Shown: positions 1 to 64,000 of the stretch, piece by piece | How positions within the stretch are numbered: position 1 is the stretch's first letter | How the letters are laid out: the number at the start of each line of letters is the position of its first letter | Source of the DNA: a bacterium | GTDB lineage: Bacteria; Patescibacteriota; Dojkabacteria; JAKAPS01; JAJZLI01 | Reading direction: 5' to 3' | NCBI GenBank assembly: GCA_021816845.1 | Contig: JAKAWT010000001.1 | Span: 134,087 to 198,086, forward strand | DNA: 64,000 nucleotides | Made by a program: the position numbers and the translations under genes | The notes under the pieces: generated by a model | Told to the model about the DNA's origin: nothing | The model's input: the letters and a program-made list of their open reading frames with translations, nothing else | Database searches by the model: none

Positions 1-129
1 TCCATTTGAAACTGGAACTGTAATATTTACCTTGGGATAGACATGTTTGACTTCAGTTTTATGCAAACCTACAAACAAGCCTATGCCCACTACTGCTATT
101 GCTACCACTAATACCAAGACCTTCCGCAC
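1..129 (-). CDS. Partial CDS: N-terminal part of a signal-anchored protein. The translated start is V-R-K-V-L-V-L-V-V-A-I-A-V-V-G-I-G-L-F, with a GTG start preceded by an AAAGGAGG Shine-Dalgarno. The gene runs off the window edge.
   Basis: Reverse-complement reading shows AAAGGAGG, then 7 nt, then GTG, followed by a hydrophobic segment. The stretch is less AT-rich than its surroundings. It is absent from the ORF track because it is truncated. Confidence 0.3.
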   Translation of the reverse strand, partial: MRKVLVLVVAIAVVGIGLFVGLHKTEVKHVYPKVNITVPVSNG

Positions 130-288
130 CACTAAACCTCCTTTGTGCTATTACAGACAAAAAAACCATGAGACGTTTGTGTACCTCTAGATTATTAAAG
201 AACACTGAACATTATATCATATAATAATGTACTTACAGCAAATATCGAGTTAGATAATTAAACAAGTATGAACGAAGGTTATAATTAT

Positions 289-696
289 TTAATGAAATTT
301 AGATCTAATTTTTACAAGGTAAAGCAATACTCCGATACCGACTAAACTTGATATAGTGAAAATATTATTAAATGATTTAGATATAAAAGATAAATAAATA
401 GAGTATAATACAGCAAGGAATATAGTTACCCAGTATAGTATATATCCATATCTTTTCATCCTCATCAATCCTATACCACAAACTATATTCATAATTCCAT
501 AGATAAGCGCTGCAAAACCAAGAGATATCAGTGACAGAGAAAATTGATGAAAACTAGAGAAGATAAATATAAGTCCAATAAATACTGGGAATACGCCACT
601 TAAAGTATACAGTACCGCTATTATAGATACTAAAATAGGTCTCTTTATATTAAAATTTGTATTTGTTAAATTATTATTGGAGAGTTCCTGTTTCAC
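289..696 (-). CDS. Integral membrane protein of unknown function with about 4 TM helices.
   Basis: Hydrophobic segments throughout. It lies downstream of the response regulator and histidine kinase on the same strand. Confidence 0.5.
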   Translation of the reverse strand: MKQELSNNNLTNTNFNIKRPILVSIIAVLYTLSGVFPVFIGLIFIFSSFHQFSLSLISLGFAALIYGIMNIVCGIGLMRMKRYGYILYWVTIFLAVLYSIYLSFISKSFNNIFTISSLVGIGVLLYLVKIRSKFH

Positions 697-729
697 AATA
701 TCTAGTTAAATAATGTAACGATTTTAAAC

Positions 730-1134
730 CTAACTTCCGACTACTTTACTACTATCAAAAAATGCTTCTACCTCATCAATAATTTGATTTGGTAACAAAT
801 TGGACTTTACAAAATAACCGTTAGCCCCAATATCAAAAGCATTCTTTATTATCTCATCATATCCAAGATTAGTAAGCATAAAAATTGGCAAATTTTTTGA
901 TTTATTTTCGGTAGATCTAATTTCTTTTAAAACATCAATCCCTGTTTTTTTTGGGAGCATAATATCAAGCATAATAAAATCAAAATCATCTGCTAATGCT
1001 TTTGATACAGCATCTTCTCCATCATAAGCATTAACCACAGCATACCCTCTCTTGGTAAAAAATTGGTTATATATATCTGACAGAAAAAGATCATCTTCAA
1101 CTATTAATACCTTTTTACTCTTCACTTCATCCAT
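730..1134 (-). CDS. Single-domain response regulator (CheY-like receiver with no output domain).
   Basis: VLIVEDD...D57-like LDIMLPKKTG...K motif pattern typical of REC domains. It is 134 aa and lies next to a histidine kinase. Confidence 0.8.
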   Translation of the reverse strand: MDEVKSKKVLIVEDDLFLSDIYNQFFTKRGYAVVNAYDGEDAVSKALADDFDFIMLDIMLPKKTGIDVLKEIRSTENKSKNLPIFMLTNLGYDEIIKNAFDIGANGYFVKSNLLPNQIIDEVEAFFDSSKVVGS

Positions 1135-1156
1135 AATACGATACTATAAAAAATTA

Positions 1157-2122
1157 TTAGCTACTTTTCAATGCATTATCTGGTAAAGAAAAATAGAAAG
1201 TTGAACCTTTTTTTTCTTTACTCTCCACCCACATTTTTCCTTTATGCATATTTATTATTTTATCTGCTATATACAGACCAAGTCCAGTACCCTTAACCTG
1301 TATCTCACTATTTTCTGCTCTAAAGAACTTTTTAAATATATTATTAATATTTTCTTTAGATATACCTATACCATTATCCTTTACACTAACAATAAAATTA
1401 TCATCTTCTTTCCTAACTTCTACAACAATTTTACCACCCTGTAATGTATAATTTATAGCATTATTTATTAAATTAGACAATACTTCCTCTATTTTTAATT
1501 TATCAGCTATTAAAGGTGCATTAGTAAGCTCAGTTTTTAGTGTAATTTGTTGTTTTTTTTGTGATACATATGAATAAAAATCGTCAATTATTTTTTTTGT
1601 CACATCTAATAGATCGAATTCTTGTTTGTCAATAGTTAAAGAACCTTCATCCATCAAAGATACACTTAAAAGGTTCTCTAAAAGGCTTAAAAGGTGCTGA
1701 GATTGAAGTTCAATTTTCTCTACATACTTTTTCACATCTTGAGATACACCTTTAGATATTTCTGGGTCATTTAGAAGTAGGTATGCATACCCTTTAATAA
1801 TTGACACTGGGGACCTAATTTCATGAGCCACAATTGATATAAATCCTATATTCTTATTAGTACCATCATCACCTAAATTAGATTTAACATCTTCAGATTT
1901 TATATTTAATACAAGATTTTCTATATCCTTAAATTTCTTATTTACATTATCTTGTATCTCATACAAAGCGAACAACACAAAAAATATTATTACAAGGAAT
2001 AATATCCAAAAGATTAGAAAAAAAGAGAAAAATGACGATATATAAAAATTCAAAACATAACCTAAAACAACAAAGATTAGGAAAAATCCAGCTATTTGAA
2101 ATATTTTTTTTATATCATCCAT
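1157..2122 (-). CDS. Membrane-bound sensor histidine kinase.
   Basis: N-terminal TM helices. H-box VAHEIRSPVSII, N-box NAINYT, G1 box DNGIGI and G2 box GTGLGLYI. Confidence 0.8.
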   Translation of the reverse strand: MDDIKKIFQIAGFFLIFVVLGYVLNFYISSFFSFFLIFWILFLVIIFFVLFALYEIQDNVNKKFKDIENLVLNIKSEDVKSNLGDDGTNKNIGFISIVAHEIRSPVSIIKGYAYLLLNDPEISKGVSQDVKKYVEKIELQSQHLLSLLENLLSVSLMDEGSLTIDKQEFDLLDVTKKIIDDFYSYVSQKKQQITLKTELTNAPLIADKLKIEEVLSNLINNAINYTLQGGKIVVEVRKEDDNFIVSVKDNGIGISKENINNIFKKFFRAENSEIQVKGTGLGLYIADKIINMHKGKMWVESKEKKGSTFYFSLPDNALKSS

Positions 2123-2249
2123 CTGTGTTACAGTATATCAGTATACATATATACCTGTATACTAGTGTACAAAAAAGGTCATCTTTATACAATCCTACCT
2201 AATCATTGGTGTTCCAATAGAAAATATTTTAAGTTATAATAGACTATAT

Positions 2250-2651
2250 ATGGATAAATATTCATTATTTACAGATGCAGGATCAAGGGGAAACCCAGGT
2301 AAAGCATCATATGGTATATGCTTATTTAAAAATGACAAGCTTCTTGATTTTGATGGTAGATATTTAGGTATCAAAACAAATAATCAAGGTGAGTTTACAG
2401 CTTTAAAAGAAGGTATTTTAATTGCAATAAAGCACAATATTAAAAATCTAGATTGTTTTTCAGATAGTGAACTTTTAATAAAGCAAATAAATCATGAATA
2501 TAAAGTTAAAGATCAATACTTAAAAGGAGTCATCAAAGAAATTTATGATTTATCAGAGAATTTTGATACAATTACATTTACTCATGTCAGACGTGAGTAT
2601 AATAAATTTGCCGATAAAATGGTTAATATAGTATTAGATGCAGCAGGATGA
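2250..2651 (+). CDS. rnhA: Ribonuclease HI.
   Basis: N-terminal FTDAGSRGNPGKASYG plus the E...D...H/D pattern of type 1 RNase H. It ends with a TGA stop that overlaps the next start (ATGA). Confidence 0.75.
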   Translation: MDKYSLFTDAGSRGNPGKASYGICLFKNDKLLDFDGRYLGIKTNNQGEFTALKEGILIAIKHNIKNLDCFSDSELLIKQINHEYKVKDQYLKGVIKEIYDLSENFDTITFTHVRREYNKFADKMVNIVLDAAG

Positions 2652-3343
2652 ACAAAAATAGTCAATACATTGAACTAGATACATATCTAAAAATTATAAA
2701 AAAAAGATTTAGAATAATAATTTTAGTACTTATAATTTTTATACTAGGAGGATACATATATTCTGTATTAACTCCCACCACCTATCAAAGTTCAATAAAT
2801 ATATATACTACTGATGCGTTGGATATGACTAACTATCTACAAACTAATCATGCATTAAATACTGCTTATACAATATTTAAAACACTCAACACTAAAAGAT
2901 ATTCTAATTTTCAATTAAGTTATTTCAGGAGAAATATAAGATCAGTGCAGGTTGGACAAAGTATAGTATCACTAACAATAACAAATACAAATAAAAATGT
3001 GGCAATAGATTTTACAAAGGCTTACCAAGAAATGATAAGCTCAAAAAAATTTGATAGTATAATAAATAATATACTTTTAAAGGATTATAAAAGTTGTTTA
3101 AAAGTCAGAAATGCTACCATTGCTACAAATTCAAAATATAAACTACAAGAAAATGTTCCAGTTTGTATTGAGACAAAACTTATTATAAATAAACCATCCT
3201 CTATAGTTACAGTATCAACTAAACCTTCTAAAACAAAAGATGTAATATTATTTTTGATCGCTGGAGTATTCATAGCTTTCTTTGTGGCTACATTACTTGA
3301 ATATACATCTTCAAATCCAGATTCTAATGATAAAAACAATTAA
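2648..3343 (+). CDS. Bitopic membrane protein with one TM at each end. It may be a Wzz-like polysaccharide chain-length determinant.
   Basis: N-terminal and C-terminal TM helices flank a roughly 170 aa extracytoplasmic domain. The topology resembles Wzz/GumC. The call is weak. Confidence 0.3.
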   Translation: MNKNSQYIELDTYLKIIKKRFRIIILVLIIFILGGYIYSVLTPTTYQSSINIYTTDALDMTNYLQTNHALNTAYTIFKTLNTKRYSNFQLSYFRRNIRSVQVGQSIVSLTITNTNKNVAIDFTKAYQEMISSKKFDSIINNILLKDYKSCLKVRNATIATNSKYKLQENVPVCIETKLIINKPSSIVTVSTKPSKTKDVILFLIAGVFIAFFVATLLEYTSSNPDSNDKNN

Positions 3344-4187
3344 TACTGATTATATAGATGATGCTTTATATACTATAAAAAAACTCCATGGAGATGTATA
3401 TATAAATATAATAGATGAGGACATTACACCAGAGAAAGAACTGAAAGAGGAACTTTCAAATATAGATATATTTGGATCTAGACGTTATTTTATAATTAGG
3501 AACCCAAAGACAATATTATCATTTGCCAAAGATATAGAGACTGAGGATTATATATATATACACACCAATAAGAAAGTCAAAGGTATTGATGAGATTTTAA
3601 TTAAGAAGCAAACTTTGGAAAATTTTATTAGAGAAGAATTTTCAAGATATGAAGTTTTGATAGATACAAATGTAATAAAATTTATTGTATCAAATGTTCA
3701 GGATAATAGATTATCATTAAAAAATGAAATAAGAAAATGTATCTTTTATATATACCCAGAAAAAAATATTAAAGATATATATCAAATTAAAGATATATTA
3801 GTTCCTGACACTGAAATCCTAATCTGGAATATACTAAATTACATAGTTGATAATTCAAAAAAAGATATAATACAGGAATACAAAAGACTTAAAGCACAAA
3901 ATACAGATAGTATATATATATTAACAATGGTTTTAAGACAAATTAAAATAATACTACTTGTATTATCAATGAAAGATAATTCACCAACAAAAATCATGGA
4001 GGAACTAAAAAAAAGTAAGATTAATACGAGTATATATGGAATTAATAGAATTAAGAGGAATATAGAAAAATATTCAGAAGATAAATTAACATTAATATAT
4101 CATAAAATGATAACTTTATATTCTTCTTCAAACGGCGGAAAAATAGACATTGATACAGGATTACTTTTACTACTTCTTTTCATGTAA
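3327..4187 (+). CDS. holA: Putative DNA polymerase III delta subunit (HolA-like).
   Basis: Size and sequence pattern resemble HolA N-terminal and clamp-loader domains. The ORF-track start at 3282 is TTG. The first ATG is at 3327 and overlaps the upstream stop by 17 nt. Confidence 0.35.
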   Translation: MIKTINTDYIDDALYTIKKLHGDVYINIIDEDITPEKELKEELSNIDIFGSRRYFIIRNPKTILSFAKDIETEDYIYIHTNKKVKGIDEILIKKQTLENFIREEFSRYEVLIDTNVIKFIVSNVQDNRLSLKNEIRKCIFYIYPEKNIKDIYQIKDILVPDTEILIWNILNYIVDNSKKDIIQEYKRLKAQNTDSIYILTMVLRQIKIILLVLSMKDNSPTKIMEELKKSKINTSIYGINRIKRNIEKYSEDKLTLIYHKMITLYSSSNGGKIDIDTGLLLLLLFM

Positions 4188-4217
4188 CAGTCACTTTAAA
4201 AGGTAATCTATTAATCT

Positions 4218-5333
4218 CTAATGTTTAGTTCTTCTTATTATCCTTCTTTTAAATCCATTAATCAGAAGTAGGTCATTATAATACCCATATGCAAGTCCCA
4301 TTAGAAGAATACCCATACCTAGAGCAAAAAGTATATATGTAGGCCAGTCCGTTCCAGTATTAGGTAATGATGTTGAAGTAGGATTTACAGTTAATACTAC
4401 TGTACATGGATTTTGGAGGGAATTACCCGCACTATCTGTTACTCCAGATAATGATATAGTGTACTGCACTGGAGAACTTCCTGATACAGATGATGGAACA
4501 GCCCAAGTAGCAGAGCTTCCTGAAGACGAGGGTGTTAAAGTTCCTCCTTGAGGAGAAATTTGCCATTGAGCATTAGAATAATCTATAGTTGCAGAAGAAT
4601 TTGAATCTGTTATACCTGATTGTATATCTGCAGGTACAGTACTACCTGCTTGGAAAGAAGTCGTGTTAGAACCATTTTGAGTTACCGTAAAGTTATTACA
4701 CGTGAGTGCAGGAGTTGTAGTTGAAGCAGTAGAACTAGCACACTGTGATGCATCTAGGTTATTACTTGTTATTGGTGCTGACTTCGTACCGCTAGAATTT
4801 TGTATCCATGCAGTAGCAGAATAAGTATCTTTATTATTACCTGACCATGTAAAAGTCCCTGATAAAGAACTTGTGGATTCTGGATTAAAAGTATATATCC
4901 CTTGTTTTGAAGTCGTTACATCAGAAATATAACCATTAACAGTATATGTAGAGGATGTTCCAGATGGAGCAACCCAAGTTGTCGTTAAGCCTGGAGAACC
5001 CATTGTACATGATAGTTTTAACGATGAAAGAGTCTGTATGATAGTAGATGATGATGTAGACGACGACGTAGACGATGATGTAGAGGTTGAAACAGATGTA
5101 GGAGGTGTCTGTGCATGAGCATTTGTTGTATTGTTACTCCCTATATGTGTCTTATTAAAATTGATAGCAATAAGTACTGTTAATCCAGCCAATATAAGAA
5201 GACCCGTGACAATTAGTATTCTAAAAGTATTCTTCCTTTTTCTTGCAAGTTTAGCAGACATTGAGTCGAGCTCTTCTATGTCCTGGTATACTACACTATT
5301 TTTTTTATCAGTCAAATTAGGTTTTTCTTCCAT
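4218..5333 (-). CDS. Ser/Thr-rich cell-surface protein with an N-terminal signal anchor and a C-terminal LPXTG-type sortase sorting signal. The signal is LPNTG, then a hydrophobic stretch, then a KRRIIRRTKH tail.
   Basis: TM near residues 37-58. A long S/T-rich stalk (STSSSTSSSTSSST). A terminal LPNTG followed by a hydrophobic helix and a basic tail. Confidence 0.6.
   Translation of the reverse strand: MEEKPNLTDKKNSVVYQDIEELDSMSAKLARKRKNTFRILIVTGLLILAGLTVLIAINFNKTHIGSNNTTNAHAQTPPTSVSTSTSSSTSSSTSSSTIIQTLSSLKLSCTMGSPGLTTTWVAPSGTSSTYTVNGYISDVTTSKQGIYTFNPESTSSLSGTFTWSGNNKDTYSATAWIQNSSGTKSAPITSNNLDASQCASSTASTTTPALTCNNFTVTQNGSNTTSFQAGSTVPADIQSGITDSNSSATIDYSNAQWQISPQGGTLTPSSSGSSATWAVPSSVSGSSPVQYTISLSGVTDSAGNSLQNPCTVVLTVNPTSTSLPNTGTDWPTYILFALGMGILLMGLAYGYYNDLLLINGFKRRIIRRTKH
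5047..5085 (-). repeat. Imperfect GAT/GAC/GTA codon-repeat tract that encodes the (S/T)n stalk STSSSTSSSTSSST of the LPXTG protein.
   Basis: Direct reading: gatgatgatgtagacgacgacgtagacgatgatgtagag. Confidence 0.5.
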
Positions 5334-5426
5334 AACATTATTTCTACTATATTTAAATATAGATTTTTAAATATATTTTGTCAACCTAGGCTTATACATA
5401 CAATTTTGTCAAATTTTTTGAGGTAT

Positions 5427-7094
5427 TTATATACCTTCTTCTTGCCATATCTCCAAATTATTACCTATAAGTTTTAGAAAGTTGACATTATACAAAGATA
5501 TATATTTTAAATTATATAGAATTTTGACAGCTGGATAATATGGATCACAACCTCCAAGATCTCTATAATCATATATACCATTATATCCTATTAAACTGCC
5601 ATTGATGACTAATTGTTTATAATTTCTCAAAGTAGTACTGTTAGCTCCTCCATATGAACCATTTGTCCCACCAACACATACAGGTTGTACAGGTGGTTCA
5701 CACCCTGGTGCAGAACCACCTGAGGTGCATAAAAGTCCACTCCAGGTAACAGTTGTGCTACCAGAACAATTAGCATATTTGGTAGACTTTACTGTAAAAG
5801 TTATTGGTGTATTAGGCACGGAACTAGGATCACCTTCTGATACATTAGTAGGAGAACCACTATATACTACAGAACTTGTAGACACAGAACCAGTATTAGA
5901 TGATATATCTAGCGTGTCACCATTAGGTGCAAGCACCCCATTAAGTTTTTCTGTAATACCCAAAGTAGTATCCCCACCTACTGTAGGATTTGAGGGACTA
6001 GCAGATACTATTATTGAACATGTACTGCTACTACCACCTCCTCCCCACTTTATAGTAATCTGACCAGAACAATTAGAATACCTCCCAGATGCCACTGTAA
6101 ATATAACAGTATTGGGGGACGACCCTGGATCATACTCTGTTGGATTAGATATCCCTAAGCTATTTGTTGTTGGATTTGTTTTGGTTGGAGTACCATCATT
6201 TGATGTTATCTTTAAAGTATCTCCACTTACATTAGACCCATTATATGTCTCGTGGATAGTGAAAATTGTATAGCTGCCTGACGCAGGATTTGTTGTGCTA
6301 GCAGATACTGTTATTGAACACCCCGTTGGTGATGTAGACGCATTTGTATATATTTTAACAATAAAATTATATGTAATCCCATTGGAGAATATAAGATTCC
6401 CTAGACTAATACTGTTGCTAGATAATCCTTGTCCATTTGTCTCTGTGATACTAACACTATTATAACTACTTGGTGGAGATATACTCAATGTAAAAGGTGA
6501 GAACCCACAATCTAGATAACCATTGGAAGACAAATAATAAACACCGTTACTATTAGTTGATCCAGAAGCTGAATAATATTTGGAAGGTGCAGCTCCAGGC
6601 CCATTTTGAACTCCAGGACGTGGATAAGTAGGATACTGGTAATTATTTTCTATACCCTGATTTATACTATAGTTTCCGTTAGCAAAATCCCAGCATCTAT
6701 ATCCAGATTCACAACCAGAGCCCTGAAACCAATAATTCCAATATGGCCCCCATCCACCATATGAAGTGGAATCTCCACCAAATCCACTGGGAGGGGTACT
6801 TCTTATAGTAATACCTACAGTATTATACTTACTTACTGTACCATTGGATGCGTAATCATATGCTGTAACATTTATTCCTACACTACCATCAGTTACAGGT
6901 ATATTACTGTTACAATTGTCTCCATTCGCAGGTACATTAGTACACTCCCAATAATTACTACTCTGACCTCCACTTCCTCCAACTATAGATGCATGTGCCG
7001 GTTTTGCAGATACAGAAGACAACACTAAAAATACAGTAAAAACCAATAAAATAATACTTAATAATCTTTTACTTATAACAAAAATATTCATCAT
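5427..7094 (-). CDS. Large secreted Gly/Ser/Thr/Asn-rich, Cys-containing protein with two tandem ~100 aa repeat domains.
   Basis: Signal peptide ending ...VSAKPAHAS. Internal repeat CSITVSAS...NCSGQITIKWGG / CSIIVSAS...NCSGSTTVTWSG. It overlaps the upstream gene by 4 nt. Confidence 0.6.
   Translation of the reverse strand: MMNIFVISKRLLSIILLVFTVFLVLSSVSAKPAHASIVGGSGGQSSNYWECTNVPANGDNCNSNIPVTDGSVGINVTAYDYASNGTVSKYNTVGITIRSTPPSGFGGDSTSYGGWGPYWNYWFQGSGCESGYRCWDFANGNYSINQGIENNYQYPTYPRPGVQNGPGAAPSKYYSASGSTNSNGVYYLSSNGYLDCGFSPFTLSISPPSSYNSVSITETNGQGLSSNSISLGNLIFSNGITYNFIVKIYTNASTSPTGCSITVSASTTNPASGSYTIFTIHETYNGSNVSGDTLKITSNDGTPTKTNPTTNSLGISNPTEYDPGSSPNTVIFTVASGRYSNCSGQITIKWGGGGSSSTCSIIVSASPSNPTVGGDTTLGITEKLNGVLAPNGDTLDISSNTGSVSTSSVVYSGSPTNVSEGDPSSVPNTPITFTVKSTKYANCSGSTTVTWSGLLCTSGGSAPGCEPPVQPVCVGGTNGSYGGANSTTLRNYKQLVINGSLIGYNGIYDYRDLGGCDPYYPAVKILYNLKYISLYNVNFLKLIGNNLEIWQEEGI
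5730..6320 (-). repeat. Two tandem ~100-codon intragenic repeats (protein residues about 259-455 of the secreted protein).
   Basis: The repeat units align residue by residue (CSIxVSAS..NP..G..T...I.E..NG...GDTL.I.SN.G......NCSG..T..W.G). Confidence 0.6.
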
Positions 7095-8026
7095 AATTGA
7101 TATACTACTATATTATCTTTCAATCTTAAAGAATTTATCATATCATTATAATTGCCATATGTTCCTTGGGATTTATTGGAAATATTAAAATAATAAATAC
7201 CTATAAACTTATTTCCCACATTTTTTATATAGCTATTATCATAATTATAAATAGTCGATATACTACCAAGCTTTTGGTTTATTATATTATTAAACATAGA
7301 AAGAGTGGGATACGTTGTTAATTTAGAATCATAATTGTTGAAGTTTAAATCTTGGTAATTTGTTATAAAACCAAGATAGGGTTTATTTGATATAAAACTA
7401 TTTATATTTTGTATATACATTGGATCCTTTATAATATTACTATGCCACATAGTTATTAAAGCCTTCGCATAATTTTTCCTACTACCGTATGGGATAGGAC
7501 CAGAAGATCCAATTGTATACCATGAATATATAGAACCTATTACTGTACCTGAAACATTTTTTTCAAGTATTTGTTCTATATTCTTCTTAACAAGATTCTG
7601 ATAAGTATAATCATATGTCTGAGTAGATAATTTAATTGGTACCCCAGAAACTGTATTGGGAACATCATTTGTAGCATAAATCTCCAATTTTGTAGGAAGA
7701 TCATTATGTGATTTCAGGTATTGATACTCAACTTCATAGTTTATAAAATTATTTAATTGATTTTGGTAATTTGTTTTGCAACTATTTACATACGTACCAT
7801 ATCTATCACAGTTATATGATATCAGTTCCGATCTAGTCAATATTTTTCCATTAATTGTAGCTACAGTAGGATTAGAGCTTAGAAGGTTGCCTATAGAATT
7901 GATTTGAGGAATAATAAAGATTAACAATATAATGACAAGAAGTAATACCGAAAACATAAAAAAATACGCTTTTTTACGATCACTAAAAAAACCATTAATA
8001 TTTTGCTTATCTATCATATGTACCAT
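7091..8026 (-). CDS. N-terminally membrane-anchored extracytoplasmic protein of unknown function. It is Asn/Tyr-rich.
   Basis: A single N-terminal TM helix. It is co-oriented and overlapping with the downstream secreted-protein gene. Confidence 0.5.
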   Translation of the reverse strand: MVHMIDKQNINGFFSDRKKAYFFMFSVLLLVIILLIFIIPQINSIGNLLSSNPTVATINGKILTRSELISYNCDRYGTYVNSCKTNYQNQLNNFINYEVEYQYLKSHNDLPTKLEIYATNDVPNTVSGVPIKLSTQTYDYTYQNLVKKNIEQILEKNVSGTVIGSIYSWYTIGSSGPIPYGSRKNYAKALITMWHSNIIKDPMYIQNINSFISNKPYLGFITNYQDLNFNNYDSKLTTYPTLSMFNNIINQKLGSISTIYNYDNSYIKNVGNKFIGIYYFNISNKSQGTYGNYNDMINSLRLKDNIVVYQL

Positions 8027-8146
8027 ATTAATATGTCTTCATTTTTTTTTCAACATAAAAATAACATCTATAGTTTTCCTAATAAAAGATTATTAATATT
8101 AGATATAATGGCCTATTAAATTTATCACTATATTTTTTATTATTGA

Positions 8147-9199
8147 TTAAAGATATTTTTGAATATTGTTAATTTGTCCTTGGGATGTTACTGAATAATG
8201 AAGATGACCATTTTTACCAGATAAAAAATACCAATATGGGTTTGGTGTAGATTTAAATGTAGATTTTATGGAAATTAACCCAGGAGAACAAATTGGTGTT
8301 GGAGGAAGACCAGCATTTAATCTTGTATTATATGGGGAATTTATAGCAAGATCTGCAGCTGTTATATTAGTTCTCCACCACTTTTGTTCATTACTATCAA
8401 ACCCCAATAAATATTGTACAGTAGCATCAGAACCTAATGGAATTCCAGCATCATATCTACGTATAAATATATTCGCAACTAATGGTTTATCACTGTTATA
8501 AAGTGTTTCTCTCCTTACAATTGATGCAACTGTGATATTCTGATAAAAATTGAGATTATTTGTACTTGTAATTTGGAATTTTGTATAAGGTATATATATA
8601 TTTTGCTCAAATGCACCAAGCTCCTTATTAATAATATACTTTGCATCAGCATTCTTTGGTATTTCATATGTACCTGGGTATAAAAAACCTTCTACAGAGT
8701 TACCCGGAATCTGACTCAAGAATAGATATCCAAATGAGTGTGCATCATTATGTGCAATATATCTAAAATCTGTTACGGAGAAATTATATGAAGGATTATC
8801 CAAAGAAAGTTCATTGCGTATAACATTGGCAACCTCACCTATTCTTAGACCTGATGGTATAGTAATAGATGTATAGAAAGGACCTTTATTAAAATTATTA
8901 AGTAGTGTTTTTAAATCCTCACCATTATATATCCTATATAATCCTGGAGAGAAGGTAAAAAATGGATTTGAAGTATCAATATATATTTTAGTTGCAATAA
9001 TAGATTTTATGGATCCATTAATCTTTAAAGAGTTTAATACTTGATCTTGAGATTCATTTTGTTTAACTTGGAATCTAATGTATGAACCATTACTGTCTAC
9101 ATTACTTCTAAACCCAATATCAGAAGTATACAGAGTATATAAAAATATAATTATACCTAAAAATACTACTATTCCAATTATAGTAAATTTTCTATTCAT
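8147..9199 (-). CDS. mltG: Endolytic murein transglycosylase MltG (YceG family).
   Basis: N-terminal TM. C-terminal YceG motifs SPYNTRLNAGLPPTPICSPG...NPYWYF. It sits in the conserved alaS-ruvX-mltG neighbourhood. Confidence 0.75.
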   Translation of the reverse strand: MNRKFTIIGIVVFLGIIIFLYTLYTSDIGFRSNVDSNGSYIRFQVKQNESQDQVLNSLKINGSIKSIIATKIYIDTSNPFFTFSPGLYRIYNGEDLKTLLNNFNKGPFYTSITIPSGLRIGEVANVIRNELSLDNPSYNFSVTDFRYIAHNDAHSFGYLFLSQIPGNSVEGFLYPGTYEIPKNADAKYIINKELGAFEQNIYIPYTKFQITSTNNLNFYQNITVASIVRRETLYNSDKPLVANIFIRRYDAGIPLGSDATVQYLLGFDSNEQKWWRTNITAADLAINSPYNTRLNAGLPPTPICSPGLISIKSTFKSTPNPYWYFLSGKNGHLHYSVTSQGQINNIQKYL

Positions 9200-9203
9200 A
9201 AAG

Positions 9204-9635
9204 TTATGAATCTATAACATTAGAACCTTGACTCCTAGAGTCCTGACTCCTAGAATCTAAATATTCTTGGAGTATCAATTGTGCTGCTATATCATCTACC
9301 CTGTCTCTTCTACCTCTACCAGTTTTTTTTAAAATTAACCCTGCATCATATGTTGTGAGAGTCTCATTCCAGTATATAACTTCTATATCTCTCATATCTA
9401 AAGTTTTTATAAAATTCTTTACTTTATCTGAAGATACGCCCTCATTTCCATCATCATCAAGTGGCAACCCAACAACAATTCTACTTATTTTATATGATAT
9501 TACAATATTATTAAAATTATCTATAAAGGATTTATCATTTTTGAAAATCTTATACCTAGATGCAATGATAGCATTATCATCAGATATTGCTATACCTATC
9601 CTCTTTTCTCCATAATCTATTCCTAAGGTTCTCAT
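9204..9635 (-). CDS. ruvX: Putative pre-16S rRNA nuclease / Holliday-junction resolvase-like protein RuvX (YqgF).
   Basis: N-terminal LGIDYGEKRIGIAISD, the YqgF signature. Confidence 0.8.
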   Translation of the reverse strand: MRTLGIDYGEKRIGIAISDDNAIIASRYKIFKNDKSFIDNFNNIVISYKISRIVVGLPLDDDGNEGVSSDKVKNFIKTLDMRDIEVIYWNETLTTYDAGLILKKTGRGRRDRVDDIAAQLILQEYLDSRSQDSRSQGSNVIDS

Positions 9636-9639
9636 ACTA

Positions 9640-11757
9640 CTAGTTTTTAGATAATTCTGCTCTTATTCTACGTATACCTTTACCGGCACTTTCTTGTTTT
9701 GTAATTTTAAATTTACCAAAATCTTTTGTATTGCCAAAATGTGTTCCTCCACACAGCTCCATAGAAAAATCTCCTATTTCAATAACTCTTACTTTAGTAC
9801 TATATTTACCTTTAAATATAAGATCCACCCCTAATGATTCTGCTTCCTTTAATGTCATCTCTTTAACTTTAACATCCAAATTTTTATTAATCTCAGAGTT
9901 TATTAAATCCTCTATTTTCTTTATCTCATCATCCGTTAATTGTCTTTGAAAGTTAAAATCAAATCTTATCCTATGATCATCAATATATGCACCTTTTTGA
10001 GATATCTGGTCTCCTAATATAACTTTCAAGGCTTTATTTAAAAGATGTGCGGTTGAATGATTATATGATGTTTTAATACGTGATTCTTGATCAACAAAAC
10101 AGTCAACTATATCCCCTTCACTAATTGAAGATTCTTTCCCTTCAGAATGAGCATCCATATATTCTCCGATGTGCAAATAGACACCTTTCTTCGTTTTTTT
10201 TACATTTTTGACTTTAATACTGAAACCATTGCCTCTAACCTCACCAATATCACCTTTTTGGCCACCTCCTTCAGCAAAAAATGGGGTTTTATCTAACACA
10301 AATTGTATTTCATCTCCTAGGTCAAGTACATACAAAACTTTAGCACCTTTAAGATTCAAATCTTGGTATCCTATAAATTCGGTATTTTGTATATTTTGAA
10401 GTTCTATTTCCATATTTTTTCCTAAAGTGAATGAAGAATTTGTTCTTGATTTATCTTGTTGTATTTTATATAAATTGTCAAACTCCGTCTCATCAAAACT
10501 TATATTTTTTGAATTTAGAATATCTTTTATTATTTCAATATTAAGACCATAAGTATCATGAAGCTTGAACATATCCTCTCCTTTTAGATGTTTAACAGAT
10601 CCTAATTTCTCGACCATAGAATCAAGCTTCTTCATACCCTTCTCTAAAACATTTTTAAACTTTATTTCTTCTTCGTCTATTTCTTTCATTATTTTATCCT
10701 TATTTAGTGAAAGTTCAGGATAAAAATTGGAATATTTTAAAATAACAGATTCTGCAACACTAGATAAAAATGGAAATTCTCCACCAATTTGTATAACTTG
10801 TACCATAGCTCTTCTTAATAACCTTCGTAAAACATAACCCCTATACTCGTTTGAAGGAATGAGACCATCAGCAATTAAAAATGTAATTCCTCTTACATGA
10901 TCGGCTATTATATTTATAGATCTTTCATTTTTTATATTAGAACTTACATTACTTTTTATTTTATCCACAATAGGAATAAATAAGTCTGTTTTAAATACAG
11001 AATCAACATTCTGAAGCACAGCAGTAAGTCTTTCAAGTCCTGCACCTGTATCTACATTTGTGTATGGGAGCCTAGAGAATCTAGAATTTTCATCTTTATA
11101 ATATTCCATAAAAACTCCAGCGTTCCAAATTTCTACAAACCTATCACAAGAACAACCAGGTTTGCATGTTGGCTTCAGACAACCTTTATCCTTGCCATTG
11201 TCATAATATATCTCTGTAGAAGGTCCGCAAGGACCTGTAAGTCCAGGAGGTCCCCAGAAATTATCCTTAAATGGTAGTGCAATAATTTTTGATTTCGGAA
11301 TTCCTATATCTTCCCATAATTCTTCTGATTCGGTATCCCTTGGAATAATATTACCACCATGGAGTTCACTGTCCTGGAATCCTTCAAAAATACTAACCCA
11401 CAATTTATCCTTATCAATTTTAAAATGATTTACTAAAAGGTCGTAAGCAAGAGAAATTGCTTCTTTTTTATAATAATCACCAAATGACCATGATCCCAAC
11501 ATCTCGAAAAAAGTCAGGTGCCTTCCATCACTTCCTATATCATCAATATCTACTGTCCTGAAACTTTTTTGTACTGAACATACCCTAGGATTCTCAAACT
11601 CTTTCTCACGCATTAAGTAAGGCATCATCTGGACCATACCTGCTGTTGTAAAAAGAATACTTTCATCGTCAGGAATTAAACCTGATGATTTGTATAACTG
11701 ATGTTTATTATCAGTAAAAAATTTTATAAATCTTTCTCTTACTACACTTCCTTCCAT
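9640..11757 (-). CDS. alaS: Alanine--tRNA ligase. It is a short 705 aa form that lacks the C-terminal C-Ala domain.
   Basis: N-terminal FTTAGMVQ catalytic-core motif. Editing-domain HSTAHLL and CGGTH zinc motifs. Confidence 0.9.
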   Translation of the reverse strand: MEGSVVRERFIKFFTDNKHQLYKSSGLIPDDESILFTTAGMVQMMPYLMREKEFENPRVCSVQKSFRTVDIDDIGSDGRHLTFFEMLGSWSFGDYYKKEAISLAYDLLVNHFKIDKDKLWVSIFEGFQDSELHGGNIIPRDTESEELWEDIGIPKSKIIALPFKDNFWGPPGLTGPCGPSTEIYYDNGKDKGCLKPTCKPGCSCDRFVEIWNAGVFMEYYKDENSRFSRLPYTNVDTGAGLERLTAVLQNVDSVFKTDLFIPIVDKIKSNVSSNIKNERSINIIADHVRGITFLIADGLIPSNEYRGYVLRRLLRRAMVQVIQIGGEFPFLSSVAESVILKYSNFYPELSLNKDKIMKEIDEEEIKFKNVLEKGMKKLDSMVEKLGSVKHLKGEDMFKLHDTYGLNIEIIKDILNSKNISFDETEFDNLYKIQQDKSRTNSSFTLGKNMEIELQNIQNTEFIGYQDLNLKGAKVLYVLDLGDEIQFVLDKTPFFAEGGGQKGDIGEVRGNGFSIKVKNVKKTKKGVYLHIGEYMDAHSEGKESSISEGDIVDCFVDQESRIKTSYNHSTAHLLNKALKVILGDQISQKGAYIDDHRIRFDFNFQRQLTDDEIKKIEDLINSEINKNLDVKVKEMTLKEAESLGVDLIFKGKYSTKVRVIEIGDFSMELCGGTHFGNTKDFGKFKITKQESAGKGIRRIRAELSKN

Positions 11758-11779
11758 ATTAATAACTTATTTGTAATTT

Positions 11780-11852
11780 AGACGACGATGGGATTCGAAC
11801 CCACGTACGCGGTTTTGCAGACCGCTTCCTGGACCAACTCGGATACGTCGCC
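11780..11852 (-). tRNA. tRNA-Cys (anticodon GCA).
   Basis: The cloverleaf folds manually. The acceptor stem is GGCGACG/CGTCGTC. The anticodon loop is CTGCAAA. The T-loop is GGTTCGAATCC. The discriminator is U73, as expected for tRNA-Cys. CCA is not encoded. Confidence 0.8.
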
Positions 11853-11926
11853 AATATATTGATCGCTAATATATTGGAATTATACCAAATTTAAAAGATT
11901 CAGGGTAATTGACTAGGACATTCCTA

Positions 11927-13153
11927 CTATGATAATTTATTAGCTAATGCTCCAAAAAATATAAATGAGTATTTCTCGCCTTGGTAAGCCTTATACATAA
12001 GTAATATACTCAGTAACACCCATATTATAAATAATATGACATTAGCAATAAGGAATGCTAAAGATAATGACCCTCGAGACAAAGATGTAAAAACTAAGAA
12101 AATTATTATGAATACAAGGTTAAATCCTATACTTTGAACTGCATGAAATTTTAAAAATTTGTCATTCCTTAAATATGAGTATATAAGCATCAATACATTT
12201 AATCCTATAACATAAGATACAACACCAAATATATCTTCACTCCTATCTGGAATAGTTCCAGAATTTGTAGATTTGTCTTCTTGAGTCTGTCCTCCTTGGG
12301 TATTGACTCCTTGAGACTGATCATTTGTAGATGTTGTAGAGTTTGCCCCAGAAGTTGCATATGGGTTTATAAAAGTACCTTCAGATTTTTGACTAAAACC
12401 TTCTTGTTGTTGTGAAGTTTGAGTTGATATTGGAGGTAAATCAGTATTTGAGGTAACAAAATCAGGGTTCTGATATGTGTTTCCACTTATTGTAGATGGC
12501 TGATTAGGTATGCCAGTATCTACTGAAGTTGCAGAAGATAATGGGCTCGTATTTTGATTACTTGTTACATTAGTGTAAGGATCTGGAACTTCTTGGTGCT
12601 CTAATGGTTTATTTAAATTTTTAAAACTATCCATAGATAAAGCAGAATTTAGTACTTCATTTACCTCTGCCCTATTCTTATTGGCATCATCATTATCTGA
12701 TCCAGATAAAGTGGCATTATTTGAAGTAATATTATCTGATACAACAGTATTTTGAGAATAATCAAGACCACCTAGAGTATTAATAGAGGATGGAGGTGTA
12801 CTGTCAACGCTACCACTTGCTGTAGTATTAGTATTATCAGTTGAAGGTGGTACCACAGAGGTATTTCCTCCTAAAGGATTGGGTACAGAATTAGCATTAG
12901 ATGTGTAAGGATTAGATTTGTTACCTAAAACAAAATCATATGGATCATTGATTTTTATTGGTTCACTATCTGATGCTGACGTTGGACTCTGTGTATTTGC
13001 TACATTTGGCTCGGGAGCATTAGTCTCCTCATTAACATTTTGTACAGGATTAGTATCTTGATTTACTTGAACACTAGCATTAGTTTGATCATCTCCACTC
13101 ATTGTTGGTATTTGAAAATCTTGATTAGGTTTTATAACATTATCGTCATCCAT
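11927..13153 (-). CDS. Membrane protein with a roughly 300 aa low-complexity S/T/N/Q/P-rich N-terminal region and a C-terminal 3-TM domain.
   Basis: Composition and hydropathy. The C-terminal helices contain an HAVQS motif. No catalytic motifs are recognisable. Confidence 0.5.
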   Translation of the reverse strand: MDDDNVIKPNQDFQIPTMSGDDQTNASVQVNQDTNPVQNVNEETNAPEPNVANTQSPTSASDSEPIKINDPYDFVLGNKSNPYTSNANSVPNPLGGNTSVVPPSTDNTNTTASGSVDSTPPSSINTLGGLDYSQNTVVSDNITSNNATLSGSDNDDANKNRAEVNEVLNSALSMDSFKNLNKPLEHQEVPDPYTNVTSNQNTSPLSSATSVDTGIPNQPSTISGNTYQNPDFVTSNTDLPPISTQTSQQQEGFSQKSEGTFINPYATSGANSTTSTNDQSQGVNTQGGQTQEDKSTNSGTIPDRSEDIFGVVSYVIGLNVLMLIYSYLRNDKFLKFHAVQSIGFNLVFIIIFLVFTSLSRGSLSLAFLIANVILFIIWVLLSILLMYKAYQGEKYSFIFFGALANKLS

Positions 13154-13210
13154 GGTGTATTATAATAATATAACTATAATTATAGCATTTCATATCAAAA
13201 AAAAAATAAA

Positions 13211-14344
13211 GTGAATAAAAACTATATATACTTTGACAATTCAGCTACAACAAAAATCGATCAGAGAGTCATTGATGTAATGATTCCTCATATAAAAACC
13301 TTATATGGGAACCCATCAAGTCTACATATGGAAGGACAAAAAGCTAGAAGAGTTATTGATACATCAAGAGAAATCATAGCTTCATATATAGGCTCTGATA
13401 TACAAGAAATTATTTTTACTTCTGGAGGGACTGAAAGTAATAATACTGTAATAAATGGTGTAGCTCATGCATTAAATAAGAAAGGCAAACATATAATAAC
13501 AACATCCATAGAACATGATTCAATACTTCAACCACTAGAAAATCTAAAAGGGTTCGATATAACATATTTAAAACCATCAAAAACAGGTCATATAGATCTG
13601 GATGATCTAAAATCTAAAATTAGGGATGATACTATTCTTATATCTATAGCATATGCAAATTCAGAAATAGGGTCAATTCAGAACATCCCAAAAATAGCAG
13701 AAATAGCCCATGAAAAAGGTGTATTGGTTCATACTGATGCAATGCAAGCAGCTAAATATAGAGATATTAATATACAGAATATTGGGGTTGATCTTATGAC
13801 TTTTGGTGCACATAAAATAAACGGACCAAAGGGTATCGGAGCTTTATTTATAAAAAGAGGAACTATGATAAAACCTCTCATATATGGGGGATCCCAAGAG
13901 TATAGATTTAGAGGAGGAACTGAAAATACACCATTGATTGCAGGATTTGCTAAAGCTGTAGAACTTTTACAAAATGAAAAAATGGTAAGAGCAAAATATG
14001 TAGAATCTTTGAGGGATATGTTTGAATCTGGTTTGCAAAATTATTTAAAAGATATAAAAATAAATGGTGGAGGAGAAAGGTTAGAAAGCATATCTAATAT
14101 ATATTTTAGAAATATATCTACTGAAACTATGATTATAAATTTAGATATGAAAGGTGTTGCTGCATCGGCAGGATCAGCATGTTCTTCCCTATCTTTAGAA
14201 CCTTCACATGTTTTAACATCTATAGGACTAAGTAAAGATGAAGCTAAGCATTCTGTAAGATTTAGTTTTGGCCATGAAAATACTAAATTTGAAATAGAAA
14301 AATGCATAAAGATAATAAGAAAAATATATGGAAATCAATTATAA
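13211..14344 (+). CDS. Cysteine desulfurase (class I, IscS/NifS-like).
   Basis: SGGTESNN, PLP-lysine motif HKINGPKG and active-site SAGSACSS. Confidence 0.85.
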   Translation: MNKNYIYFDNSATTKIDQRVIDVMIPHIKTLYGNPSSLHMEGQKARRVIDTSREIIASYIGSDIQEIIFTSGGTESNNTVINGVAHALNKKGKHIITTSIEHDSILQPLENLKGFDITYLKPSKTGHIDLDDLKSKIRDDTILISIAYANSEIGSIQNIPKIAEIAHEKGVLVHTDAMQAAKYRDINIQNIGVDLMTFGAHKINGPKGIGALFIKRGTMIKPLIYGGSQEYRFRGGTENTPLIAGFAKAVELLQNEKMVRAKYVESLRDMFESGLQNYLKDIKINGGGERLESISNIYFRNISTETMIINLDMKGVAASAGSACSSLSLEPSHVLTSIGLSKDEAKHSVRFSFGHENTKFEIEKCIKIIRKIYGNQL

Positions 14345-15590
14345 CGAAGAAAAAGATATAAGAATATCAAAGCGTATTGAAGCTGTCGCCTATATTTTTA
14401 TAGTTTTATACCTTATTTTTTATAGCTACTTAAACATCAACCAAAACAGTAAAGAATTGTTAATAATAAACAATATCCTAGCATTTACTTTTATTTTAAC
14501 CATATTTTCTATTAATCATATAGTTAGAATAAAATTATTGGCAAAAAAAATTTTTACAGAGGTTATATTATTAACTGTATGGATTTTCATAGAAATATTA
14601 TTTTTTACTACTAAAGATAGTCCCATATTTTTTATATTACCAATTTTAATAATAACTACAGTTATGTCTTATGACAATATCAAAAATGTGATTATCTATA
14701 TATCTATAATTACTATTGGACTTATATCTTTATTTTTTATTCCTTATTACAATAGCCATAACGAAATAGGTATTACAATAATAAAATTTTGGGTGGTATT
14801 TTTCATTATAACTGCAAGTTTCTCATATTTATATGTATATAGGCAGATGACAGAAAAATATCAAGAAGAAAAGGAACTTGCAAAACATAATGAAGCTTTA
14901 ACTAAAGAGAAAAATTCTTTCGTAAGAATTCTTTCTACAGAATTAAAAGATCCTATTAAAAATACTGAAATGCAATTACAAGAAATCCTAGATAAGAATA
15001 AATATGTGTTTAATCCTAATATGAGAGATATTTTAGAAAAAACACTGACGAATGCAAAAACGTTGGATAACTTATCTCAAAATATCTTAACAATGGATAA
15101 CTCAAATATAGATAGTATAACATTTGCCCTCCAGAAAATAGATCTCGGAAATATCTTAAAAGAAGTATTAAGTACACTTGATTTAAAAGCTAAGGAAAGG
15201 AATATATCTATTGTATCTCAAGATATAAAAAATATATATGTGAATGCAGACTATAACAGACTAGGAGAAATTCTGCGTAATGTTATAGATAATGCAATCA
15301 AATATACAGATGAAGGTGGAAATGTATCTATTTTTATATCTAAAGAAAATAATAAAATATATATAAAAATCCAAGATACTGGTATAGGTATACCTGCAGA
15401 TGATATTGATAAACTTTTCACAAAATTTTATAGAGCATCAAACGTGGAGAAAAATACAAAACAAGGTACTGGATTAGGGCTATATCTTGTAAAACAATAT
15501 GTAGAAAAAATGAATGGAGAAATAAAAATAGAGAGTGTTCTTAATAAGGGTACAACTATTACATTAATTATACCTCAATATGGAGAATGA
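14328..15590 (+). CDS. Membrane-bound histidine-kinase-like protein. Its phospho-acceptor H-box histidine is replaced by Thr (ILSTELKDP), while the HATPase domain is intact.
   Basis: About 6 TM helices. N-box NAIKYT, G1 box DTGIGI and G2 box GTGLGLYL. The H-box aligns to SHELRSP in the neighbouring kinases but reads STELKDP. Codon ACA at 14937-14939. Confidence 0.7.
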   Translation: MEINYNEEKDIRISKRIEAVAYIFIVLYLIFYSYLNINQNSKELLIINNILAFTFILTIFSINHIVRIKLLAKKIFTEVILLTVWIFIEILFFTTKDSPIFFILPILIITTVMSYDNIKNVIIYISIITIGLISLFFIPYYNSHNEIGITIIKFWVVFFIITASFSYLYVYRQMTEKYQEEKELAKHNEALTKEKNSFVRILSTELKDPIKNTEMQLQEILDKNKYVFNPNMRDILEKTLTNAKTLDNLSQNILTMDNSNIDSITFALQKIDLGNILKEVLSTLDLKAKERNISIVSQDIKNIYVNADYNRLGEILRNVIDNAIKYTDEGGNVSIFISKENNKIYIKIQDTGIGIPADDIDKLFTKFYRASNVEKNTKQGTGLGLYLVKQYVEKMNGEIKIESVLNKGTTITLIIPQYGE

Positions 15591-16830
15591 TATACGAAAA
15601 TCTATAGAACTGGAGAAAAATCAAAAGTTATCAATAATGATAAGAAACACTATTGGTGTCTTTGCAATTATCATTGGCATACTTTTATTTAATCTTTCTT
15701 TTTTTTCTATAACCCACCTTCAATCAATCTTTATAATATCGGGGTCAGTAGGATCTATATTAATTGTTCTTATATTAAATTATCTTATAAGAACTCCAAG
15801 TGCAAATAAAAATAGACTAGAACTATTTTTATTCTTCATAGTTGTATCACCTCTTGTAATATTATTTGGGGGACCTAAAAGTCCATTTGTTATAGTTTAT
15901 ATGATAATTTTATTTCAAGCCATAATAATTGATGAGGATAATTTTAATTTTATTATTGCTAATCTTCTTCCTATATTCATAAACATAATATATATAATAA
16001 TAACAAGAGAAATCAGCTTAGAAATAATAGTGTTTATTATAATGGAAATTCTAATAAATGTATTTCTATCCATAGAATCTAAAGACCTACTCTATATCAC
16101 ACATACTATTTTAAATAAATATGAAGATGAGAAAAAAACTACAGAAATGATGGAGAGTGTTAATAAGGAGAAAGATGAATTTATATCCACTGCATCCCAT
16201 GAATTACGTTCACCAATATCAGCTGTAAGAGGTTATTTACAATTACTTACAATTGATGAAGATTATCAAAAACTCCCTAGAGATACTTACGAAGATTTAA
16301 AGAAACTTACTGCATCAGCAGAAGATTTAAATAAAGTAGTAGATAACTTATTAAATACCTCCAGAATAGATTTAAATCGAATATATATAAATAAAGTAGA
16401 TACAAACTTAAATTTACAAATATTTAAATCTATTGCAAAAATCATACAGAAAGCAGAGTTAAAAAAAATGAAATTAATATTCAAACCTTACACTGATAAT
16501 ACCATTGTTAATACAGATTCCGAGAAATTATCCGATGTTATAGTAAATATAATTGATAATTCTATAGAAAACTCTCCAGAAGGGGCAGAAATAATTATAA
16601 CTACAGAGAAAAAAGGTAATATTAATCTTATAATTATAAGAGATTTTGGCTATGGTATACCACAGACCATCCTCCCGCATATTTTTGAAAAGTTCTATAT
16701 ATCATCAAACAGAAATAAAAGAACTGGGCTAGGATTATATCTTTCTTATAATTTTATGAGAATGATAGGTGGTAATTTGAAAATTGAGAGTATAGAGAAT
16801 ACAGGAACTACTGCTATTATTGAAATTTAA
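15580..16830 (+). CDS. Membrane-bound sensor histidine kinase.
   Basis: Multiple TM helices. H-box TASHELRSPISAV. A degenerate G-box region ending GLGLYLS. It overlaps the upstream kinase-like gene by 11 nt. Confidence 0.75.
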   Translation: MENDIRKSIELEKNQKLSIMIRNTIGVFAIIIGILLFNLSFFSITHLQSIFIISGSVGSILIVLILNYLIRTPSANKNRLELFLFFIVVSPLVILFGGPKSPFVIVYMIILFQAIIIDEDNFNFIIANLLPIFINIIYIIITREISLEIIVFIIMEILINVFLSIESKDLLYITHTILNKYEDEKKTTEMMESVNKEKDEFISTASHELRSPISAVRGYLQLLTIDEDYQKLPRDTYEDLKKLTASAEDLNKVVDNLLNTSRIDLNRIYINKVDTNLNLQIFKSIAKIIQKAELKKMKLIFKPYTDNTIVNTDSEKLSDVIVNIIDNSIENSPEGAEIIITTEKKGNINLIIIRDFGYGIPQTILPHIFEKFYISSNRNKRTGLGLYLSYNFMRMIGGNLKIESIENTGTTAIIEI

Positions 16831-16863
16831 ACCATTTATCACTATAATAACATTGTTTTATAT

Positions 16864-16935
16864 TCCTCGGTAGCTCAACGGTAGAGCGGCTCGCTGTTAA
16901 CGAGAAGGTTCTAGGTTCGAATCCTAGCCGGGGAG
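16864..16935 (+). tRNA. tRNA-Asn (anticodon GUU).
   Basis: D-arm GCTCAACGGTAGAGC. Anticodon loop CTGTTAA. T-arm CTAGGTTCGAATCCTAG. Acceptor stem TCCTCGG/CCGGGGA. Confidence 0.85.
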
Positions 16936-16981
16936 TTTTATATATGTTTAGATTTCTCCATTCATATATAGTTTTTTAATT

Positions 16982-18391
16982 TTAGATACAACAGCTAACG
17001 CTAGATAGATCACGTATAGAAGATTGAGCTACTAATTTTATCAATTCTGAAAGAGTCGGGAATATATGAATTGTATCTGCTACTTCTGATACTGTCATCT
17101 TATTTTTAACTATCATGACAGCCTCATGTATGATATCTACGGCATCCTTAGATATTAAATGCATTCCTAGTATTTCCTTTGTATCATGATCAATAACCAT
17201 TTTTATATACCCTCTAGTATCTCCTATCAACAAAGCCTTTGGTACCTTATCTAAAGTTAAAGATAAGCAGGAACAATTAAGATTAGTTTGAAAAACATCT
17301 TCATCTCTTAGTCCTACACCTGCAACAGATGGTGTAGCAAAAATTGCATAAGGAACTTCATCATAGTTTATAAAAGAATGATTCCCCTGAATAATATTTA
17401 AAACTGCAAGAGAACCTTCTCTTCCAGCTGTAGTTTCCATTCTTTTTTGTACATCTATAACATCGCCAACAGCGTATATACTAGGATTTGAAGTTTGTAA
17501 ATACTTATTAACCTTAATAGAATGATTTTCTGATATATCAACATTCACTTTATCCAGATTTAAAGATTCTATATTTGGATTTTTTCCTATTGCAAAAAGA
17601 ACTTTATCAAAAACAATTTCAGACTCCCCATCTGGATTTTCTACAAAAGCTCGTCCAGTTTCATCTTTATTTTTTTCAAACCTAGAAACCTTTCCATTCT
17701 TTATTATATCAATGCCGTCTTCTTTAAGATATTTCTCCAAATATTCAGATATTTCTGGTTCTGTTCCTTTAATAAGTCTATCTCCTCTTGTAATCAGAGT
17801 AACTTTACTACCAAAGTGTGAAAACATTTGTGCAAATTCTACACCAACAGCGCCACCTCCTATTATAGTTAACTTAGAAGGTAATTTCTTTAAATGAAGA
17901 GCCTCAATATGTGTCATATAATCTATACTTTCTACACCCTTTACATCAATAAGCTTTGCTTTTGAACCAGTTGCTATTACAAATTTTTCTCCTTTTATTT
18001 TTTTTCCTGATATATCTACTTCATTTTCAGAAATAAATGAAGCTTTCCCTTTAATAAAATCAACATGAGGAAGTTTTCTAAGAACCTGTTCATATTTTTC
18101 ATTCCTCATATTATCCACAATATTTAATTGTGAATGAACAATATCTTCAAAATCAAATTGGACATTTTTAATTTTTATAGAATTAAATCTGGGATTTTTA
18201 GATTCAAATATATACTCTGCATTCTCTATCATATATTTACTAGGAACACAGCCTACATTTACACACGTACCCCCTAAAGGAAGACCACTATTTATAATTA
18301 AAGTATCTACGTTTAACTCATTTGCCTTTATAGCGGCAGCAAAACCTCCTGCACCTCCACCTATTATTATTAACTTATATGAATCTTTCAT
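16982..18391 (-). CDS. merA: Mercuric-reductase-like flavoprotein disulfide oxidoreductase. It has the MerA core without the NmerA domain. The active site is GGTCVNVGCVPSK and there is a C-terminal -SCCI dithiol.
   Basis: N-terminal GGGAGG FAD motif. Redox-active CVNVGC followed by VPSK. The vicinal Cys-Cys two residues from the C-terminus is a MerA hallmark. It lies in an operon with thiol-transfer proteins and an ArsR regulator. Confidence 0.6.
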   Translation of the reverse strand: MKDSYKLIIIGGGAGGFAAAIKANELNVDTLIINSGLPLGGTCVNVGCVPSKYMIENAEYIFESKNPRFNSIKIKNVQFDFEDIVHSQLNIVDNMRNEKYEQVLRKLPHVDFIKGKASFISENEVDISGKKIKGEKFVIATGSKAKLIDVKGVESIDYMTHIEALHLKKLPSKLTIIGGGAVGVEFAQMFSHFGSKVTLITRGDRLIKGTEPEISEYLEKYLKEDGIDIIKNGKVSRFEKNKDETGRAFVENPDGESEIVFDKVLFAIGKNPNIESLNLDKVNVDISENHSIKVNKYLQTSNPSIYAVGDVIDVQKRMETTAGREGSLAVLNIIQGNHSFINYDEVPYAIFATPSVAGVGLRDEDVFQTNLNCSCLSLTLDKVPKALLIGDTRGYIKMVIDHDTKEILGMHLISKDAVDIIHEAVMIVKNKMTVSEVADTIHIFPTLSELIKLVAQSSIRDLSSVSCCI

Positions 18392-19092
18392 AGTATTTTT
18401 AAACTAAAATAAGAACTTAATTGGTAATATATAATGTATAATCCTGCTAAAATCATTATTACCCCTGCAATTTTATTAACAAATTTTCTATATCTGAACA
18501 ATTTATCTTCTATAAAAGTATTAGATACTGCAAGAAGAAAAGATAATAGAAGAGAAATCAGAAATACTCCAGCAAGATATGATAGACCTACTACAATCGT
18601 ATTAAAATAGTTTTTCTCAATAAAGGTTGACAGTACAACTGATATAAACAATGGAAAAGAACACCCTAAAGATACTAATCCATATAATAAACCAAACAAA
18701 TAAATAGATAGAATATTGTTATTTTTCTTTACTTTTTTATCTACGTCAGATTGGAATTGGTGAAATATATTCAAAGATAATCCTCTATTTATAAGTGTAG
18801 AAATCCCTAAGCATATAATTATTATCCCAATAAAAACAGTAATTACAGGAATTACATTAATAATTATATTTCCAAATACAAAAATAATAATAGCAAATAT
18901 TATAAAAATTGTTGAAAACCCTAAAGCTAGAGCGATACCTCTAAACAAACCAAGATAAATTTTTTTCCAAGATTTATCCTCATTACTTTTAATGTAAAAT
19001 CCTATATATGCAGGAATCATCCCAACAGAACAAGGAGATAAAAAAGACAATATTCCTGCACTAAATGCTAAAGATATTAATATATCTGACAT
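18388..19092 (-). CDS. ccdA: CcdA/DsbD-family transmembrane thiol-disulfide transfer protein.
   Basis: Six TM helices. Conserved Cys in LSPCSVGMIP and a second Cys in a later helix (LGCSFP). It overlaps merA by 4 nt. Confidence 0.7.
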   Translation of the reverse strand: MSDILISLAFSAGILSFLSPCSVGMIPAYIGFYIKSNEDKSWKKIYLGLFRGIALALGFSTIFIIFAIIIFVFGNIIINVIPVITVFIGIIIICLGISTLINRGLSLNIFHQFQSDVDKKVKKNNNILSIYLFGLLYGLVSLGCSFPLFISVVLSTFIEKNYFNTIVVGLSYLAGVFLISLLLSFLLAVSNTFIEDKLFRYRKFVNKIAGVIMILAGLYIIYYQLSSYFSLKIL

Positions 19093-19096
19093 ATAG

Positions 19097-19639
19097 TTAT
19101 GATATAGAAGATAAAACCTTTCTAAGAGAACTTTCAGAAGGTAAAACTTTACTGTATACTAAATCTCCGTTTTTATTAATTATATAAACCATATCAAGAC
19201 TAGTAACTTTATAATCTTCTAAAAATGTATTACTTTTTGCTATGACATAAGATACTCGACCATTACCGTTAGTTATTGAATTGATCCATGGCATTAATTC
19301 TGAATATGTATCTATGCTATTTATATCTACTCCATAAAACTTCACATTATTGTATAAGGACGATATTTTTGATAATTCTTTTGATAGTACAGCACAATCT
19401 GCACATCCAGCCTCTATAGTGAATAACACCTGTGCTTTGCTACTTACTCCACCAATATTTACTAATTGATTATTACTATTCATAAAAGATACTACTGGAG
19501 CTATCACTTTGACTGTTTTATTAGTAGTATTCCCTCTTAAAGAACTTCCAGAATTTACTACAAGTATTAATAAGACTATAAATATTACCACACCAACCAT
19601 TATTAATATTACATTTCTACTAGTATTTTTCTTGCTCAT
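19097..19639 (-). CDS. Membrane-anchored thioredoxin-fold protein (TlpA/ResA-like) with a CxxC motif (CADC).
   Basis: N-terminal TM, then a thioredoxin-like domain with AGCADCAV. Confidence 0.6.
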   Translation of the reverse strand: MSKKNTSRNVILIMVGVVIFIVLLILVVNSGSSLRGNTTNKTVKVIAPVVSFMNSNNQLVNIGGVSSKAQVLFTIEAGCADCAVLSKELSKISSLYNNVKFYGVDINSIDTYSELMPWINSITNGNGRVSYVIAKSNTFLEDYKVTSLDMVYIINKNGDLVYSKVLPSESSLRKVLSSIS

Positions 19640-19955
19640 AATTTAAAAATAAAAAATCAATAAAATTAGAAAATTTTTCATCTTTCATAGAATATAGTTT
19701 CTGCCTTGATACTCTTTTAAAATCCACCACATTATTATCTCTAAGCTTTGAAAGCATGTGTGAGACATTAGAAATGGAGCTTCCGACAATATTTGCAATA
19801 TCAGTAACATTCATCTCTGGATAATACCTTAATATGTAACAAATTTTTAAAGTTGTAATATCTCCAAAAACATTACATTCCTGAGAACAAGACAAGATTT
19901 TAGTATTATTACCTAGATTTCTTTTTAATTTTTTAATGTCGACACTTGAATACAT
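19620..19955 (-). CDS. ArsR/SmtB-family metalloregulatory transcriptional repressor.
   Basis: Winged-helix HTH VTDIANIVGSSISNVSHMLSKL. A Cys cluster LSCSQEC upstream of the HTH. The ORF-track start at 19961 is TTG. The first ATG is at 19955. Confidence 0.7.
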   Translation of the reverse strand: MYSSVDIKKLKRNLGNNTKILSCSQECNVFGDITTLKICYILRYYPEMNVTDIANIVGSSISNVSHMLSKLRDNNVVDFKRVSRQKLYSMKDEKFSNFIDFLFLNYEQEKY

Positions 19956-19961
19956 ATTCAA
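19946..19961. promoter_or_regulatory. Palindromic operator TTGAATACATATTCAA (core TGAA-N6-TTCA) centred on the start codon of the minus-strand ArsR gene.
   Basis: Perfect 7-2-7 inverted repeat. It matches the TGAA-N6-TTCA core of known ArsR/SmtB operators such as the CzrA/SmtB 12-2-12 sites. Confidence 0.55.
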
Positions 19962-19963
19962 AT

Positions 19964-19990
19964 ATTATACTTAAATATAAGATATGTCAA
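19964..19990 (-). promoter_or_regulatory. Sigma-70-type promoter for the minus-strand ArsR-Trx-CcdA-MerA operon: TTGACA-N15-TATAAT. It predicts a leaderless or near-leaderless transcript.
   Basis: The reverse complement reads TTGACA (19990-19985) and TATAAT (19969-19964). The -10 ends about 9 nt upstream of the ATG. Confidence 0.5.
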
Positions 19991-20037
19991 GCTCATACTT
20001 TATATCTGGACTAGAGCTTTTAAGATATATAAACGTA

Positions 20038-20064
20038 TTGACAATATTACATAAAAGATATAAT
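20038..20064 (+). promoter_or_regulatory. Sigma-70-type promoter for the plus-strand ArsR/CadC-like gene: TTGACA-N15-TATAAT.
   Basis: TTGACA at 20038-20043 and TATAAT at 20059-20064. It abuts the operator palindrome and lies about 10 nt upstream of the ATG. Confidence 0.5.
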
Positions 20065-20086
20065 ACATGAACATATGTTCATGTAT
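20063..20086. promoter_or_regulatory. Perfect 24-bp palindrome ATACATGAACATATGTTCATGTAT (core TGAA-N6-TTCA) overlapping the -10 element, the transcription start and the ATG of the plus-strand ArsR/CadC-like gene.
   Basis: The sequence is exactly self-complementary. Its core is identical in form to the ArsR/SmtB operator consensus. Confidence 0.6.
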
Positions 20087-20413
20087 AATAATTGTAGATG
20101 CTCTAAAGAGTCAAATTGTTGCAGATATACTGATAATCAAATGTCATATGTTGGAGAACAATTGAAATTAGTCAGTGTTAAAGCGAGACTTAATTTATTA
20201 TTTCTTCTTGAGAATAAAACTCACTGTGTTTCTGATTTGATGGAGCATACTAATCTCTCACAAAGCCTTATTTCTCACCATTTATCAGATTTAGAGAAAT
20301 CAGGATTTGTCAATTCTAAAAAAGATGGGAGATTTGTTGAATATTCATTGACGCAAAAAGGTGAAGAAATTATTAAAAACATATCAAATATAATAGACAA
20401 GGAGGTGATGTAA
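20075..20413 (+). CDS. ArsR/SmtB-family metalloregulator with a CadC-like N-terminal Cys cluster (CRCSKESNCC) and an alpha3 Cys (THCVSDL).
   Basis: HTH LSQSLISHHLSDLEKSGFV. Two thiolate clusters positioned as in CadC. The alternative start is the ATG at 20081. Confidence 0.7.
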   Translation: MFMYNNCRCSKESNCCRYTDNQMSYVGEQLKLVSVKARLNLLFLLENKTHCVSDLMEHTNLSQSLISHHLSDLEKSGFVNSKKDGRFVEYSLTQKGEEIIKNISNIIDKEVM

Positions 20414-20415
20414 TT

Positions 20416-20559
20416 ATGATGAATAAAAAACACTGTTGCGGTGGAGAAAACAAACATATGAATATAGATACAATGTCTAAAGAGAATCTTATTCAAAAAA
20501 AAGAAAGGCTTGAGGAAAGATTAGCAGAAATATCAGAAGCTATTTCAAAAGCTGAATAA
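20416..20559 (+). CDS. Small 47-aa protein with an HCCGG motif and a charged helical tail. It is a candidate metal-binding peptide co-transcribed with the ArsR/CadC-like regulator.
   Basis: Strong Shine-Dalgarno GGAGGTGA 7 nt upstream of the ATG. The ORF is immediately followed by a hairpin terminator. It is not in the ORF track because it falls below the length cutoff. Confidence 0.4.
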   Translation: MMNKKHCCGGENKHMNIDTMSKENLIQKKERLEERLAEISEAISKAE

Positions 20560-20576
20560 GCCATATTATATGGATA

Positions 20577-20601
20577 GCAGAAGAGCTCTTCTGCTATTTG
20601 T
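20577..20601 (+). terminator. Rho-independent terminator. The perfect palindrome AGCAGAAGAGCTCTTCTGCT is followed by ATTTG.
   Basis: An 8-bp GC-containing stem with a 4-nt loop and a weak T tract, directly after the small ORF. Confidence 0.45.
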
Positions 20602-20750
20602 AATAAACATTGAAAATATATAAAAACTCTAGGATATTTTACCAGAACAATATGGCTTTAGAATAATAAAAAACACTATAATATATTTTTGATTGACATT
20701 GTTATAGAAAAGACTATACTGTATTTAGTATATTTAATATTTATAATTAT

Positions 20751-21152
20751 ATGGATAATAACACTGATAATACAGAAAATTCTAAAATAGAAACTGAGAA
20801 ACCTGCTTATACTGAAAATAGTTATAAAACAAAAAAAGTTATTTTTAGAGCACATCAGCTAGTCTGGTATATTCTAGGAATAATTGAAGTATTATTAGCC
20901 TTTAGATTTATACTAAAACTCGCAGCTGCAAATCCTGGTAGCGGTTTTGTAAGTTTTATATACTCTACTAGTAATGTTTTCTCTCAACCATTCTCAAGTA
21001 TATTCCATGTAACAGTAACATATAACTCCGTATTCGAATGGTCAACTCTAGTTGCCATGTTTGTATACCTAGTAATTGCATACGGAATTGTTAAGCTTAT
21101 ACAGCTAGTAAATCCTGCAACCCCAGACAAAGTAAAAGAAACAATAGGTTAA
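20751..21152 (+). CDS. YggT-family membrane protein.
   Basis: RFILKLAAANP...Y core typical of YggT/Ycf19. Two TM helices. Confidence 0.55.
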   Translation: MDNNTDNTENSKIETEKPAYTENSYKTKKVIFRAHQLVWYILGIIEVLLAFRFILKLAAANPGSGFVSFIYSTSNVFSQPFSSIFHVTVTYNSVFEWSTLVAMFVYLVIAYGIVKLIQLVNPATPDKVKETIG

Positions 21153-21180
21153 ACTCATCTTCAAAGATTATTACTCCATA

Positions 21181-21220
21181 AAAAAATTAGGAGCAAATTA
21201 TCATATTGATAAGTTGCTCC
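21181..21220 (-). terminator. Rho-independent terminator for the minus-strand small membrane gene. The hairpin GGAGCAA...TTGCTCC is followed by a T run on the minus strand.
   Basis: A 7-bp stem (21190-21196 / 21214-21220), a 17-nt loop, and AAAAAA on the plus strand (TTTTTT on the minus strand) at 21181-21186. Confidence 0.45.
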
Positions 21221-21249
21221 CCTAAAAAGTCTTATAGATTAATTAACTT

Positions 21250-21477
21250 TTAGCTTTTAGCATCTGATCCTTTGAAGGGACCTCCAAATAATGGTGCTAA
21301 TACACAAACATTAAATATACCTGCTAAGAAAGGAATTAATCCTATAATTGCTACAACAATACCTTTTTTACCATGGATTGCTAAGAGCCCTACTAATATT
21401 AATACTAAACCCACAATAACCCTAAGCCATCTGCCTGTTGGAGTAGACATAAATTTTGCAAATTTCATATAAATCAC
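21250..21477 (-). CDS. Small inner-membrane protein (YgaP/DUF2892-like, 2 TM).
   Basis: 75 aa with two hydrophobic helices and a GxxxG-rich segment. Confidence 0.4.
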   Translation of the reverse strand: MIYMKFAKFMSTPTGRWLRVIVGLVLILVGLLAIHGKKGIVVAIIGLIPFLAGIFNVCVLAPLFGGPFKGSDAKS

Positions 21478-21565
21478 CTCCTTGAAGTTCAGTTATATTA
21501 TATCACAAATAAATATATTAAAATTTATAGTAAAATAATAAAGATAATTCAAATAATTTTATTTC

Positions 21566-22129
21566 ATGAAACAAAAGCTACAAAGGTGCCCATGGGTTAG
21601 TAACAACATTGAATATATAAAATACCATGATACAGAATGGGGTGTCCCTGAACATCAAGAAAAAAAATTATTTGAAATGTTAATTTTAGAATCTATGCAA
21701 GCTGGCCTTTCCTGGCTAATAATTCTTTTGAAAAGAAAAAACTACAGAAAATTATTGGACAATTTTGATTATAAAAAAATATCTTGCTACGATGAAAATA
21801 AAATCTCCAAATTACTTGAGAATAAAGGTATTATTAGGAATAAATTGAAAATTATTTCTATTGTAAATAATGCTAGAGCTTTTATTAATATCCAATCTAA
21901 ATATGGGAGTTTTAACAAATATATATGGGGGTTTGTAGACCATGATAATATTACCAACAAAAATAAAAAACTATTATCAGAAATCATTAGTAAAGAATTG
22001 AAAAAAGAAGGATTCAATTTTGTAGGACCCAAAATATGTTATTCTTTTATGGAATCTATTGGCATATTTAATAATCATAGTGAAGAATGTTTTAGGTACA
22101 AGGAGGTAGAGGAAATAAATGTTATATAG
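21566..22129 (+). CDS. tag: DNA-3-methyladenine glycosylase I.
   Basis: CPWVSNN..YHDTEWGVP..E.L.LE..QAGLSW, the Tag signature. Confidence 0.8.
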   Translation: MKQKLQRCPWVSNNIEYIKYHDTEWGVPEHQEKKLFEMLILESMQAGLSWLIILLKRKNYRKLLDNFDYKKISCYDENKISKLLENKGIIRNKLKIISIVNNARAFINIQSKYGSFNKYIWGFVDHDNITNKNKKLLSEIISKELKKEGFNFVGPKICYSFMESIGIFNNHSEECFRYKEVEEINVI

Positions 22130-22339
22130 ATAAAATAAGATTAAAAAAGACCCTGTAACTACATATAAATAATTGTTCTCTAGAATTGGTAGACTTGAAT
22201 CATTTATAGCTGTAGGTACTCAGTAAAATCCATGCACTCCAATGATACCTTGCCATAAGATAGTTAGAATTGATGGAAAAATATGAGAGATCTATCAAAT
22301 CCATAAAGAAAATCAATTTACTTAATAAACAAGAAGGTT

Positions 22340-22957
22340 TTATAATTTAGATATATCAATAAAGTCTTTACCGACATAAACTAACATTAAAGAGTCATTT
22401 TCTTTTACTAAAAGTGTGGATGACGCATTAGCCACTTTTGAAGTATATATTTCTTCCCTACTAGATTTCCTCATAAAACCGACTAAACATTTTATAGCCA
22501 TAGAATGAGAGAATATAAACACTCTATTAGTATCATTGATACTTGATATAAAATCATACATCCTTTCCCCTACTTCATGCATTGATTCTCCAAATGGTGC
22601 CTTAAAATATTTACCTCTAACTTCCATATCATGTAATACAGATTCTATATAAACCTCTTTTCTTGATCTTCCAGACCATTTCCCTTGATCCATTTCTTGG
22701 AGTCTAGGATCTTCAACCAAATCAATATTTGCTAATCCCATATTATCAACTGCTATACGAGCAGTTTGTATAGTCCTTAAAGCAGGTGATACATATACTA
22801 TATTTGGAATTATATTATTATCTGATAAATACCTTCCCAATTTTAAAGCTTGATCAATACCATCATCTGAAAGGCTTATCTCATTCATCCTCCCAGTAAT
22901 TAGTTCAGGATGTATATTCATTTCTGATTCTGCATGACGAAATAGGTATAATTCCAT
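22340..22957 (-). CDS. Histidine phosphatase superfamily protein (phosphoglycerate-mutase-like).
   Basis: N-terminal LYLFRHAESEMN (RHG motif) and a downstream His motif. Confidence 0.7.
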   Translation of the reverse strand: MELYLFRHAESEMNIHPELITGRMNEISLSDDGIDQALKLGRYLSDNNIIPNIVYVSPALRTIQTARIAVDNMGLANIDLVEDPRLQEMDQGKWSGRSRKEVYIESVLHDMEVRGKYFKAPFGESMHEVGERMYDFISSINDTNRVFIFSHSMAIKCLVGFMRKSSREEIYTSKVANASSTLLVKENDSLMLVYVGKDFIDISKL

Positions 22958-22963
22958 ATGTAA

Positions 22964-23509
22964 TTAATTGATATATTTGTCTTTAATTATAGAAGAATAT
23001 TCATTCAGTAATTTCATAATTTTAGGTTTAATTATATAACTACAATAAGAATTGTTTTTATTATTATCATAATAATTTATATGATAGTATTCGGCATTAA
23101 AGAAATTTATATATGGCTCAACGCTAGTAGCTATATCATTTTCATATAAACCTGATTTTCTAATTTCACTTATAGTTTCATTTGCAATATTTTTTTGTTC
23201 ATCATTAAAATAGAATATTACAGATCTATATTGTGTCCCTACATCATTTCCTTGCCTATTAACCTCTGTAGGATTATGGGTATGAAGAAATATTTGAATG
23301 AGAGTTTTAAGAGTAATAATATTCTTATCAAATTCCACCTTTATAACTTCAACATGATTTGTTTCACCTGAACAAACTTCTTCATATGAAGGATTTTCAG
23401 TTGTACCGCCAGCATAACCAAGTGTTACAGATAATACACCTTTGATCCTTTTAAATATTGCTTCTGTACACCAAAAACAACCTCCTCCAAAAATTATTTT
23501 TTCATTCAT
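22964..23509 (-). CDS. msrA: Peptide methionine sulfoxide reductase MsrA.
   Basis: The GGGCFWC active-site motif. Confidence 0.85.
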   Translation of the reverse strand: MNEKIIFGGGCFWCTEAIFKRIKGVLSVTLGYAGGTTENPSYEEVCSGETNHVEVIKVEFDKNIITLKTLIQIFLHTHNPTEVNRQGNDVGTQYRSVIFYFNDEQKNIANETISEIRKSGLYENDIATSVEPYINFFNAEYYHINYYDNNKNNSYCSYIIKPKIMKLLNEYSSIIKDKYIN

Positions 23510-23530
23510 ATAAACACATAAAAGTAAATC

Positions 23531-23893
23531 TTAACTTATAGGTACAAATTTGAGTGAAATTGAATTTACACAATGTCTTGTGTTAGTTTTAGTGAAACCT
23601 TCTCCTAAGAATACATGTCCTAGGTGTGCACCACAAGTACTACATATAATTTCAGTTCTGTGAAAATCTTTATCAGGTATTCTTTTGACCTTGCCTTTAA
23701 TTTCTTGATCAAAGCTAGGCCATCCACATCCTGCATCAAATTTGTTCTTAGAAATATATAAAGGTGTTTCACATTGTTTGCAAACATATTCACCTTCATT
23801 AAAAAAATTATCATATTGCCCAGTAAAAGGAGATTCTGTATTCTTATTCAATATAACAGACTCCTCTTCTTTTGTAAGATGGTTCAATTTCAT
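23531..23893 (-). CDS. msrB: Peptide methionine sulfoxide reductase MsrB.
   Basis: CxxC zinc motifs (CKQCETPL, CSTCGAHLGHVF) and the catalytic CGWPSF region. Confidence 0.85.
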   Translation of the reverse strand: MKLNHLTKEEESVILNKNTESPFTGQYDNFFNEGEYVCKQCETPLYISKNKFDAGCGWPSFDQEIKGKVKRIPDKDFHRTEIICSTCGAHLGHVFLGEGFTKTNTRHCVNSISLKFVPIS

Positions 23894-23974
23894 ATGTATT
23901 ATTATACATGATAATACATTGAGAATAAATTAAAGTTGTTTTGCATTTTATCAATTTTATGGTAATATTTGTGA

Positions 23975-26974
23975 TTGTTAGATAACCTAATTATTATGAT
24001 AGACAAACTGGTTTCATACTCATTAAAAAATAGAACTCTGATATTTGTAATATTAATTTTTTTAGTATTATTTGGGACATACTCATATGTGGTGGCCGAT
24101 AGGGAAGTGTTCCCTAATGTTAACCTATCAACTTTAATAATACAGTCAAATTATCCTGGCATAAATGCAAAAGAAGTTTATACAAATATTACAGAACCTA
24201 TCTATAATGCTATAAAGTCTATATCTGGGATAAAGGATATACAAGAAAATGCTAGTAACGGATATACCACCATTATTGTTACGTCCCATTATGGCGTAAA
24301 CCTTAATCAATTAGAACAAAGTATTAACCAAGATATCCAATCAGTACAATTACCTAGTCAAGCCAGCATTCCTAGTGTATCACAATTTAATTTTTCTGAT
24401 ATTCCTATATTAGAATTATCATTTTCCGGAAAAAATCGAGATAATTTTGTAAAAAATACTATTGTTCCATATATAAATACAGTTTCGGGAGTAAGTAGTG
24501 TTTCTTATTATGGGAATCAAACTCAAGAGTTTAAAATTAACCTAAACTATAACAAATTAACTGAGTATAATATCCCTGTATCGACAGTAGAGAGTATTAT
24601 TAAATCATATAATATAGACACTACAATCGGATCAGTTACATCTAGGAATACAACAGAACCAGTAACGATATATTCTAATGTAACAAATATTAATGCTCTC
24701 AATAATTCAATAATATCTTATCACAACGGACAGATTATTAGACTTAAAGATATTGCTACTTTAAGTATTGTGAATGTTTATAGTAATCAAATAGTTGAAA
24801 CAAATGGTAAAAAATCTGACCTAGTAGACATATTTGGACAACAGAATATCAATACCACAAAAGTAATCAGTACAATATTGAATAAGATAAAGCAAATGAA
24901 CATTAAGGGTATACAATACCAAATATTAAGTAATGATACCTCTACTATTAATTCCACTATTAATGGTATATCAAAGGAAACTTTACTAGGAATCATACTT
25001 GCTATATTTATAATATTCATATTTCTAAAAAGTGGAAATATTACTCTAATAGCATCATTGTCTATTCCAATATCAATATTCTTCACCTTAACTTTAATGA
25101 ATATTCAAAATATAACATTTAATATTATGTCACTTTCTGGATTATCAGTAGCACTTGGGAGAATTTTTGATGATAGTATAGTTGTCATTGAGACCATATT
25201 TAGGCATTTATCAGAGGATGCTATAAAGGATGAGAAGTTGCTGATTAAATCTGTGAAAGAGGTTGGAGGAGCAATAACATCATCTACTCTAACAACAATA
25301 GGAGTCTTTTTACCAATAGCATTTGTAGGAGGAATTACTTCATCATTTTTCGTACCATTTGCGTTCACAGCTTCATCTGCACTTATAGCATCACTTTTCA
25401 CTGCAATAATAATTATACCCATATTCAGCGCCATATTCTTATTACGTAAAAATGCTAAATTAAAGAAAAAAGAATTTTTTTTAACAAAATATTATGAGAG
25501 GTTAATAAATATTTCTTTAAACCATAAAATATTGACAATACTAATAACATTCATTGTAATAGTAGCATCACTATTTTTAATACCATTCATAAAGACTGGA
25601 TTTATCCCATCACCTACAAGTCCAAGTGCGATTGTCTCAGGCTCAATTAAAATTGGATCTTCAAAAACAGAGACATATAATACAGCATTAAAAATAGTAA
25701 ATTATATAAAAACAATAAACAATGTATCATTATATACTGTATCAATAGGATTATCAGACAATAGAGGTATCTCAATAAACACAACTCCACAGAACAATAA
25801 ATTTCAGATATTTATAAATTTTAAAAATAATAATAATATTAATAATGAGATCTATAATATAGAAAACTTCTCAAATAAAATCCAAGGATTGAAAAGTCAA
25901 GTAAACCTTTTATCTGCAGTTGGGAATCTAAACTCTGTGGCATTATCTATAAATTCAAATAACCAGAATAATTTGTATGAAGCTAATAACTATCTTCTTA
26001 GCAAATTAAAAAGTATAGGGGGCATAAGTAATATATCTTCAAACTTATCTTTGAATACATCTCAAAAACAAATAATACTAAATAACGATGTAATGTCTCA
26101 AAACCTTTTATCTTCCATACAAGTTCTATCTCAAATATCTCCATATTTCACACCATTAGAAATTAAAAACTACAACATAAATGGATCTTTATATGATACA
26201 TATATATATGTAAACAATCTACCTAATATATCAAATATATATATAACTAATTCTATTGGAGAGAAAATTCTTTTATCTAAAATTGCTGTAGTAAAAAATA
26301 GCAAATATAGTTCAAATATTACATATGAAAATGGTAAAAGAGCATCAGTTATTAATGCATTAATAACTGCAAAAAATACACAAAAAGTGAACTCTAGTAT
26401 AACAAGTTATATTAAAAAAACTCAAAATAAATATAACGTTACTATAACAAACCAGGGATCTTCATCTGAACAATCATCTTCTTTTAATTCTCTTTTTGAA
26501 GCTATGGGAATATCAGTATTTATAGTTCTTGTTATAATGATCATAACATTTTCATCTATCATAGAACCTATTGCAATTCTCTTCTCACTACCTGTAACAA
26601 TAATAGGAGTCCTAGTAGCCTTATTTATAACAGATTCAACACTAGACCTACCTTCTTTGATAGGTATGTTAATGCTTATTGGTATAGTGGTAACAAATGC
26701 CATAGTTCTCCTTACCAAAATTAAACAGAATATTGTAAGTGGTAGTGATATTAGACAAGCTATAATTGATGGAGGGAAAGTAAGATTAAGACCAATACTA
26801 ATGACTGCAATAACAACTATATTTGCTCTATTACCATTAGCATTATTTTCATCAACATCTACTCTGATAGGTAAATCCCTAGCCATAACAGTCATCGGAG
26901 GGCTATTTACCTCTACATTCTTAACTCTATTTATAGTCCCAGTTATTTATTCAATATTAAAAAGATCTAAATAA
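23975..26974 (+). CDS. RND-superfamily transporter (AcrB/MMPL-like, 12 TM) with a long Asn-rich low-complexity insert in an extracytoplasmic loop.
   Basis: 999 aa. Two TM bundles separated by large loops. N-terminal AcrB-like region. A conserved C-terminal TM bundle (LMLIGIVVTNAIVL..). Confidence 0.65.
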   Translation: MLDNLIIMIDKLVSYSLKNRTLIFVILIFLVLFGTYSYVVADREVFPNVNLSTLIIQSNYPGINAKEVYTNITEPIYNAIKSISGIKDIQENASNGYTTIIVTSHYGVNLNQLEQSINQDIQSVQLPSQASIPSVSQFNFSDIPILELSFSGKNRDNFVKNTIVPYINTVSGVSSVSYYGNQTQEFKINLNYNKLTEYNIPVSTVESIIKSYNIDTTIGSVTSRNTTEPVTIYSNVTNINALNNSIISYHNGQIIRLKDIATLSIVNVYSNQIVETNGKKSDLVDIFGQQNINTTKVISTILNKIKQMNIKGIQYQILSNDTSTINSTINGISKETLLGIILAIFIIFIFLKSGNITLIASLSIPISIFFTLTLMNIQNITFNIMSLSGLSVALGRIFDDSIVVIETIFRHLSEDAIKDEKLLIKSVKEVGGAITSSTLTTIGVFLPIAFVGGITSSFFVPFAFTASSALIASLFTAIIIIPIFSAIFLLRKNAKLKKKEFFLTKYYERLINISLNHKILTILITFIVIVASLFLIPFIKTGFIPSPTSPSAIVSGSIKIGSSKTETYNTALKIVNYIKTINNVSLYTVSIGLSDNRGISINTTPQNNKFQIFINFKNNNNINNEIYNIENFSNKIQGLKSQVNLLSAVGNLNSVALSINSNNQNNLYEANNYLLSKLKSIGGISNISSNLSLNTSQKQIILNNDVMSQNLLSSIQVLSQISPYFTPLEIKNYNINGSLYDTYIYVNNLPNISNIYITNSIGEKILLSKIAVVKNSKYSSNITYENGKRASVINALITAKNTQKVNSSITSYIKKTQNKYNVTITNQGSSSEQSSSFNSLFEAMGISVFIVLVIMIITFSSIIEPIAILFSLPVTIIGVLVALFITDSTLDLPSLIGMLMLIGIVVTNAIVLLTKIKQNIVSGSDIRQAIIDGGKVRLRPILMTAITTIFALLPLALFSSTSTLIGKSLAITVIGGLFTSTFLTLFIVPVIYSILKRSK

Positions 26975-26996
26975 CTATTTTATTAATTAGAAATAA

Positions 26997-28316
<1,320 letters not shown>

Positions 28317-28323
28317 TTTAAAT

Positions 28324-28770
28324 ATGGAGAATTCATTAGACTTTTATGAAAATGAAGCTCCCCCTTCACAATCAACCCTCCATCAATTATATGAGTCAAT
28401 AGATAGTATCACTACTAACGAGACAACATTTGATGGGATACATCATTATTTACAAGAGGGGGTTAAAGGTAAGTTAATTATAACAAAGGGTAATATAATA
28501 CATATATCTCAAAGAATAAATAATGATCAAGAAGTACCTTTAATATCTATATTAATAGTACAGAACAATAAAGTGATTTGTGAGTATCAGCTAGATAAAA
28601 AAGACGATGTACTATATATTGAAAGATATTCCACACTATATCCACTTAGAAATAATGGATTAATCTCTGACCCTTTAAAACTAGAAAGATATTTAGGACT
28701 TACAAAAACGACAGAACCAGAGATAAGACAACTTATAGCTATTATTAAGGAAGATAGAAATTCAGAATAG
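28324..28770 (+). CDS. Hypothetical protein.
   Basis: Intact ORF of 148 aa with normal composition. No recognisable motifs. Confidence 0.4.
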   Translation: MENSLDFYENEAPPSQSTLHQLYESIDSITTNETTFDGIHHYLQEGVKGKLIITKGNIIHISQRINNDQEVPLISILIVQNNKVICEYQLDKKDDVLYIERYSTLYPLRNNGLISDPLKLERYLGLTKTTEPEIRQLIAIIKEDRNSE

Positions 28771-28782
28771 TGTCAACAATAC

Positions 28783-29079
28783 TTAATAAGAGTAACCATT
28801 TGAAGAGGATGATGATTTAGGTGCTGAGGGGACAGATGCGGTAGGAGAATAAGAGCTACTCCCACTCTTAGTATTTATAGAACTGCTACCAGAAGAATAT
28901 CCTGTTGTAGGAGCTTTGCCTCCTGTGGAAGGAGCTACTGATCCAGTCCAAACTTCTGATCCACTAACATGTAGATTAGGATATACTAAATACCATGAAA
29001 ACCAACCTATAACTCCCCCTACAATCAGAGAAACTACAATCAGAAACGTTTTTGATGATATAATTTTACTCATTCCCAT
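28783..29079 (-). CDS. Small membrane-anchored Ser/Gly-rich protein.
   Basis: N-terminal TM followed by an S/G/T-rich tail. Confidence 0.35.
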   Translation of the reverse strand: MGMSKIISSKTFLIVVSLIVGGVIGWFSWYLVYPNLHVSGSEVWTGSVAPSTGGKAPTTGYSSGSSSINTKSGSSSYSPTASVPSAPKSSSSSNGYSY

Positions 29080-29309
29080 AAATCTATATTAACATTATAT
29101 GTTCTTTTTTGAAAGTAACAATTTATTATTAAAATCTCATTAATAACATCAGAATTATACATACAAGTAGAATTATGGTACAATAGGTTATATTGACTAA
29201 TAGTAGATATTTAAGGTCAGACATTAGATTAAGATCATTCGATCAAAATTCTTGAAATCCTACCCCAAAAATTCTATTCTTTCTCATAGATAATTTATAT
29301 TTTAAAATT

Positions 29310-30719
29310 ATGCAAACAAGATTGTATATAGCTAATTTGCCTTTTTCTTTTAATAGAGATGATATGACACGCCTATTTTCTAAATATGGGAAAATAGTAG
29401 ATGTTTACGTACCAGATAAAAAAGGATTCGGATTTTTAGAAATGTCTAATCCAAGTGAGGCTTTAAATGTAATTAATAATACTGATAAAAAGATGATTGA
29501 AGGAAGAAAGTTATCAGTAGTATTTGCACAAAAAAGAGCTGAAAGAACATATGATAGTAATAAAAATTATAATAGCAAGTATAAATCAGCTTTTAGAAAG
29601 AATAAGATAGATTTAAAAAAAATAGATATCTCATTATTTGTTAAAGAATCATCTTTGAATAATGCATCTGAATATGTACCTCAAAATAAATTCTCTGATT
29701 TTAAAATTAGCAGTGAAATAAAAAATATAATAGAAAAAAGAGGTTTTATATCCCCTACTGTCATACAGGATAAAACAATTCCAGAGATAATCAAAGGTAG
29801 TGATGTAATAGGGATTGCTGATACAGGAACTGGCAAGACTGCTGCATTTTTGATACCTCTGATAGATAAAATAATAAAGGATAATTCACAAAAGGTTCTA
29901 ATTATAGCACCTACCAGAGAATTAGCATCACAAATAAGAGATGAGCTTTTCCAATTTTCAAAGGGGTTACCTATAAGGTCAGCTTTACTTATTGGAGGTA
30001 GCTCTATGTATCAACAAATAAATAATCTAAGGAATAATCCCAACTTTATTATTGGGACTCCAGGAAGGATTAAAGATTTAACTTCTAAACATTATGTACC
30101 ATTAAAGGATATAAATAATGTTGTTTTAGACGAAGTTGATAGAATGCTTGATATGGGATTTATAGAAGATATTCAAAATATATTCTCATCACTACCTTTA
30201 TTAAGACAATCATTATTTTTCTCTGCAACAGTCCCACCAAAAGTTAAGACTTTAGCAGTAAAACTTTTAAAAGACCCTATTATAATTACAGTAGAACCTA
30301 AAGATTCATACAATAACATAACACAAAATATTGTAAAATATAGAGACACTGGAGAAAAAATAGAACTATTACATAATCTACTAATAAAGGATGAGTATAA
30401 AAAAGTACTTATATTTAACAGAACGAAAAGAGATGTTGATAATCTTGCAAAAGAATTATTAAAGAGGGGGTTTAAAGTGGAATCTATACATGGAGATAAA
30501 ATGCAATCAAGAAGACAAAAAGCTATAGATAATTTTAAAAACAATATAAATAATATCCTTGTGGCTACTGATGTTGCAGCAAGAGGATTAGACATAAGTG
30601 ATATATCTCATGTTATAAATTATGAAGTACCATCAACCTATGAGGATTACCTTCATAGGATAGGTAGAACCGGTAGAGCAAATAAACAAGGTTCCTCTAT
30701 AACATTTGTGAAAGTATAA
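29310..30719 (+). CDS. DEAD-box ATP-dependent RNA helicase with an N-terminal RRM-like domain.
   Basis: N-terminal RNP-type fold (LYIANLPFS...KGFGFLEM). The helicase core has AxTGTGKT, PTRELA, SAT, a DEVD variant of DEAD, and HRIGRTGR. Confidence 0.8.
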   Translation: MQTRLYIANLPFSFNRDDMTRLFSKYGKIVDVYVPDKKGFGFLEMSNPSEALNVINNTDKKMIEGRKLSVVFAQKRAERTYDSNKNYNSKYKSAFRKNKIDLKKIDISLFVKESSLNNASEYVPQNKFSDFKISSEIKNIIEKRGFISPTVIQDKTIPEIIKGSDVIGIADTGTGKTAAFLIPLIDKIIKDNSQKVLIIAPTRELASQIRDELFQFSKGLPIRSALLIGGSSMYQQINNLRNNPNFIIGTPGRIKDLTSKHYVPLKDINNVVLDEVDRMLDMGFIEDIQNIFSSLPLLRQSLFFSATVPPKVKTLAVKLLKDPIIITVEPKDSYNNITQNIVKYRDTGEKIELLHNLLIKDEYKKVLIFNRTKRDVDNLAKELLKRGFKVESIHGDKMQSRRQKAIDNFKNNINNILVATDVAARGLDISDISHVINYEVPSTYEDYLHRIGRTGRANKQGSSITFVKV

Positions 30720-30748
30720 ATATTATCAACAATATTGTATAATTTTGT

Positions 30749-31096
30749 ATGGAGCAAGATCATCAAATACCAGAACAACTAGATAGAGTAACTTCAGAAA
30801 TGATTGATCTTATAAAAGATCATATAGATTCAAATGTTGTTCGACAAAAACCAGATTTATATATGTTTGTGAGACATACAAATGGTGTTATAAGTATATT
30901 CAATATTACAGGAGGAGGAGTAAATATTGAAGCCTATAATCACAACCTTCGACTTCACAGGGATAGATTAACTATTATTTTACCATATGAAGAAATAGAA
31001 GAGGTTGCAGTAGCTGCAAATGGAGAAATAGGTAACGACGGATTACCCTCAAGAGACGAAATAATATTCCACTATGGAAGGCAATACCTGACCTGA
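30749..31096 (+). CDS. Hypothetical protein.
   Basis: Intact ORF of 115 aa, less AT-rich than its neighbours. No recognisable motifs. Confidence 0.4.
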   Translation: MEQDHQIPEQLDRVTSEMIDLIKDHIDSNVVRQKPDLYMFVRHTNGVISIFNITGGGVNIEAYNHNLRLHRDRLTIILPYEEIEEVAVAANGEIGNDGLPSRDEIIFHYGRQYLT

Positions 31097-31218
31097 ATCC
31101 GATACACTATAAAATATAATAACAAATCAGATAGTAGATATCTAAGATCGGTTAAATATACATGAGGAATAAAATCTTATATTTTGGTATTTTTAGGTTA
31201 CAATATAGGTATTAAAGT

Positions 31219-31851
31219 ATGAGAATATTCAAAGTCAAAAATATAAATTCAAAACTTACAAATAAAGAATTAGAAGAAATTATTAATTCTATAAAAAAGG
31301 ATATGATAATAATATATCCAACAGATACTGCGTATGCTATAGGTGTCAATGCAGAATCTGACATAGCAACCAAAAGACTTTTAAAGTATAAAGGTCAAAG
31401 ACGAAATAAAGCTTTATCTATAAGTGTGTCTAATATAAAAATGATAGAAAAATATGCCAAGATTAATACTATTGCCTATAATTTAATTAAAAAATATCTA
31501 CCAGGGCAAATTAGTATCGTCTTAGAACAAAATGATCAGAGTATTCTTTCTAAAAATATTTCAAATGATAATAGTGTATCAATAAGGATACCAGATAATA
31601 CTATATCAATTGATATAGTATCAAAACTGGATTCAGCTATAACGGCTTCTTCATCTAATATTTCAAACTACCCTACTCCATTTTCTATTGAGCAATTATT
31701 GAAAGATACACCTAGAGAGAAAATTAATATGATAGACATAATAATAGACGCTGGGACAATAAAATCTGATGGGGTATCTACAATAGTAGACTGCAGAAAT
31801 AGTATTCCTAATATACTACGACAAGGAATTATAGAAATAAATGAATTCTAA
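31219..31851 (+). CDS. YrdC/Sua5-family L-threonylcarbamoyladenylate synthase-like protein.
   Basis: IIYPTDTAYAIGVNA...K..R YrdC-domain signature. Confidence 0.65.
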   Translation: MRIFKVKNINSKLTNKELEEIINSIKKDMIIIYPTDTAYAIGVNAESDIATKRLLKYKGQRRNKALSISVSNIKMIEKYAKINTIAYNLIKKYLPGQISIVLEQNDQSILSKNISNDNSVSIRIPDNTISIDIVSKLDSAITASSSNISNYPTPFSIEQLLKDTPREKINMIDIIIDAGTIKSDGVSTIVDCRNSIPNILRQGIIEINEF

Positions 31852-32540
31852 ACTAGCAATACACCTATTAGAAAAAGTAGCCATCCTACAAGCATACTAG
31901 GCCAAAATAATGATGCAACAAATAATCTTGCAACTGTACTTGCTGAAGCTAAAGCCAATGATGATAGACCTATTGTCAAAATTCCAAAGAACCTTTGATT
32001 ATACATTTTTTTTGTAATAGCCCTATAAACATAATATAAAGAAACTCCTATAAGCTCAATACTTCCTACAGTATTTAAAATTACTAATGGAATTATCCAT
32101 AGTCCTACTTTCAAAACACCGCTGCCATTTGGAGCTGCGTTATTCTTATAACCATCAAAATAGAGTATCAGTTGGTGTAAACCAGACCTTGATATTGATG
32201 AAAAGAATAATAAAATTAAAAGTATAAATGCTAGAGCGATTGTAGAATAAAACATTATTTTTTTTAATTTTTCTTTTTTTAATAAGTATATTGAACCTAA
32301 ACCTAAAGTTGCTGGGGTAAGTCCCCCTCCAAAAAAATAATAGATATAGAATGGTATTGTGCTATGACTTATAAGAAAAACATAAAAAGAGAATGCAGCA
32401 ACGGCACCAAATAGCAGTCCTATAGACCAAAACAATAATGAAATTCTTACAGGAGAGGATTTTCTTGATAAAAACTTACTAGAGATTATAAGAAACATAA
32501 TGAATATTATTATACTTACTACCAAAATATTTATATACAT
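31848..32540 (-). CDS. Integral membrane protein (about 6 TM) of unknown function.
   Basis: Hydropathy. Confidence 0.45.
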   Translation of the reverse strand: MYINILVVSIIIFIMFLIISSKFLSRKSSPVRISLLFWSIGLLFGAVAAFSFYVFLISHSTIPFYIYYFFGGGLTPATLGLGSIYLLKKEKLKKIMFYSTIALAFILLILLFFSSISRSGLHQLILYFDGYKNNAAPNGSGVLKVGLWIIPLVILNTVGSIELIGVSLYYVYRAITKKMYNQRFFGILTIGLSSLALASASTVARLFVASLFWPSMLVGWLLFLIGVLLV

Positions 32541-32607
32541 ATATTTAAAATCTCCATTATTTTTCTATATACACTAATGTGTTAGAATATAACTTATTAT
32601 AGATACT

Positions 32608-32892
32608 ATGGAGGAAAAAACAAGAGAAAATATAAATTTAGACAAAGAAACCAAAAAAGCTTTAAACGCATTGGTCTCAGCAATTAATAATGTATATCTT
32701 GATAAAAAAAAACTTATAATAAGAAGCTTTATATCTGGTATAGCCTATGGACTTGGTGTAACATTAGGATTAACTATAGTATTTGTGATACTAGCACTCA
32801 TACTTGAATATATTGTTAAAATCCCAATTTTGGGAACATATATTTACCCACTAGCTACACATTTACATCAGGTAAAAATTAATAAACCATAA
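32608..32892 (+). CDS. Small membrane protein.
   Basis: A single central TM region. The gene abuts the glycerate kinase gene. Confidence 0.4.
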   Translation: MEEKTRENINLDKETKKALNALVSAINNVYLDKKKLIIRSFISGIAYGLGVTLGLTIVFVILALILEYIVKIPILGTYIYPLATHLHQVKINKP

Positions 32893-34176
32893 ATGAGCAA
32901 TATTATAAAAAATTATAAAAGCCTAGCAAAAGATAAAAAAAGAAGGGATATTCTGTCCATAATAGAAGCTGGTCTTCATTCAATACAACCAATTGAAGTA
33001 TTAGAGAAAAATGTATCTTTAAAAGATAATATTCTCTTTATAAAAAACAAAAAATATGATATTTCACAATATAAAAGGATCTTTATTCTTGGTATAGGTA
33101 AAGGCTCTGCAGATATTGCAGATATTCTGAATGAAAGGTTAAATGGTTTAGTCACTTCAGGAGATGTCATTGATCTCACTTTAAAAAAAATAAAGAATAT
33201 AAAAGTAACAAAGGGAGAACATCCATTACCTACACAAACAAATTTAAATTTCACAAAAGGAGTAATAGAAAAATATAGTAAATTAAAAAATACTGATCTT
33301 GTAATTACAATAATATGTGGTGGAGGATCAGCATTATTTGAATATCCTAGTAAAATATCCAAAGATTTATTAATAGATATAAGTAAAATAATGTTAACCT
33401 CTGGAGTACCTATAGAAGAGATGAATACAATACGGAAACACCTATCTAAAGTAAAGGGAGGACAATTAGCAGAATTAATTTATCCTGCCAAAATTATAAG
33501 TCTAATATTTTCTGATATACCAGGGAACGACTTATCTTTTATAGCATCGGGACCAACAGTAAAAGATAAGACAAATATTGCTGATGCAATTTCAATAATA
33601 AATAAATTTGATATTCAATCAAAATTGAATATTAATCTATCTATTTTCACAGAGACTCCAAAAGATAATAAGTATTTTGAAAATATATCAAACACACTCA
33701 TGCTAAGTAATGTAACAGCATTAAATACAATGTTTAAAAAGGCCATAAAATTAGGATATAAAAGCACTATTTTGTCAGATAGAATACAAATGGAAGCAAG
33801 AGAATTAGGAGAATATTTAATCAAAAAAACATATCAAGATACAGTTTTACTCGGGGGAGGAGAAAGTGTAGTAACTGTGCACGGTAATGGAAAAGGTGGT
33901 AGGAATCAAGAGGCTTCACTTGCATCATATAAGTATGTAGATAAAGATACTGTATTTATATCTATAGGAACAGATGGATGGGATAATTCAGATTTTGCAG
34001 GAGGTATAATGGACGATATAACAATAAAAGATGCAAATAAATTAGGATTAGTTTTTGATGATTATATTAATAATGATGATAGTTATAATTTCTTCAAAAA
34101 GACTGGAGATGCAATCATAACCGGTAAGCTTCCTTCCAATGTATCTGATCTTATGATAGTATTGAAGAGGAAATGA
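32893..34176 (+). CDS. Glycerate kinase of the MOFRL family (glycerate 2-kinase).
   Basis: LLGGGESVVTVHGNGKGGRNQE signature of MOFRL/GckA. Confidence 0.7.
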   Translation: MSNIIKNYKSLAKDKKRRDILSIIEAGLHSIQPIEVLEKNVSLKDNILFIKNKKYDISQYKRIFILGIGKGSADIADILNERLNGLVTSGDVIDLTLKKIKNIKVTKGEHPLPTQTNLNFTKGVIEKYSKLKNTDLVITIICGGGSALFEYPSKISKDLLIDISKIMLTSGVPIEEMNTIRKHLSKVKGGQLAELIYPAKIISLIFSDIPGNDLSFIASGPTVKDKTNIADAISIINKFDIQSKLNINLSIFTETPKDNKYFENISNTLMLSNVTALNTMFKKAIKLGYKSTILSDRIQMEARELGEYLIKKTYQDTVLLGGGESVVTVHGNGKGGRNQEASLASYKYVDKDTVFISIGTDGWDNSDFAGGIMDDITIKDANKLGLVFDDYINNDDSYNFFKKTGDAIITGKLPSNVSDLMIVLKRK

Positions 34177-35036
34177 TAGAACAGATAGATAGTACCAAAA
34201 TAAAAATCCTAAATGAGAAAGCAAACAAAATAAGAGAACTTATTATAGAAATGTTGCTTACTGCTGGTTCAGGACATTCTGCAGGGTCTTTAGGTATGGC
34301 AGATATATTTACAGCATTTTATTTCCATATACTAAACCAAGATCCAAAAAACCCTAATATGAAAGATAGGGATAGACTAATACTATCCAATGGCCACATA
34401 TGCCCAGTAAGGTATGCTGCAATGGCCCTAAGAGGATATTTTGATATATCGGAACTACAAACTTTAAGAAAAATAAATTCACGTCTTCAAGGACACCCAC
34501 ATAGAACTTCTTTGCCTGGAGTAGAGACTTCATCTGGACCTTTGGGTGAAGGTTTATCTCAAGGTATAGGGATAGCATTAGCAGCTAAAATAGATAAAGC
34601 AAGATACCAAGTGTATGTGATTGCATCTGACGGTGAACATCAAGAAGGGAATATTTGGGAAGCAGCTATGTTTGCAGGAAAAATGAAATTAAATAATCTT
34701 ACATTAGTTATAGATAGAAATAATATACAGATTGATGGATTTACTGAAGATATAATGCCATTAGAGCCAATGATTGATAAATATAAATCGTTCAATTGGC
34801 ATGTCATTGAAGTTGATGGACATAATATAGAATCATTTATAAATGCCATAAATGAAGCTAAGTCTATATTTGAAAAACCTACCGTTATAATCGCGCATAC
34901 TATTCCAGGAAAAGGTGTAGATTTTATGGAGAAAGATTACTTGTGGCATGGATCTCCACCAAATAAAGAACAAGCAAAAGAGGCTTTACAAGAACTTCGT
35001 ACGTTGGGAAATAAGATTATTAGTGAACATCAATAA
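34173..35036 (+). CDS. Transketolase, N-terminal (TPP-binding) subunit of a split enzyme.
   Basis: GHSAGSLGMADI, GHICP and GPLGEGLSQGIG motifs. 287 aa. Confidence 0.85.
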   Translation: MIEQIDSTKIKILNEKANKIRELIIEMLLTAGSGHSAGSLGMADIFTAFYFHILNQDPKNPNMKDRDRLILSNGHICPVRYAAMALRGYFDISELQTLRKINSRLQGHPHRTSLPGVETSSGPLGEGLSQGIGIALAAKIDKARYQVYVIASDGEHQEGNIWEAAMFAGKMKLNNLTLVIDRNNIQIDGFTEDIMPLEPMIDKYKSFNWHVIEVDGHNIESFINAINEAKSIFEKPTVIIAHTIPGKGVDFMEKDYLWHGSPPNKEQAKEALQELRTLGNKIISEHQ

Positions 35037-36028
35037 TGTTGAATAAAGATTTATATCTAAATGAAAATATTTTTGAAAATCCAACTCTTGAGGCAACCAG
35101 GGATGGATATGGAAAAGCACTGCTACAGCTTGGAGAGGAAAATCCTAACATAGTTGTATTAACTGCAGACTTAGCAGAATCAACTAGAGTAGATGGTTTT
35201 GAAAAAAAATTTCCAGATAGATTCTTTGATTGTGGAGTAGCAGAGCAAAATATGGCTGCTATAGCTGCAGGACTAGGAGTATCAGGAAAAACTGCGTATA
35301 TATCATCTTACGCTGTATTTTCACCTGGAAAAAATTGGGAAACTTTAAGAACGACTGTTGTATATAACCATTCCAATGTTAAAATAGCTGGACATCATTC
35401 AGGTATTATGACCGGACCAGATGGACCTACACATCAGGCGACAGAAGATATTGCTATAACAAGGTGTTGGCCTAAAATGAAAGTAATTGTTCCTGCAGAT
35501 TCTATAGAAGCTTACAAAGCAACTTATAATAGTTCTAAATCAGAAGATCCTTATTATATAAGATTTACGAGAGACAAAACTCCTATTATCACAACATCTG
35601 AAACTCCATATGACGAAGGTAAAATTCAGACATTTTGGATATCCAATAATCCTCAAGTAACAATAGCTGCTACTGGTTATATGCTTTATTATGCCCTAAT
35701 TGCAGCTTTAAATTTACAGAAAGATGGTATAGAGACAGAAGTTTTAAACGTATCATCAATAAAACCTTTAGATCAAGATACTATACTTAAATCAGTATCA
35801 AGAACCAATGCCATAATAACAATAGAAGATCATCAAGTGGATGGAGGTATGGGTAGTGCAATATCAGAAATGCTCTCAAGAACAAGACCTACATTACAAG
35901 AATTTATAGGATTACAGAATACATTTGCAGAGTCTGGAGATACAAAAGATCTAATTGAAAAATATGGGCTCTCTGCAAAAAGTATACAAGAAAAAACACT
36001 AAATTTAATAAAAAGAAAAAATGGATAA
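35036..36028 (+). CDS. Transketolase, C-terminal (pyrimidine-binding and C-terminal domain) subunit.
   Basis: DCGVAEQNMAAIAAGL and HHSGIMTGPDGPTHQ motifs. It overlaps the N-terminal subunit gene by 1 nt. Confidence 0.85.
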   Translation: MLNKDLYLNENIFENPTLEATRDGYGKALLQLGEENPNIVVLTADLAESTRVDGFEKKFPDRFFDCGVAEQNMAAIAAGLGVSGKTAYISSYAVFSPGKNWETLRTTVVYNHSNVKIAGHHSGIMTGPDGPTHQATEDIAITRCWPKMKVIVPADSIEAYKATYNSSKSEDPYYIRFTRDKTPIITTSETPYDEGKIQTFWISNNPQVTIAATGYMLYYALIAALNLQKDGIETEVLNVSSIKPLDQDTILKSVSRTNAIITIEDHQVDGGMGSAISEMLSRTRPTLQEFIGLQNTFAESGDTKDLIEKYGLSAKSIQEKTLNLIKRKNG

Positions 36029-37664
36029 TTTAAAAAATGAAATTACAAACATAGTAAAAGGTAAAGTTACAGATGATACATCAGTACTCGAATCTTACAG
36101 TAGGGATGCAAGTATATTTAAAATGGTACCTAAAATAGTAGTATTTCCAAAAGATATCCATGATATAGAAGAGTTAGTTAAGTATGTTGCAAATAAAAAT
36201 CAAGATGGAGTTGATTTATCTATTACTGTTAGATCTGCTGGAACTGATATGAGTGGTGGACCTTTAACTGAATCTATTCTAATGGTAATCTCAGATAATT
36301 TTAACAAAATTATTAGTATACAAGATCATTATGGAATAACACAACCAGGAGTATATTATAGAGATTTTGAAAAAGAAACATTAAAACAAAATATGATATT
36401 CCCATCTTATCCTGCTTCAAAAGAATTATGCTCAATGGGTGGTATAGTTTCTAATAATTCTGGAGGAGAAGAATCATTATCTTTCGGAAAAACAGAAAAT
36501 TTTGTTGAGGAATTAACTATGACATTATCTGATGGAAACACATATAAATTTGGAAATTTAACTAAAGAGGAATTAAAATCTAAGATGGAATTACAAAATT
36601 TTGAAGGAGATATATATAGGAAAATGTATAAACTTCTATCTGAAAATCATAACCTTATAAAAAGCAAAAAACCAGTTGTATCAAAGAATTCTAGTGGTTA
36701 TACAATTTGGAATATTTTAAAAGATGATGGGTCTTTTGATCTCTCTCAAATATTTATAGGAGCACAAGGAACTTTGGGTATAACCTCAGAGATAAAATTA
36801 AGACTTGTAGATACAAAGAAATATAACGGTATGCTTTTATTATTTTTAAAAGATTTTAATAATATACCAGAAATAGTTAATACAGTTTTAAAATATAAGC
36901 CTACAAGTTTTGAATCATTTGATAATTATACTTTCAAACTGGCATTAAAATTCTTTTTTGCATTTTCTAAAATACTTGGATCCAACATAGTAAAATTATC
37001 ATTCTCATTTTTACCAGAATTTTTATTAGTCTTAAGGAAAGGAATGCCAAAATTAGTTCTACTAGTGGAATTCCAATCTGACAGTATGGAAGAAATACAA
37101 AATAACATTAAAACTCTAAATAAAGATGTATCCAAATTTAACAATCTATTTACAAAAGTTTCTGCAAGTCCAGAGGAAACAAAAAAGTACTGGGCTATAA
37201 GGAGAGAAAGTTTCAATTTATTAAGACAAAGAATCAAAAATCTTAAGGCAGCAGCATTCATAGATGATATAATAGTAAGGCCAGAGACATTAGAAGAATT
37301 TTTACCACAACTATATAAAATTCTAGATGACTCAAAACTTCTATATACAGTTGCAGGTCATATAGGTGATGGTAATTTTCACATCGTTCCTTTGATGAAT
37401 TTACAAGATGAAAAAGAGAGAGCTAAAATATATCCTATTGCAGACCAGATTTATGACCTTGTTTTAAAATATAATGGATCTATAACAGCAGAACATAATG
37501 ATGGACTTATAAGAAGTCCATATATAGAACAAGAATTTGGTGATAAAATATATACTATATTCCAAGAGATAAAAAATATTTTTGATCCTCATCACATATT
37601 TAATCCACACAAAAAAACTGATGTGACAATTAAATTTGCATCTGAGTTTATAGCAAAAAATTAA
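36021..37664 (+). CDS. FAD-linked oxidase (GlcD / D-lactate dehydrogenase family).
   Basis: FAD_binding_4 region (VRSAGTDMSGG) and a C-terminal oxidase domain. Confidence 0.7.
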   Translation: MDNLKNEITNIVKGKVTDDTSVLESYSRDASIFKMVPKIVVFPKDIHDIEELVKYVANKNQDGVDLSITVRSAGTDMSGGPLTESILMVISDNFNKIISIQDHYGITQPGVYYRDFEKETLKQNMIFPSYPASKELCSMGGIVSNNSGGEESLSFGKTENFVEELTMTLSDGNTYKFGNLTKEELKSKMELQNFEGDIYRKMYKLLSENHNLIKSKKPVVSKNSSGYTIWNILKDDGSFDLSQIFIGAQGTLGITSEIKLRLVDTKKYNGMLLLFLKDFNNIPEIVNTVLKYKPTSFESFDNYTFKLALKFFFAFSKILGSNIVKLSFSFLPEFLLVLRKGMPKLVLLVEFQSDSMEEIQNNIKTLNKDVSKFNNLFTKVSASPEETKKYWAIRRESFNLLRQRIKNLKAAAFIDDIIVRPETLEEFLPQLYKILDDSKLLYTVAGHIGDGNFHIVPLMNLQDEKERAKIYPIADQIYDLVLKYNGSITAEHNDGLIRSPYIEQEFGDKIYTIFQEIKNIFDPHHIFNPHKKTDVTIKFASEFIAKN

Positions 37665-39301
37665 AATCTTTTAAATAGAGAAAGCTTGGATATTAGACCA
37701 GCTTTAATCAACTGATTTTGAGTCATTACTTTGACCCATATATATGAATATGCTTTTAAATCAATGATATTTCCTGCTACTTCAGCCCTTTCTACTATCA
37801 ATACGGAGAAGTGAAATATACCTAAATTATTCGTATCTATAATCTGTCTCTTTCTTGAAAGGTTATTTATAAATATAAGATTTTTATTATGGTACAATCT
37901 TAAATATGCAAATACATCTTCATTCCCTGTATTTATAATATGGATATCTGAATGAGCAAATATACTCCCATGCCTTTTTCTTATCAGAAGCATATTTCTT
38001 AATTTGTTATATGTCGATTGTGAATCCCATATATATTTATTAGCTTTAGCCCAATCTATTTTGGTTCTTACAAGCAATCGTCTATCATATGGTACATTAT
38101 CCTTAGGAACTATAGAAAAATTTTCTTTTTCATCGAGTTCATCTCCACTATACAATACTGGAGTACCCACTAGAGTAAGTAAAATAGAATTAGCCAAAGC
38201 TATTTTCTCCTTGCTATCTCCAAGTAGAGTATATAATCTCTCTGCAATACCAGTATTAAATCTATATATTTTATCTTTATCATACTTTGAATAAAACAAT
38301 GCTGCGGTTTCTTTATCCACAGTAGATAAGCTAAGTTCATCATGATTACGAAGAAATATTGCCCACTGGCTTTTACGAGGAATCTTTGGAAATGATTTAA
38401 TTGTATTTATAATGTATTTACTATCTTCTTCTAACAACGATAAAAATATTTGCGGCATAAGAGGAAAATTAAATGCCATTTGAAACTCATTCCTACCATT
38501 CCCAAAATATTTAACAAGTTCATCCATTGGTTCGCCAGCCTCAGCAAGAAATATTATATCCCTACTACTATAATGCTTATTAGCAAATTTCCTAATTTTC
38601 CTTAATATCATATGTGTTTCTTTTAAATTTTCACAATTTGTGCCTTCTTTCTTCACTAGATATGGAACTGCATCTACCCTAAAGCCATCAACACCTAAAT
38701 CTAACCAGAAACTAATAATTTTAAAAAACTCTTTTAAAACTTCATCATTTCTCCAATTTAGATCTGGCTGAGTTTTGTAAAATCTATGAAAATAATATTC
38801 TTTTCTTATAGAATTATATGTCCAATTAGTTTTTTCATAATCAGAAAATATTATCGAAGCATCCTTATACTTATCACCTGTCATATCCCAAAGATAATAA
38901 TCTTTATATTTAAAAAAATCTTTAGATGCAGGATCTTGTGAAGCTAGAAACCAAGGGTGTTGTGATGAAGTATGGTTTAAAACTAGATCCATAATAATAC
39001 GTACACCATTATCATGAGCTATTTTTATTAATTCTTTAAAATCATCAAGTGTACCTATTTCATCCCTTATAGAAGTATAATCAGATACATCATATCCTCC
39101 ATCCATCAAAGGTGATTTGTAAATGGGTAATAACCATAGACACCCTACACCTAATTCTTTAATATAGATAAAATTGTCTATAAGACCCTTTATATCACCA
39201 ATACCATTATTATCACTGTCTTTAAATAGATCTATATATATCTCGTAGAAAACACTCTCTTTGTACCAATATTTATTTCTAGAAGATGACCTACCTAACA
39301 T
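37661..39301 (-). CDS. GH13-family alpha-glucosidase / trehalose-synthase-like glycoside hydrolase.
   Basis: GVGCLWLLPIYKSP..GYDVSDY, DLVLNHTS, GVDGFRVDAV and FLRNHDE conserved regions. Confidence 0.8.
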   Translation of the reverse strand: MLGRSSSRNKYWYKESVFYEIYIDLFKDSDNNGIGDIKGLIDNFIYIKELGVGCLWLLPIYKSPLMDGGYDVSDYTSIRDEIGTLDDFKELIKIAHDNGVRIIMDLVLNHTSSQHPWFLASQDPASKDFFKYKDYYLWDMTGDKYKDASIIFSDYEKTNWTYNSIRKEYYFHRFYKTQPDLNWRNDEVLKEFFKIISFWLDLGVDGFRVDAVPYLVKKEGTNCENLKETHMILRKIRKFANKHYSSRDIIFLAEAGEPMDELVKYFGNGRNEFQMAFNFPLMPQIFLSLLEEDSKYIINTIKSFPKIPRKSQWAIFLRNHDELSLSTVDKETAALFYSKYDKDKIYRFNTGIAERLYTLLGDSKEKIALANSILLTLVGTPVLYSGDELDEKENFSIVPKDNVPYDRRLLVRTKIDWAKANKYIWDSQSTYNKLRNMLLIRKRHGSIFAHSDIHIINTGNEDVFAYLRLYHNKNLIFINNLSRKRQIIDTNNLGIFHFSVLIVERAEVAGNIIDLKAYSYIWVKVMTQNQLIKAGLISKLSLFKRF

Positions 39302-39318
39302 AAATGAAAATTATTTAA

Positions 39319-39804
39319 TTATCTAAATTCTGTTTGCTCAATATCTTTTTCAATATCTTCAAAAATATCCTTTTTTGAAGAACCCCAGGTCCATAGAAAA
39401 TTTATTATAAAGTTAAAAATAAAGCTGACAGCAATGCTAGCATTATTTGCAATAAGAATAGCAAAAAATTTACTAAAATATAAGGAGACAAAAGAAAATA
39501 CTTCTGGGAATAAAAATACTCTTGCTATTATAAAACCTAACAAAATTGAAATATGATATTTTAATATCCTTATTATAAAAGTAGAGTTCTTACTATCTTT
39601 GAATGTCCAATTATCATTTATAAAGAAATTATTTAAATTTCCTATCTCTGCAGATATCAATGTGGCAATATTGGCTGGTATAAAGAAAACCAATGTTAAT
39701 AATAATATTACACCATTATCAATAATTATTCCTATTATGCCTACAATAAAATATTTATATAATTTATTTAGGATTTTTTTTATTTCTTTTTTATTAATTT
39801 TCAA
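39319..39804 (-). CDS. GtrA-family membrane protein.
   Basis: FIVGIIGIIIDNGVILL...NNFFINDNWTF GtrA signature. 4 TM. Confidence 0.55.
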   Translation of the reverse strand: MKINKKEIKKILNKLYKYFIVGIIGIIIDNGVILLLTLVFFIPANIATLISAEIGNLNNFFINDNWTFKDSKNSTFIIRILKYHISILLGFIIARVFLFPEVFSFVSLYFSKFFAILIANNASIAVSFIFNFIINFLWTWGSSKKDIFEDIEKDIEQTEFR

Positions 39805-39919
39805 AGGTTAAATATAATCAAATATTACTTATCTCTATGCTTACTGAAAGAATCTACACTCTCATAATTATATTCTTGAACATATATTTTAGCAATCTAA
39901 TTTTCACCAATTCTTAGTA

Positions 39920-40690
39920 CTATTTTCTTTCTGAAGGGAAAATTTTTAATATATTATTTTTATATTTTATAGGTGCAGGAATTGAATCAAATAAAGCGTG
40001 ATATACAAAATATTTAAACCCTTTTCTTCTACTTGTAAAATCAAATCCATAGGAAACAGTATTATTCTTAATTTCACTTATTAAATCATCCTTATATATT
40101 GTGTATGCACTACCTAAAACCCTCCTTAAATGAGCATCTGAACCTCCTACGATAGGGATTTGGTATTTTTTAGCTATATCTATAGCCTTTTTATTAGCCA
40201 ATGATAACTCTGCTTGTTTTCTAAGAAATTTCCTATTTGAATATAAAAGAGTCATATAATTTAAAGATCCATTAACTTCTATAGCAAAAGGTATATTACT
40301 ATCAAGCATAGATTCCACTAGTATTTTACCATTCAAATGCCTGCCTTTTTGAAATGGGTTAAATGGATGAGCTATAACAGGGAAGCCACCTTGATTTAAT
40401 ATCTCCTTAGCAGTATCTTGTGGAGACATTTTTTTTCTTATATTTTTTTTAATATCAAGCCCAATCATGTGGCAGTGATTAGTTGATATCTCAGATCCAA
40501 TACCTACTTCTATTTTATAATTCTTTTTAAGTTTATATGATAAAGCAATTTTTGCACCTTCTATATTATTATGATCAGTTATATATACTTTATCAATATC
40601 AGTATTGTACTCAATGTAATCAATTATTTGTTCAGGAGAACGTGCACCATCAGATACATTAGAATGTATATGTAAATCTGCTTTTTTCAT
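39920..40690 (-). CDS. PHP-domain metal-dependent phosphoesterase.
   Basis: N-terminal ADLHIHSNVSDG and a C-terminal GGSDAH motif. Confidence 0.7.
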   Translation of the reverse strand: MKKADLHIHSNVSDGARSPEQIIDYIEYNTDIDKVYITDHNNIEGAKIALSYKLKKNYKIEVGIGSEISTNHCHMIGLDIKKNIRKKMSPQDTAKEILNQGGFPVIAHPFNPFQKGRHLNGKILVESMLDSNIPFAIEVNGSLNYMTLLYSNRKFLRKQAELSLANKKAIDIAKKYQIPIVGGSDAHLRRVLGSAYTIYKDDLISEIKNNTVSYGFDFTSRRKGFKYFVYHALFDSIPAPIKYKNNILKIFPSERK

Positions 40691-40713
40691 TTTTTAATGG
40701 TATTTATTAAACT

Positions 40714-41022
40714 TCAAACAGTAGGATTCCTTCTATCTCTTTGTCTTTGAACGAAAGATGTTAATATTTCAACTAAAACAAGACCAGCAATAGTATAAAA
40801 TATTAGTGCAGTTACAGAGTTTGATGCTAAAACAAACCTTCCAAATACTATTGTAGGAAATAAACCAGAAAATGGTGCTACTAGTGGATATGACGTACCA
40901 TAAATAAACTTAGCTATTGGATTATTAGCATTAGCCCCGAAAAGAAGGAATAGAATTCTAAAGACTAAGAAAAATTCAATTATTGAAAATATTCCATATA
41001 CTAACCTATCTGATATATTCAT
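40714..41022 (-). CDS. YggT-family membrane protein (second paralog).
   Basis: LVFRILFLLFGANANNP core. Confidence 0.55.
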   Translation of the reverse strand: MNISDRLVYGIFSIIEFFLVFRILFLLFGANANNPIAKFIYGTSYPLVAPFSGLFPTIVFGRFVLASNSVTALIFYTIAGLVLVEILTSFVQRQRDRRNPTV

Positions 41023-41059
41023 AATACTTATATACTACATTATAAAAATTAATTTAGAA

Positions 41060-42268
41060 TTAAATAGATTGTACTATATCAGCAAACTTTTTTCCACTTT
41101 CTTTCATAATTCTATTACCATTGTTATCCATATAGGAAAATCCAAATTTGGCATCAAAACCATACTTCCATTCATAATTATCTATAAGGCTCCAGTAGAA
41201 ATAACCTTTAACAGGAATACCCTCTTCTATGGCTTTCTTTATATACACAAGATGATCTTCTATATATTTTATACGATTCAAATCAGACGTATCAGATATA
41301 CCATTCTCTAAAATAAATATATCTTTGTTGTACCTTTTATATGTCTGTTTCATTATATTATATATACCTTGTGGATATATATCCCATCCTAGTACATCTT
41401 GTTTTTCAAGCTTATCATTAGGAATGCTTTTAAATAGAAAATTATGAATAGATAATTTAAATTTGTCTTCTTCATGAAAATAATAATTTAATCCTATAAA
41501 ATCCATATATTTTCTAGTTTTATCTAAATAAGAATAATTAGTAAAATATCTTTTTAGCATTATATAAAATTTGCTTATCCAATCTAAAGGTAAGTAGTCC
41601 ACATTATTCTTGGCAACAGAAACTCTGGATCTTCCCCAATTAAACTTCTTATATATATCTTTTATCCCTATATATGCTCTAATATGAGCTATCTGAAGAT
41701 TATGTTCTACCTTTAAATATTTGATTATACTCCTCTTTCCAGGAGGATATTCACCAGAAAGATATCCCATCAAAGCATATATAAAAGGTTCATTAATAGT
41801 AATCCAAAAAGTGACTTCACTACCAAGATTCTCAACTACAAAATCAGTATACCTTTGAAATATCTTAATAATTTTCTTATTCTCAAAACCTCCAATCTTT
41901 GATACCCATATTGGAAGAGATTCATGAAATAGAGTTACAAAAGGTTCTATATTATTATCCTTAAGAGATTTTATAAGATCTTTATAGTGATTTAATACTT
42001 CAAGATCCCACTTACCTTCTTCAGGTTCGATTCTAGACCACTCAATAGAAAATCTATAAGAATTAACCTTTAATCGTTTCAAAATTTCAATATCTTCCTT
42101 ATATTTCTCATATGATCTACATGCATCTCCAGCTTCAATATATCCTTTATATTTTTCCCATGAATACCAATCACTATTAAAATTTCCACCCTCAATCTGA
42201 TAAGAAGAAGTTGAAACCCCCCATTTAAAATCTACAGGTAAAGAAAAATTAGTATTTGTATTATCCAT
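41060..42268 (-). CDS. GH1-family beta-glucosidase.
   Basis: WGVSTSSYQIEGG, acid/base TINEP and nucleophile ILENG motifs. Confidence 0.85.
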   Translation of the reverse strand: MDNTNTNFSLPVDFKWGVSTSSYQIEGGNFNSDWYSWEKYKGYIEAGDACRSYEKYKEDIEILKRLKVNSYRFSIEWSRIEPEEGKWDLEVLNHYKDLIKSLKDNNIEPFVTLFHESLPIWVSKIGGFENKKIIKIFQRYTDFVVENLGSEVTFWITINEPFIYALMGYLSGEYPPGKRSIIKYLKVEHNLQIAHIRAYIGIKDIYKKFNWGRSRVSVAKNNVDYLPLDWISKFYIMLKRYFTNYSYLDKTRKYMDFIGLNYYFHEEDKFKLSIHNFLFKSIPNDKLEKQDVLGWDIYPQGIYNIMKQTYKRYNKDIFILENGISDTSDLNRIKYIEDHLVYIKKAIEEGIPVKGYFYWSLIDNYEWKYGFDAKFGFSYMDNNGNRIMKESGKKFADIVQSI

Positions 42269-42271
42269 AAA

Positions 42272-42523
42272 TTATTCTATCTTATTTACAGCTTTTTTAA
42301 ACATATACAAAATCAAAGCAGAGAAAACTATTGAAAGTACAATACTAAATATTGTATTAGATAAAAAGGAATCTCCTGACAGACCACCAATCATTGCCCC
42401 TATAATACCAGTGATTATATCTATAAATAATCCCCCTCTGGTTTTATATTTTCTTGCAAACCAAAATCCAACTAAAATACCAATCAAAACATATATGAAT
42501 ATATTCATAGTTTCATTATACAC
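42272..42523 (-). CDS. GlsB/YeaQ/YmgE-family small membrane protein.
   Basis: 83 aa with a Gly-zipper-rich TM pattern. Confidence 0.55.
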   Translation of the reverse strand: MYNETMNIFIYVLIGILVGFWFARKYKTRGGLFIDIITGIIGAMIGGLSGDSFLSNTIFSIVLSIVFSALILYMFKKAVNKIE

Positions 42524-42554
42524 AAGGTTAGAATCACTTTCTATAGAAGGTTAA

Positions 42555-44399
42555 TTACTCTTTATTAAATTTATTTCTATCAGATTTCCTAAGGTATTTT
42601 TTTCTTAACCTTAGATTAGTTGGAGTAATTTCTAGATACTCATCATCTGCTATAAAATCTATTCCAAGTTCAATAGTAAGTTCTATATTTTTTGTTAATA
42701 CAATAGTTTCTTCTCCTATATCCGAATGTAATCCTGTTAAATGCTTAGCTCTAGATACATTAACTTCCATATCTTGGTCATATTTATTTATACCTACTAT
42801 CATTCCTTCATAAACTTGTTCTTCCGGAGCTACAAATAAGGTACCTCTTTCCTGGGCCTTATTAAGACCATATGATGTTGTATTTCCAGCTTCTGAAGCA
42901 ATTAGGACTCCTTTTCTATCCTTATACATACTTCCTCCAGGTGATAATACAAATTCAGAAAAACTACTATTAAAAATAACAGTACCTTTTGTATCATTAA
43001 CAAGCTCACCTCTAAGTCCAAACAGGTTCCTAGTTAATACTTTATAATGGAAATGTACTATATCTGAATTGTCAGTATGCATATTTACTAGTTCTCCTTT
43101 TCTTTTTGACAATGCAGTAGTTATAATGCCTATAGAATTCTTATCAACTTCTAAAAATAAATCTTCTTGTCCTTCATATTTTTTTCCATCAATTATTTTG
43201 GTGATAGCTTCTGGTTTTGAGATTTGGAATTCATATCCTTCTCTTCTTAGCGTTTCTATCAATATTGATAAGTGTAGTTCTCCTCTACCCGATACAAAAA
43301 ATTGGTCACCTGAGATTTCAAGTTTCATTGCAACATTTTTTTGTAACTCCCTTTCTAATCTTGCAAGTAGCTGCCTTGATGTAACGAACTTCCCTTCTCT
43401 GCCAGCTAGTGGAGAACTATTTGCTTCAAATTTTATTCGAACAGAAGGTTCTTGTATTTCTAAATCTGGTAATCTCTGGTTCTCTCCTGGCATTGTTATT
43501 GTATCACCAATCTTTGCATCTGCAGCTCCAATTATAGTTACTATATCTCCTGCTTGCATTTTTTGCACCTCTTCTTTCTTTATACCGTTTGAGACTATTA
43601 ATTTTAAAACTTTAAATCTTTTCACAGACTCCAATCCAAGTATATCTAATGAATCTCCTTTTTGTATTTCCCCTTGTAAGATCTTCCCTACAACTCCAGA
43701 CCCAGTATATTCATCATAATCAATTGATGATACTTGCATAAGGAATGGTAAAGTTAAATCTCCAGAAGGAGGAGGAATATCTTTGATTATACTAGAAAAA
43801 AGAAGTGATACATCAGATCCAGAAGTATCTGCTTTATATTCAATCCTAGTATTTAAATCTGGAAGTTTATCAAAGATGATCCCTTCCCTTGCAATTGCAT
43901 AAAATATAGGAAAATCTAACTGATCATCTGAAGTTGCAAGATCTAAAAAAAGATCATCTATTTCAGATAATGTCTTATCTATATCTGCAAATTTTTTATC
44001 TATTTTATTTATTACTACTATTATTTTCTTACCTAACTCTAATGCTTTTTGAAGTACATATCGTGTTTGTGGCATAGGTCCTTCTTGAGCATCAACAATT
44101 AGTAAACATCCATCAGCCATATTTAAAGTTCTTTCAACCTCTCCAGAAAAATCAGCATGTCCAGGTGTATCTATAATATTTATTTTATAGTCCTTATATT
44201 TAATAAATATATTTTTTGCAGTTATAGTAATACCTCTTTCTTTTTCAAGATCCATATTATCCATAATTAAAGACTGAGTCATCAAAGCCTCATTTTCTCT
44301 AAACATATTTGATTGTTTCATAAAGCTGTCTACCAAAGTGGTTTTACCATGGTCAACATGGGCAATAACAGCAATATTTCTGATTTTAGAATTTTCCAT
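42555..44399 (-). CDS. typA: Translational GTPase TypA/BipA.
   Basis: AHVDHGKTT, DTPGH and NKID G-motifs plus EF-G-like domains. 614 aa. Confidence 0.9.
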   Translation of the reverse strand: MENSKIRNIAVIAHVDHGKTTLVDSFMKQSNMFRENEALMTQSLIMDNMDLEKERGITITAKNIFIKYKDYKINIIDTPGHADFSGEVERTLNMADGCLLIVDAQEGPMPQTRYVLQKALELGKKIIVVINKIDKKFADIDKTLSEIDDLFLDLATSDDQLDFPIFYAIAREGIIFDKLPDLNTRIEYKADTSGSDVSLLFSSIIKDIPPPSGDLTLPFLMQVSSIDYDEYTGSGVVGKILQGEIQKGDSLDILGLESVKRFKVLKLIVSNGIKKEEVQKMQAGDIVTIIGAADAKIGDTITMPGENQRLPDLEIQEPSVRIKFEANSSPLAGREGKFVTSRQLLARLERELQKNVAMKLEISGDQFFVSGRGELHLSILIETLRREGYEFQISKPEAITKIIDGKKYEGQEDLFLEVDKNSIGIITTALSKRKGELVNMHTDNSDIVHFHYKVLTRNLFGLRGELVNDTKGTVIFNSSFSEFVLSPGGSMYKDRKGVLIASEAGNTTSYGLNKAQERGTLFVAPEEQVYEGMIVGINKYDQDMEVNVSRAKHLTGLHSDIGEETIVLTKNIELTIELGIDFIADDEYLEITPTNLRLRKKYLRKSDRNKFNKE

Positions 44400-44422
44400 A
44401 CGTTCTGTATTATACAGGGATT

Positions 44423-45739
44423 TTAACGAAGAATATAGAAGTTACCGTTTCCTGTGGTTACATAAAATTTACCAGAGTAAAAACTCAGTCCTGATGCTAT
44501 TTCTGGGCCTCCCAATGTCCTTTTTGCATCAAACGCTCCGTTATTTTTATCAATAACATAAATGTTACCATTGGCAGTTACACCATAGACATCCTCTTTT
44601 ATAATTGTTAGAGGTGCATTAATCATACCATTAATCTTATATGACCAATCTACCTTCTCTGTATTAATATTCACTGCAAATATGCTCCTTGCTGTATTGG
44701 AACCAGTATATATAGTGTCACCTTCTAATGTTGGGACAGATCCTTGCATTGGATCTGAAGGTTCATTTATAACTCCATATCCTTCATTTAACGCCCACAC
44801 TATAGATCCTGTTTGTGCATCAATCTTATATAAATATTCATATCCAGAATTAGTAGTATAGTCTTTCAACATTGTTGCATTTGTATATAGATATCCTTTG
44901 TAATAGACAGGGGTAGTATCATCAAGTCCACCTGTTATTGTAATTCCTCCAGGGAGATTCTTGAAAGCTGTTGCCCATTTAATACTCTTAGTATTTATAT
45001 TTACATCAAAAAATTTATATGGTTTAGATCCACCAAAAAATACATTATTACCAACAAGTATAGGTGATGACATTGAGACAATAGATCCAACATTTAATGT
45101 CCACAATACTTTTCCTGTTAGTGCATCTAAAGCATAAAATGTTCTGTTTCCATTTACAAAGTATAAAGTTCCATTGCTATATATAGGAGTAGGCATATTT
45201 TCACCAAGAGTTTTATATTTCCAAATTACTGCTCCTGTTGAAATATTAATACCGTACACAAAATTATTTCCCAATCCCCTATACGACTCCTTGGGGCCAT
45301 ATTTGATACTATTCCCAGACCCAACAAAAACCATATTTATTTGTGGAACTACAACTGGGTTAGTCATTATCCAGTTACTGAAATGATCATGCCATATTAT
45401 ATTACCAGTGACTCTAGATAGGGCTAGCAGCCCACCAGATAAATTTGTCTTATCCATTGTACCTACGTATATTGCATCTCCTGCAACTATAGGTGTAGTA
45501 TCAAAATTCTCTCCATTAATATTTTTAGAAAGTACCACTTTAGATATTAGTACACTATTAACTCCTCCGACAACATTGTTATTTTTCTGATCTTGAGAAT
45601 ATTGTGAATAACTTTTATAAAAAAATGTAGTTTGAGGTTTTATAGTCTTTGTAGAATTAGAGTTATATACATCAAGTCCTACTATTGCAACAATAAACAA
45701 TAGGACAACTAATATATAATAATTCTTATTTTTTAACAT
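44423..45739 (-). CDS. Secreted or membrane-anchored PQQ-like beta-propeller repeat protein.
   Basis: N-terminal signal anchor. Repeated G.VY....G.LYALD..TGK..W beta-propeller units. Confidence 0.6.
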   Translation of the reverse strand: MLKNKNYYILVVLLFIVAIVGLDVYNSNSTKTIKPQTTFFYKSYSQYSQDQKNNNVVGGVNSVLISKVVLSKNINGENFDTTPIVAGDAIYVGTMDKTNLSGGLLALSRVTGNIIWHDHFSNWIMTNPVVVPQINMVFVGSGNSIKYGPKESYRGLGNNFVYGINISTGAVIWKYKTLGENMPTPIYSNGTLYFVNGNRTFYALDALTGKVLWTLNVGSIVSMSSPILVGNNVFFGGSKPYKFFDVNINTKSIKWATAFKNLPGGITITGGLDDTTPVYYKGYLYTNATMLKDYTTNSGYEYLYKIDAQTGSIVWALNEGYGVINEPSDPMQGSVPTLEGDTIYTGSNTARSIFAVNINTEKVDWSYKINGMINAPLTIIKEDVYGVTANGNIYVIDKNNGAFDAKRTLGGPEIASGLSFYSGKFYVTTGNGNFYILR

Positions 45740-45809
45740 AATTGTAATTAATTACATATATATACACTAGAACTTAATAAAATGTTTCATGTGCATAATT
45801 TTATAACTA

Positions 45810-46166
45810 TTATTTTTTTCCAGATTTTTTGGAGACACTTTTTTTTGTAGATTTAGAAGGTTGTTTTATATTTTTTACTGGAGTTTTTCTAACTGTTTTT
45901 GAAGTTGTACTCTTAACTGTCTTATCTGTACTAACATCTTTCATAGGTTCTTCCTTCTTTCTTAGTGGCAGATTAGTATTATTATGTACTTTAGAAAAAG
46001 GATTTTCAAAAAAAGAACAGTACAAAAGTATTATACCTATGATAATTAATACTACTAACAATGGTAGATATACAACTGAATAACCTACTGCTAAAAACAA
46101 TATACCAAGAGCAAAGCTCAATAGTTTTAAATAATAATTCCTTTCAGATTTTTTAAAAAAATTCAT
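45810..46166 (-). CDS. Small membrane protein with a Lys/Ser/Thr-rich C-terminal tail.
   Basis: Two TM helices followed by a highly basic tail. Confidence 0.4.
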   Translation of the reverse strand: MNFFKKSERNYYLKLLSFALGILFLAVGYSVVYLPLLVVLIIIGIILLYCSFFENPFSKVHNNTNLPLRKKEEPMKDVSTDKTVKSTTSKTVRKTPVKNIKQPSKSTKKSVSKKSGKK

Positions 46167-46190
46167 ATACCTTGGATATTATCATATATT

Positions 46191-46937
46191 ATGAAAAAAT
46201 GGAATATTATTAATATCTTTTCTAGTTATAAGTTTTTAATATATAAATTTTGTTATAATAAAAATATGTACCAATATTCAAAGGAAATAATAATTAAAGA
46301 TACAGATAATATAAACGACCTTTATAATGAAGGTTTTGTATTTGTGCGAAAGGGAAAGGGTATTATGCAAAAAATAAGAAGCTTAAGAGTAGATTTAGAA
46401 TATTTTGAACTGACAAGTGAAAATAGGAGAGTTTTAAAAAAAACTGAAAATATATCCATAGAAAAGGACAATTTACCTTACATTGAATATAGTTATAATA
46501 TACATAAAATGGGATTTACGTATTATAAAGCTAGATTTGGGAATAAAGTAATGACTGCAAATAAAATTAAAGAAATGTTCACAAATATGGACAAATCCAA
46601 CATGAATTCGGTTTTTGTTTATAAAGATAAAAATTTAAATGATGTAAATTTTGCTCAGAGAACTAACGTCCAGGGGTATGCCTTGGCGTATATGAATAAA
46701 TATATGTTACACTATGCTTACCCATTCTATGATCTTTCATATTTTAATCTAAATATGGGTATATGTATGATGTTGAAAGCAATAATTTTTGCAAAAGAGC
46801 ATAATCTTGATTATGTCTATCTTGGGAGTGTATATAAAAAAGAGTCAATATATAAATTACAATTTAAAGGACTATCTTGGTTTGATGGGAGAATATGGAA
46901 TAATAATATTAAAGAATTGAAAGAGATCCTTAAATAA
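46191..46937 (+). CDS. Hypothetical protein.
   Basis: Intact ORF of 248 aa. No confident family assignment. Confidence 0.4.
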   Translation: MKKWNIINIFSSYKFLIYKFCYNKNMYQYSKEIIIKDTDNINDLYNEGFVFVRKGKGIMQKIRSLRVDLEYFELTSENRRVLKKTENISIEKDNLPYIEYSYNIHKMGFTYYKARFGNKVMTANKIKEMFTNMDKSNMNSVFVYKDKNLNDVNFAQRTNVQGYALAYMNKYMLHYAYPFYDLSYFNLNMGICMMLKAIIFAKEHNLDYVYLGSVYKKESIYKLQFKGLSWFDGRIWNNNIKELKEILK

Positions 46938-46950
46938 TAAAAATAAATTA

Positions 46951-47823
46951 ATGGTATTAACAGCTACTATAACAGTATTATTTTATGCATTTCTATTAGG
47001 CCTAGTTCATGGGATAACCCCAGATGAACACACCTGGCCTATAACCTTCTCTTATGCAATAGGAAGTTTTTCATCTAGAAAAGGTTTATATGTAGCTATA
47101 CTATTTTCATTAGCATTCACGGTGCAGAGAGCGATAGCATCAGAGATTGCTTATTTTGCACTTATAAATTGGGCGCAATTTCCATCTTTGAATTATTATG
47201 TATATTTAATAGTAGGTTTAGCAATGTTTTTAGTAGGAATATATGTTTTAAGATTCAATAAGATATTTCATATCGAACTTCTTCCTTCTTCATGGATAGG
47301 TAAACATAAACATCATGAATTTGAGGATACACCAAGACAAATAAAACCTTCTATGGCACTTTTACATGGATTTATAGCAGGATGGGGATTTGGTGCTTTT
47401 GCATTGATATTATACACTGTACTTGTGCCAAAAATGCCAAATATGTATGTAGCGTTCCTACCTGGAGTATTTTTTGGATTAGGAACAATGTTTGTACAAG
47501 CTATTTTCGGAAGCATTTTTGGAAGGTGGATTAGAAATATGAAAATTCCAGAATCAGAAGGATTAAAATTGGCATCTAAAGTTGCAGGTAATACGCTTTT
47601 CGGGGGTGGAATAGTTTTTATATTAGGAGGAATGTTTGGACTTTTATTTCCTAGGATAGCAAATCTACATATTGTTACACCAATAAATGTACACAATCTA
47701 CATAACTTAGGATTAGCATTTGTTATGGTTATGACTACAGTTTTGTTTATAGGCGTAGGATCTATATATATAAATATGCATAAAATAAAAGAAAAATACC
47801 AAAATACAAATGAAACCCCTTAA
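46951..47823 (+). CDS. Integral membrane protein. It may be a NicO/HoxN-like metal-ion transporter.
   Basis: About 7 TM. The first helix carries HGITPDEH and a later helix carries LLHGFIAGWG, which resembles NicO-type repeats. The call is weak. Confidence 0.3.
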   Translation: MVLTATITVLFYAFLLGLVHGITPDEHTWPITFSYAIGSFSSRKGLYVAILFSLAFTVQRAIASEIAYFALINWAQFPSLNYYVYLIVGLAMFLVGIYVLRFNKIFHIELLPSSWIGKHKHHEFEDTPRQIKPSMALLHGFIAGWGFGAFALILYTVLVPKMPNMYVAFLPGVFFGLGTMFVQAIFGSIFGRWIRNMKIPESEGLKLASKVAGNTLFGGGIVFILGGMFGLLFPRIANLHIVTPINVHNLHNLGLAFVMVMTTVLFIGVGSIYINMHKIKEKYQNTNETP

Positions 47824-48742
47824 TAAAAATCAAATCAGATATATTGCTTCGTATATAACTAAAAATAAGGAAAAATTACTGAATATAAATTCATCTATTA
47901 TAACTGATGATATCAAAACTCTAGACAATAATGAGGAGAAGATAGTTATAGGTATTGGAGGATCACATATATACTATACTAAGGTAAAAAACACAGAAAT
48001 TTTAAAAGAAGATATTATAAGATTCCCAAGTAATCAAGAACAATTTTTTGAATACATAGTAAAATATGGGAGAGAAAAATTATATATTACCGATAAAATG
48101 GATAAGTTAAATATAATATTTTCTTACCCTTTTAAATCAATAAGGTCCAATGGGTATATTGATGGTATATATGAGAAAGTTGATATAATATCTAAAGAAA
48201 TACCTTTTACAAATATTAGTTTTTCAATTAATAAAAAATTTAGGGAAATTATTAAACAGGATATAAATATAAACGTTGTTAATGATGCGGTAGCAAGTAA
48301 TATTTACAATTATTATAAAAATCCCAATTATGATACATATATATCAATATTATCAGGAACAGGTGTAAATCTATCTTATATAAAGGATGGCTTCTTTATA
48401 AACTCTGAAATTGGTAGGTTAAAGATGGCAGATTTTGAATCTCGATTCTTTGGATCTGGATTCATCCAAGATAAACTTTTGGAAGAATATATTTCTTATA
48501 AGGCTTTAAGTAAATATAATTTATCATATGTAGAAATTGCCTCTATTGCAGCATCATATACAACAGCCATCATAATGGCCTTCATTGATAGAAATAAACA
48601 TACCTCTTTAATAGGACAAGGTTCATTCATAACTAAAAATCATATTTTCTATGAAGAGTTAAATTATAATCTTAGAGAGTTTAAAAACACAGTAATATCT
48701 AAAGATAATAAAGCTGATATAAAGGGTGCGTCTTTGTTATAG
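47810..48742 (+). CDS. Hexokinase-family sugar kinase.
   Basis: IGIGGSHIYYTKV (phosphate 1), FSYPFKS (matches LGFTFSYP), VVNDAVASNIYNYY (NDTVGTL-like) and ILSGTGVN (GTGVN adenosine motif). The motif order matches hexokinases. Confidence 0.55.
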   Translation: MKPLNKNQIRYIASYITKNKEKLLNINSSIITDDIKTLDNNEEKIVIGIGGSHIYYTKVKNTEILKEDIIRFPSNQEQFFEYIVKYGREKLYITDKMDKLNIIFSYPFKSIRSNGYIDGIYEKVDIISKEIPFTNISFSINKKFREIIKQDININVVNDAVASNIYNYYKNPNYDTYISILSGTGVNLSYIKDGFFINSEIGRLKMADFESRFFGSGFIQDKLLEEYISYKALSKYNLSYVEIASIAASYTTAIIMAFIDRNKHTSLIGQGSFITKNHIFYEELNYNLREFKNTVISKDNKADIKGASLL

Positions 48743-49051
48743 CTATAATGTATTTTGAGATATTCCAGAAGTAATGGAACTTAAGTGTGTATTATTTAAA
48801 TAATTTAGAGCACTATTTAAGTCTGAAGAACTATTTACAACTGGGACTTGAGGTTGACTTGGAAGAGAACTTGTTACATTTTGTGAACTAGTTGTCTGAC
48901 CAGTAGCTGATGATTGAGAGTTATTTAGTAAATCAACTATATAAACAATAGCTAAAGCAAGAAACAAAAATAGGACTAGTGATATAACCTTGTAAACTAA
49001 CAAGTCATTATGTGTTCTTTTCATTTCTATATCACTATTTTGGTTGTCCAT
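48743..49051 (-). CDS. Small membrane-anchored protein with a Ser/Gln/Thr-rich tail.
   Basis: N-terminal TM. Confidence 0.35.
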   Translation of the reverse strand: MDNQNSDIEMKRTHNDLLVYKVISLVLFLFLALAIVYIVDLLNNSQSSATGQTTSSQNVTSSLPSQPQVPVVNSSSDLNSALNYLNNTHLSSITSGISQNTL

Positions 49052-49679
49052 TATTATTAGTTGTAGATAAACTAGATTTAATTGCTACAATGAGATCAAC
49101 GATACTTTTCCTATACAATCTTAATGCGGATATTTCAGCTTTCATATCAGTATTAAAAGCCAAAACCATCGTTTGTGGGCTAGTAGTACTACAAGTAAGA
49201 TTAGCTGCATCTCCAGATACTTTTGTTTCTGCTGCAAGGACAGCATCTTCTGCAGTCTGTACATTAGCTACCAAAGTTTGATAATTTGCTACAGTAACAT
49301 TTTTAGTCATAATTTTAGTTGAATAGAAAGATTCGACGCTTAATGCAATCCTTGTGAATGCTTTCTCTTGTACAGTTGCAAGAGCTACCATATGATCAGA
49401 TCTTTCAGTTATTGCGGCTATTCTAGCTTTACAAGATTTTGCCAGCCCACTAGCTTTAGCACTCTGTCCCTTAGCCAATCCATTTGCTACGTTAGTAGTA
49501 TTAGCTGAAGTTGGGGCAACATTATTACCTGGTGTAGTAGTGACAGTGTTTGGATTACCAGCAGTTGATTGAGCATTAGAATTGTGTGAAGCAGCATATA
49601 CTGAAGTTGCAAGTGCTAAACTCAAAACAGCAAAAGGTAAAACCTTTAGAATTCCTATGTGTTTAGTATATTTTTCCAT
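49035..49679 (-). CDS. Secreted Ala-rich alpha-helical protein of unknown function.
   Basis: Signal peptide ...LSLALATSVYAAS. Its composition is notably less AT-rich than the flanking genes. Confidence 0.5.
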   Translation of the reverse strand: MEKYTKHIGILKVLPFAVLSLALATSVYAASHNSNAQSTAGNPNTVTTTPGNNVAPTSANTTNVANGLAKGQSAKASGLAKSCKARIAAITERSDHMVALATVQEKAFTRIALSVESFYSTKIMTKNVTVANYQTLVANVQTAEDAVLAAETKVSGDAANLTCSTTSPQTMVLAFNTDMKAEISALRLYRKSIVDLIVAIKSSLSTTNNNGQPK

Positions 49680-49749
49680 ATTTAAAATTCACTAACAAAC
49701 TTATATTAATGTATAATACTGATATATATTTGTCAATAGATAACTAAAA

Positions 49750-50589
49750 ATGTTGATTAAAACGAAACAATTTAGCCTACAATATACTCTCGATTCTGGA
49801 CAATGTTTCTCATGGACAAAGATTGCTGATAATACGTATGTAGGTGTCATCAATAGACATGGAGTAAAAATACGACAAGATGGCAATAATCTTTATATAG
49901 AATCTTCCCCAGAAATTGATAAAGAAACTATAATTAAATATTTTAACCTTAATATTAATTATGATGAAATTATCAAAAAAATTTCTAAAGATACTGTAAT
50001 TAAATCAGGTATAGATAAGTATAGAGGGTTGAGGATAATAAATCAGGATGAATATGAGTGTACATTTGCATACATAATATCAAGTTGCAACAATGTACCC
50101 AAAATAAAAGCTTCTTACAGACTTCTCTCTTTATATCTAGGAGATAAAATAGAGGATTTAAACTTTAAAGATATTCCCCACAAATATAGTCTTTATACAT
50201 TTCCGAATATTAAAAAGTTGGAATCTGCAAATGATATTATATTAAAAGATGCAAAATTAGGTTTTAGAGCAAAATATATAAAAAATACCGCAAAAAAAAT
50301 TTTAGATGAAAATATAGATTTATATAATTTACATAATCTGGACCCAAAAGATGCATATAATATACTTATCAGTTTTCAAGGTGTTGGTGATAAAATTGCA
50401 AAATGTATATTACTTTATTCAATGGGAGTAAATTCAGCCTTCCCTATGGATACGTGGATATTAAAACATGTAAAAAGTATTTACAAAAATTACAAACTTA
50501 CAGAAATACAAGATATTGTAAATAACCTTTATGATGGATACGCAGGATGGGCTCAACTATATATATATGCTTTAGCAAGAAAAATATAA
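49750..50589 (+). CDS. ogg: 8-oxoguanine DNA glycosylase / AP lyase (Ogg, HhH-GPD family).
   Basis: N-terminal DSGQCFSW. HhH with GVGDKIAKC (catalytic Lys) and a downstream PMDTWI Asp. Confidence 0.7.
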   Translation: MLIKTKQFSLQYTLDSGQCFSWTKIADNTYVGVINRHGVKIRQDGNNLYIESSPEIDKETIIKYFNLNINYDEIIKKISKDTVIKSGIDKYRGLRIINQDEYECTFAYIISSCNNVPKIKASYRLLSLYLGDKIEDLNFKDIPHKYSLYTFPNIKKLESANDIILKDAKLGFRAKYIKNTAKKILDENIDLYNLHNLDPKDAYNILISFQGVGDKIAKCILLYSMGVNSAFPMDTWILKHVKSIYKNYKLTEIQDIVNNLYDGYAGWAQLYIYALARKI

Positions 50590-50596
50590 ATATATG

Positions 50597-50794
50597 CTAC
50601 TCTCCATACCAACCTTCAGGATCTCCTTCTCTTACACCATCCTCCTCCCTATATAATTCTTCCAGAATCTTTTGTTCTTCTGGACTTAAATCTATTCCAT
50701 CCATAACTTTTCCTACCACTACAGAACGCTTATGCTCCATCCTCCTTGCACTTTCATCAACTTCTACAATATATATTTCTTCTTCTCTCTCCAT
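50597..50794 (-). CDS. Small highly charged (Glu/Arg-rich) protein of 65 aa.
   Basis: Intact ORF with no recognisable motifs. It looks like a paralog of the adjacent small ORF (shared ..LSPxxE.. core). Confidence 0.3.
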   Translation of the reverse strand: MEREEEIYIVEVDESARRMEHKRSVVVGKVMDGIDLSPEEQKILEELYREEDGVREGDPEGWYGE

Positions 50795-50818
50795 AACAGT
50801 TAAATAGTAAATTAAAAT

Positions 50819-51001
50819 TTATCTTGACCTTGAGTATCTATCATTTATTTCCTTAACTTTTCTTCTTCTCTCATTCTCAGTTCTAGAATCCCTAATAGCT
50901 CTCTCAACTTCTAATAAATACCCATTATTAGATTTTCTCTCACGTTCATCACTAGGTGAAAGTAATTCTTCTCCATTTAATCTAGTCAATCTTTCATCCA
51001 T
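50819..51001 (-). CDS. Small highly charged (Glu/Arg-rich) protein of 60 aa.
   Basis: Intact ORF with no recognisable motifs. It is co-oriented with the upstream membrane protein gene. Confidence 0.3.
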   Translation of the reverse strand: MDERLTRLNGEELLSPSDERERKSNNGYLLEVERAIRDSRTENERRRKVKEINDRYSRSR

Positions 51002-51039
51002 AATATTAAAATAATAAAATTAATCATTCAAAGTATAAA

Positions 51040-51942
51040 CTATCCTATAGTTTTTGTCAACATGGATATATTCAAAGTTTTTAGTTTTATATATATTCCT
51101 GTCCAAAATGTTAGAATAAAAACATTTAGGAAAGAATACAATAATGTCATAAGTATAAAATCCATAATAATCAGTATTATAAATATTGCTACACCAATAT
51201 GTGAATAATATAAAATTACAGAAATAGTCATATTGTTAATTGAATTTATTAAAACTATAAAAAATAATAAGTATATTAGGAATATACCAGTTATTTTCAA
51301 GAACATGCTTATATTGTTATAAACAATAACAAATGATCTTCTCATAGCATCTATAATATCCATATCTTGATCACATACAAAAATTACACCTATCATATTA
51401 ACTGATATAAGATATAAAAGAAAAATTGTAAGAATAACCAATGCAAGTAAAAATATTAATGATGCTATATACGGTATAAACGAAATTGCCACAACAATTA
51501 GTATGTATACTATAAATAGGAAAGTAGTGATAATATAAAAAACTATTTCATAAACAAAATATGATACTGCAACTCTCCTTCCATTTAGAATAAAAGATTT
51601 GATAGGATATATTTCTTGCCAATATTCTATATTGAGCATGCTTTTTACTATAGAAGCTTGTATAAAATAGAAAATCAAAGTTCCTAATATAATATATATA
51701 AGTACGATGAATGCTATTAATAACAAGACAAAAATATTAAAATGAGAGATTAAATTTAATATATATTTTGTATTATGATTTTTAAATACATAATTTGTAA
51801 GTAGAAAATATAAAATTGGAATAAGGGAAAATAAAACTAAAGATATAATAGAAAGATATAATAGATTAATATTTTTAAAAATGATAAAAATAGAATCTCT
51901 TATTTGTGTCAGAATGTCTGATATAGGAATATCTTTATTCAT
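51040..51942 (-). CDS. Polytopic membrane protein (about 7-8 TM) of unknown function.
   Basis: Hydropathy. Confidence 0.5.
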   Translation of the reverse strand: MNKDIPISDILTQIRDSIFIIFKNINLLYLSIISLVLFSLIPILYFLLTNYVFKNHNTKYILNLISHFNIFVLLLIAFIVLIYIILGTLIFYFIQASIVKSMLNIEYWQEIYPIKSFILNGRRVAVSYFVYEIVFYIITTFLFIVYILIVVAISFIPYIASLIFLLALVILTIFLLYLISVNMIGVIFVCDQDMDIIDAMRRSFVIVYNNISMFLKITGIFLIYLLFFIVLINSINNMTISVILYYSHIGVAIFIILIIMDFILMTLLYSFLNVFILTFWTGIYIKLKTLNISMLTKTIG

Positions 51943-51965
51943 AAGTAAAATTGATTATATAACAT

Positions 51966-53120
51966 ATGAATTATTTGACAATATATGATATAATTATTGA
52001 GCTTATGACAGAACCTCAGCCTACTCAAAAATCGATACAAAAATTGTTAAATATTGCTTTAGAAAAAGGATATTTATTAGAGTCAGATGTCCTAGGTGAA
52101 ATCCCATATATTGAAAATAATATTGATAATATCGATCTACTTTTTATTGAACTGGCAAAACAAAATTTGGAAATTATATATGAAGAAGATGACTATGAAG
52201 ATAAGTCAAAAAAACCTGCAGTAGTTAAAAAAGAAGACATAACTCTTGAGGATAAAATTAAGATATTAAAAACCATACAATCTAATATTGATTCAGATCC
52301 AATCAGAGCATATCTCCAGGAAATAGGTAAAATTCCTCTTCTAACAGGGAAAGAAGAAGTTACTCTCGCAAAAAGAATAAAAAGTGGAGATAAAGAAGCT
52401 ACAGAATATTTAACTACAGCAAATTTAAGATTAGTTGTATCAATTGCCAAAAAATATTATAAGGGTGGAAGTTTAAGTTTGCTTGACCTCATTCAAGAAG
52501 GAAACATAGGACTAATGAGAGCTGTGGATAAATTTGATTATACAAGAGGTTATAAATTTTCAACTTATGCTACTTGGTGGATAAGACAAGCAATAACAAG
52601 AGCAATTGCTGATCAAGAAAGAACAATTAGAATACCTGTACATATGATTGAAACTATACATCAACTTCAAAAAGTGAGAAGTACCCTCTCAATGAAACTA
52701 CAAAGATCACCTTCATCTCAAGAATTAGCAAAGGAGATGGGAAAAACTGTTGATCAAGTTGAAGAAATCATAAAGATATCCCAGTACCCTACTTCACTAT
52801 CAACACCAGTAGGAGACGATGGCTCTGGATCAAGCACAATAGCAGATTTTATTGCAGATGAAGATAACCCACAACCAGAGGCAGTAGCATCAAAAGATTT
52901 TTTGAAAAATCAGATCAGTGACGTTTTATCAGGTTTATCTGACAGAGAGAGAAAGGTTATTGAGTTGAGATTTGGTCTTCAAGATGGTGTAGCAAGGACG
53001 CTTGAGGAAGTTGGAAGAGAGTTTAAAGTAACAAGGGAAAGAATAAGACAGATTGAATCTAAAGCCTTAAAAAAATTAAATACTAAGGAAGTAAAACAAA
53101 TTCTCCAAGATTATATATAA
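51966..53120 (+). CDS. rpoD: RNA polymerase sigma-70 factor, primary-type (RpoD-like, with regions 1.1-4).
   Basis: Region 1.2 [17 protein letters not shown]. Region 2 [43 protein letters not shown]. Region 4.2 [21 protein letters not shown] more likely true start is Met at 52005 ([15 protein letters not shown]). Confidence 0.85.
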
Positions 53121-53198
53121 AAATCACCCTACACAATAATAAATACTGAAATTTGATAAATATGTAGTATAATTACAGGATATTTAGATTATTAAATT

Positions 53199-54074
53199 AT
53201 GGAAGCTTTAAAAACAGAATATTATAATTGCAATACTGAAGTTATTGTAGATCCTATGGTTGCATATCTGGAAGAAGTTCATACTATTCCATTACTTACA
53301 AGGGAGGATGAGGTGAGATTAGGGATAAGAATGGAAAAAGGAGATGCTAAAGCAGAAGAAGAATTAATAGTAGCTAATTTGAGATTAGTTATATATTATG
53401 CAAAAAAAGTATACCAACCAGGAGGCCTAGATCTACTTGATTTAATTCAAGAAGGAAATTTAGGCCTTATTAAAGCTGTAAAAAAGTTTGACTATACAAG
53501 AGGATATAAATTTTCAACTTACTCCACTTGGTGGATAAAGCATTTTATTGAAAGAGCAGAATCACAATCTAGAACTGTTACGATCCCTCACAATATTATC
53601 ATCTATAATAAAAGGATAAAAAGATTAAGAAATGATTTATCCCAAAACTTACAAAGAGAGCCTAAGCCAGAAGAGATAGCTGAAGAGATAGGTAAACCTT
53701 TACATGAAGTAGAAGATATTGTAATGATATCTAAAAACCCATTATCATTATCAACTACTATAAGGAATAGTGATGATTTAGAAGCTACAACTATAGCAGA
53801 GTTTATAACATCTAAAGATGATATACCTCCTGATGAAATAGCTGCACAAGATTTTCTAAAAGAGGAGATACAAAAATTATTAGCGAATTTATCAGACAGA
53901 GAAAGAAAAATAATAGAACTGAGGTTTGGCTTCAATGATGGAATTGTAAGAACATTAGAAGAGGTTGGGAAAAAGTTTGGACGGACCAAAGAGAGAATAA
54001 GGCAAATTGAATGCAAAGTGTTAAAAGGGTTACAAACTAAAGAAGTATTACAAATATTACATGATTACATTTGA
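53199..54074 (+). CDS. Sigma-70 family factor (group-2-like paralog without region 1.1).
   Basis: Regions 1.2 to 4 are present ([43 protein letters not shown]). Region 2.4 and 4.2 residues diverge from rpoD. Confidence 0.8.
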   Translation: MEALKTEYYNCNTEVIVDPMVAYLEEVHTIPLLTREDEVRLGIRMEKGDAKAEEELIVANLRLVIYYAKKVYQPGGLDLLDLIQEGNLGLIKAVKKFDYTRGYKFSTYSTWWIKHFIERAESQSRTVTIPHNIIIYNKRIKRLRNDLSQNLQREPKPEEIAEEIGKPLHEVEDIVMISKNPLSLSTTIRNSDDLEATTIAEFITSKDDIPPDEIAAQDFLKEEIQKLLANLSDRERKIIELRFGFNDGIVRTLEEVGKKFGRTKERIRQIECKVLKGLQTKEVLQILHDYI

Positions 54075-54126
54075 ATATTGATCAATACTATGAGATTAAA
54101 TATGATCAAAAATTTGTTTAAATATT

Positions 54127-55029
54127 ATGGAAGCCTTTAGAGAAGAGATAGGATACAATGAATTTGAAGATTATCTTGCTAATGAACCAGAATTAGATCC
54201 TGTAAAAATTTATCTACAAGAAATTAGTCAATTTCCACTACTAACTAAAGATGATGAAATAAGATTAGGCAAAAGAATAAAAAGTGATAATCCAGAAGAC
54301 GTTGATCTGGCTAAAAAATCCTTAGCAGAATCCAATTTAAGATTAGTTGTATCTATTGCAAAAAAATACCATACAGATAGTTTGGATATTCTCGATATAA
54401 TTCAGGAAGGGAATATGGGTTTAATCACTGCTGTAGAAAAATTTGATTATAGTCTTGGGTTTAAATTTTCAACTTACGCTACATGGTGGATTAAACAATC
54501 TATAACTAGAGCTATAGCAGATAAAGATAGAACAATAAGAATACCTTCTCATGGTATAGATAAAATCAATAAGATTAGAAAAGTTAGAAATATTTTAACT
54601 ACAGTATTAGGTAGACAACCTTTAGAGGCCGAGATAGGTGAAGAAACTGGTATATTAGAGAGTAAAATCAAAGAAATTTATACATCATCTAGGCGTACAA
54701 TATCTCTATCTACACCAATCGGAGAAGATATAGAGTCTGAAACATTAGGTGATTTTATAGCAGATGAAAAAACAGAACCACCTGATATTAGTGCTCTAAA
54801 ATTAATTTTAAAATCCGAGCTTTCTGATATGTTATCAGGATTATCAAAGAGAGAAATTCAAATATTAAACATGAGATTAGGCTTAAATGATGGATATGAG
54901 AAAACATTAACTGAGGTGGCCAATATATTTAACATTTCTAGAGAAAGAGTCAGAAATATTGAATCAAATGCTCTAAAGAGATTAAGAACTCCGCAATTAG
55001 AATCATTATTAAAATTAATGGTTCAATGA
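54127..55029 (+). CDS. Sigma-70 family factor (third tandem paralog).
   Basis: [42 protein letters not shown]. Region 4 [21 protein letters not shown]. Confidence 0.8.
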
Positions 55030-55131
55030 AATTGATTTTGTTTACAAATATATTCTTATCCACTACTATAATATATGGACAATATGTCCAAAATATGATA
55101 TATACAGATAGTTTAAAATATTATAGGACGT

Positions 55132-55767
55132 ATGGAACAATTATCTTTGTTTTTAATACAATCTGGTATTAGTCAAAACACGCTATATATACTATTAGCC
55201 ATACCTGTGGTAGCTCTATTTATAGTATTTATAAGACAAATCATAGGATTTGAAACATTTAATCTATATATCACCATACTCTCTATACTAGCTTTTTTCT
55301 CAACAGGTCTATTGTATGGTATATTTTTCGTTTTATACATACTGATTTTTGAAATTATATTAAAATATTTAATCAAGAATCTAACATTACATCATACAGC
55401 AAAAGAAGCTTTAACTATATCTTTTATATCATTTGCAATAATAGGGGCTTTATATAGTGTTCATGTAATATTTAATTATCATCATAGTATTTCAATATAT
55501 GCAATATTAATACTAATGTTACTTGGAGAATCTCTAGCCACAATGAAGATTAAAAAGGGAGAGAGACATGGTAACTATATATATATTCAAACCATAATTA
55601 TTGGACTTTTGATATATATGGCAGTTGGATCTTATGACTTTAGGACGACAATCATAAAATACCCAGTTTTATCACTTATTGCAATAATTTTTGATGTATA
55701 CGTTGGAAGAGTGACATCTTTAAGATTTACAGAACTGTTTAGATTTAGAAAATTAATCAAAGACTAA
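55132..55767 (+). CDS. Polytopic (about 6-7 TM) membrane protein. It resembles the 7TM modules found with RimK-related ATP-grasp ligases.
   Basis: Hydropathy. It lies immediately upstream of, and 1 nt apart from, the ATP-grasp::protease fusion. Confidence 0.45.
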   Translation: MEQLSLFLIQSGISQNTLYILLAIPVVALFIVFIRQIIGFETFNLYITILSILAFFSTGLLYGIFFVLYILIFEIILKYLIKNLTLHHTAKEALTISFISFAIIGALYSVHVIFNYHHSISIYAILILMLLGESLATMKIKKGERHGNYIYIQTIIIGLLIYMAVGSYDFRTTIIKYPVLSLIAIIFDVYVGRVTSLRFTELFRFRKLIKD

Positions 55768-55768
55768 T

Positions 55769-57154
55769 ATGATAGTTATATCAAAAGAAAAATCAAAAAA
55801 ACTTTTGGGTATGAATGCTAGAAATTTACTCTTTATTGACAAATCGGCTACAGCAATATCTAATTCAAAAATAAAATCAAAAAAAAGACTTAAGGATTTT
55901 AATATTCCTGTATCAAAAACTATTGCAACAATTAAAAATCTAGAAGAATTTGAAAATTTTGATTTTTCTAATCTACCTCTAAGTTTTGTACTAAAACCAA
56001 ATAAAGGGTTAGGAGGTGAAGGTATAATTATTGTATATGGGAAAAAGAAGAAAAAAAGTATTGATGAAGAAGACTCTTGGATAATGCCTAATAAAGAAGT
56101 TATAACCTTAACAAAGTTAAAAAGTCATATTTTAGATATTCTGAATGGGAATTTTTCTATAAATTCAGGTAATGACACTGCACTATTTGAAGAAAGAGTA
56201 AAAGTAATTCCTTTATTTTCAAAATTCACAAAACAAGGATTACCAGATATTAGAATTATAGTATACAGAAATATTCCGATAATGGCTGAATGTAGAATTC
56301 CAACAATAGAATCTAAAGGTAAGGCCAACCTTCACTCTGGAGGTGTTGGAGTTGGAATTGATATAGCAAATGGTGTAACTACAAATGCTATATTAAAAAA
56401 TTCTTCTATAGAAATTCATCCAGACACCGGAGAACGACTTAGTGGTATAAAAATACCTTACTGGAATAAGATATTAGAGATGTCTATACTATCATCCATA
56501 GCAATTAATGCAAAATTTATTGGAGTTGATATTGCTATAGATAAAAATAATGGACCATTAATCTTAGAAGTAAATGCTAGACCTGGATTAGCTATACAAA
56601 TTGCAAATAATGATGGGTTGAAAGAAAGACTTCTATCTGTCTCAAAAATAAAGACAAAAAACCCTCAATCTTCAATAAGAATTGCTAAAGAAATATTTGG
56701 AGGAGAAATAGAAGAAGAGGTCTCAGAAATTACAGGAAAGATAATAATAGGAAAAAAAGTGAAAGTATTAATAGGGAGTATGAGAACTCCCATAGAGGCA
56801 AAAATAGATAGTGGTGCATACCGTTCTTCAATATCTGAAGATATCGCAAAAGAAATAGGATACAATAATGTGTTAGAGAAATTTAATAAAATAGATATTC
56901 CTTCAAACTTGAATATAGGGAATATTAAAATTAAAGAAGAAGAACTTACAAAGCGTTATCATATAAAACTAAAATCAATTAGATCTGTAAATGGATTTTC
57001 AATAAGACCAGTAATAACTGCATCGCTAGAATTTTGTGACACAGATATAAATATAGAAACTGATTTTACAATTGCCCAAAGATCATATATGAGGTACCCT
57101 ATAATAATAGGGAGGAAAGATCTTTCAAATTTTTTATTAGATGTAACAAAGTAA
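55769..57154 (+). CDS. Alpha-L-glutamate-ligase-related ATP-grasp domain fused to a C-terminal retropepsin-like zinc-protease domain (DUF785/RimB-like).
   Basis: ATP-grasp motifs (FVLKPNKGLGGEGI, LEVNARPG). The C-terminal 140 aa carry GKKVKVLIGSMRTPIEAKIDSGAYRSSI, the aspartyl-protease-like DTGA-variant signature of the putative ATP-dependent zinc protease family. Confidence 0.6.
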   Translation: MIVISKEKSKKLLGMNARNLLFIDKSATAISNSKIKSKKRLKDFNIPVSKTIATIKNLEEFENFDFSNLPLSFVLKPNKGLGGEGIIIVYGKKKKKSIDEEDSWIMPNKEVITLTKLKSHILDILNGNFSINSGNDTALFEERVKVIPLFSKFTKQGLPDIRIIVYRNIPIMAECRIPTIESKGKANLHSGGVGVGIDIANGVTTNAILKNSSIEIHPDTGERLSGIKIPYWNKILEMSILSSIAINAKFIGVDIAIDKNNGPLILEVNARPGLAIQIANNDGLKERLLSVSKIKTKNPQSSIRIAKEIFGGEIEEEVSEITGKIIIGKKVKVLIGSMRTPIEAKIDSGAYRSSISEDIAKEIGYNNVLEKFNKIDIPSNLNIGNIKIKEEELTKRYHIKLKSIRSVNGFSIRPVITASLEFCDTDINIETDFTIAQRSYMRYPIIIGRKDLSNFLLDVTK

Positions 57155-57281
57155 TCATAGATAGATTAAAAACTGTTAAGATTGAGAATTAAATGGTGAG
57201 AGATTAGTTTAAGTTAGGTACTCTAGTCCCTTTGTATTATAATGAACATAGTATAAATTAACTTATAACAAAATATAATGC

Positions 57282-58193
57282 TTGTTTAATATATTAATTA
57301 TGAAAATTGCTATTTTATCAAGATCTAAAAGTATTGAAGTACTTTCTCTAAAAGAAGAGGGTGAAAAAGAAGGGCATTCTGTTGATATTATTGATCCCAA
57401 GAAATTAGTATTTACTATTTTTAAAAATACTTTTGAAATATATACAGATACTGGAGTTAATATACTATCCTATGATGCATATATACCAAGGTACTTTGGT
57501 ATTACAACTGGTAAATATAGAAAAAATTCTAAAGGATTAGTCGTTAGGTATTTAACTGATCACAATAAAATTGTACTTGATAGTATTGAAGGTAAAAGAT
57601 TTTCTCAAGAGGGTAAAATTTTCTCATTTTCTAAATATTTAGAATCAGGTTTGTCATTGATCCCAACTCTATACTTATATTCTCAAAATTTGGATAAATT
57701 GGATCAACTATTAAAAGAACATAACATCAGCTCTCCTTATATTTTAAAAGATATAAAAGGAGTTCAGGGGAAAAATATTTATAAAGTTAATTCCAAAGAT
57801 GAAATTACAAATATAATAAAAAAGAATGTCAATATTCATTTTATGATACAACCATTTATAGGAATAGAGCATGATTTAAGAATCCTTGTATTAGGGGATA
57901 AGATATTAGGTTGTATGGATAAAATACATAAAAATAATGATTTTAAAGGAAATATAGCACAAGGTGCGATCGGAGTGCCTTTCAATATAACGAATGATAT
58001 TATAAAAATATCAAATATTGCAAGATTCAGAAATGGTGCTGATTTTTGTGGTGTTGATATTGCAATTACAAAAGATACTACCTACCTCCTGGAAGTAAAT
58101 AGATCTCCACAATACAAAGGTTTTATGAACGCTACTGGGATTAATGTATCCAAAGAAATAATTAAATATTTGGAATATTTATACGTATTATGA
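57282..58193 (+). CDS. RimK-family ATP-grasp peptide ligase (paralog A).
   Basis: N-terminal pre-ATP-grasp IAILSRS, a central ATP-grasp region, and LEVNRSPQYKGF. Confidence 0.65.
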   Translation: MFNILIMKIAILSRSKSIEVLSLKEEGEKEGHSVDIIDPKKLVFTIFKNTFEIYTDTGVNILSYDAYIPRYFGITTGKYRKNSKGLVVRYLTDHNKIVLDSIEGKRFSQEGKIFSFSKYLESGLSLIPTLYLYSQNLDKLDQLLKEHNISSPYILKDIKGVQGKNIYKVNSKDEITNIIKKNVNIHFMIQPFIGIEHDLRILVLGDKILGCMDKIHKNNDFKGNIAQGAIGVPFNITNDIIKISNIARFRNGADFCGVDIAITKDTTYLLEVNRSPQYKGFMNATGINVSKEIIKYLEYLYVL

Positions 58194-59113
58194 GAATTTG
58201 TCTATTAACAAGATCCAACCGAGGAAATGATATTAATAACTTTTTTTATGTAAAAGCTCTAAAAAATGCTTCACTTAAAAGAGGACATACATTTGATATA
58301 ATTGATCCTGGTGATTTGATCTATTATATACAAGAAGATAATCTTTTAATAAAAACTGGAAGCAATAAAAATATATTAGATTTTGATGTTTATATACCAA
58401 AGGTAGTCTTAATAAAAGAAGGTGTCAAAAGAATATCTGATAGGGGAATTCTTGTAAAATATCTCATTGACCATAATAAAATATTTTTTAACTTCACTGA
58501 AAGTTTTAGAAGTTCATCACGAAGCAAGATGTATGACTTTTTCAGACTTGCTAGTAATAATGTACCACTTATTCCTAGCATATATATAGAAGATAACAAA
58601 GATCTTGAGAGTGTGGATAAATATATAAAAAAGTTCAATTTCTCGTATCCTTTAATTCTAAAATCAAATAAAGGATTACAAGGGAAAAATCTTTTTTATA
58701 CTACTACAAGGAAAGAAGTACACAATGTATTACAAAAATATAGAGACATATCATTTATTATACAACCATATTATGAAATCATGCATGATCTCAGAATCAT
58801 TGTACTTAAAGGTAAGATTCTTGGCACTATGGATAAAATACACAAAAAGGATGATTTCAGAGGAAATATCGCCCAAGGAGCAATTGGGGTACCATATGAT
58901 CTTGATAAGGCTGTACAAAATATCGCTCTTAATGCAGCACAAGTTGATGGATCTGAATTTGTAGGTGTTGATATTGCAATTACAAATAAAGGACCTTTTG
59001 TACTTGAGGTCAACAGAAACTTAGGGTTTCAAGGATTTTCCAAGTTTCTAAAAGTAGATACTGCAGGTATCATAGTAGAATATTTAGAATCACTTTATAA
59101 TCATGCATTATAA
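58190..59113 (+). CDS. RimK-family ATP-grasp peptide ligase (paralog B). Its start overlaps the stop of paralog A (ATGA).
   Basis: It has the same architecture as paralog A, including LEVNRNLGFQGF. Confidence 0.65.
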   Translation: MRICLLTRSNRGNDINNFFYVKALKNASLKRGHTFDIIDPGDLIYYIQEDNLLIKTGSNKNILDFDVYIPKVVLIKEGVKRISDRGILVKYLIDHNKIFFNFTESFRSSSRSKMYDFFRLASNNVPLIPSIYIEDNKDLESVDKYIKKFNFSYPLILKSNKGLQGKNLFYTTTRKEVHNVLQKYRDISFIIQPYYEIMHDLRIIVLKGKILGTMDKIHKKDDFRGNIAQGAIGVPYDLDKAVQNIALNAAQVDGSEFVGVDIAITNKGPFVLEVNRNLGFQGFSKFLKVDTAGIIVEYLESLYNHAL

Positions 59114-59178
59114 ATACTTATATTCTACAAAGCATATTAAGAATATAAATAATCTATTATTTACAAGATAGTGCATAT

Positions 59179-59550
59179 ATGGAGAAAAAAAATATATCTA
59201 ATCACAGAAGATCGATAAAGAAAATAATATATGGATTTTTATTTTTTGTGATAGCATTCCTTCTGACTACTAATTTTCTTATAACACCAAAAAATGCACA
59301 AGGGAATATTATAACTCTAAATATATATATTGTTATTTCAGAAATATTTTTTATATTATTTTTCTTTATAACCTTTTTTGTTTATCTAATAAAACCAAAT
59401 ACTAGAAATTTTATAAAAAACTCAATAATAATACCTTTAACAATATCAATAATGATACTTTTGAGAGTTTTTGGTGAACTGGATATACTAATGATATTTG
59501 TCATCCCTATAACAGCAATAATACTTTATTTTTTAATCAGTATTATATAA
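59179..59550 (+). CDS. Small polytopic membrane protein (4 TM).
   Basis: Hydropathy. Confidence 0.4.
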   Translation: MEKKNISNHRRSIKKIIYGFLFFVIAFLLTTNFLITPKNAQGNIITLNIYIVISEIFFILFFFITFFVYLIKPNTRNFIKNSIIIPLTISIMILLRVFGELDILMIFVIPITAIILYFLISII

Positions 59551-59585
59551 TAATATAATTCCACATATTTGATATAATACTCCTT

Positions 59586-61220
59586 ATGAAGACAGATAAT
59601 ATAATTAGCAATAAAGCACTAGCAGATAATATAAAATATCTTGTGACAACTTCATGGCCATATGTAAATGGAGCCCCTCATATAGGGCATATAGCAGGAT
59701 GCTATCTACCTGCGGATATTTTTCACAGATACTTAAAGCTTAAAGGTCGAGATTCAATATTCGTATCTGGAGGTGATATGCATGGAGCACCTGTACAAAT
59801 ACAGGCAGAAAGTGAAAATAGGGATCCTAAAGAATTTGCAAAAACATCCAATAAAATTTGGGATAAAACACTTAAATTATTTAAAATAGATTATGATTTA
59901 TGGACTAGTACAGAAACTAAAAACCACAAAGATACAGTACAAGAGATATTTCTAGATTTATATAAAAAAGGATATATAAAAAAAGGTATGGAGACACAAC
60001 CTTTTTGTTTAAATGATAATAGATTTATACCAGATAGATATGTACTTGGCACATGTCCTAACTGTGGAAAGGAAAATGTAAGAGCTGGAGAAAGCTGTGA
60101 AAACTGTAATTTTTTTATAACATTTGAAAGTATAAAGAATCCAAGATGTAAGATATGTGGAGATACTCCAGAGCTTAGAGAAACTGAAAATTTTTTCCTT
60201 AGGCTTAGTGAATTTGAAGATAGAGTTAAAAAATACATAAAAGGAAATCATACGTTTAGAAAAAACACTGTTGATTTTTCTTTAGCATATATGAAAGATG
60301 GGTTATTTGATAAATCTATAACGAGAGATCTAAATTATGGCATACCTGTACCCTTGAAAGGATATGAAAATAAAGTCATATATGTATGGTTTGAGGCTGT
60401 GATAGGTTATTTATCTGCTACAAAAGAATATAAAAAAGACAACTTTAAAGATTATTTTTCCAAAAACTCAAGATCAATATATTTCATGGCTAAAGATAAT
60501 ATAATATTCCACACAATTATATGGCCTACAATCCTTATGGGATATGATAAAGAATTATCACTACCAACAAATATAGTAGCTAATGAATATGTTCTTTTAG
60601 AAGGAGAGAAAATGTCAAAAAGTAATAACCATATCTTACCTGCAGAATATTTAGTTTCTAAATACGGATCAGACCAGAGCAGATTTTATCTCACAGCAAA
60701 TATGCCAGAGAGTAAAGATTTTAATTTTACATGGAACGAGTTTATAACATCAGTCAATTCCGATCTTTCTTCAAATATAGGTAATTACATAAATAGAACG
60801 CTTACTTTTCTGTATAAAAATTTTGAAGGGGAGGTCCCCAAATCACATAAAATAGATGATGAACAATATATAGAAGATATGATCAATAAGATTTCTTTAA
60901 ATATAGAATCATTTAGGTTCCAGAATGCCATACGTAATATTTTAGAATTTTCTGATCATGCTAATAAATTATTTGATAACCTTAGTATATGGAAAAGTAA
61001 TTCCAAAGAAGATATATATAGACTCATGCAATATGTATATGCACTTAATGTTATGCTTGAACCTATTGTACCTGATGGTGCAGGAAAACTGTCAAAAATA
61101 TTAAATATCAAAATCTCTGAATTTAAATATAAAAGATTATCTGGGAAAATAAATAAACCATATATAATTTTCCCTAAAATAGAAACTTCCAATATATCAC
61201 TAGAAGAAGAGAAATTATAG
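59586..61220 (+). CDS. metG: Methionine--tRNA ligase (short form, 544 aa).
   Basis: HIGH-type PYVNGAPHIGH, a Zn knuckle CPNCG...CENC, and KMSKS. Confidence 0.9.
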   Translation: MKTDNIISNKALADNIKYLVTTSWPYVNGAPHIGHIAGCYLPADIFHRYLKLKGRDSIFVSGGDMHGAPVQIQAESENRDPKEFAKTSNKIWDKTLKLFKIDYDLWTSTETKNHKDTVQEIFLDLYKKGYIKKGMETQPFCLNDNRFIPDRYVLGTCPNCGKENVRAGESCENCNFFITFESIKNPRCKICGDTPELRETENFFLRLSEFEDRVKKYIKGNHTFRKNTVDFSLAYMKDGLFDKSITRDLNYGIPVPLKGYENKVIYVWFEAVIGYLSATKEYKKDNFKDYFSKNSRSIYFMAKDNIIFHTIIWPTILMGYDKELSLPTNIVANEYVLLEGEKMSKSNNHILPAEYLVSKYGSDQSRFYLTANMPESKDFNFTWNEFITSVNSDLSSNIGNYINRTLTFLYKNFEGEVPKSHKIDDEQYIEDMINKISLNIESFRFQNAIRNILEFSDHANKLFDNLSIWKSNSKEDIYRLMQYVYALNVMLEPIVPDGAGKLSKILNIKISEFKYKRLSGKINKPYIIFPKIETSNISLEEEKL

Positions 61221-61235
61221 TAATTATTTAGGCTA

Positions 61236-61979
61236 ATGATTGATACACATGCACATATAACAAAAGAATTTTTTAAAAATCCACAAGATATAATAAGAAA
61301 ATCAAAAGATGGAGGTATATCAAAAATTATAGTTCCAGCAACTACTATAATGGATAGTAAAACTAATCCTTCTGAAATTATTGATGGTGTTTACTATGCT
61401 GTTGGAGTACATCCAACTGAAACAAATAATACTATAAATAAAGATTTAATAAAATCAACAATAAAAAAAGAAACAATAGCAATTGGAGAATGTGGACTAG
61501 ATTACTATAGACCTCCATATGATATAAACCTACAAAAAAAAATATTCAAGATGCAGATAGAAATAGCCAAAGATTATAACCTTCCGTTGATAGTTCATAC
61601 AAGAGAGGCATTAAAAGATACCTACAAAATATTATCTGGATATTATAAAGGTGGAAGAAATAATGGTGTTATACATTCTGCCTCGGGAGATATCTCAATA
61701 TTAAAAGAAATAATAAAATTGGGATTTTATGTTTCATTCAATGGCATTTCTACATTTAAAAACTCAGCATTAATAAAAGATTTAATATATAATATAGACA
61801 TAAAAAATATATTAGTAGAGACTGACTCTCCATTCCTTACTCCGGAACCTAAAAGAGGAGAATATCCTAATACAAGTTTAAATTTGATATATATAATTGA
61901 CAACATTAACAATTTAAAAAGAATCAACAATACTAAAGAAATAACAACTAAAAATGCACAAGAACTATTTAGAATATAG
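61236..61979 (+). CDS. tatD: TatD-family metal-dependent deoxyribonuclease.
   Basis: N-terminal MIDTHAHI plus GECGLDY and HTREA motifs. Confidence 0.8.
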   Translation: MIDTHAHITKEFFKNPQDIIRKSKDGGISKIIVPATTIMDSKTNPSEIIDGVYYAVGVHPTETNNTINKDLIKSTIKKETIAIGECGLDYYRPPYDINLQKKIFKMQIEIAKDYNLPLIVHTREALKDTYKILSGYYKGGRNNGVIHSASGDISILKEIIKLGFYVSFNGISTFKNSALIKDLIYNIDIKNILVETDSPFLTPEPKRGEYPNTSLNLIYIIDNINNLKRINNTKEITTKNAQELFRI

Positions 61980-61984
61980 AATCT

Positions 61985-62914
61985 ATGAAAAATGTATCTG
62001 AACTGCTAAAAAATACAAGAAAACAATTAGGATTTTCACAAGATAAGGTATCTTTGGAAACAAAAATTAAAAAACCTTTGATACAAGCACTAGAGGAAGG
62101 CGATTTCAGCAAGTTTCCTTCAATATCAACAACTAAGGGGTTTATAAAAATATATGCAAAGTATTTAGGTCTAGATCCTAATAAAGTAGGACTCCTTTAC
62201 AAAAGAGAATCAAAGGAAGTGGAGTCCCACATGATGGTAAAAAAACAAAAAAAAGTAAAAGTGCCATTTATGTTCAATGGAAGAATTGCTTTTACGATAT
62301 TTTTTATTTCATTAATAGTCATTATAGTAGGAATATATGCTATTCATGAATACATCGTTTTTAAAACACCTCCTACACTGGATATAACAGTCCCAAAACA
62401 ATCTTCTATTACAACATACAATCCTAGTATCCAGATAATAGGGAAAACTAATGCCGGAAATAATGTACTAGTTGGAGGATACAAAGTAACTAATATCAAT
62501 CCTAATGGATCATTTGATATAACAGTTGGTTTACAGAATGGTTTAAATAAAATCAATGTGTCTGCTGTAAATACATTAGGAATAAAGAATACTGATGTAT
62601 TTAATGTAAGGTATATAAATTTAAAACTTCAGAAAATAGAGAATGCCTCTACTTTCAGTGTAACTATCTTGGATAAAAATTCTTCTACATTCATAAACGC
62701 AACCACTGGAAAAACAATCCTTTTTAATCATATATTAAAAATTGGGGATAAAGTCACTTTAAAAAGTGATTCCATTATCACACTAAATATTGGAAATATA
62801 CAGAATATAAGTATTTTATATAATAATAAACCAGTACCTTTGAGTGGATATGGATTTGTTATACTAATTCTTAAGTACCAGAATAGTAAGTTAACTATTT
62901 CAAAAGTAAGCTAA
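61985..62914 (+). CDS. rodZ: RodZ-like bitopic protein: an N-terminal XRE-type HTH, a single TM and an extracytoplasmic C-terminal domain.
   Basis: The HTH region LGFSQDKVSLETKI..IQALEEGDFSKFPS...GFIKIYAKYLGLD resembles RodZ. TM near residues 100-120. Confidence 0.5.
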   Translation: MKNVSELLKNTRKQLGFSQDKVSLETKIKKPLIQALEEGDFSKFPSISTTKGFIKIYAKYLGLDPNKVGLLYKRESKEVESHMMVKKQKKVKVPFMFNGRIAFTIFFISLIVIIVGIYAIHEYIVFKTPPTLDITVPKQSSITTYNPSIQIIGKTNAGNNVLVGGYKVTNINPNGSFDITVGLQNGLNKINVSAVNTLGIKNTDVFNVRYINLKLQKIENASTFSVTILDKNSSTFINATTGKTILFNHILKIGDKVTLKSDSIITLNIGNIQNISILYNNKPVPLSGYGFVILILKYQNSKLTISKVS

Positions 62915-62933
62915 AAATGTTAGTATATTAGTT

Positions 62934-63236
62934 ATGTTAATAATTCTTGAAATATTATCAATTATTGTTCTTTTGTTCCTACTGGTCTTTATTATTGAGC
63001 TTATTATTGTGTTTTTCAATATATCAAAAAACATACGTACAGGTAAAAGGATAATAGAAAATATTGGTGATATTACAAGTAATATAAAAAGGGAGCAAGA
63101 TTTTATAGAAGATACCTTTTTTGACAAAGGTATATATTTAAAGGCAGTTAGAAATGCGTTATTAAAAACATCAGATATCGTTAAAATATATAAATTGTTC
63201 AAAAATAAAAAAGGTTCTAAATCTGAAGAAAATTAG
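62934..63236 (+). CDS. Small membrane protein.
   Basis: N-terminal TM and a charged tail. Confidence 0.35.
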   Translation: MLIILEILSIIVLLFLLVFIIELIIVFFNISKNIRTGKRIIENIGDITSNIKREQDFIEDTFFDKGIYLKAVRNALLKTSDIVKIYKLFKNKKGSKSEEN

Positions 63237-63502
63237 GACTTTTAAATATGAATATCTATCAAATAGGATTCATAAATGAATAGTTTTTATATTTTTAGAT
63301 CAATAAATACTGATACAATAGGATAAATATTACTTTCAACCAAATTCATAAAACATTTTTAAAAAAAGGTATATATATCAAAATATCTTAATGCAGTATG
63401 TTATTAATTATTATACTAAGTATTTTTTTTAATCCTATATACCTTCTTAGATAAAGGTCCTTTTTTTGGAATATTAAATGTGTTATCGTGTAATATATAA
63501 GT

Positions 63503-64000
63503 ATGCCTATATTTGGAAGAAAATCAAAACTTGATGATAAAACTTTTTTTTCTCTTGATATTGGGACAGAATTTGTCAAAGTTCTTGTCTGTGATATAGA
63601 AGAAGATAATGTTGTCATTTTAGGGTTTGGTAAGGAAAGACAACCTTTAAATGCTATGAAGGGAGGAGTTGTTACTAATATTAAAAGTGTAGTAACTACA
63701 TGTCAGAAAGCAATAGATTTAGCCATGGAAGGTCTTGACATAGATATACCTAAAAAAACTGTCATAGGAATTGCAGGAGAACTTGTAAAAGGTGTGGGTG
63801 TTAAAATAAATTATGAAAGAGAAGACCCAGAACAAAAAATAGATGAAGCAGAAATAAGACGTATATTAGATAAAATACATGCAACTGCACACGATGAAGC
63901 TATAAAAAAATTTACAGATGCTACTGGCTCAGATAAAACACAAATAAAATTAATAAATGCTACAGTTACTGACACTTTTATTGATGATTATAAGATATCA
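63503..64000 (+). CDS. ftsA: Cell-division protein FtsA (N-terminal part; the gene continues past the window end).
   Basis: FFSLDIGTEFVKVLVCD actin-like phosphate-1 motif and GGGVVTNI. Confidence 0.7.
   Translation, partial: MPIFGRKSKLDDKTFFSLDIGTEFVKVLVCDIEEDNVVILGFGKERQPLNAMKGGVVTNIKSVVTTCQKAIDLAMEGLDIDIPKKTVIGIAGELVKGVGVKINYEREDPEQKIDEAEIRRILDKIHATAHDEAIKKFTDATGSDKTQIKLINATVTDTFIDDYKIS

Follow-up and report, generated by a model that had tools for sequence, protein, structure and literature searches.

A candidate ArsR-controlled mer operon with a thioredoxin-like/CcdA pair in an uncultured low-GC bacterium

Six open reading frames (ORFs) described in an earlier note, together with the motifs quoted from them, were confirmed at their given coordinates in the 64-kb stretch of DNA analyzed here (the window), and the family assignments lie well beyond what chance would give. 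Four of them are located on the minus strand and follow each other from the promoter in the order arsR1, trx, ccdA and merA; a second regulator gene, arsR2, and the gene of a small HCCGG peptide are located on the plus strand. The genes are closely packed: the TGA stop codon of ccdA and the ATG of merA form a 4-nt ATGA overlap, the 3' end of arsR1 overlaps trx by 20 nt, and trx and ccdA are spaced by a 4-nt gap with no overlap. The overlap sizes of the earlier note were thus correct, but its proposal that these overlaps couple both trx and ccdA to merA was not: the 4-nt spacer between trx and ccdA leaves ccdA as the one gene that an overlap couples directly to merA.

The merA gene (16982..18391, minus strand) encodes a 469-aa flavoprotein that contains GGTCVNVGCVPSK, ends in SCCI and lacks the NmerA domain; it is a predicted core mercuric reductase. 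With the MerA equivalog model TIGR02053, its score is 490.9 bits (cut-off 454.45), whereas the models of other flavoprotein disulfide reductases (DLD, GR, TGR and RclA among them) all remain under their own cut-offs, so that the choice between MerA and DLD, GR or TrxR, raised as a test in the earlier note, falls to MerA. The closest PDB relatives are the MerA structures 5x1y, 4ywo and 1zk7. Aligned residue by residue with Tn501 MerA, the flavoprotein has the redox pair C43/C48, Y100, F444 and the C-terminal pair C467/C468, and the latter aligns with Tn501 C558/C559, the positional equivalence on which the mercury reading had been made to depend. F444 is the archaeal-type Phe variant that is also present in the MerA of M. 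sedula (4ywo). Every signature residue from the sequence criteria commonly applied to MerA (Boyd & Barkay 2012, PMC3466566) was found, with the Phe of archaeal type. Bacterial MerAs with this Phe, as well as a CPR MerA lineage, have been reported (Christakis et al. 2021, PMC8261052), and the MerA clade includes many Patescibacteria. Judged by its sequence, the merA product is very likely a genuine mercuric reductase, and the mercury reading is supported.

The plausible genes of the 64-kb window were searched for small membrane ORFs with a CC or CxxC in a transmembrane (TM) segment and for the G[ML]xCxxC motif. This turned up no MerT, MerP or HMA-like ORF in the window, which bears out the absence of canonical MerT and MerP. 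At the usual place of the Hg transport genes, the Trx-like/CcdA pair is present as proposed.

The ccdA gene (18388..19092, minus strand) encodes a CcdA-family six-helix membrane protein of 234 aa, assigned by Pfam (DsbD_2 31.3, cut-off 24.9; DsbD_TM 27.4, cut-off 27.1), fold match and alignments. The cysteines C21 (TM1, SPC) and C144 (TM4, SLGCSFP) are invariant in two alignments. The AF2 model (pLDDT 71) has the CcdA structure 5vkv as sole meaningful PDB fold match (probability 1.00, TM 0.57). The protein and the S. aureus mer-operon CcdA share 29% identity (E 9e-27), and 36 of the 43 matches in a tblastn search of plasmids were Staphylococcus mer CcdAs. At the profile level, it matches generic CcdAs (E 1.5e-28) and mer-linked CcdAs (E 4e-26) comparably. 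All family-invariant residues are retained, the fold is like that of the electron transporter 5vkv, and there is no sign of neofunctionalization.

The product of trx (19097..19639, minus strand) is a 180-aa protein with one N-terminal TM helix (residues 10-28) and the CxxC motif C79-A-D-C82, and is probably membrane-anchored and extracytoplasmic. Its AF2 model is poor (pLDDT 46), and the predicted thioredoxin fold is taken from profile matches only: Pfam Thioredoxin_8 and Redoxin match weakly and below threshold, and the clade profile retrieves the thioredoxin-like protein 3ha9 from the PDB (E 3.9e-6), with weak matches to ResA and Trx. The canonical cis-Pro position is occupied by D149, and all 26 aligned subfamily members carry D, S, E, N or G there.

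The regulator gene arsR1 (19620..19955, minus strand) starts at the ATG at 19955, giving a protein of 111 aa, while the ORF list begins at a TTG at 19961. ArsR1 is assigned to the ArsR/SmtB family by Pfam HTH_5 (26.1, cut-off 22) and by its orthologues, which are encoded upstream of merA in L001, L098, L003 and L099; with the NCBIfam metalloregulator model NF033788 it scores 49.5, just under the cut-off of 55. C23 and C39 (LKICY) are conserved among CPR orthologues. The mer promoter and a candidate operator (19946..19990, minus strand) were identified by promoter scan and conserved layout, with a -35 box TTGACA (19985-19990), a -10 box TAATAT (19962-19967) and a palindrome TTGAAT-ATGT-ATTCAA (19946-19961) that straddles the arsR1 start codon; the mer mRNA is probably leaderless. 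L001 and L098 show the same -35/-10/TTGAAT/ATG layout; in L003 and L099, TGAA-N6-TTCA palindromes occur. The motif TGAAYATNNRTTCA has three sites in the 64 kb (0.24 expected), two of which coincide exactly with the start codons of arsR1 and arsR2.

The gene arsR2 (20075..20413, plus strand) encodes an ArsR/SmtB metalloregulator of 112 aa (NF033788 64.6, cut-off 55; Pfam HTH_5 E 3e-17) with an N-terminal cysteine cluster (C7, C9, C15 and C16) and C51 at the alpha3 'HCVSD' position. Its start codon is the center of a 32-bp near-perfect palindrome (20059..20090, plus strand), a candidate ArsR-type operator consisting of 16-nt arms that are 94% complementary without spacer, with the core ATACATGAACAT/ATGTTCATGTAT and a shared TGAAC-ATAT-GTTCA core. 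The HCCGG peptide gene (20416..20559, plus strand) follows 2 nt downstream of arsR2 and is preceded by a strong Shine-Dalgarno sequence (AAGGAGGTGA, 7 nt upstream of the ATG). The 47-aa peptide (MMNKKHCCGG...) has a predicted C-terminal helix, matches no family among the Pfam and NCBIfam models, and was encountered only in L009 and L010, from further assemblies of this species. Both the divergent CadC-like ArsR with its cysteine cluster and the peptide are thus present as described. Neither belongs to the mer cassette of the relatives L001 and L098, however, and they are therefore probably a unit apart from the mer operon, with arsR2 probably serving as a sensor unit.

The order ArsR, Trx, CcdA, MerA and the ccdA/merA overlap are maintained in L001 (MerA 62% identical) and L098 (53%), where the genomic neighborhoods of the cassette differ. 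In Woykebacteria and Curtissbacteria, the order is ArsR (39% identical to ArsR1), MerC-like (PF03203, E 4e-4 and 3e-5) and MerA, the MerC-like gene taking the same slot as the Trx/CcdA pair; a Chloroflexi relative encodes CsoR, MerT, MerA and an HMA protein. The genomic context of the relatives, another test of the mercury reading, thus consists of metal genes (ArsR with MerC-like; CsoR with MerT and HMA; P-type ATPases). An independent branch of the Trx-like subfamily, found by sequence alone, includes L101, with Trx-CcdA-MerA and no MerT, and L102, with an ArsR-Trx arrangement.

On balance, we read 16982-19990, from its sequence, as an ArsR-controlled mer operon of an uncultured low-GC bacterium, a minimal version, with four genes, of the 'TlpA-like/CcdA' type. 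A function in Hg resistance is likely, and in one way or another the Trx/CcdA pair probably acts on Hg(II) at the envelope. When no Hg(II) is present, ArsR1 would bind the TTGAAT-N4-ATTCAA palindrome and repress the leaderless arsR1-trx-ccdA-merA transcript; Hg(II) bound by C23 and C39 would release it. The membrane-anchored Trx-fold protein would expose the C79xxC82 dithiol outside the cell as an Hg(II) trap, a counterpart of MerP. The cis-proline normally blocks metal binding in thioredoxins, and its loss is the reason for proposing this role. CcdA may then take Hg(II) onto the alternating-access pair C21/C144 and carry it to the cytoplasmic face, as MerT or MerC would. No other step is as uncertain, and that CcdA itself is the Hg(II) conduit is a tentative proposal that we hold slightly less probable than not. 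C467/C468 of MerA would pick up Hg(II) and pass it to C43/C48 and FAD, for NAD(P)H-driven reduction to volatile Hg(0), a chemistry that is established for MerA and is assigned here by family membership.

A less probable but serious reading is that the operon is a mer operon in which CcdA only exports reducing equivalents, drawn from cytoplasmic thioredoxin or perhaps from the MerA C-terminal dithiol, keeping the exofacial CxxC protein as a dithiol that sequesters Hg(II) or repairs Hg-damaged or oxidized surface thiols. Hg(II) would then reach MerA by passive entry (as neutral complexes or thiol conjugates) or via MerT where present. The typical CcdA of the window, with its invariant residues, profile similarity and fold, suits this role, and an exofacial CxxC without reductant supply would be expected to oxidize. 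Trx-likes without cis-Pro paired with CcdA are, moreover, also common at actinobacterial loci that have no merA within 6 kb, so that pair and proline loss alike are not confined to mer. In the Staphylococcus and actinobacterial operons, the pair occurs besides a MerT/MerF-like transporter, with which a reductant-supplying CcdA is equally compatible. The operons of the window clade and L101, in contrast, have no other transporter, while sister operons have MerC-like or MerT in that place, and the tight ccdA/merA overlap is kept across the clade. Thioredoxin-fold reductases engage their partners via the cis-Pro loop, and its loss would suit a metal site better than a reductase.

It is improbable that the flavoprotein serves primarily as an NAD(P)H-driven disulfide reductase and reduces CcdA directly through its flexible C-terminal Cys-Cys, the three proteins forming a self-contained, thioredoxin-independent export of reducing power to the cell surface, with ArsR1 sensing thiol or oxidant stress instead of Hg. 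The mobile-tail cysteine pair does resemble high-Mr TrxR chemistry, ccdA and merA are translationally coupled, and sensing of sulfur species is known within the ArsR family, for example from BigR, to which ArsR1 gives a weak match (E 1.4e-4). The MerA equivalog assignment, the MerA-specific Y100 and the Phe/Tyr position nevertheless argue against it, as do sister-lineage orthologues beside MerC-like, MerT, HMA and P-type ATPase genes without CcdA, and the homologous Staphylococcus and Actinobacteria pairs that share operons with merB and merT. Least probable is that merA adjoins by chance a CcdA/ResA-type pair with a housekeeping role in cytochrome c maturation or the reduction of envelope disulfides: CcdA/Trx pairs generally have such roles, and the majority of the CcdA relatives retrieved from genomes are not beside merA, but here the four genes overlap or abut behind one promoter, the cassette travels as a unit between different neighborhoods, at least three other lineages show the same linkage and, as weak evidence, no CxxCH-containing ORF of at least 100 aa was found across the 64-kb window.

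The preferred reading, a mer operon with an envelope pair acting on Hg(II), has precedents, and the architecture is less uncommon than the earlier note held. The S. aureus pI258-type operon comprises merR, TlpA-like, CcdA, merT, merA and merB, and Mycobacterium and Streptomyces plasmids carry ArsR, MerT-like, Trx and CcdA beside merA-merB. The Trx-like protein of the window is specifically related to these mer-linked Trx-likes (profile comparison with hhalign, probability 98.9%, E 1.1e-17) and lacks the cis-Pro as they do; among its plasmid matches, the two with the best E-values (1e-4) and the Streptomyces matches (5e-3) are actinobacterial mer Trx proteins. In Staphylococcus and Actinobacteria, however, a 2-TM MerT/MerF-like protein with CC motifs accompanies the pair, which thus does not simply stand in for a transporter there. 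Among archaeal and early-branching mer operons, many function without any transporter (PMC3466566), so the transporter slot need not be filled. Trx/CcdA pairs in mer operons are thus already known, though little studied, in Staphylococcus and actinobacteria; what differs here is the missing MerT, the CPR-type ArsR with an operator across its own start codon, and the MerC-like gene in the corresponding slot of sister operons.

All six open reading frames (ORFs) named in the earlier note were found where it had placed them in the window (28% GC; ORF listing). The minus strand carries arsR1 (19620-19955 counted from the ATG), encoding an ArsR family regulator, followed by trx (19097-19639), encoding a 180-aa Trx-like protein with one N-terminal TM helix and the motif C79-A-D-C82, ccdA (18388-19092), encoding a 234-aa CcdA-like protein, and merA (16982-18391), encoding a 469-aa flavoprotein that contains GGTCVNVGCVPSK and ends in SCCI. 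On the plus strand, arsR2 (20075-20413) encodes a second ArsR with cysteines at positions 7, 9, 15, 16 and 51 and is followed by the gene of a 47-aa HCCGG peptide (20416-20559). Both trx and ccdA had been described as coupled to merA through overlaps of 4 nt and 20 nt. The ATGA overlap does join ccdA and merA, but the 20-nt overlap lies between arsR1 and trx, while trx and ccdA stand 4 nt apart. Judged by this spacing, the four mer genes are a tight operon. ORFs for MerT, MerP or an HMA-like protein were found neither in the operon nor elsewhere in the 64-kb window. The end of a tRNA-Asn(GTT) gene (16863-16936) is 46 nt away from the stop codon of merA. An integration island at this tRNA was considered and rejected, as neither an integrase nor an att-like second copy of the tRNA 3' end occurs in the window.

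Against the NCBIfam equivalog model of MerA (TIGR02053), the flavoprotein scores 490.9 bits and exceeds the cut-off of 454.45. It scores 385.7 against the lipoamide (dihydrolipoyl) dehydrogenase model, below that model's cut-off of 408.8, and far below the cut-offs of the GR, TGR, RclA and mycothione reductase models. The closest solved structures are all MerAs, namely 5x1y (E 2e-98), 4ywo of M. sedula (E 2e-85) and the Tn501 core 1zk7 (E 5e-74), with DLDs coming next. In the alignment, C43 and C48 in GGTCVNVGCVPSK correspond to C42 and C47 of the 1zk7 chain, that is C136 and C141 of Tn501, the redox-active CxxxxC beside FAD. The C-terminal pair C467/C468 stands opposite Tn501 C558/C559, and its alignment with the CC of 1zk7, 5x1y and 4ywo is free of gaps. 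Y100 aligns with Tn501 Y194 (Bacillus 264), and F444 aligns with Tn501 Y535 (Bacillus 605), a position at which M. sedula MerA (4ywo) likewise has Phe. In the MerA criteria used for mer surveys, Tyr is the bacterial and Phe the archaeal-type state at Tn501 position 535 (Boyd & Barkay 2012, PMC3466566). Forty-six bacterial MerAs with Phe at the equivalent position were already known, as was a MerA lineage of CPR bacteria that is sister to Thermococci and Archaeoglobi (PMC8261052). The window MerA lacks the NmerA domain and is a core enzyme. Homologues with 45-50% identity are numerous and carry the NCBI name mercury(II) reductase in Curtiss-, Woyke-, Davies- and Magasanikbacteria. By the survey criteria, applied to its sequence, the flavoprotein is a MerA.

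Two related loci, whose MerA is 62% (L001) and 53% (L098) identical, have retained the cassette of four genes with its ccdA/merA overlap, each in a neighbourhood of its own. The cassette of L001 is located downstream of an rpoA-rplQ-rplM-rpsI cluster, with two unrelated genes intervening. MerA relatives with 89% and 67% identity seem to lie on the same contigs as matching CcdA homologues, to judge by the identical lengths of these contigs. In two CPR (Microgenomates) operons, of Candidatus Woykebacteria (GCA_040881185.1) and Candidatus Curtissbacteria (GCA_016183325.1), an orthologous ArsR (37-39% identical, with the same conserved Cys) and a core MerA (~47% identical) flank a single MerC-like membrane protein of 126-132 aa with GACPLCW in a TM helix, whereas the window has Trx and CcdA in its place. 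A Chloroflexi MerA relative is encoded in the order CsoR, MerT, MerA and HMA protein, and further relatives have P-type ATPases or Fur/CbiMQO genes as neighbours, so that these contexts are metal contexts. The slot between regulator and reductase may be taken by interchangeable Hg-handling modules. The mercury reading of the earlier note is thus supported by model score, by the aligned C-terminal CC and by the gene contexts of the relatives, and it holds on the three points on which it had been made to depend, namely affiliation with MerA rather than with DLD, GR or TrxR, the position of the CC pair, and the linkage of homologous operons to metal genes.

The Trx-like protein is very divergent in sequence. 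A word-indexed search of 5.8 billion proteins yielded just five relatives, and HMMER just 52 at E <= 1e-3 among 1.84 billion representatives. Thioredoxin_8 (E 4e-3) and Redoxin (E 9e-3) remain under the cut-off, as do all Pfam thioredoxin-like models. When the profile of the clade was compared with the PDB, it matched the thioredoxin-like protein 3ha9 (E 3.9e-6) and, weakly, ResA and thioredoxins. The AF2 model built from a five-sequence alignment is poor (pLDDT 46) and was left out of the fold search; its order of secondary structure elements fits a thioredoxin fold. The cis-Pro position, placed by sequence alignment and not on a confident structure, is occupied by D149 (YKVTSLD). All 26 subfamily members aligned have D, S, E, N or G at this position, where generic CcdA partners have Pro. 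With hhalign, the window clade matched mer-linked Trx-like proteins with a probability of 98.9% (E 1.1e-17), non-mer actinobacterial partners without cis-Pro with 94.9% (E 4e-8) and CcdA partners with cis-Pro with 38% (E 3e-4). These profile comparisons suggest that the Trx-like protein has its homologues in the mer-linked subfamily rather than among generic ResA/TlpA proteins. The chain 3ha9_A, the nearest of the solved structures to the clade and annotated as ‘uncharacterized thioredoxin-like protein’, has VRSID (with Asp at the cis-Pro site) and YxxxxPS motifs in common with the Trx-like clade, so the subfamily without cis-Pro already has a solved structure.

A scan seeded with another branch of the subfamily (five sequences, picked by sequence only) returned just two loci, both metagenomic. 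The first (L101) has the order Trx-like, CcdA and MerA (with NmerA, ending in SCCAG), with no MerT between ccdA and merA, and the second (L102) has the order ArsR and Trx-like. The idea that Trx-like proteins without cis-Pro are exclusive to mer operons was discarded. Such partners occur at many CcdA loci of Streptomyces and other actinobacteria that lack a merA within 6 kb, and the neighbours of these non-mer redoxins upstream of CcdA are Crp, NicO, DUF4331 and DUF3179 genes. The Trx/CcdA pair is not mer-exclusive. A large actinobacterial family (among L018-L097, the CcdA loci from genomes; e.g. L029:5344-6897 and L020:5464-6915) combines a CcdA having AAVNPCGFALLP ... ASLGCTIA with a CPxC redoxin without cis-Pro (FxVTxQS), and its role may be metal-related.

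The CcdA-like protein narrowly exceeds the Pfam gathering scores of DsbD_2 (31.3 vs 24.9) and DsbD_TM (27.4 vs 27.1). Its cysteines C21 (TM1) and C144 (TM4) are invariant in alignments of 10 and 36 sequences, and the TM4 context is SLGCSFP, where WTPCIGP is usual. A moderate AF2 model (pLDDT 71, pTM 0.67) retrieved the NMR structure of CcdA (5vkv) as top Foldseek match with probability 1.00 and TM 0.57, the runner-up having a probability of only 0.12, which points to a six-helix CcdA fold. A mer-specific CcdA subfamily is unsupported, since hhalign matched mer-linked and generic CcdAs equally well and the TM4 motif alone hints at a distinction. As aligned and modelled, the protein is entirely canonical in sequence and fold. 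Genomes scanned with the CcdA alignment gave 80 CcdA loci, mostly actinobacterial or from Thermomicrobium, and merA was not found within 6 kb of most of these.

ArsR1 scores 26.1 against Pfam HTH_5 (cut-off 22) and 49.5 against NF033788 (below its cut-off of 55), and ArsR2 scores 62.5 and 64.6 against the same models. Five CPR orthologues retain C23 and C39 of ArsR1, and only three retain C27. In the arsR1 promoter, 17 nt separate a consensus -35 (TTGACA) from TAATAT, after which comes TTGAAT|ATG, and the closeness of the -10 to the start codon implies a leaderless transcript. The orthologues are apparently leaderless too, with 6 nt between the -10 and the ATG in a conserved TAAYAY-TTGAAT-ATG (19946-19967 in the window, ~4390-4430 in L001, ~1640-1680 in L098). 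A recognisable Shine-Dalgarno sequence precedes none of the four mer genes. The promoter layout is the same in L001 and L098 and in the Woykebacteria and Curtissbacteria loci (L003, L099), where a TGAA-N6-TTCA palindrome lies between -10 and ATG. A candidate operator of the window, the palindrome TTGAAT-ATGT-ATTCAA (19946-19961), extends across the arsR1 start codon, and a 32-bp near-perfect palindrome on the arsR2 start codon has its core in common with it. The operator-like motif TGAAYATNNRTTCA occurs at three sites in the 64 kb (0.24 expected), two of them on the arsR start codons. These inverted repeats are candidate ArsR operators that overlap the promoter and are conserved in orthologous loci. 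The third and only remaining site (47880-47893, TGAATATAAATTCA) is located ~70 nt into an ORF without Pfam hit (47810-48742) and may be a further target of ArsR1 or ArsR2.

Compared with the CadC-type alpha3N site, ArsR2 has the N-terminal cysteines C7, C9, C15 and C16, but a single alpha3 Cys (HCVSD). The peptide gene begins 2 nt past arsR2 and has the sole strong Shine-Dalgarno sequence of the locus (AAGGAGGTGA). The peptide itself (MMNKKHCCGGENKH..., with a helical C-terminus) matched no family and was found only in further assemblies of the same species. Neither arsR2 nor the peptide is part of the cassette in L001 and L098, and on sequence grounds the two would best be treated as a neighbouring sensor unit. 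Just downstream of this unit are genes for a YggT-like membrane protein (20751-21152; sub-threshold Pfam match) and a 75-aa YgaP-like TM protein (DUF2892; 21250-21477). In E. coli, the ArsR-type regulator YgaV is paired with YgaP, and by this likeness ArsR2 may control the YggT-like and YgaP-like genes instead of the mer genes.

Other genes of the window were noted in passing. Two tandem, overlapping histidine kinase genes (14328-15590 and 15580-16830) encode multi-helix membrane N-termini and have no adjacent response regulator. A 999-aa RND pump of the AcrB/AcrD/AcrF family (23975-26974; E 2e-176) has just MsrA/MsrB and short ORFs immediately upstream. The product of a DEAD-box helicase gene (29310-30719) has an N-terminal RRM_1 RNA-recognition motif (E 4e-14), a fusion that seems unusual in a bacterium. 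ARAGORN reported a tRNA-Asn with anticodon ATT at 6693-6766, inside the ORF 5427-7094, and this call is probably a false positive as it has no Rfam support.

The window agrees with the Staphylococcus (L012), actinobacterial (L016, L017) and metagenomic (L101) mer loci in having a Trx-like gene directly ahead of ccdA, with linkage to merA and a metal regulator. When 72,556 plasmids were searched with the window CcdA (tblastn), 43 records matched, 36 of them staphylococcal plasmids on which the mer operon ‘CcdA’ is the matching gene. The S. aureus pI258-type operon (NZ_LR130516.1 and 35 more staphylococcal plasmids) comprises merR, TlpA-like, CcdA, merT, merA and merB, of which the TlpA-like and CcdA genes presumably are ‘ORF3’ and ‘ORF4’ in the original numbering. 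It shares with the window the succession of regulator, anchored Trx-like CxxC protein, CcdA and merA on one strand. Over 215 residues, the CcdAs have an identity of 29% (E 9e-27) and agree in both Cys and in SLGC(S/T)xP, and the Trx-like proteins share a replaced cis-Pro (YGVKQLE against YKVTSLD) and a C-terminal PS motif; pairwise BLAST gave no match between the latter two, whose kinship is seen at profile level only. The Staphylococcus operon differs in its MerR-family regulator (ArsR in the window), in a 2-TM MerT-like protein (LLCCAGP ... CCTPP) between CcdA and MerA, in the N-terminal HMA domain of its MerA and in the presence of merB.

The S. lividans-type loci of actinobacteria (e.g. 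plasmid pELW1-1 of Mycobacterium sp. ELW1 and a Streptomyces longwoodensis plasmid) encode ArsR, MerT-like, Trx-like and CcdA proteins, divergent from merA-merB. Like the window, they have an ArsR-family regulator ahead of the Trx-like-then-CcdA pair and a linked merA. In 7.3 Gb of plasmids, the two best matches of the Trx-like protein by E-value (1e-4) and its Streptomyces matches (5e-3) are actinobacterial mer ‘thioredoxin family’ genes. These loci differ from the window in the divergent merA (downstream of ccdA in the window), in a ~100-aa MerT/MerF-like CC protein and merB, in a C-terminal DDCCAP tail of CcdA and in the candidate sensory Cys of ArsR, which are CLSDCGYV plus a C-terminal Cys and in the CPR ArsR1 C23 and C39. 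The tail belongs to a ~70-residue C-terminal extension (L016:4369-5295, L017:4342-5301), and in Streptomyces another CC occurs at the extreme end. By analogy with the cytoplasmic Cys pair of MerT, the vicinal pair in DDCCAP hints at Hg hand-off by the actinobacterial CcdA. Actinomycete proteins with TrxA and CcdA domains were tabulated as ‘mercury transporter’ in a 2025 review (PMC12195606).

L012, L016 and L017 encode a 2-TM MerT/MerF-like protein whose TM1 contains a CC pair; such a protein is absent from the window operon and the rest of the 64-kb window. The locus belongs functionally with the Gram-positive TlpA-like/CcdA mer operons and lacks their usual MerT-like companion. It departs from them further in having a CPR-type ArsR in place of MerR, in its core MerA with Phe at the 535-equivalent position and, as against the actinobacterial loci, in the order of the genes. 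The earlier note had called its architecture uncommon, which overstates the case, given that the Trx-like/CcdA pair already occurs in staphylococcal and actinobacterial mer operons. The locus is not, by gene content, an operon of the Tn21/Tn501 type. It lacks MerR, MerT, HMA-type MerP, NmerA and MerD and has Phe instead of Tyr at the 535-equivalent position; the Trx-like protein is not homologous to MerP, which has the HMA fold, nor is CcdA homologous to MerT. The C-terminal CC and active site of the two MerAs align, and the proposed logic would be alike, leading from an exofacial CxxC via a membrane Cys pair to the MerA C-terminal Cys pair and the active site. The window pair resembles the extracytoplasmic reducing pathways of CcdA-ResA/TlpA/Etrx in the way the two genes are paired, in the CcdA fold and probably also in the thioredoxin fold, and it retains the CxxC as well as the two cysteines of CcdA. 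It differs from these pathways in a Trx-like partner that has no cis-Pro and stays under threshold on Pfam thioredoxin-like models, and in its place in a metal-regulated operon with mercuric reductase, not among cytochrome c maturation or Msr genes. A link to the nearby MsrA/MsrB by analogy with the pneumococcal CcdA-Etrx-Msr system was rejected, as both are without signal peptide and lie 3 kb off behind unrelated genes.

The sequence shows a MerA, an anchored CxxC protein of the mer-linked Trx-like subfamily, a CcdA that keeps its two cysteines and an ArsR with a conserved candidate operator. In the proposed mechanism, Hg(II) would induce the operon and would be captured outside the cell membrane by the dithiol of the Trx-like protein, a thioredoxin-fold protein turned metal site upon loss of its cis-proline. 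CcdA would receive Hg(II) from this exofacial protein, hold it as a bis-thiolate on the alternating-access Cys pair that normally carries a disulfide, and hand it directly to the C-terminal Cys pair of the core MerA. We tentatively favour CcdA as an Hg(II) conduit, a reading that falls somewhat short of probable. It draws on the lack of any other transporter in the window clade and L101, on the MerC-like or MerT gene in the equivalent slot of sister operons, on the conserved ccdA/merA coupling and on the loss of cis-Pro from the Trx-like protein. The cis-Pro of the thioredoxin fold disfavours metal binding at the CxxC. That the pair forms a true Hg(II) translocation relay, including hand-over to the C-terminal Cys pair of MerA, is possible but doubtful. 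That CcdA merely supplies reductant is rather unlikely, although the protein is canonical throughout, Staphylococcus and Actinobacteria have the pair alongside MerT-like proteins, and homologous pairs occur outside mer loci; the same four observations that favour a conduit weigh against this role. A non-mercury redox role of the flavoprotein, at odds with its MerA assignment, and chance adjacency of genes whose cassette is kept in L001 and L098 are improbable even when taken together. In the searchable literature, the Trx/CcdA proteins of mer operons occur in annotation tables only, and no functional study was found.

As the pair occurs without any MerT in the window clade and in L101, these loci are the cleanest natural system for deciding whether CcdA moves Hg(II) or only reduces an exofacial Hg trap. 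Mer operons with the pair are found in Staphylococcus, in Actinobacteria, in an unassigned Firmicutes-like metagenomic lineage and in the low-GC, probably CPR, clade of the window, whose CPR identity is suggested by the relatives of MerA and by the 28% GC. Mercury-operon surveys tabulate MerT, MerP, MerC, MerE, MerF, MerG and MerH and omit the Trx-like/CcdA pair (PMC3466566, PMC8261052). MerH, the actinobacterial Hg transporter on pMAB23, is a case separate from MerT, MerC, MerE and MerF; we ruled out that it is a CcdA-like protein, as it has 170 aa and its locus contains no CcdA. To call the genes of the pair ‘cytochrome c biogenesis protein CcdA’ and ‘thiol-disulfide isomerase’ is misleading where the organisms may have no cytochromes c. 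The loci point to modular evolution, in which a conserved ArsR-MerA core is combined with either a MerC-like gene or a Trx/CcdA pair in one slot. If the pair is indeed an Hg(II) relay, it would join MerT, MerC, MerE and MerF as an additional class of mercury transporter, in which a thiol-disulfide relay is re-used as a metal-ion relay, and the TlpA-like and CcdA genes of pI258, left untabulated by current mer surveys, would acquire a function.

Follow-up and report, generated by a model that had tools for sequence, protein, structure and literature searches.

Repressors of the SmtB/ArsR family bind 12-2-12 operators that usually lie at, or overlap, the transcription start site (PMC8790569). 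In the SmtB, ZiaR, CzrA and AztR systems the operator is an imperfect 12-2-12 repeat with a TGAACA..TGTTCA core, placed between, or overlapping, the -10 element and the beginning of the gene that it controls; the repressor gene belongs to that unit or to a divergent one, and metal derepresses transcription (PMC8790569). The two modules described here resemble these systems in their sites and in the position of these sites relative to the -10 and the gene start, and differ from them in that there is essentially no 5'UTR (a prediction), in that the dyad centre coincides with the start codon of the repressor, and in their hosts, which are Patescibacteria. The nearest solved structures to the two repressors of the locus, ArsR1 and ArsR2, are those of CadC (pI258) and Listeria Lmo1102, both α3N thiolate sensors; the CadC operator, cadO, is reported to diverge from operators of the CzrA/SmtB type (bioRxiv 10.64898/2026.05.15.721447), whereas the sites found here are of that type. 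ArsR-type mer repressors are also known, in Streptomyces lividans (MerR) and Sulfolobus solfataricus (Boyd & Barkay 2012; PMC3466566). They repress when Hg is absent (PMC3466566), and the likeness to our locus is one of gene association, an ArsR-family gene accompanying merA in both cases. Unlike in these systems, a Trx-like and a DsbD-like protein (MerC in one relative, L129) replace MerT and MerP here, and arsR1 is the operon's first gene, with a predicted leaderless mRNA. Autoregulated repressors with leaderless transcripts, such as lambda cI expressed from PRM and many actinobacterial regulators, have a -10 element that precedes the ATG by about 7-12 nt and no SD sequence. These belong to other protein families; here, in addition, the dyad lies on the ATG, an arrangement conserved across the whole radiation.

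The window (the whole stretch of 64,000 nucleotides that was analysed) contains a 141-bp region that, judged from its sequence, quite probably consists of two independent, negatively autoregulated ArsR/SmtB promoter–operator modules placed back to back. Each would comprise a TTGACA element, a spacer of about 17 nt and a TAnnnT-type -10, with an operator that begins at or within the -10 and reaches across the start site, and an ATG at the dyad centre, a geometry that implies an mRNA with no leader or one of up to about 4 nt. A dimer of apo-repressor bound to the palindrome would block RNA polymerase at the -10 and at the start site, and binding of a thiophilic metal or metalloid to cysteines would lower the affinity of the repressor for DNA and let transcription resume. 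ArsR1 would control the promoter P1, from which arsR1, the Trx-like gene, the DsbD-like gene and merA would be expressed, and ArsR2 would control P2, from which arsR2 and a 47-amino-acid Cys-rich peptide would be expressed. An earlier note on this DNA had proposed that the repressor occludes the -10, the transcription start and the start codon at once; we retain the first two as a proposal, but occlusion of a start codon is meaningless for a repressor that binds DNA. The mechanism is the known, ordinary self-regulation of ArsR/SmtB proteins, so that the window refines known biology and overturns none of it; what is new is the phylum-wide geometry with the start codon at the centre of the palindrome.

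Promoters and operators of the two modules

P1, the arsR1/mer promoter, is on the minus strand. Its -35 element, TTGACA (19985..19990), is followed after a 17-nt spacer by the -10 hexamer TAATAT (19962..19967), which is in the frame of homologous hexamers in four related ArsR1-type loci (L084, L085, L087 and L129). In these loci the -35 reads TTGACA, TTGACC or TTGACT at an equal distance to the operator, and the -10 reads TAACAT (L085, L087), TAAAAT (L084, with an 18-nt spacer) or TACTAT (L129), each abutting TTGAAT. When scored as a sigma-70-type promoter (-35, TAnnnT, spacer of 16-18 nt), P1 qualifies with TTGACA-17-TAATAT. The operator, TTGAATACATATTCAA (TTGAAT-N4-ATTCAA, 19946..19961, dyad centre 19953/19954), is a 6-4-6 repeat whose arms are limited to this core and whose 4-nt spacer, ACAT, is itself not palindromic. 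The 16-mer is identical in L084, L085 and L087, and L129 reads TTGAATAGTCGTTCAA. The ATG of arsR1 (19955-19953) straddles the dyad centre.

P2, the arsR2 promoter, is on the plus strand, with a TTGACA element (20038..20043) whose first base is at -37 relative to the dyad centre. Comparison with relatives places its -10 at 20061..20066, again after 17 nt, where the hexamer is TAATAC; it lacks the final T found in relatives in the same frame (TAATAT, TATTAT or TAACAT), so that P2 scores as a sigma-70-type promoter, TTGACA-17-TAATAC, that is imperfect but conserved in frame. The operator is a 12-2-12 repeat, AATACATGAACA-TA-TGTTCATGTATA (20062..20087, dyad centre 20074/20075), whose arms agree at 11 of 12 positions. 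It includes a perfect 24-bp palindrome (20063-20086), which becomes 32 bp long (20059-20090) if one mismatch is allowed, and it is close to a published 12-2-12 site, AATACCTGAACA-GA-TGTTCAAGTATT (PMC8790569). The ATG of arsR2 begins at 20075, the first base past the dyad centre, and the right half-site provides codons 1-3 of the gene (ATG TTC ATG).

The earlier note had read both promoters as TTGACA-N15-TATAAT. All its hexamers and palindromes were found in place when the sequence was read on both strands: TATAAT occurs at 19964..19969 (minus strand), where it overlaps the conserved -10 of P1, and at 20059..20064 (plus strand) in P2. That these pairs are the functional promoters is favoured by their perfect consensus, which is statistically unexpected (two TTGACA-N15-TATAAT matches in the window for 0.06 expected, and at least two in 0 of 100 shuffles), and by the defect of TAATAC in P2, which may leave TATAAT to be used there. 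However, the N15 hexamer is specific to this window: at P1, L085 and L087 have TATAAC and L084 has GGTAAA in its place, and L087, an 88%-identity relative, has lost it on both sides (TGTAAC at P2), while TAACAT is kept at N17 on both. In addition, TAnnnT prefers the -14..-9 frame across 71 loci of the ArsR2 family (47 loci, for 26 with a -16..-11 frame), and a spacer of 15 nt is unfavourably short within the 15-19 bp range, whose optimum is 17 bp (PMC12641261). The conserved -10 is the N17 hexamer. In P2 the N15 TATAAT may compensate for the weak TAATAC; either hexamer may be the real -10 and 20071, 20073 or 20075 the start site, and a leader of 2-4 nt and no leader appear equally likely.

In this DNA of 28% GC, generic sigma-70-like matches in the window are at chance level (117 for 121.5 expected), and the core TGAA-N6-TTCA alone is not enriched (4 matches for 3.1 expected). 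The composite TATAAT-A-NN-TGAA-N6-TTCA, with at most one mismatch, has four matches, three of them exact, for 0.23 expected in the window. Significance comes from this composite arrangement and, decisively, from its conservation in other genomes. A third composite match, at 47880-47902, was set aside as probably due to chance: it lies inside a plus-strand ORF (47810-48742), has C/T flanks and has no well-spaced -35. A search of the window for ATGAA-N6-TTCAT and for TTGAAT-N4-ATTCAA with one mismatch gave chance-level counts and no convincing further operator, and an Rfam scan of the window returned only tRNAs. A reading of the promoters as archaeal TATA/BRE elements, considered because the DNA is AT-rich and a leader seems to be missing, was dropped after BipA/TypA was found and the DNA was assigned to Patescibacteria.

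Conservation of the start-codon-centred geometry

The layout in which an operator is centred on the start codon is conserved in about 70 related Patescibacteria species. TGAA-N6-TTCA lies on the start codon, with a TTGACA-like -35 upstream, in 73 of the 80 ArsR2-type loci, which come from diverse Patescibacteria including GC-rich ones (e.g. L017), and site and gene also occur together in the four ArsR1-type loci examined (4/4). Class A relatives of ArsR2 have the consensus TTGACAAA..TAATATATGAAT.TATGTTCATAT, and their -35 begins at -37 in 10 of 12 loci. An ORF is open from the palindromic ATG in 69 of 71 ArsR2-type loci, and an SD-like 4-mer precedes it in only two of the 71. The four ArsR1-type loci share the core TTGAC[A/C/T]-N17/18-TAnnAT-TTGAAT-N4-RTTCAA, while their flanks have otherwise diverged. 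The operators lie on the true start codons, as had been claimed, since the N-terminus of ArsR2, MF[I/M]..C.C, is conserved in the family alignment and relatives of ArsR1 begin with MYSS; the start of arsR1 at 19955 was also chosen by the gene caller.

Taken together, the composite statistics and the conservation in relatives bear out the view that both sites are real promoter–operator modules. We regard it as extremely improbable that the palindromes are instead chance features of AT-rich DNA, or act in RNA as a 5' hairpin or a terminator. AT-rich DNA does yield many promoter-like matches, and the 24-bp palindrome was picked up, on the minus strand, by a scan for terminators. Nevertheless, no minus-strand gene reads into this site, no hairpin could form because the conserved promoter geometry would transcribe at most the right half-site, and the half-sites are conserved as sequence (TGAA and TTCA are invariant), with no compensatory changes. 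Chance is excluded by the composite statistics together with the 73 of 80 loci, and the motif persists in GC-rich genomes.

The position of the operators relative to the conserved -35 and -10 elements puts the predicted transcription start inside the operator at both promoters. From the conserved spacing between -10 and ATG, we predict little or no leader on either transcript (0 to about 4 nt), and the earlier claim to this effect holds as a prediction. A TANNNT motif 12 nt upstream of the ATG is a published signature of bacterial leaderless genes (PMC3160421), and P1 fits it: TAATAT begins 12 nt before the ATG, whose A is the 7th nucleotide past the hexamer. In P2 the distance from the first base of TANNNT to the ATG is 14 or 16 nt, which gives a predicted leader of 0-4 nt. 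We rejected the absence of an SD sequence as evidence for leaderless transcription in this genome, because an SD-like motif precedes no more than 3 of 63 first-start codons, the other 60 lacking one anyway. In L129, a distant relative of ArsR1, the ATG is 4 nt downstream of the operator, which implies a leader of about 14 nt; overlap of operator and start codon is thus not obligatory.

The window comes from a tiny-genome bacterium of the Patescibacteria (CPR), which are mostly uncultured. To our knowledge, almost nothing is known about their cis-regulation. In a promoter survey, a single CPR species had transcription start data inferred from RNA-seq (PMC12641261). A broader interpretation, which we put forward tentatively, is that leaderless arsR genes with a start-codon-centred operator form an ancient, phylum-wide Patescibacteria cassette that fixes the first three to four residues of the repressor through a constraint on DNA. 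It would be the first case in which a CPR sigma-70 promoter (TTGACA-N17-TAnnnT) and leaderless initiation in this group are defined by comparison, and it would have been recruited twice here, so that two paralogues with near-identical operators could cross-regulate the mercury operon and a second response to thiophilic metals. If so, the N-termini MFI, MSSY and MYSS would be three reading registers of one TTCA half-site. The layout is also a clear illustration that initial codons can be shaped by an operator, and a cassette conserved in more than 70 species is a portable part for the study of CPR promoter recognition, leaderless translation and metal sensing (mercury, arsenic or other thiophilic metals).

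Relations between the two modules

The earlier note had concluded that the two promoters form a symmetric dual-repressor switch. This claim is not supported by the comparison with relatives: the modules are paired only in this lineage, no ArsR1, Trx, DsbD or MerA gene lies next to any of the 80 ArsR2-type loci, and three ArsR1-type loci (L084, L085 and L129) have no ArsR2 gene nearby. We therefore consider it unlikely that the N15 pairs are the functional promoters of one coupled symmetric switch, with both promoters responding to each repressor, in spite of several features that would suit it. The distance from the -35 to the dyad is 37 nt in both modules, the TGAA-N6-TTCA core is common to the two operators and S.S..SH.L to the two recognition helices, and the pairing is kept in the close relative L087. 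Moreover, crosstalk is documented among ArsR-family members with similar sites, namely CzrA, SmtB and NmtR (bioRxiv 10.64898/2026.05.15.721447), and cross-binding between the P1 and P2 operators is possible. On the other hand, 47 bp separate the -35 elements, there is no overlap between the operators, and L087 has a 12-bp indel between the -35 elements. Operator-to-operator phasing was discarded as an argument against coupling, because an indel of 12 bp is close to one helical turn and is uninformative. Finally, the bases that flank the operator core differ in a family-specific way and track the recognition helix, TTGAA..TTCAA occurring with SSISNVSHML (ArsR1) and ATGAA..TTCAT with LSQSLISHHL (ArsR2).

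A single regulator, ArsR2 or a third factor, could in principle act on both palindromes, ArsR1 having another target or none. The widespread motif belongs to the ArsR2 family, its core is common to both sites, and the N-terminus and register of ArsR1 (MYSS, with an ATG straddling the dyad) mimic those of class B of the ArsR2 family (MSSY). We nevertheless find this very improbable, since the three ArsR1-type loci that have no ArsR2 gene nearby keep TTGAA..TTCAA at their own promoter, a classic sign that the product of the adjacent gene regulates its own expression.

Repressors and cargo genes

ArsR1 (19620..19955, minus strand) is a divergent CadC-like ArsR/SmtB repressor (HTH_5, 8e-6; CadC 1u2w, 6e-10), which passes the cutoff for PF01022 (26.1 bits for a cutoff of 22) and is below that for NF033788 (49.6 bits for a cutoff of 55). 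Its candidate ligands are C23, C27 and C39; it has no α3 cysteines, and instead a conserved C..EC motif before α1 (CSQEC here, CARECN in the relative P0037) and a Cys in α2. ArsR1 is the first gene of a mer-type operon whose other ORFs abut or overlap (16982..19639, minus strand) and encode a Trx/ResA-like CxxC protein (19097-19639), a DsbD/CcdA-like membrane protein with DsbD_2 and DsbD_TM matches (18388-19092) and MerA (16982-18391). MerA is assigned by the TIGR02053 equivalog (490.9 bits for a cutoff of 454.45) and carries the redox motif GGTCVNVGC and the C-terminal SCCI. The window has no dedicated Hg transporter gene (MerT, MerP, MerC, MerF or MerE), the DsbD-like and Trx-like proteins being present instead; the L129 operon consists of an arsR1-like gene, Redoxin, MerC and MerA. 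Since P1 would drive merA with arsR1 and the two thiol-redox genes, it probably responds to Hg(II). In metagenome contigs, a protein pattern from the ArsR1 alignment gave 117 matches, none confirmed as a relative, and the exact 19-mer operator gave 40 loci, all random and none encoding an ArsR1 relative.

ArsR2 (20075..20413, plus strand; HTH_5 3e-17) exceeds the NF033788 cutoff (64.6 bits for 55) and matches PF01022 with 62.5 bits. Its candidate ligands are C7, C9, C15, C16 and C51; it has N-terminal Cys pairs and HCVSDL in α3. Like CadC, the ArsR2 family has N-terminal Cys and an α3 CVC motif, but ArsR2 has CVS here, and the loss of one Cys may have altered its response to metals. The assignment to the CzrA/SmtB type made in the earlier note is right for the operators, with their TGAA-N6-TTCA cores and the 12-2-12 repeat of P2, and not for the proteins, which resemble CadC-like thiol sensors: by inspection the α5 Asp/His/His/Glu(His) zinc ligands are absent, with no histidine in the C-terminal segments of ArsR2 (LTQKGEEIIKNISNIIDKEVM) and ArsR1 (MKDEKFSNFIDFLFLNYEQEKY). 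Together with the proximity to CadC and Lmo1102 and with the usual cargo of the ArsR2 family (Thioredoxin_3 and an ArsP_1 permease, at times an ArsM-like methyltransferase), this gives no indication of Zn sensing of the CzrA type.

The sole cargo of P2 in cis is the 47-amino-acid Cys-rich (HCCGG) coiled-coil ORF (20416..20559, plus strand), with AGGAGG upstream of it at 20400-20405. A homologue of this peptide occurs in L016, P0009 has it fused to an ArsR, and L086 and L087 have a 57-amino-acid counterpart. Past this ORF, a perfect 20-nt GC-containing palindrome, AGCAGAAGAGCTCTTCTGCT (20576..20595, plus strand), possibly marks the end of the operon; its T-run is weak, and it was for this reason not called by the terminator scan.

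Predicted promoters and operators of the divergent arsR genes

Direct reading of the sequence confirmed all the elements that the earlier note had listed in the 141-bp region 19946-20086, which contains P1, the minus-strand promoter-operator of arsR1 and the mer operon, and P2, the plus-strand promoter-operator of arsR2. TTGACA-N15-TATAAT has exactly two matches in 64 kb, both at these sites (0.06 expected), and TATAAT-A-NN-TGAA-N6-TTCA with at most one mismatch has four in the window (0.23 expected), while the bare core TGAA-N6-TTCA is not enriched there (4 matches vs 3.1 expected). Contig DAIBVT010000002.1 of MAG GCA_027425355.1 matches the window, whose GC content is about 28%; consensus-like hexamers are frequent by chance in this DNA, and promoter-like matches in 16 kb numbered 117 for 121.5 expected. 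Sigma-70 logic is applicable, since bacterial markers such as BipA/TypA are encoded in the window. The P2 palindrome is perfect across 24 bp, or 32 bp with one mismatch, and the P1 site is a 6-4-6 repeat, TTGAAT-ACAT-ATTCAA. As judged from sequence, P1 and P2 are a real feature that would operate by the known mechanism of ArsR/SmtB autorepression; what is new is the predicted geometry, with the start codon of a putatively leaderless gene at the operator dyad, and the apparent conservation of this geometry across Patescibacteria. A literature search of incomplete coverage found neither an operator centred on a start codon in this way nor any CPR cis-regulatory motif described.

A third exact match to TATAAT-A-NN-TGAA-N6-TTCA (47880-47902, minus strand) lies inside a plus-strand ORF (47810-48742), lacks a -35 at the proper spacing, is followed by no gene on its own minus strand and is probably due to chance. 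On the minus strand, a terminator scan scored the operator palindrome at 20063-20086 together with TATATCTTTT as resembling a terminator, an incidental call because no minus-strand gene reads into the site. The ARAGORN tRNA-Asn (anticodon ATT) at 6693-6766 (minus strand), inside ORF 5427-7094, has no Rfam confirmation and is therefore probably a false positive.

The first reading had taken as -10 elements the TATAAT hexamers at positions -16 to -11 from the dyad centre (spacer N15). At P1 and P2 alike the -35 lies at -37, so that the family-conserved -10 frame, -14 to -9 (N17), holds TAATAT (19967-19962) at P1 and TAATAC (20061-20066) at P2. In L087, an 88% relative that retains the divergent arsR pair, the N15 frame reads TATAAC and TGTAAC, and TAACAT fills the N17 frame of both promoters. 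Across 71 ArsR2-type loci TAnnnT fits at -14 to -9 in 47 and at -16 to -11 in 26, and the spacer optimum is 17 bp, 15 bp being at the margin of what is usable (PMC12641261). Together these observations make the N17 element the better -10 candidate for P1, and the choice of the N15 consensus hexamers, not kept in L087, is unsupported. At P2, where the final T of the N17 hexamer is lost, the TATAAT specific to this window may stand in for that hexamer.

The P2 operator, AATACATGAACA-TA-TGTTCATGTATA, is near-identical in sequence to published 12-2-12 sites such as AATACCTGAACA-GA-TGTTCAAGTATT, and it is predicted to occupy their usual place, either across the TSS or in the interval from the -10 to the gene start (PMC8790569). 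The assignment to CzrA/SmtB-type operators thus holds at the DNA level. At the protein level, α5 ligands are absent from the window ArsR proteins, and their closest structures are CadC, Lmo1102, HlyU and SmtB. N-terminal Cys and an α3 HCVCDL motif (HCVSDL in the window protein) make the ArsR2 family α3N-like.

Start codons within predicted operators

A scan of GTDB species representatives yielded 80 ArsR2-type loci in many Patescibacteria lineages, and the ArsR2 homologues with a named source are given as 'Patescibacteria group bacterium'. TGAA-N6-TTCA is present at the gene start in 73 of the 80 loci, and at least three of the remaining seven are cut by a contig end. The ATG takes one of two registers. 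Class A comprises 12 loci, among them the window arsR2, and its ATG is the triplet immediately past the dyad centre; the consensus is TTGACAAA-...-TAATATATGAAT.T|ATGTTCATAT, and 10 of the 12 have the -35 at -37. The 59 class B loci, whose proteins begin M(N)MSSY.CC, have an in-frame ATG that straddles the dyad centre (TATATGAATAT|GnGTTCATATA). The ORF is open from the palindrome ATG in 69 of these 71 loci, only two have any upstream SD-like 4-mer, and the motif is kept in GC-rich genomes, e.g. cccTTGACAatgccgtcgctttcccaTAACATatgaatatATG in L017. In L088 (1780-1815), a 63% ArsR2 relative, the dyad-centre ATG is ACG, the ORF begins at the ATG equivalent to codon 3 (MYKRCKC) and the -35 is 3 nt nearer, so the position of the start codon inside the operator is evidently able to shift. 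L013 has a second, different palindrome, GTGAACGT|TCGTTCAC (2855-2880), 132 nt upstream of its ArsR2-type gene. It apparently separates the minus-strand TTGACA of a divergent gene from a -10-like hexamer, which would make this a further case of two divergent operators, here with the operator placed in the promoter spacer. Many loci with this cassette (L014, L017, L021, L023-L025 and others) come from TPA MAGs whose titles, 'uncultured Gammaproteobacteria' or 'Pseudomonadales', may be mislabelled.

ArsR2 homologues down to about 45% identity start MF[I/M]..C.C in the same alignment column, which makes ATG 20075 the real start; the P2 TSS is predicted at 20071-20075, giving a 0-4 nt leader. ArsR1 relatives are few (80%, 67% and 39% identity) and start MYSS, and the gene caller likewise picks ATG 19955. 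TTG 19961 was rejected as an arsR1 start because, 1-3 nt past either candidate -10, it would be untranscribable. All ArsR1 relatives and L087 have TTGAC[A/C/T]-N17/18-TA[A/C]nAT directly adjoining TTGAAT-N4-[A/G]TTCAA. The A of the arsR1-type ATG is the 7th nucleotide past the -10 hexamer, the canonical start position, in the window and in L084, L085 and L087, and that hexamer begins, with its first T, 12 nt before the ATG, a published hallmark of bacterial leaderless genes (PMC3160421); in L129 the ATG is 4 nt past the operator. The absence of an SD is uninformative in this genome: an SD-like 4-mer lies 3-12 nt upstream of 3 of 63 first-start codons of long ORFs in the window, or in 10 of 63 ORFs if any start within the first 45 codons is allowed. 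TATAAT-like hexamers occur 3-10 nt before the ATG of several genes (e.g. 2250, 11927, 30749, 59586). SD-independent initiation seems to be broad in this genome, possibly with many leaderless transcripts.

Two modules and their gene contexts

The two regulators share just 35% identity over 57 residues. arsR2 (20075-20413, plus strand) encodes a clear ArsR/SmtB protein (HTH_5 3e-17, NF033788 above cutoff), and arsR1 (19620-19955, minus strand) a divergent member (HTH_5 8e-6, NF033788 slightly under cutoff; best solved relative CadC 1u2w, 6e-10). The pair had been read as a symmetric switch, a reading that lacks support: pairing is limited to the window's own strains (L001-L003) and L087, in which 12 bp are deleted between the two -35 elements; ArsR1, Trx, DsbD or MerA is near the ArsR2-type gene in 0 of 80 loci, and ArsR2 is absent from the ArsR1-type loci L084, L085 and L129. 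The operator flank base is family-specific (TTGAA..TTCAA for ArsR1, ATGAA..TTCAT for ArsR2), and the recognition helices differ (SSISNVSHML vs LSQSLISHHL). Cross-binding of the P1 and P2 operators by the two proteins is conceivable, crosstalk being documented among ArsR proteins with similar sites. The rare pairing and the different flanks and helices are most parsimoniously read as two modules, independent of each other and each autoregulated, that lie side by side in a single lineage.

arsR1 heads a tight operon encoding a Trx/ResA-like CxxC protein, a DsbD/CcdA-like membrane protein and MerA, the last above the TIGR02053 equivalog cutoff (490.9 vs 454.45 bits). The order arsR-redoxin-merC-merA in the distant relative L129 ties this regulator subfamily to mercury resistance; mer repressors of ArsR type are already known (PMC3466566), and from gene context we infer Hg as the ArsR1 effector. 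The operon (16982-19639, minus strand) is of an unusual mer type, in which the membrane-anchored Trx/ResA-like and DsbD/CcdA-like proteins replace MerT and MerP ahead of MerA (Redoxin and MerC in L129, 1375-2770), which suggests that Hg(II) is taken up or handed over along a thiol relay.

Elsewhere, small ORFs 3' of ArsR2-type genes encode Thioredoxin_3 in 35 of 38 cases, and the larger ones (n=28) comprise 20 ArsP_1 permeases, 4 ArsM-like methyltransferases and 3 DUF2703 proteins. This cargo suggests arsenic or other thiophilic metalloids, more than zinc, for the ArsR2 type; none of these four families is encoded beside the window arsR2. There, the only ORF after arsR2 is a 47-aa Cys-rich one (region 20398-20559; HCCGG, coiled-coil), beyond which lies a 20-nt hairpin. 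This ORF has a strong, perfect AGGAGG SD, and just two others of the 63 ORFs checked have an SD-like motif at their first start. Counterparts are found in a few relatives (L016 2134-2259, L086 437-610), and in the ArsR relative P0009 a sequence of this type is joined to the ArsR C-terminus via a Cys/His/Asp-rich linker. The 47-aa protein may be a metal-binding partner or chaperone.

Follow-up and report, generated by a model that had tools for sequence, protein, structure and literature searches.

What does a bacterium make with a polytopic membrane protein, an ATP-grasp ligase fused to a retropepsin-like protease and two further RimK-like ligases encoded side by side, and do these genes belong together at all? 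The genes occupy positions 55132-59113, on the + strand, of a 64,000-nt window of contig JAKAWT010000001.1 (GCA_021816845.1), the whole stretch of DNA that we analyzed. The initial annotation linked them to no named relative, yet one exists and has been studied experimentally, the rloABC operon of Pseudomonas aeruginosa and other Gammaproteobacteria (Lormand et al., mBio 2025, PMC12239564). We put a probability of about 0.55 on the locus being a fused, Patescibacterial variant of the Rlo system that makes and trims Glu-rich chains at the membrane. If so, the module offers a compact natural model for that system.

Gene layout and conserved linkage

An ORF check of the window recovered the four co-directional + strand genes of the initial annotation (Table 1). 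Its domain calls (ATP-grasp, DUF785/PF05618 and PF14402) were confirmed by the HMM searches that it had named as their test, and were also backed by structure prediction and by comparison with a canonical operon. Of its intergenic distances, 1 nt and -4 nt stood, while the third, given as 127 nt, did not. The most likely start codon of RimK-like gene 1 is the ATG at 57300 (MKIAILSRS) rather than the TTG at 57282, in agreement with the gene call of the source assembly, and the spacer before it is therefore 145 nt long.

Table 1. Features of the module and its flank, in window coordinates
Feature	Coordinates	Strand	Evidence
RloB-like 7TM protein, 211 aa	55132..55767	+	PF14402, NF052267 C-terminal part, orthologue topology, AF2
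Fusion gene, RloC::RloA-type, 461 aa	55769-57154	+	PF14397, TIGR02291 (aa 5-296), PF05618 (aa 327-455)
RloC-type ATP-grasp ligase domain, aa 1-310 of fusion	55769..56698	+	PF14397, TIGR02291, Legionella RloC
Junction linker GGEIEEEVSEITG, aa 311-323 of fusion	56699..56737	+	119-sequence consensus, AF2, split Legionella RloC/RloA
RloA/RimB-type retropepsin-like aspartic peptidase domain, aa 324-461 + stop	56738..57154	+	PF05618
AT-rich 145-nt spacer, fusion gene to RimK-like gene 1	57155..57299	+	Sequence, blastn breakpoints
RimK-family ATP-grasp ligase 1, 297 aa, supergroup X	57300..58193	+	PF08443, Rimk_N, TIGR00768
RimK-family ATP-grasp ligase 2, 307 aa, supergroup X	58190..59113	+	PF08443, TIGR00768
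Replaced cassette with both RimK-like genes, about 2.0 kb	57170..59167	+	blastn vs L092 and L090
Small polytopic membrane protein, 123 aa	59179..59550	+	Homologues in same position in lineage

Because about 12 consecutive genes around the module are equally co-directional and closely packed, close packing is weak evidence that these four belong together. Linkage conserved across genomes is what lifts the module beyond chance. The 7TM gene lies directly 5' of the fusion gene in 83/83 non-redundant loci (median gap 12 nt), and ATP-grasp genes directly follow the fusion in 62 of the 70 loci with enough sequence downstream (median gap 7 nt). A relative of the fusion is encoded in at least 428 species-representative genomes. 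The proposal that the genes form a recurring module, which was to be judged by their co-location in related genomes, is thus borne out, with the reservation that part of the linkage may be inherited synteny because the loci that share this gene order all belong to one radiation. The downstream ATP-grasp genes fall into three supergroups and number 0–5 per locus, in variable order.

In 9 loci the ATP-grasp array is followed by a gene for a MATCAP-type carboxypeptidase, an enzyme consistent with peptide-tag chemistry. Iyer, Abhiman, Burroughs and Aravind reportedly predicted amidoligase and peptide-tagging gene neighborhoods (Mol Biosyst 2009); the same work is said to have defined the ATPgrasp_ST and 7TM_transglut families and to have linked DUF785-type proteases and DUF1704 (now MATCAP) peptidases to ATP-grasp peptide ligation.

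The membrane protein and the ligase-protease fusion

The 7TM protein matched PF14402 (7TM_transglut) at 63.7 bits, above the cut-off of 25. Only positions 310-508 of the RloB model NF052267 were matched, at 55 bits (cut-off 900), and the protein aligns with residues 309-505 of Legionella RloB at 25% identity. It corresponds to the C-terminal 200 residues of RloB alone, without the transglutaminase-like ectodomain, and this 7TM-only form is found in 81/83 orthologues of the lineage. From these alignments we conclude that it is RloB stripped to its 7-TM domain and not, as the initial annotation had allowed, a member of an unrelated transporter family. The AF2 model (pLDDT 87.8, pTM 0.81) had no significant or convincing relative in a fold comparison with the PDB. 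The topology predicted from the 83 orthologues is N-out, C-in, and places all conserved polar motifs on cytoplasmic loops and the C-terminal tail. This conserved face is on the same side of the membrane as the predicted cytoplasmic enzyme, which we count in favor of a shared pathway.

The N-terminal part of the fusion is a cytoplasmic ATP-grasp ligase of the RloC type. It matched PF14397 (ATPgrasp_ST) at 207 bits (cut-off 31.4) and, over aa 5-296, the RloC-type model TIGR02291 at 246 bits, below the equivalog cut-off of 314, whereas the RimK model TIGR00768 gave 33 bits. The domain is 36% identical (5e-62) to the full-length, standalone RloC of Legionella, which terminates at the residue aligned with F310 of the fusion. 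Residues K76, D254, E267, N269 and R271 are invariant in 119 homologs, and the predicted fold resembles ArgX/LysX, RimK and cyanophycin synthetase.

The C-terminal part had been labeled a zinc protease, an outdated family name for what is an aspartic, retropepsin-like domain with the motif D-S/T-G-A. The match to PF05618 scored 31.9 bits (cut-off 27) and spans aa 327-455, with the motif AKIDSGA inside it, and AF2 gave an all-beta domain at 325-457 with a pLDDT around 90. With its single D-T/S-G-A motif in a beta-rich domain of ~130 aa it belongs to clan AA, and it is predicted to act as a dimer. The codon of the catalytic Asp347 is at 56807-56809. D347, G349, A350, R413 and R438 are invariant in the 119 homologs, and position 345 is K in 107 and R in 12. 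RloA cleaves chains of at least 8 Glu and contacts the Glu side chains through K46, R114 and R137; K345, D347, R413 and R438 of the fusion are equivalents of the RloA poly-Glu-binding and catalytic residues, and the spacing of 66 from D347 to R413 is that from D48 to R114 in RloA.

Despite these residues the domain is not a typical RloA, which is secreted and has a signal peptide and a disulfide pair. It has no signal peptide, the disulfide cysteines are absent, and 92/119 homologs have no Cys in the domain; it is therefore predicted to be cytoplasmic. Its best NCBIfam matches were the RloA3, RloA2 and RimB models, all far below their cut-offs (23-37 bits against 210-280 for the RloA models). 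It is 25% identical to Legionella RloA and matched PDB entries 9g59 and 9g58, deposited as 'putative ATP-dependent zinc protease domain', at E=0.02. We count this distance from characterized enzymes against the fused Rlo reading.

The three core parts are homologous to the products of a split rloA-rloB-rloC operon and match the respective family HMMs, which we count for the fused Rlo reading. Compared with the canonical operon of Legionella adelaidensis (locus L088), the module likewise brings an RloC-type ATP-grasp ligase, an RloB 7-TM domain and an RloA-type retropepsin together in one operon, a combination found in 83/83 loci. The order is A-B-C in the split operon and B-(C::A) here, the protease is joined to the C-terminus of the ligase rather than separate and secreted, the periplasmic inactive transglutaminase domain that RloB carries is missing, and genes for RimK-family ligases are added. 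The host also differs, being a member of the Patescibacteria, whereas RloB was reported to be 96% proteobacterial (PMC12239564). Since the Pseudomonas protease acts outside the cytoplasm and the one described here is predicted to be cytoplasmic, the two systems may work differently.

The RimK-RimB (RimABK) system polyglutamylates ribosomal protein S6, an acceptor with a C-terminal Glu-Glu (PMC4741518, PMC7343187, PMC11957791), and RimB, which cleaves chains of at least 5-6 Glu, stimulates poly-Glu synthesis by RimK. Like that system, the module combines an ATP-grasp ligase with a retropepsin-like poly-Glu-type protease, both cytoplasmic (in our case by prediction), and its two downstream genes are of the RimK family and align with E. 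coli RimK over the full length. RimB binds its ligase physically, and in the module both domains share one polypeptide. The module differs in that the protease is fused to an RloC-type ligase, a 7-TM partner is added, and no RimA gene lies in or adjoins it. The 64-kb window holds no S6 gene (rpsF), and none of its ORFs has an acidic tail or a run of acidic residues, which we also count against the fused Rlo reading.

As background, the initial annotation had cited standalone RimK-like and protease gene pairs, overlooking a described RimBK hybrid, found as DP2392 of Desulfotalea psychrophila and in Flavobacteriales and Rhodobacterales (PMC11957791). Both proteins carry a poly-Glu retropepsin-like protease and an ATP-grasp ligase on a single chain. 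In the hybrid an N-terminal protease precedes a C-terminal RimK-type ligase, whereas our fusion has the reverse order, an RloC-type ligase, a conserved acidic linker and a constant 7TM partner gene. It evidently arose independently of RimBK.

Deletion of rloB and rloC suppresses the phenotypes of the rloA1-3 triple mutant in Pseudomonas (PMC12239564), which places RloA, RloB and RloC in one pathway. By homology, we propose that the 7-TM RloB-type protein pairs with a cytoplasmic bifunctional enzyme, of which the RloC-type domain would use ATP to build alpha-linked, Glu-rich (poly-acidic) chains. The chains could be free or joined to an acceptor carboxylate, possibly on the conserved, cytoplasm-facing side of the 7TM protein. 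As a dimer, the retropepsin domain would cut them in the manner of RimB and RloA. The downstream RimK-family ligases may extend or diversify the same chains and would form an exchangeable accessory cassette rather than part of the invariant core. To our knowledge, neither products nor acceptors of RloC-type ligases have been reported; that the product is poly-Glu is extrapolated from RimK and from the specificity of the protease. Of the functions suggested initially, a ligate-and-trim logic appears to fit by analogy with Rim and Rlo, homologous systems whose proteases RimB and RloA cut poly-Glu. Rlo contributes to hypo-osmotic stress tolerance, cell shape and beta-lactam tolerance in Pseudomonas (PMC12239564), and by the same analogy the physiological output here is probably envelope or osmotic homeostasis.

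Replacement of the RimK-like genes

The two downstream ligases belong to the RimK family, with TIGR00768 scores just under the cut-off of 143 (128 bits for ligase 1 and 130 for ligase 2). PF08443 was matched at 103 and 108 bits, respectively, and the Rimk_N cut-off was passed by ligase 1 only (40.9 bits). Ligase 1 aligned with E. coli RimK (5zct/4iwx) over its full length at E=5e-19 with the D...E-x-N motif kept, and ligase 2 with RimK at E=6e-20. Both genes keep the motif GVD...LEVN, while the 'NLHRGG' loop of RimK reads 'NIAQGA'. The ligases are 42% identical to each other, and the start of the second overlaps the stop of the first by 4 nt.

The initial annotation treated this pair as a fixed part of the module, which comparison with close relatives contradicts. 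In the sister genomes L092 and L090, where the fusion is about 90% identical, the same slot holds a single RimK gene of an unrelated type, about 30% identical to either gene of the window and 54% to the gene of L009, that overlaps the stop codon of the fusion. By blastn, both cassette flanks are about 84-86% identical to the sisters, the left breakpoint falls at about 57169, inside the spacer, and the cassette has no nucleotide similarity to the sisters' 0.79-kb single-gene segment. We conclude that the pair is a clean 2-kb cassette replacement relative to the sister genomes. The nearest clade, at 60% identity, for the most part lacks a RimK gene after the fusion; the core thus does not need one.

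Such turnover could mean that two functions lie side by side, with the 7TM protein and the fusion forming a self-sufficient Rlo-like unit and the RimK-like pair being an unrelated insertion that landed in a permissive intergenic site and performs a classical RimK task, for instance glutamylating S6 or a cofactor. The sharp breakpoints of a segment absent from the sisters and the clade mostly without the gene agree with this, as do the spacer, which could hold a promoter of its own, and the diversity of known RimK-family roles (NCBIfam matches among the RimK-like genes include MptN, CofF and LysX). However, an ATP-grasp gene occupies exactly this slot in the great majority of loci (62/70, at the short median gap given above), and the sisters' gene even overlaps the fusion. 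Between the fusion and RimK-like gene 1 a scan detected no + strand terminator, and RimK is normally paired with a RimB-type protease, of which the fusion holds the only such domain here. Further, the incoming ligase genes fill the very same slot, and the retention of position and orientation through replacement suggests selection for the linkage. We consider independence of the pair unlikely, though it keeps appreciable weight, and we favor RimK-family ligases serving the Rlo-like core as accessories.

Envelope genes, the acidic linker and flanking genes

A different product would be expected if the module were a ribosome-independent ATP-grasp assembly line that builds a defined hetero-peptide of the wall or envelope. 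Such a product could be a side chain or cross-bridge of peptidoglycan, or a peptide polymer linked to the wall, and the 7TM protein would serve as flippase or anchor. In 57 loci a gene for a class A PBP (Transgly + Transpeptidase) comes directly after the ATP-grasp array, and some loci have FemAB-like and Mur-ligase-like ORFs nearby, the latter called by reading of the sequence and not by HMM. Arrays that mix three ATP-grasp supergroups are expected for lineage-specific peptides, the beta-lactam, cell-shape and osmotic phenotypes of Rlo mutants point the same way, and the fold matches of the fusion ligase include D-Ala-D-Ala ligases besides cyanophycin synthetase. The PBP synteny, however, is limited to one lineage and absent from the window, where genes for MetRS, TatD and a RodZ-like protein lie 3' of the module. 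In addition, the protease keeps its poly-Glu-binding residues, the 7TM fold is unlike known flippases, and the window's two ligases are of the same subtype, unlike an ordered line. A hetero-peptide assembly line is therefore improbable in our judgment.

The junction of the fusion allows another reading, in which the protein is a self-processing polyprotein whose retropepsin domain cuts the Glu-rich linker and frees RloC-like and RloA-like proteins, as retroviral proteases do. The linker consensus, G-G-E-[IV]-E-E-E-[ILV]-E-[ED]-I-S-G, is near-invariant in 119 sequences and conserved on par with the catalytic motifs, and it lies directly N-terminal to a domain of a Glu-cleaving protease family. 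When mapped on the split Legionella RloC and RloA, it sits at the position of the signal peptide of RloA. However, it has at most 3 contiguous Glu in 109/119 sequences, fewer than either RimB or RloA needs. The hydrophobic spacing and a helix at aa 313-322 in the AF2 model indicate that the linker is probably an acidic, amphipathic helix and not an extended cleavage site, and it would be difficult to see why a fusion had been selected if the protein were meant to be cut. We give self-processing little credence and retain the view of one bifunctional enzyme.

The three upstream sigma-70 paralogs (two of them short forms) had raised the question of a regulatory or other tie to the module, which is very improbable: in the window, as in two sister species, they adjoin the module on the same strand, but loci of the 60%-identity clade carry one sigma gene 5', Moranbacteria-type loci have RuvC/YebC and no sigma gene there, and adjacency is of little weight in a compact, co-directional genome, such that the arrangement is lineage-specific and reflects no conserved link.

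On the 3' side, the 123-aa membrane protein matched no HMM family above cut-off. Its homologs are encoded directly after the fusion or a RimK gene in loci L001, L007-L011, L090 and L092, and in the lineage of the window it always directly follows the module; it is possibly a clade-specific accessory.

Core genes and their match to the Rlo system

The initial annotation described four co-directional genes, and all four ORFs were present as claimed. Profile HMM searches identified the first product as a seven-transmembrane (7TM) protein, the second as an ATP-grasp ligase fused to a retropepsin-like protease, and the third and fourth as RimK-family ATP-grasp proteins (here RK1 and RK2). The protease had been called a zinc protease, but the name of its family, PF05618, is historical and its members are now known as aspartic, retropepsin-like enzymes. 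The gap behind the fusion gene had been put at 127 nt; RK1 almost certainly starts at ATG 57300 (MKIAILSRS...), as in the gene call of the source assembly, and the gap is therefore 145 nt. Membership of the 7TM protein in the RloB family held, although the match covers the C-terminal 200 residues of RloB only.

We gave the tight spacing of these genes little weight, because about 12 consecutive genes here are co-directional and closely packed. The GC content is 27-29% across the module genes of this low-GC Patescibacteria metagenome-assembled genome (MAG), and a promoter scan, which AT-rich DNA makes uninformative, returned 40 sites where 38 were expected. PADLOC gave no match for any of five proteins, and a defence-system identity was set aside on that result. 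A search of the 64-kb window for a local acceptor found no S6, no acidic-tailed ORF, and no run of at least five acidic residues.

Features of the window and of compared loci (L-numbers), with positions in nucleotides unless marked aa
Feature	Location	Strand	Description
Polytopic ORF, highly hydrophobic	51040-51942	-	300 aa; no Pfam/NCBIfam match; same position in sister species
Three tandem RpoD-like sigma-70 genes	51966-55029	+	384, 291 and 300 aa; each with regions 1.2, 2, 3 and 4
7TM protein gene	55132-55767	+	211 aa; PF14402 '7TM_transglut' well over cut-off
Fusion gene	55769-57154	+	461 aa; ATPgrasp_ST/TIGR02291 aa 5-296; PF05618 aa 327-455; motif AKIDSGA
Junction of fusion	aa 311-323		GGEIEEEVSEITG, 13 residues; at RloA signal-peptide position in Legionella alignment
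RK1	57300-58193	+	297 aa
RK2	58190-59113	+	
Polytopic membrane ORF	59179-59550	+	123 aa; no family assignment
RodZ-like gene	61985-62914	+	HTH_25 + RodZ_C; three genes 3' of module
PKD-bearing 7TM partners	L015 1494-3047; L046 7419-8999		
DUF3541 fusions	L018 10393-12171; L021 11341-13128; L084 4189-5994		five more loci
Tandem-fused ATP-grasp pairs	L019 10395-12296; L060 10399-12339; L067 10398-12305		~635-646 aa
MATCAP/DUF1704 gene	L057 14294-15718		example of 9 loci
Class A PBP gene	L058 12337-14943		example of 57 loci; Transgly + Transpeptidase
Upstream of annotated Legionella rloA start	L088 1927-1980		MRLVLFFIFSWTFLCGST
RloC-like ORF, Halobacterium sp. DL1	L089 4001-4894		plasmid CP007061, 106116-107009; unannotated

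The best NCBIfam matches of the window proteins were the RloA, RloB and RimB models. In P. aeruginosa, the products of rloABC are RloA, a secreted retropepsin-like protease; RloB, an inner-membrane protein with an inactive transglutaminase and seven TM helices; and RloC, an ATP-grasp protein of the cytoplasm (PMC12239564). RloA cuts runs of at least eight Glu, and its K46, R114 and R137 were shown experimentally to bind poly-Glu (PMC12239564). Loss of all three RloA paralogues results in hypo-osmotic and beta-lactam sensitivity with biofilm and cell-shape defects, and these defects are suppressed by deletion of rloB or rloC (PMC12239564). RimB, a cytoplasmic relative of RloA, cleaves poly-Glu of at least 5-6 residues, trims the RimK-made tails on S6, and stimulates RimK poly-Glu synthesis; in some Desulfobacterota, Flavobacteriales and Rhodobacterales, a RimBK hybrid carries the protease on the N-terminal side of its RimK-type ligase (PMC11957791).

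As a split-operon reference we used the rlo operon on a plasmid of Legionella adelaidensis. Residues 12-310 of the fusion aligned with the entire Legionella RloC (36% identity, 5e-62), the end of RloC aligning with F310; residues 324-455 aligned with Legionella RloA, starting just past its signal peptide; and the 7TM protein aligned with RloB residues 309-505. With these alignments, we conclude that the window encodes an RloB consisting of the 7TM part only, followed by an RloC::RloA fusion. The annotated start of Legionella rloA itself seems too far downstream, and the in-frame sequence upstream of it resembles a signal peptide. We also came upon a RloC-like ORF on a haloarchaeal plasmid of Halobacterium sp. 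DL1, 34.6% identical across 92% of its query.

Across 119 aligned full-length homologues of the fusion, ATP-grasp residues K76, D254, E267, N269 and R271 and protease residues K345, D347, T/S348, G349, A350, R413 and R438 were invariant or nearly so. K345 and R438 correspond to K46 and R137 of RloA, and D347 and R413 are separated by 66 residues, the same spacing as D48 to R114 in RloA. The protease domain is Cys-free in 92 of the 119 homologues, lacking the disulfide pair typical of periplasmic RloA, and it has no signal peptide; from these sequence features we predict that it is cytoplasmic. A confident AF2 model of the fusion (pLDDT 87, pTM 0.72) contained two linker helices followed by an all-beta C-terminal domain. 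A fold search with this model placed the ATP-grasp fold nearest ArgX/LysX, RimK and cyanophycin synthetase, and in this search with the whole fusion the ATP-grasp matches swamped the protease domain. A direct sequence search of the protease domain against the PDB matched 9g59 only (E=0.02).

A word-indexed search for 7TM homologues gave 5 and then 8 proteins, and was replaced by an exhaustive profile search. Among the 83 orthologues analyzed, 81 are 7TM-only proteins of 202-257 aa; the other two have a PKD domain at the N-terminus, where RloB has its transglutaminase-like domain. Seven TM helices, with the N-terminus outside and the C-terminus inside, are predicted from hydropathy and the positive-inside rule, in agreement with RloB, whose N-terminal domain is periplasmic. 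In this topology, the strongly conserved polar motifs (R-Q-x2-G-I-K-A-F-G-I-Y-T-P, R..R-x-L-Y-L-P-R, E-K-F..Q-I-E-K-G, E-T and G-K-x2-G-L-R-x2-E-x2-R-F) all map to the cytoplasmic side, in loops or in the C-terminal tail, and this is the side of the soluble enzyme.

The acidic linker joining the two domains of the fusion has the consensus F-G-G-E-[IV]-E-E-E-[ILV]-E-[ED]-I-S-G-[KR], and among the 119 homologues it is conserved to the same degree as the active sites are. The placement of its hydrophobic residues (314, 318 and 321) is that of an amphipathic acidic helix. One explanation is that the fusion is a polyprotein that cleaves itself at the linker; we consider this unlikely because the linker contains no more than three Glu in a row and is helical in the AF2 model. 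The linker could equally serve in docking or as a pseudo-substrate.

Distribution and turnover of the ligase genes

Relatives of the fusion were detected in at least 428 species-representative genomes. Named hosts among the best 120 homologues are Patescibacteria, Moranbacteria or Parcubacteria, and all but two truncated proteins in this set are 457-493 aa long. The 7TM gene is directly 5' of the fusion gene in 83/83 non-redundant loci, with a median gap of 12 nt. Directly behind the fusion, one to five ATP-grasp units follow in 62 of the 70 loci that have at least 4 kb downstream (median gap 7 nt). Because the 7TM gene is always 5' and the ligase set varies, we conclude that the core is the 7TM protein plus the fusion and that the extra ligases are a frequent, variable accessory.

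The accessory ligases belong to three supergroups: X, RimK-proper proteins of ~300 aa that include both window genes; Y, YheCD/TTL-like proteins of ~318 aa; and Z, proteins of ~328 aa. Arrays mix the three in many combinations and orders, and on that ground we rejected a fixed paralogue order of the kind an ordered assembly line would have. Within arrays at eight loci, a C-terminal DUF3541 domain (PF12060, ~300 aa) is fused to a RimK-like ATP-grasp domain, and tandem-fused ATP-grasp pairs also occur.

Turnover of the ligases can be seen at close range in two sister species, L090 and L092, whose fusion proteins are 89-90% identical to that of the window. Gene order is the same as in the window (three sigma genes, 7TM, fusion, small membrane protein, MetRS, TatD, RodZ-like). 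Both sisters have one 277-aa RimK-like gene, which overlaps the fusion stop codon and is ~30% identical to RK1 or RK2. This gene is 54% identical to that of L009, a locus whose fusion is 57% identical, and on this sequence similarity it looks vertically inherited. By blastn, identity between the window and L092 is 86% as far as 57169 and resumes at 59168; the 2.0 kb between these points, which holds RK1 and RK2, is unrelated to the 0.79 kb of L092. We read the RimK pair of the window as a cassette that has been replaced. RK1 and RK2 share 42% identity, and each aligns over its full length with E. coli RimK, keeping the D...E-x-N metal/ATP residues. Their best match in the 80 species loci was ~32% identical. 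A first metagenome scan for a donor was empty, and a second gave only relatives of 29% identity or less.

Proposed mechanism and alternative readings

The analysis established domain identities, residue conservation, the fusion junction, a predicted localisation and gene linkage; what follows on the product, the acceptor, the role of the 7TM protein and the physiology is inferred. The fusion would be a cytoplasmic ligase/protease acting where the 7TM protein faces the cytoplasm, and it would build and trim Glu-rich peptide chains. The downstream RimK-family ligases would add to the same chains and, by analogy with Rlo, the output may be envelope or osmotic homeostasis. We put the probability of this whole reading at roughly 0.55.

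The main rival is that the RimK pair functions independently of the fusion. The replacement of the cassette, the spacer ahead of RK1, and the ~60%-identity clade, which mostly has no RimK gene, favour independence; the almost universal filling of the slot by ATP-grasp genes and the overlap of stop and start in the sister species speak against it. We regard independence as unlikely, though it is the rival that survives best.

A more ambitious reading holds that the core pair is a minimal membrane-gated synthase/depolymerase of acidic peptides, with a regulatory linker and product-diversifying cassettes. Here the linker would act as a pseudo-substrate of the protease or as a helix that docks on the 7TM protein at its basic cytoplasmic face, and rapidly exchanged ATP-grasp cassettes would diversify the peptide lineage by lineage. 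We consider this combination improbable as a whole; if true, Patescibacteria would possess a ribosome-independent system of peptide polymers, so far unrecognised, that serves for osmotic buffering or as a variable envelope component.

The kind of system is known from Rlo, Rim and RimBK, and the window differs in arrangement without being categorically new. In contrast to these systems, an RloC-type ligase is fused N-terminal to the protease, the acidic linker is invariant, RloB lacks the transglutaminase, the protease is predicted to be cytoplasmic, and the ATP-grasp cassettes are exchangeable, in Patescibacteria. Full-text searches for this arrangement returned nothing relevant, and public databases already list the proteins themselves under generic names.

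RloB and RloC of Pseudomonas matter in antibiotic tolerance, biofilm formation and osmotic survival; RloB was reported to be 96% proteobacterial and the Rlo proteases to be secreted (PMC12239564). The spread of the fused form shows that the 7TM domain of RloB is not in essence a proteobacterial feature. Patescibacteria have the system down to two proteins, with the ligase physically coupled to the protease and both predicted on the cytoplasmic side, which argues that ligase, protease and 7TM protein are one machine. As a minimal natural form of the system, it gives reconstitution work a simpler construct, one soluble bifunctional enzyme and one 211-aa membrane protein, and it poses two puzzles, the linker and the cassette turnover. 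The cassette-like turnover of the ligases suggests diversifying or rapidly changing selection on all or part of the product, which would be unusual for a housekeeping modification.

Flanking genes

A class A PBP gene lies directly past the array in 57 loci (L003-L086), all of the Moranbacteria type, and these loci have RuvC and YebC directly 5' of the 7TM gene. This arrangement may reflect inheritance of gene order or a link to the cell wall. That the module is an assembly line for cell-wall hetero-peptides seems to us quite doubtful and, like self-processing of the fusion, less likely than independence of the RimK pair. A gene for a MATCAP/DUF1704 metallocarboxypeptidase (PF08014) is found just past the array in nine loci; this family includes the eukaryotic tubulin detyrosinase.

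Upstream of the module, the long sigma paralogue shares 52-54% identity with either short paralogue, and identity between the two short ones is 43%. The two sister species have all three genes, but the ~60%-identity clade has one sigma gene there. The regulatory link to the sigma factors raised by the initial annotation is unsupported and very improbable, because the adjacency is limited to the genus-level clade of the window.

Homologues of the 123-aa membrane ORF are always directly behind the module (fusion or RimK gene) and occur only in the clade of the window; this protein may be a clade-specific accessory. A PilM/FtsA-like gene follows the RodZ-like gene in both sister loci.

Many species-representative MAGs titled 'uncultured Bdellovibrionales', 'Micavibrio' or 'Bathyarchaeia' (L013, L014, L018, L019, L062 and others) encode fusions ~45-47% identical to that of the window, as do Moraniibacteriota MAGs, and the 80 loci widely share the RuvC-7TM-fusion-array-PBP1a synteny. 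The Bdellovibrionales, Micavibrio and Bathyarchaeia titles of these MAGs are probably wrong.
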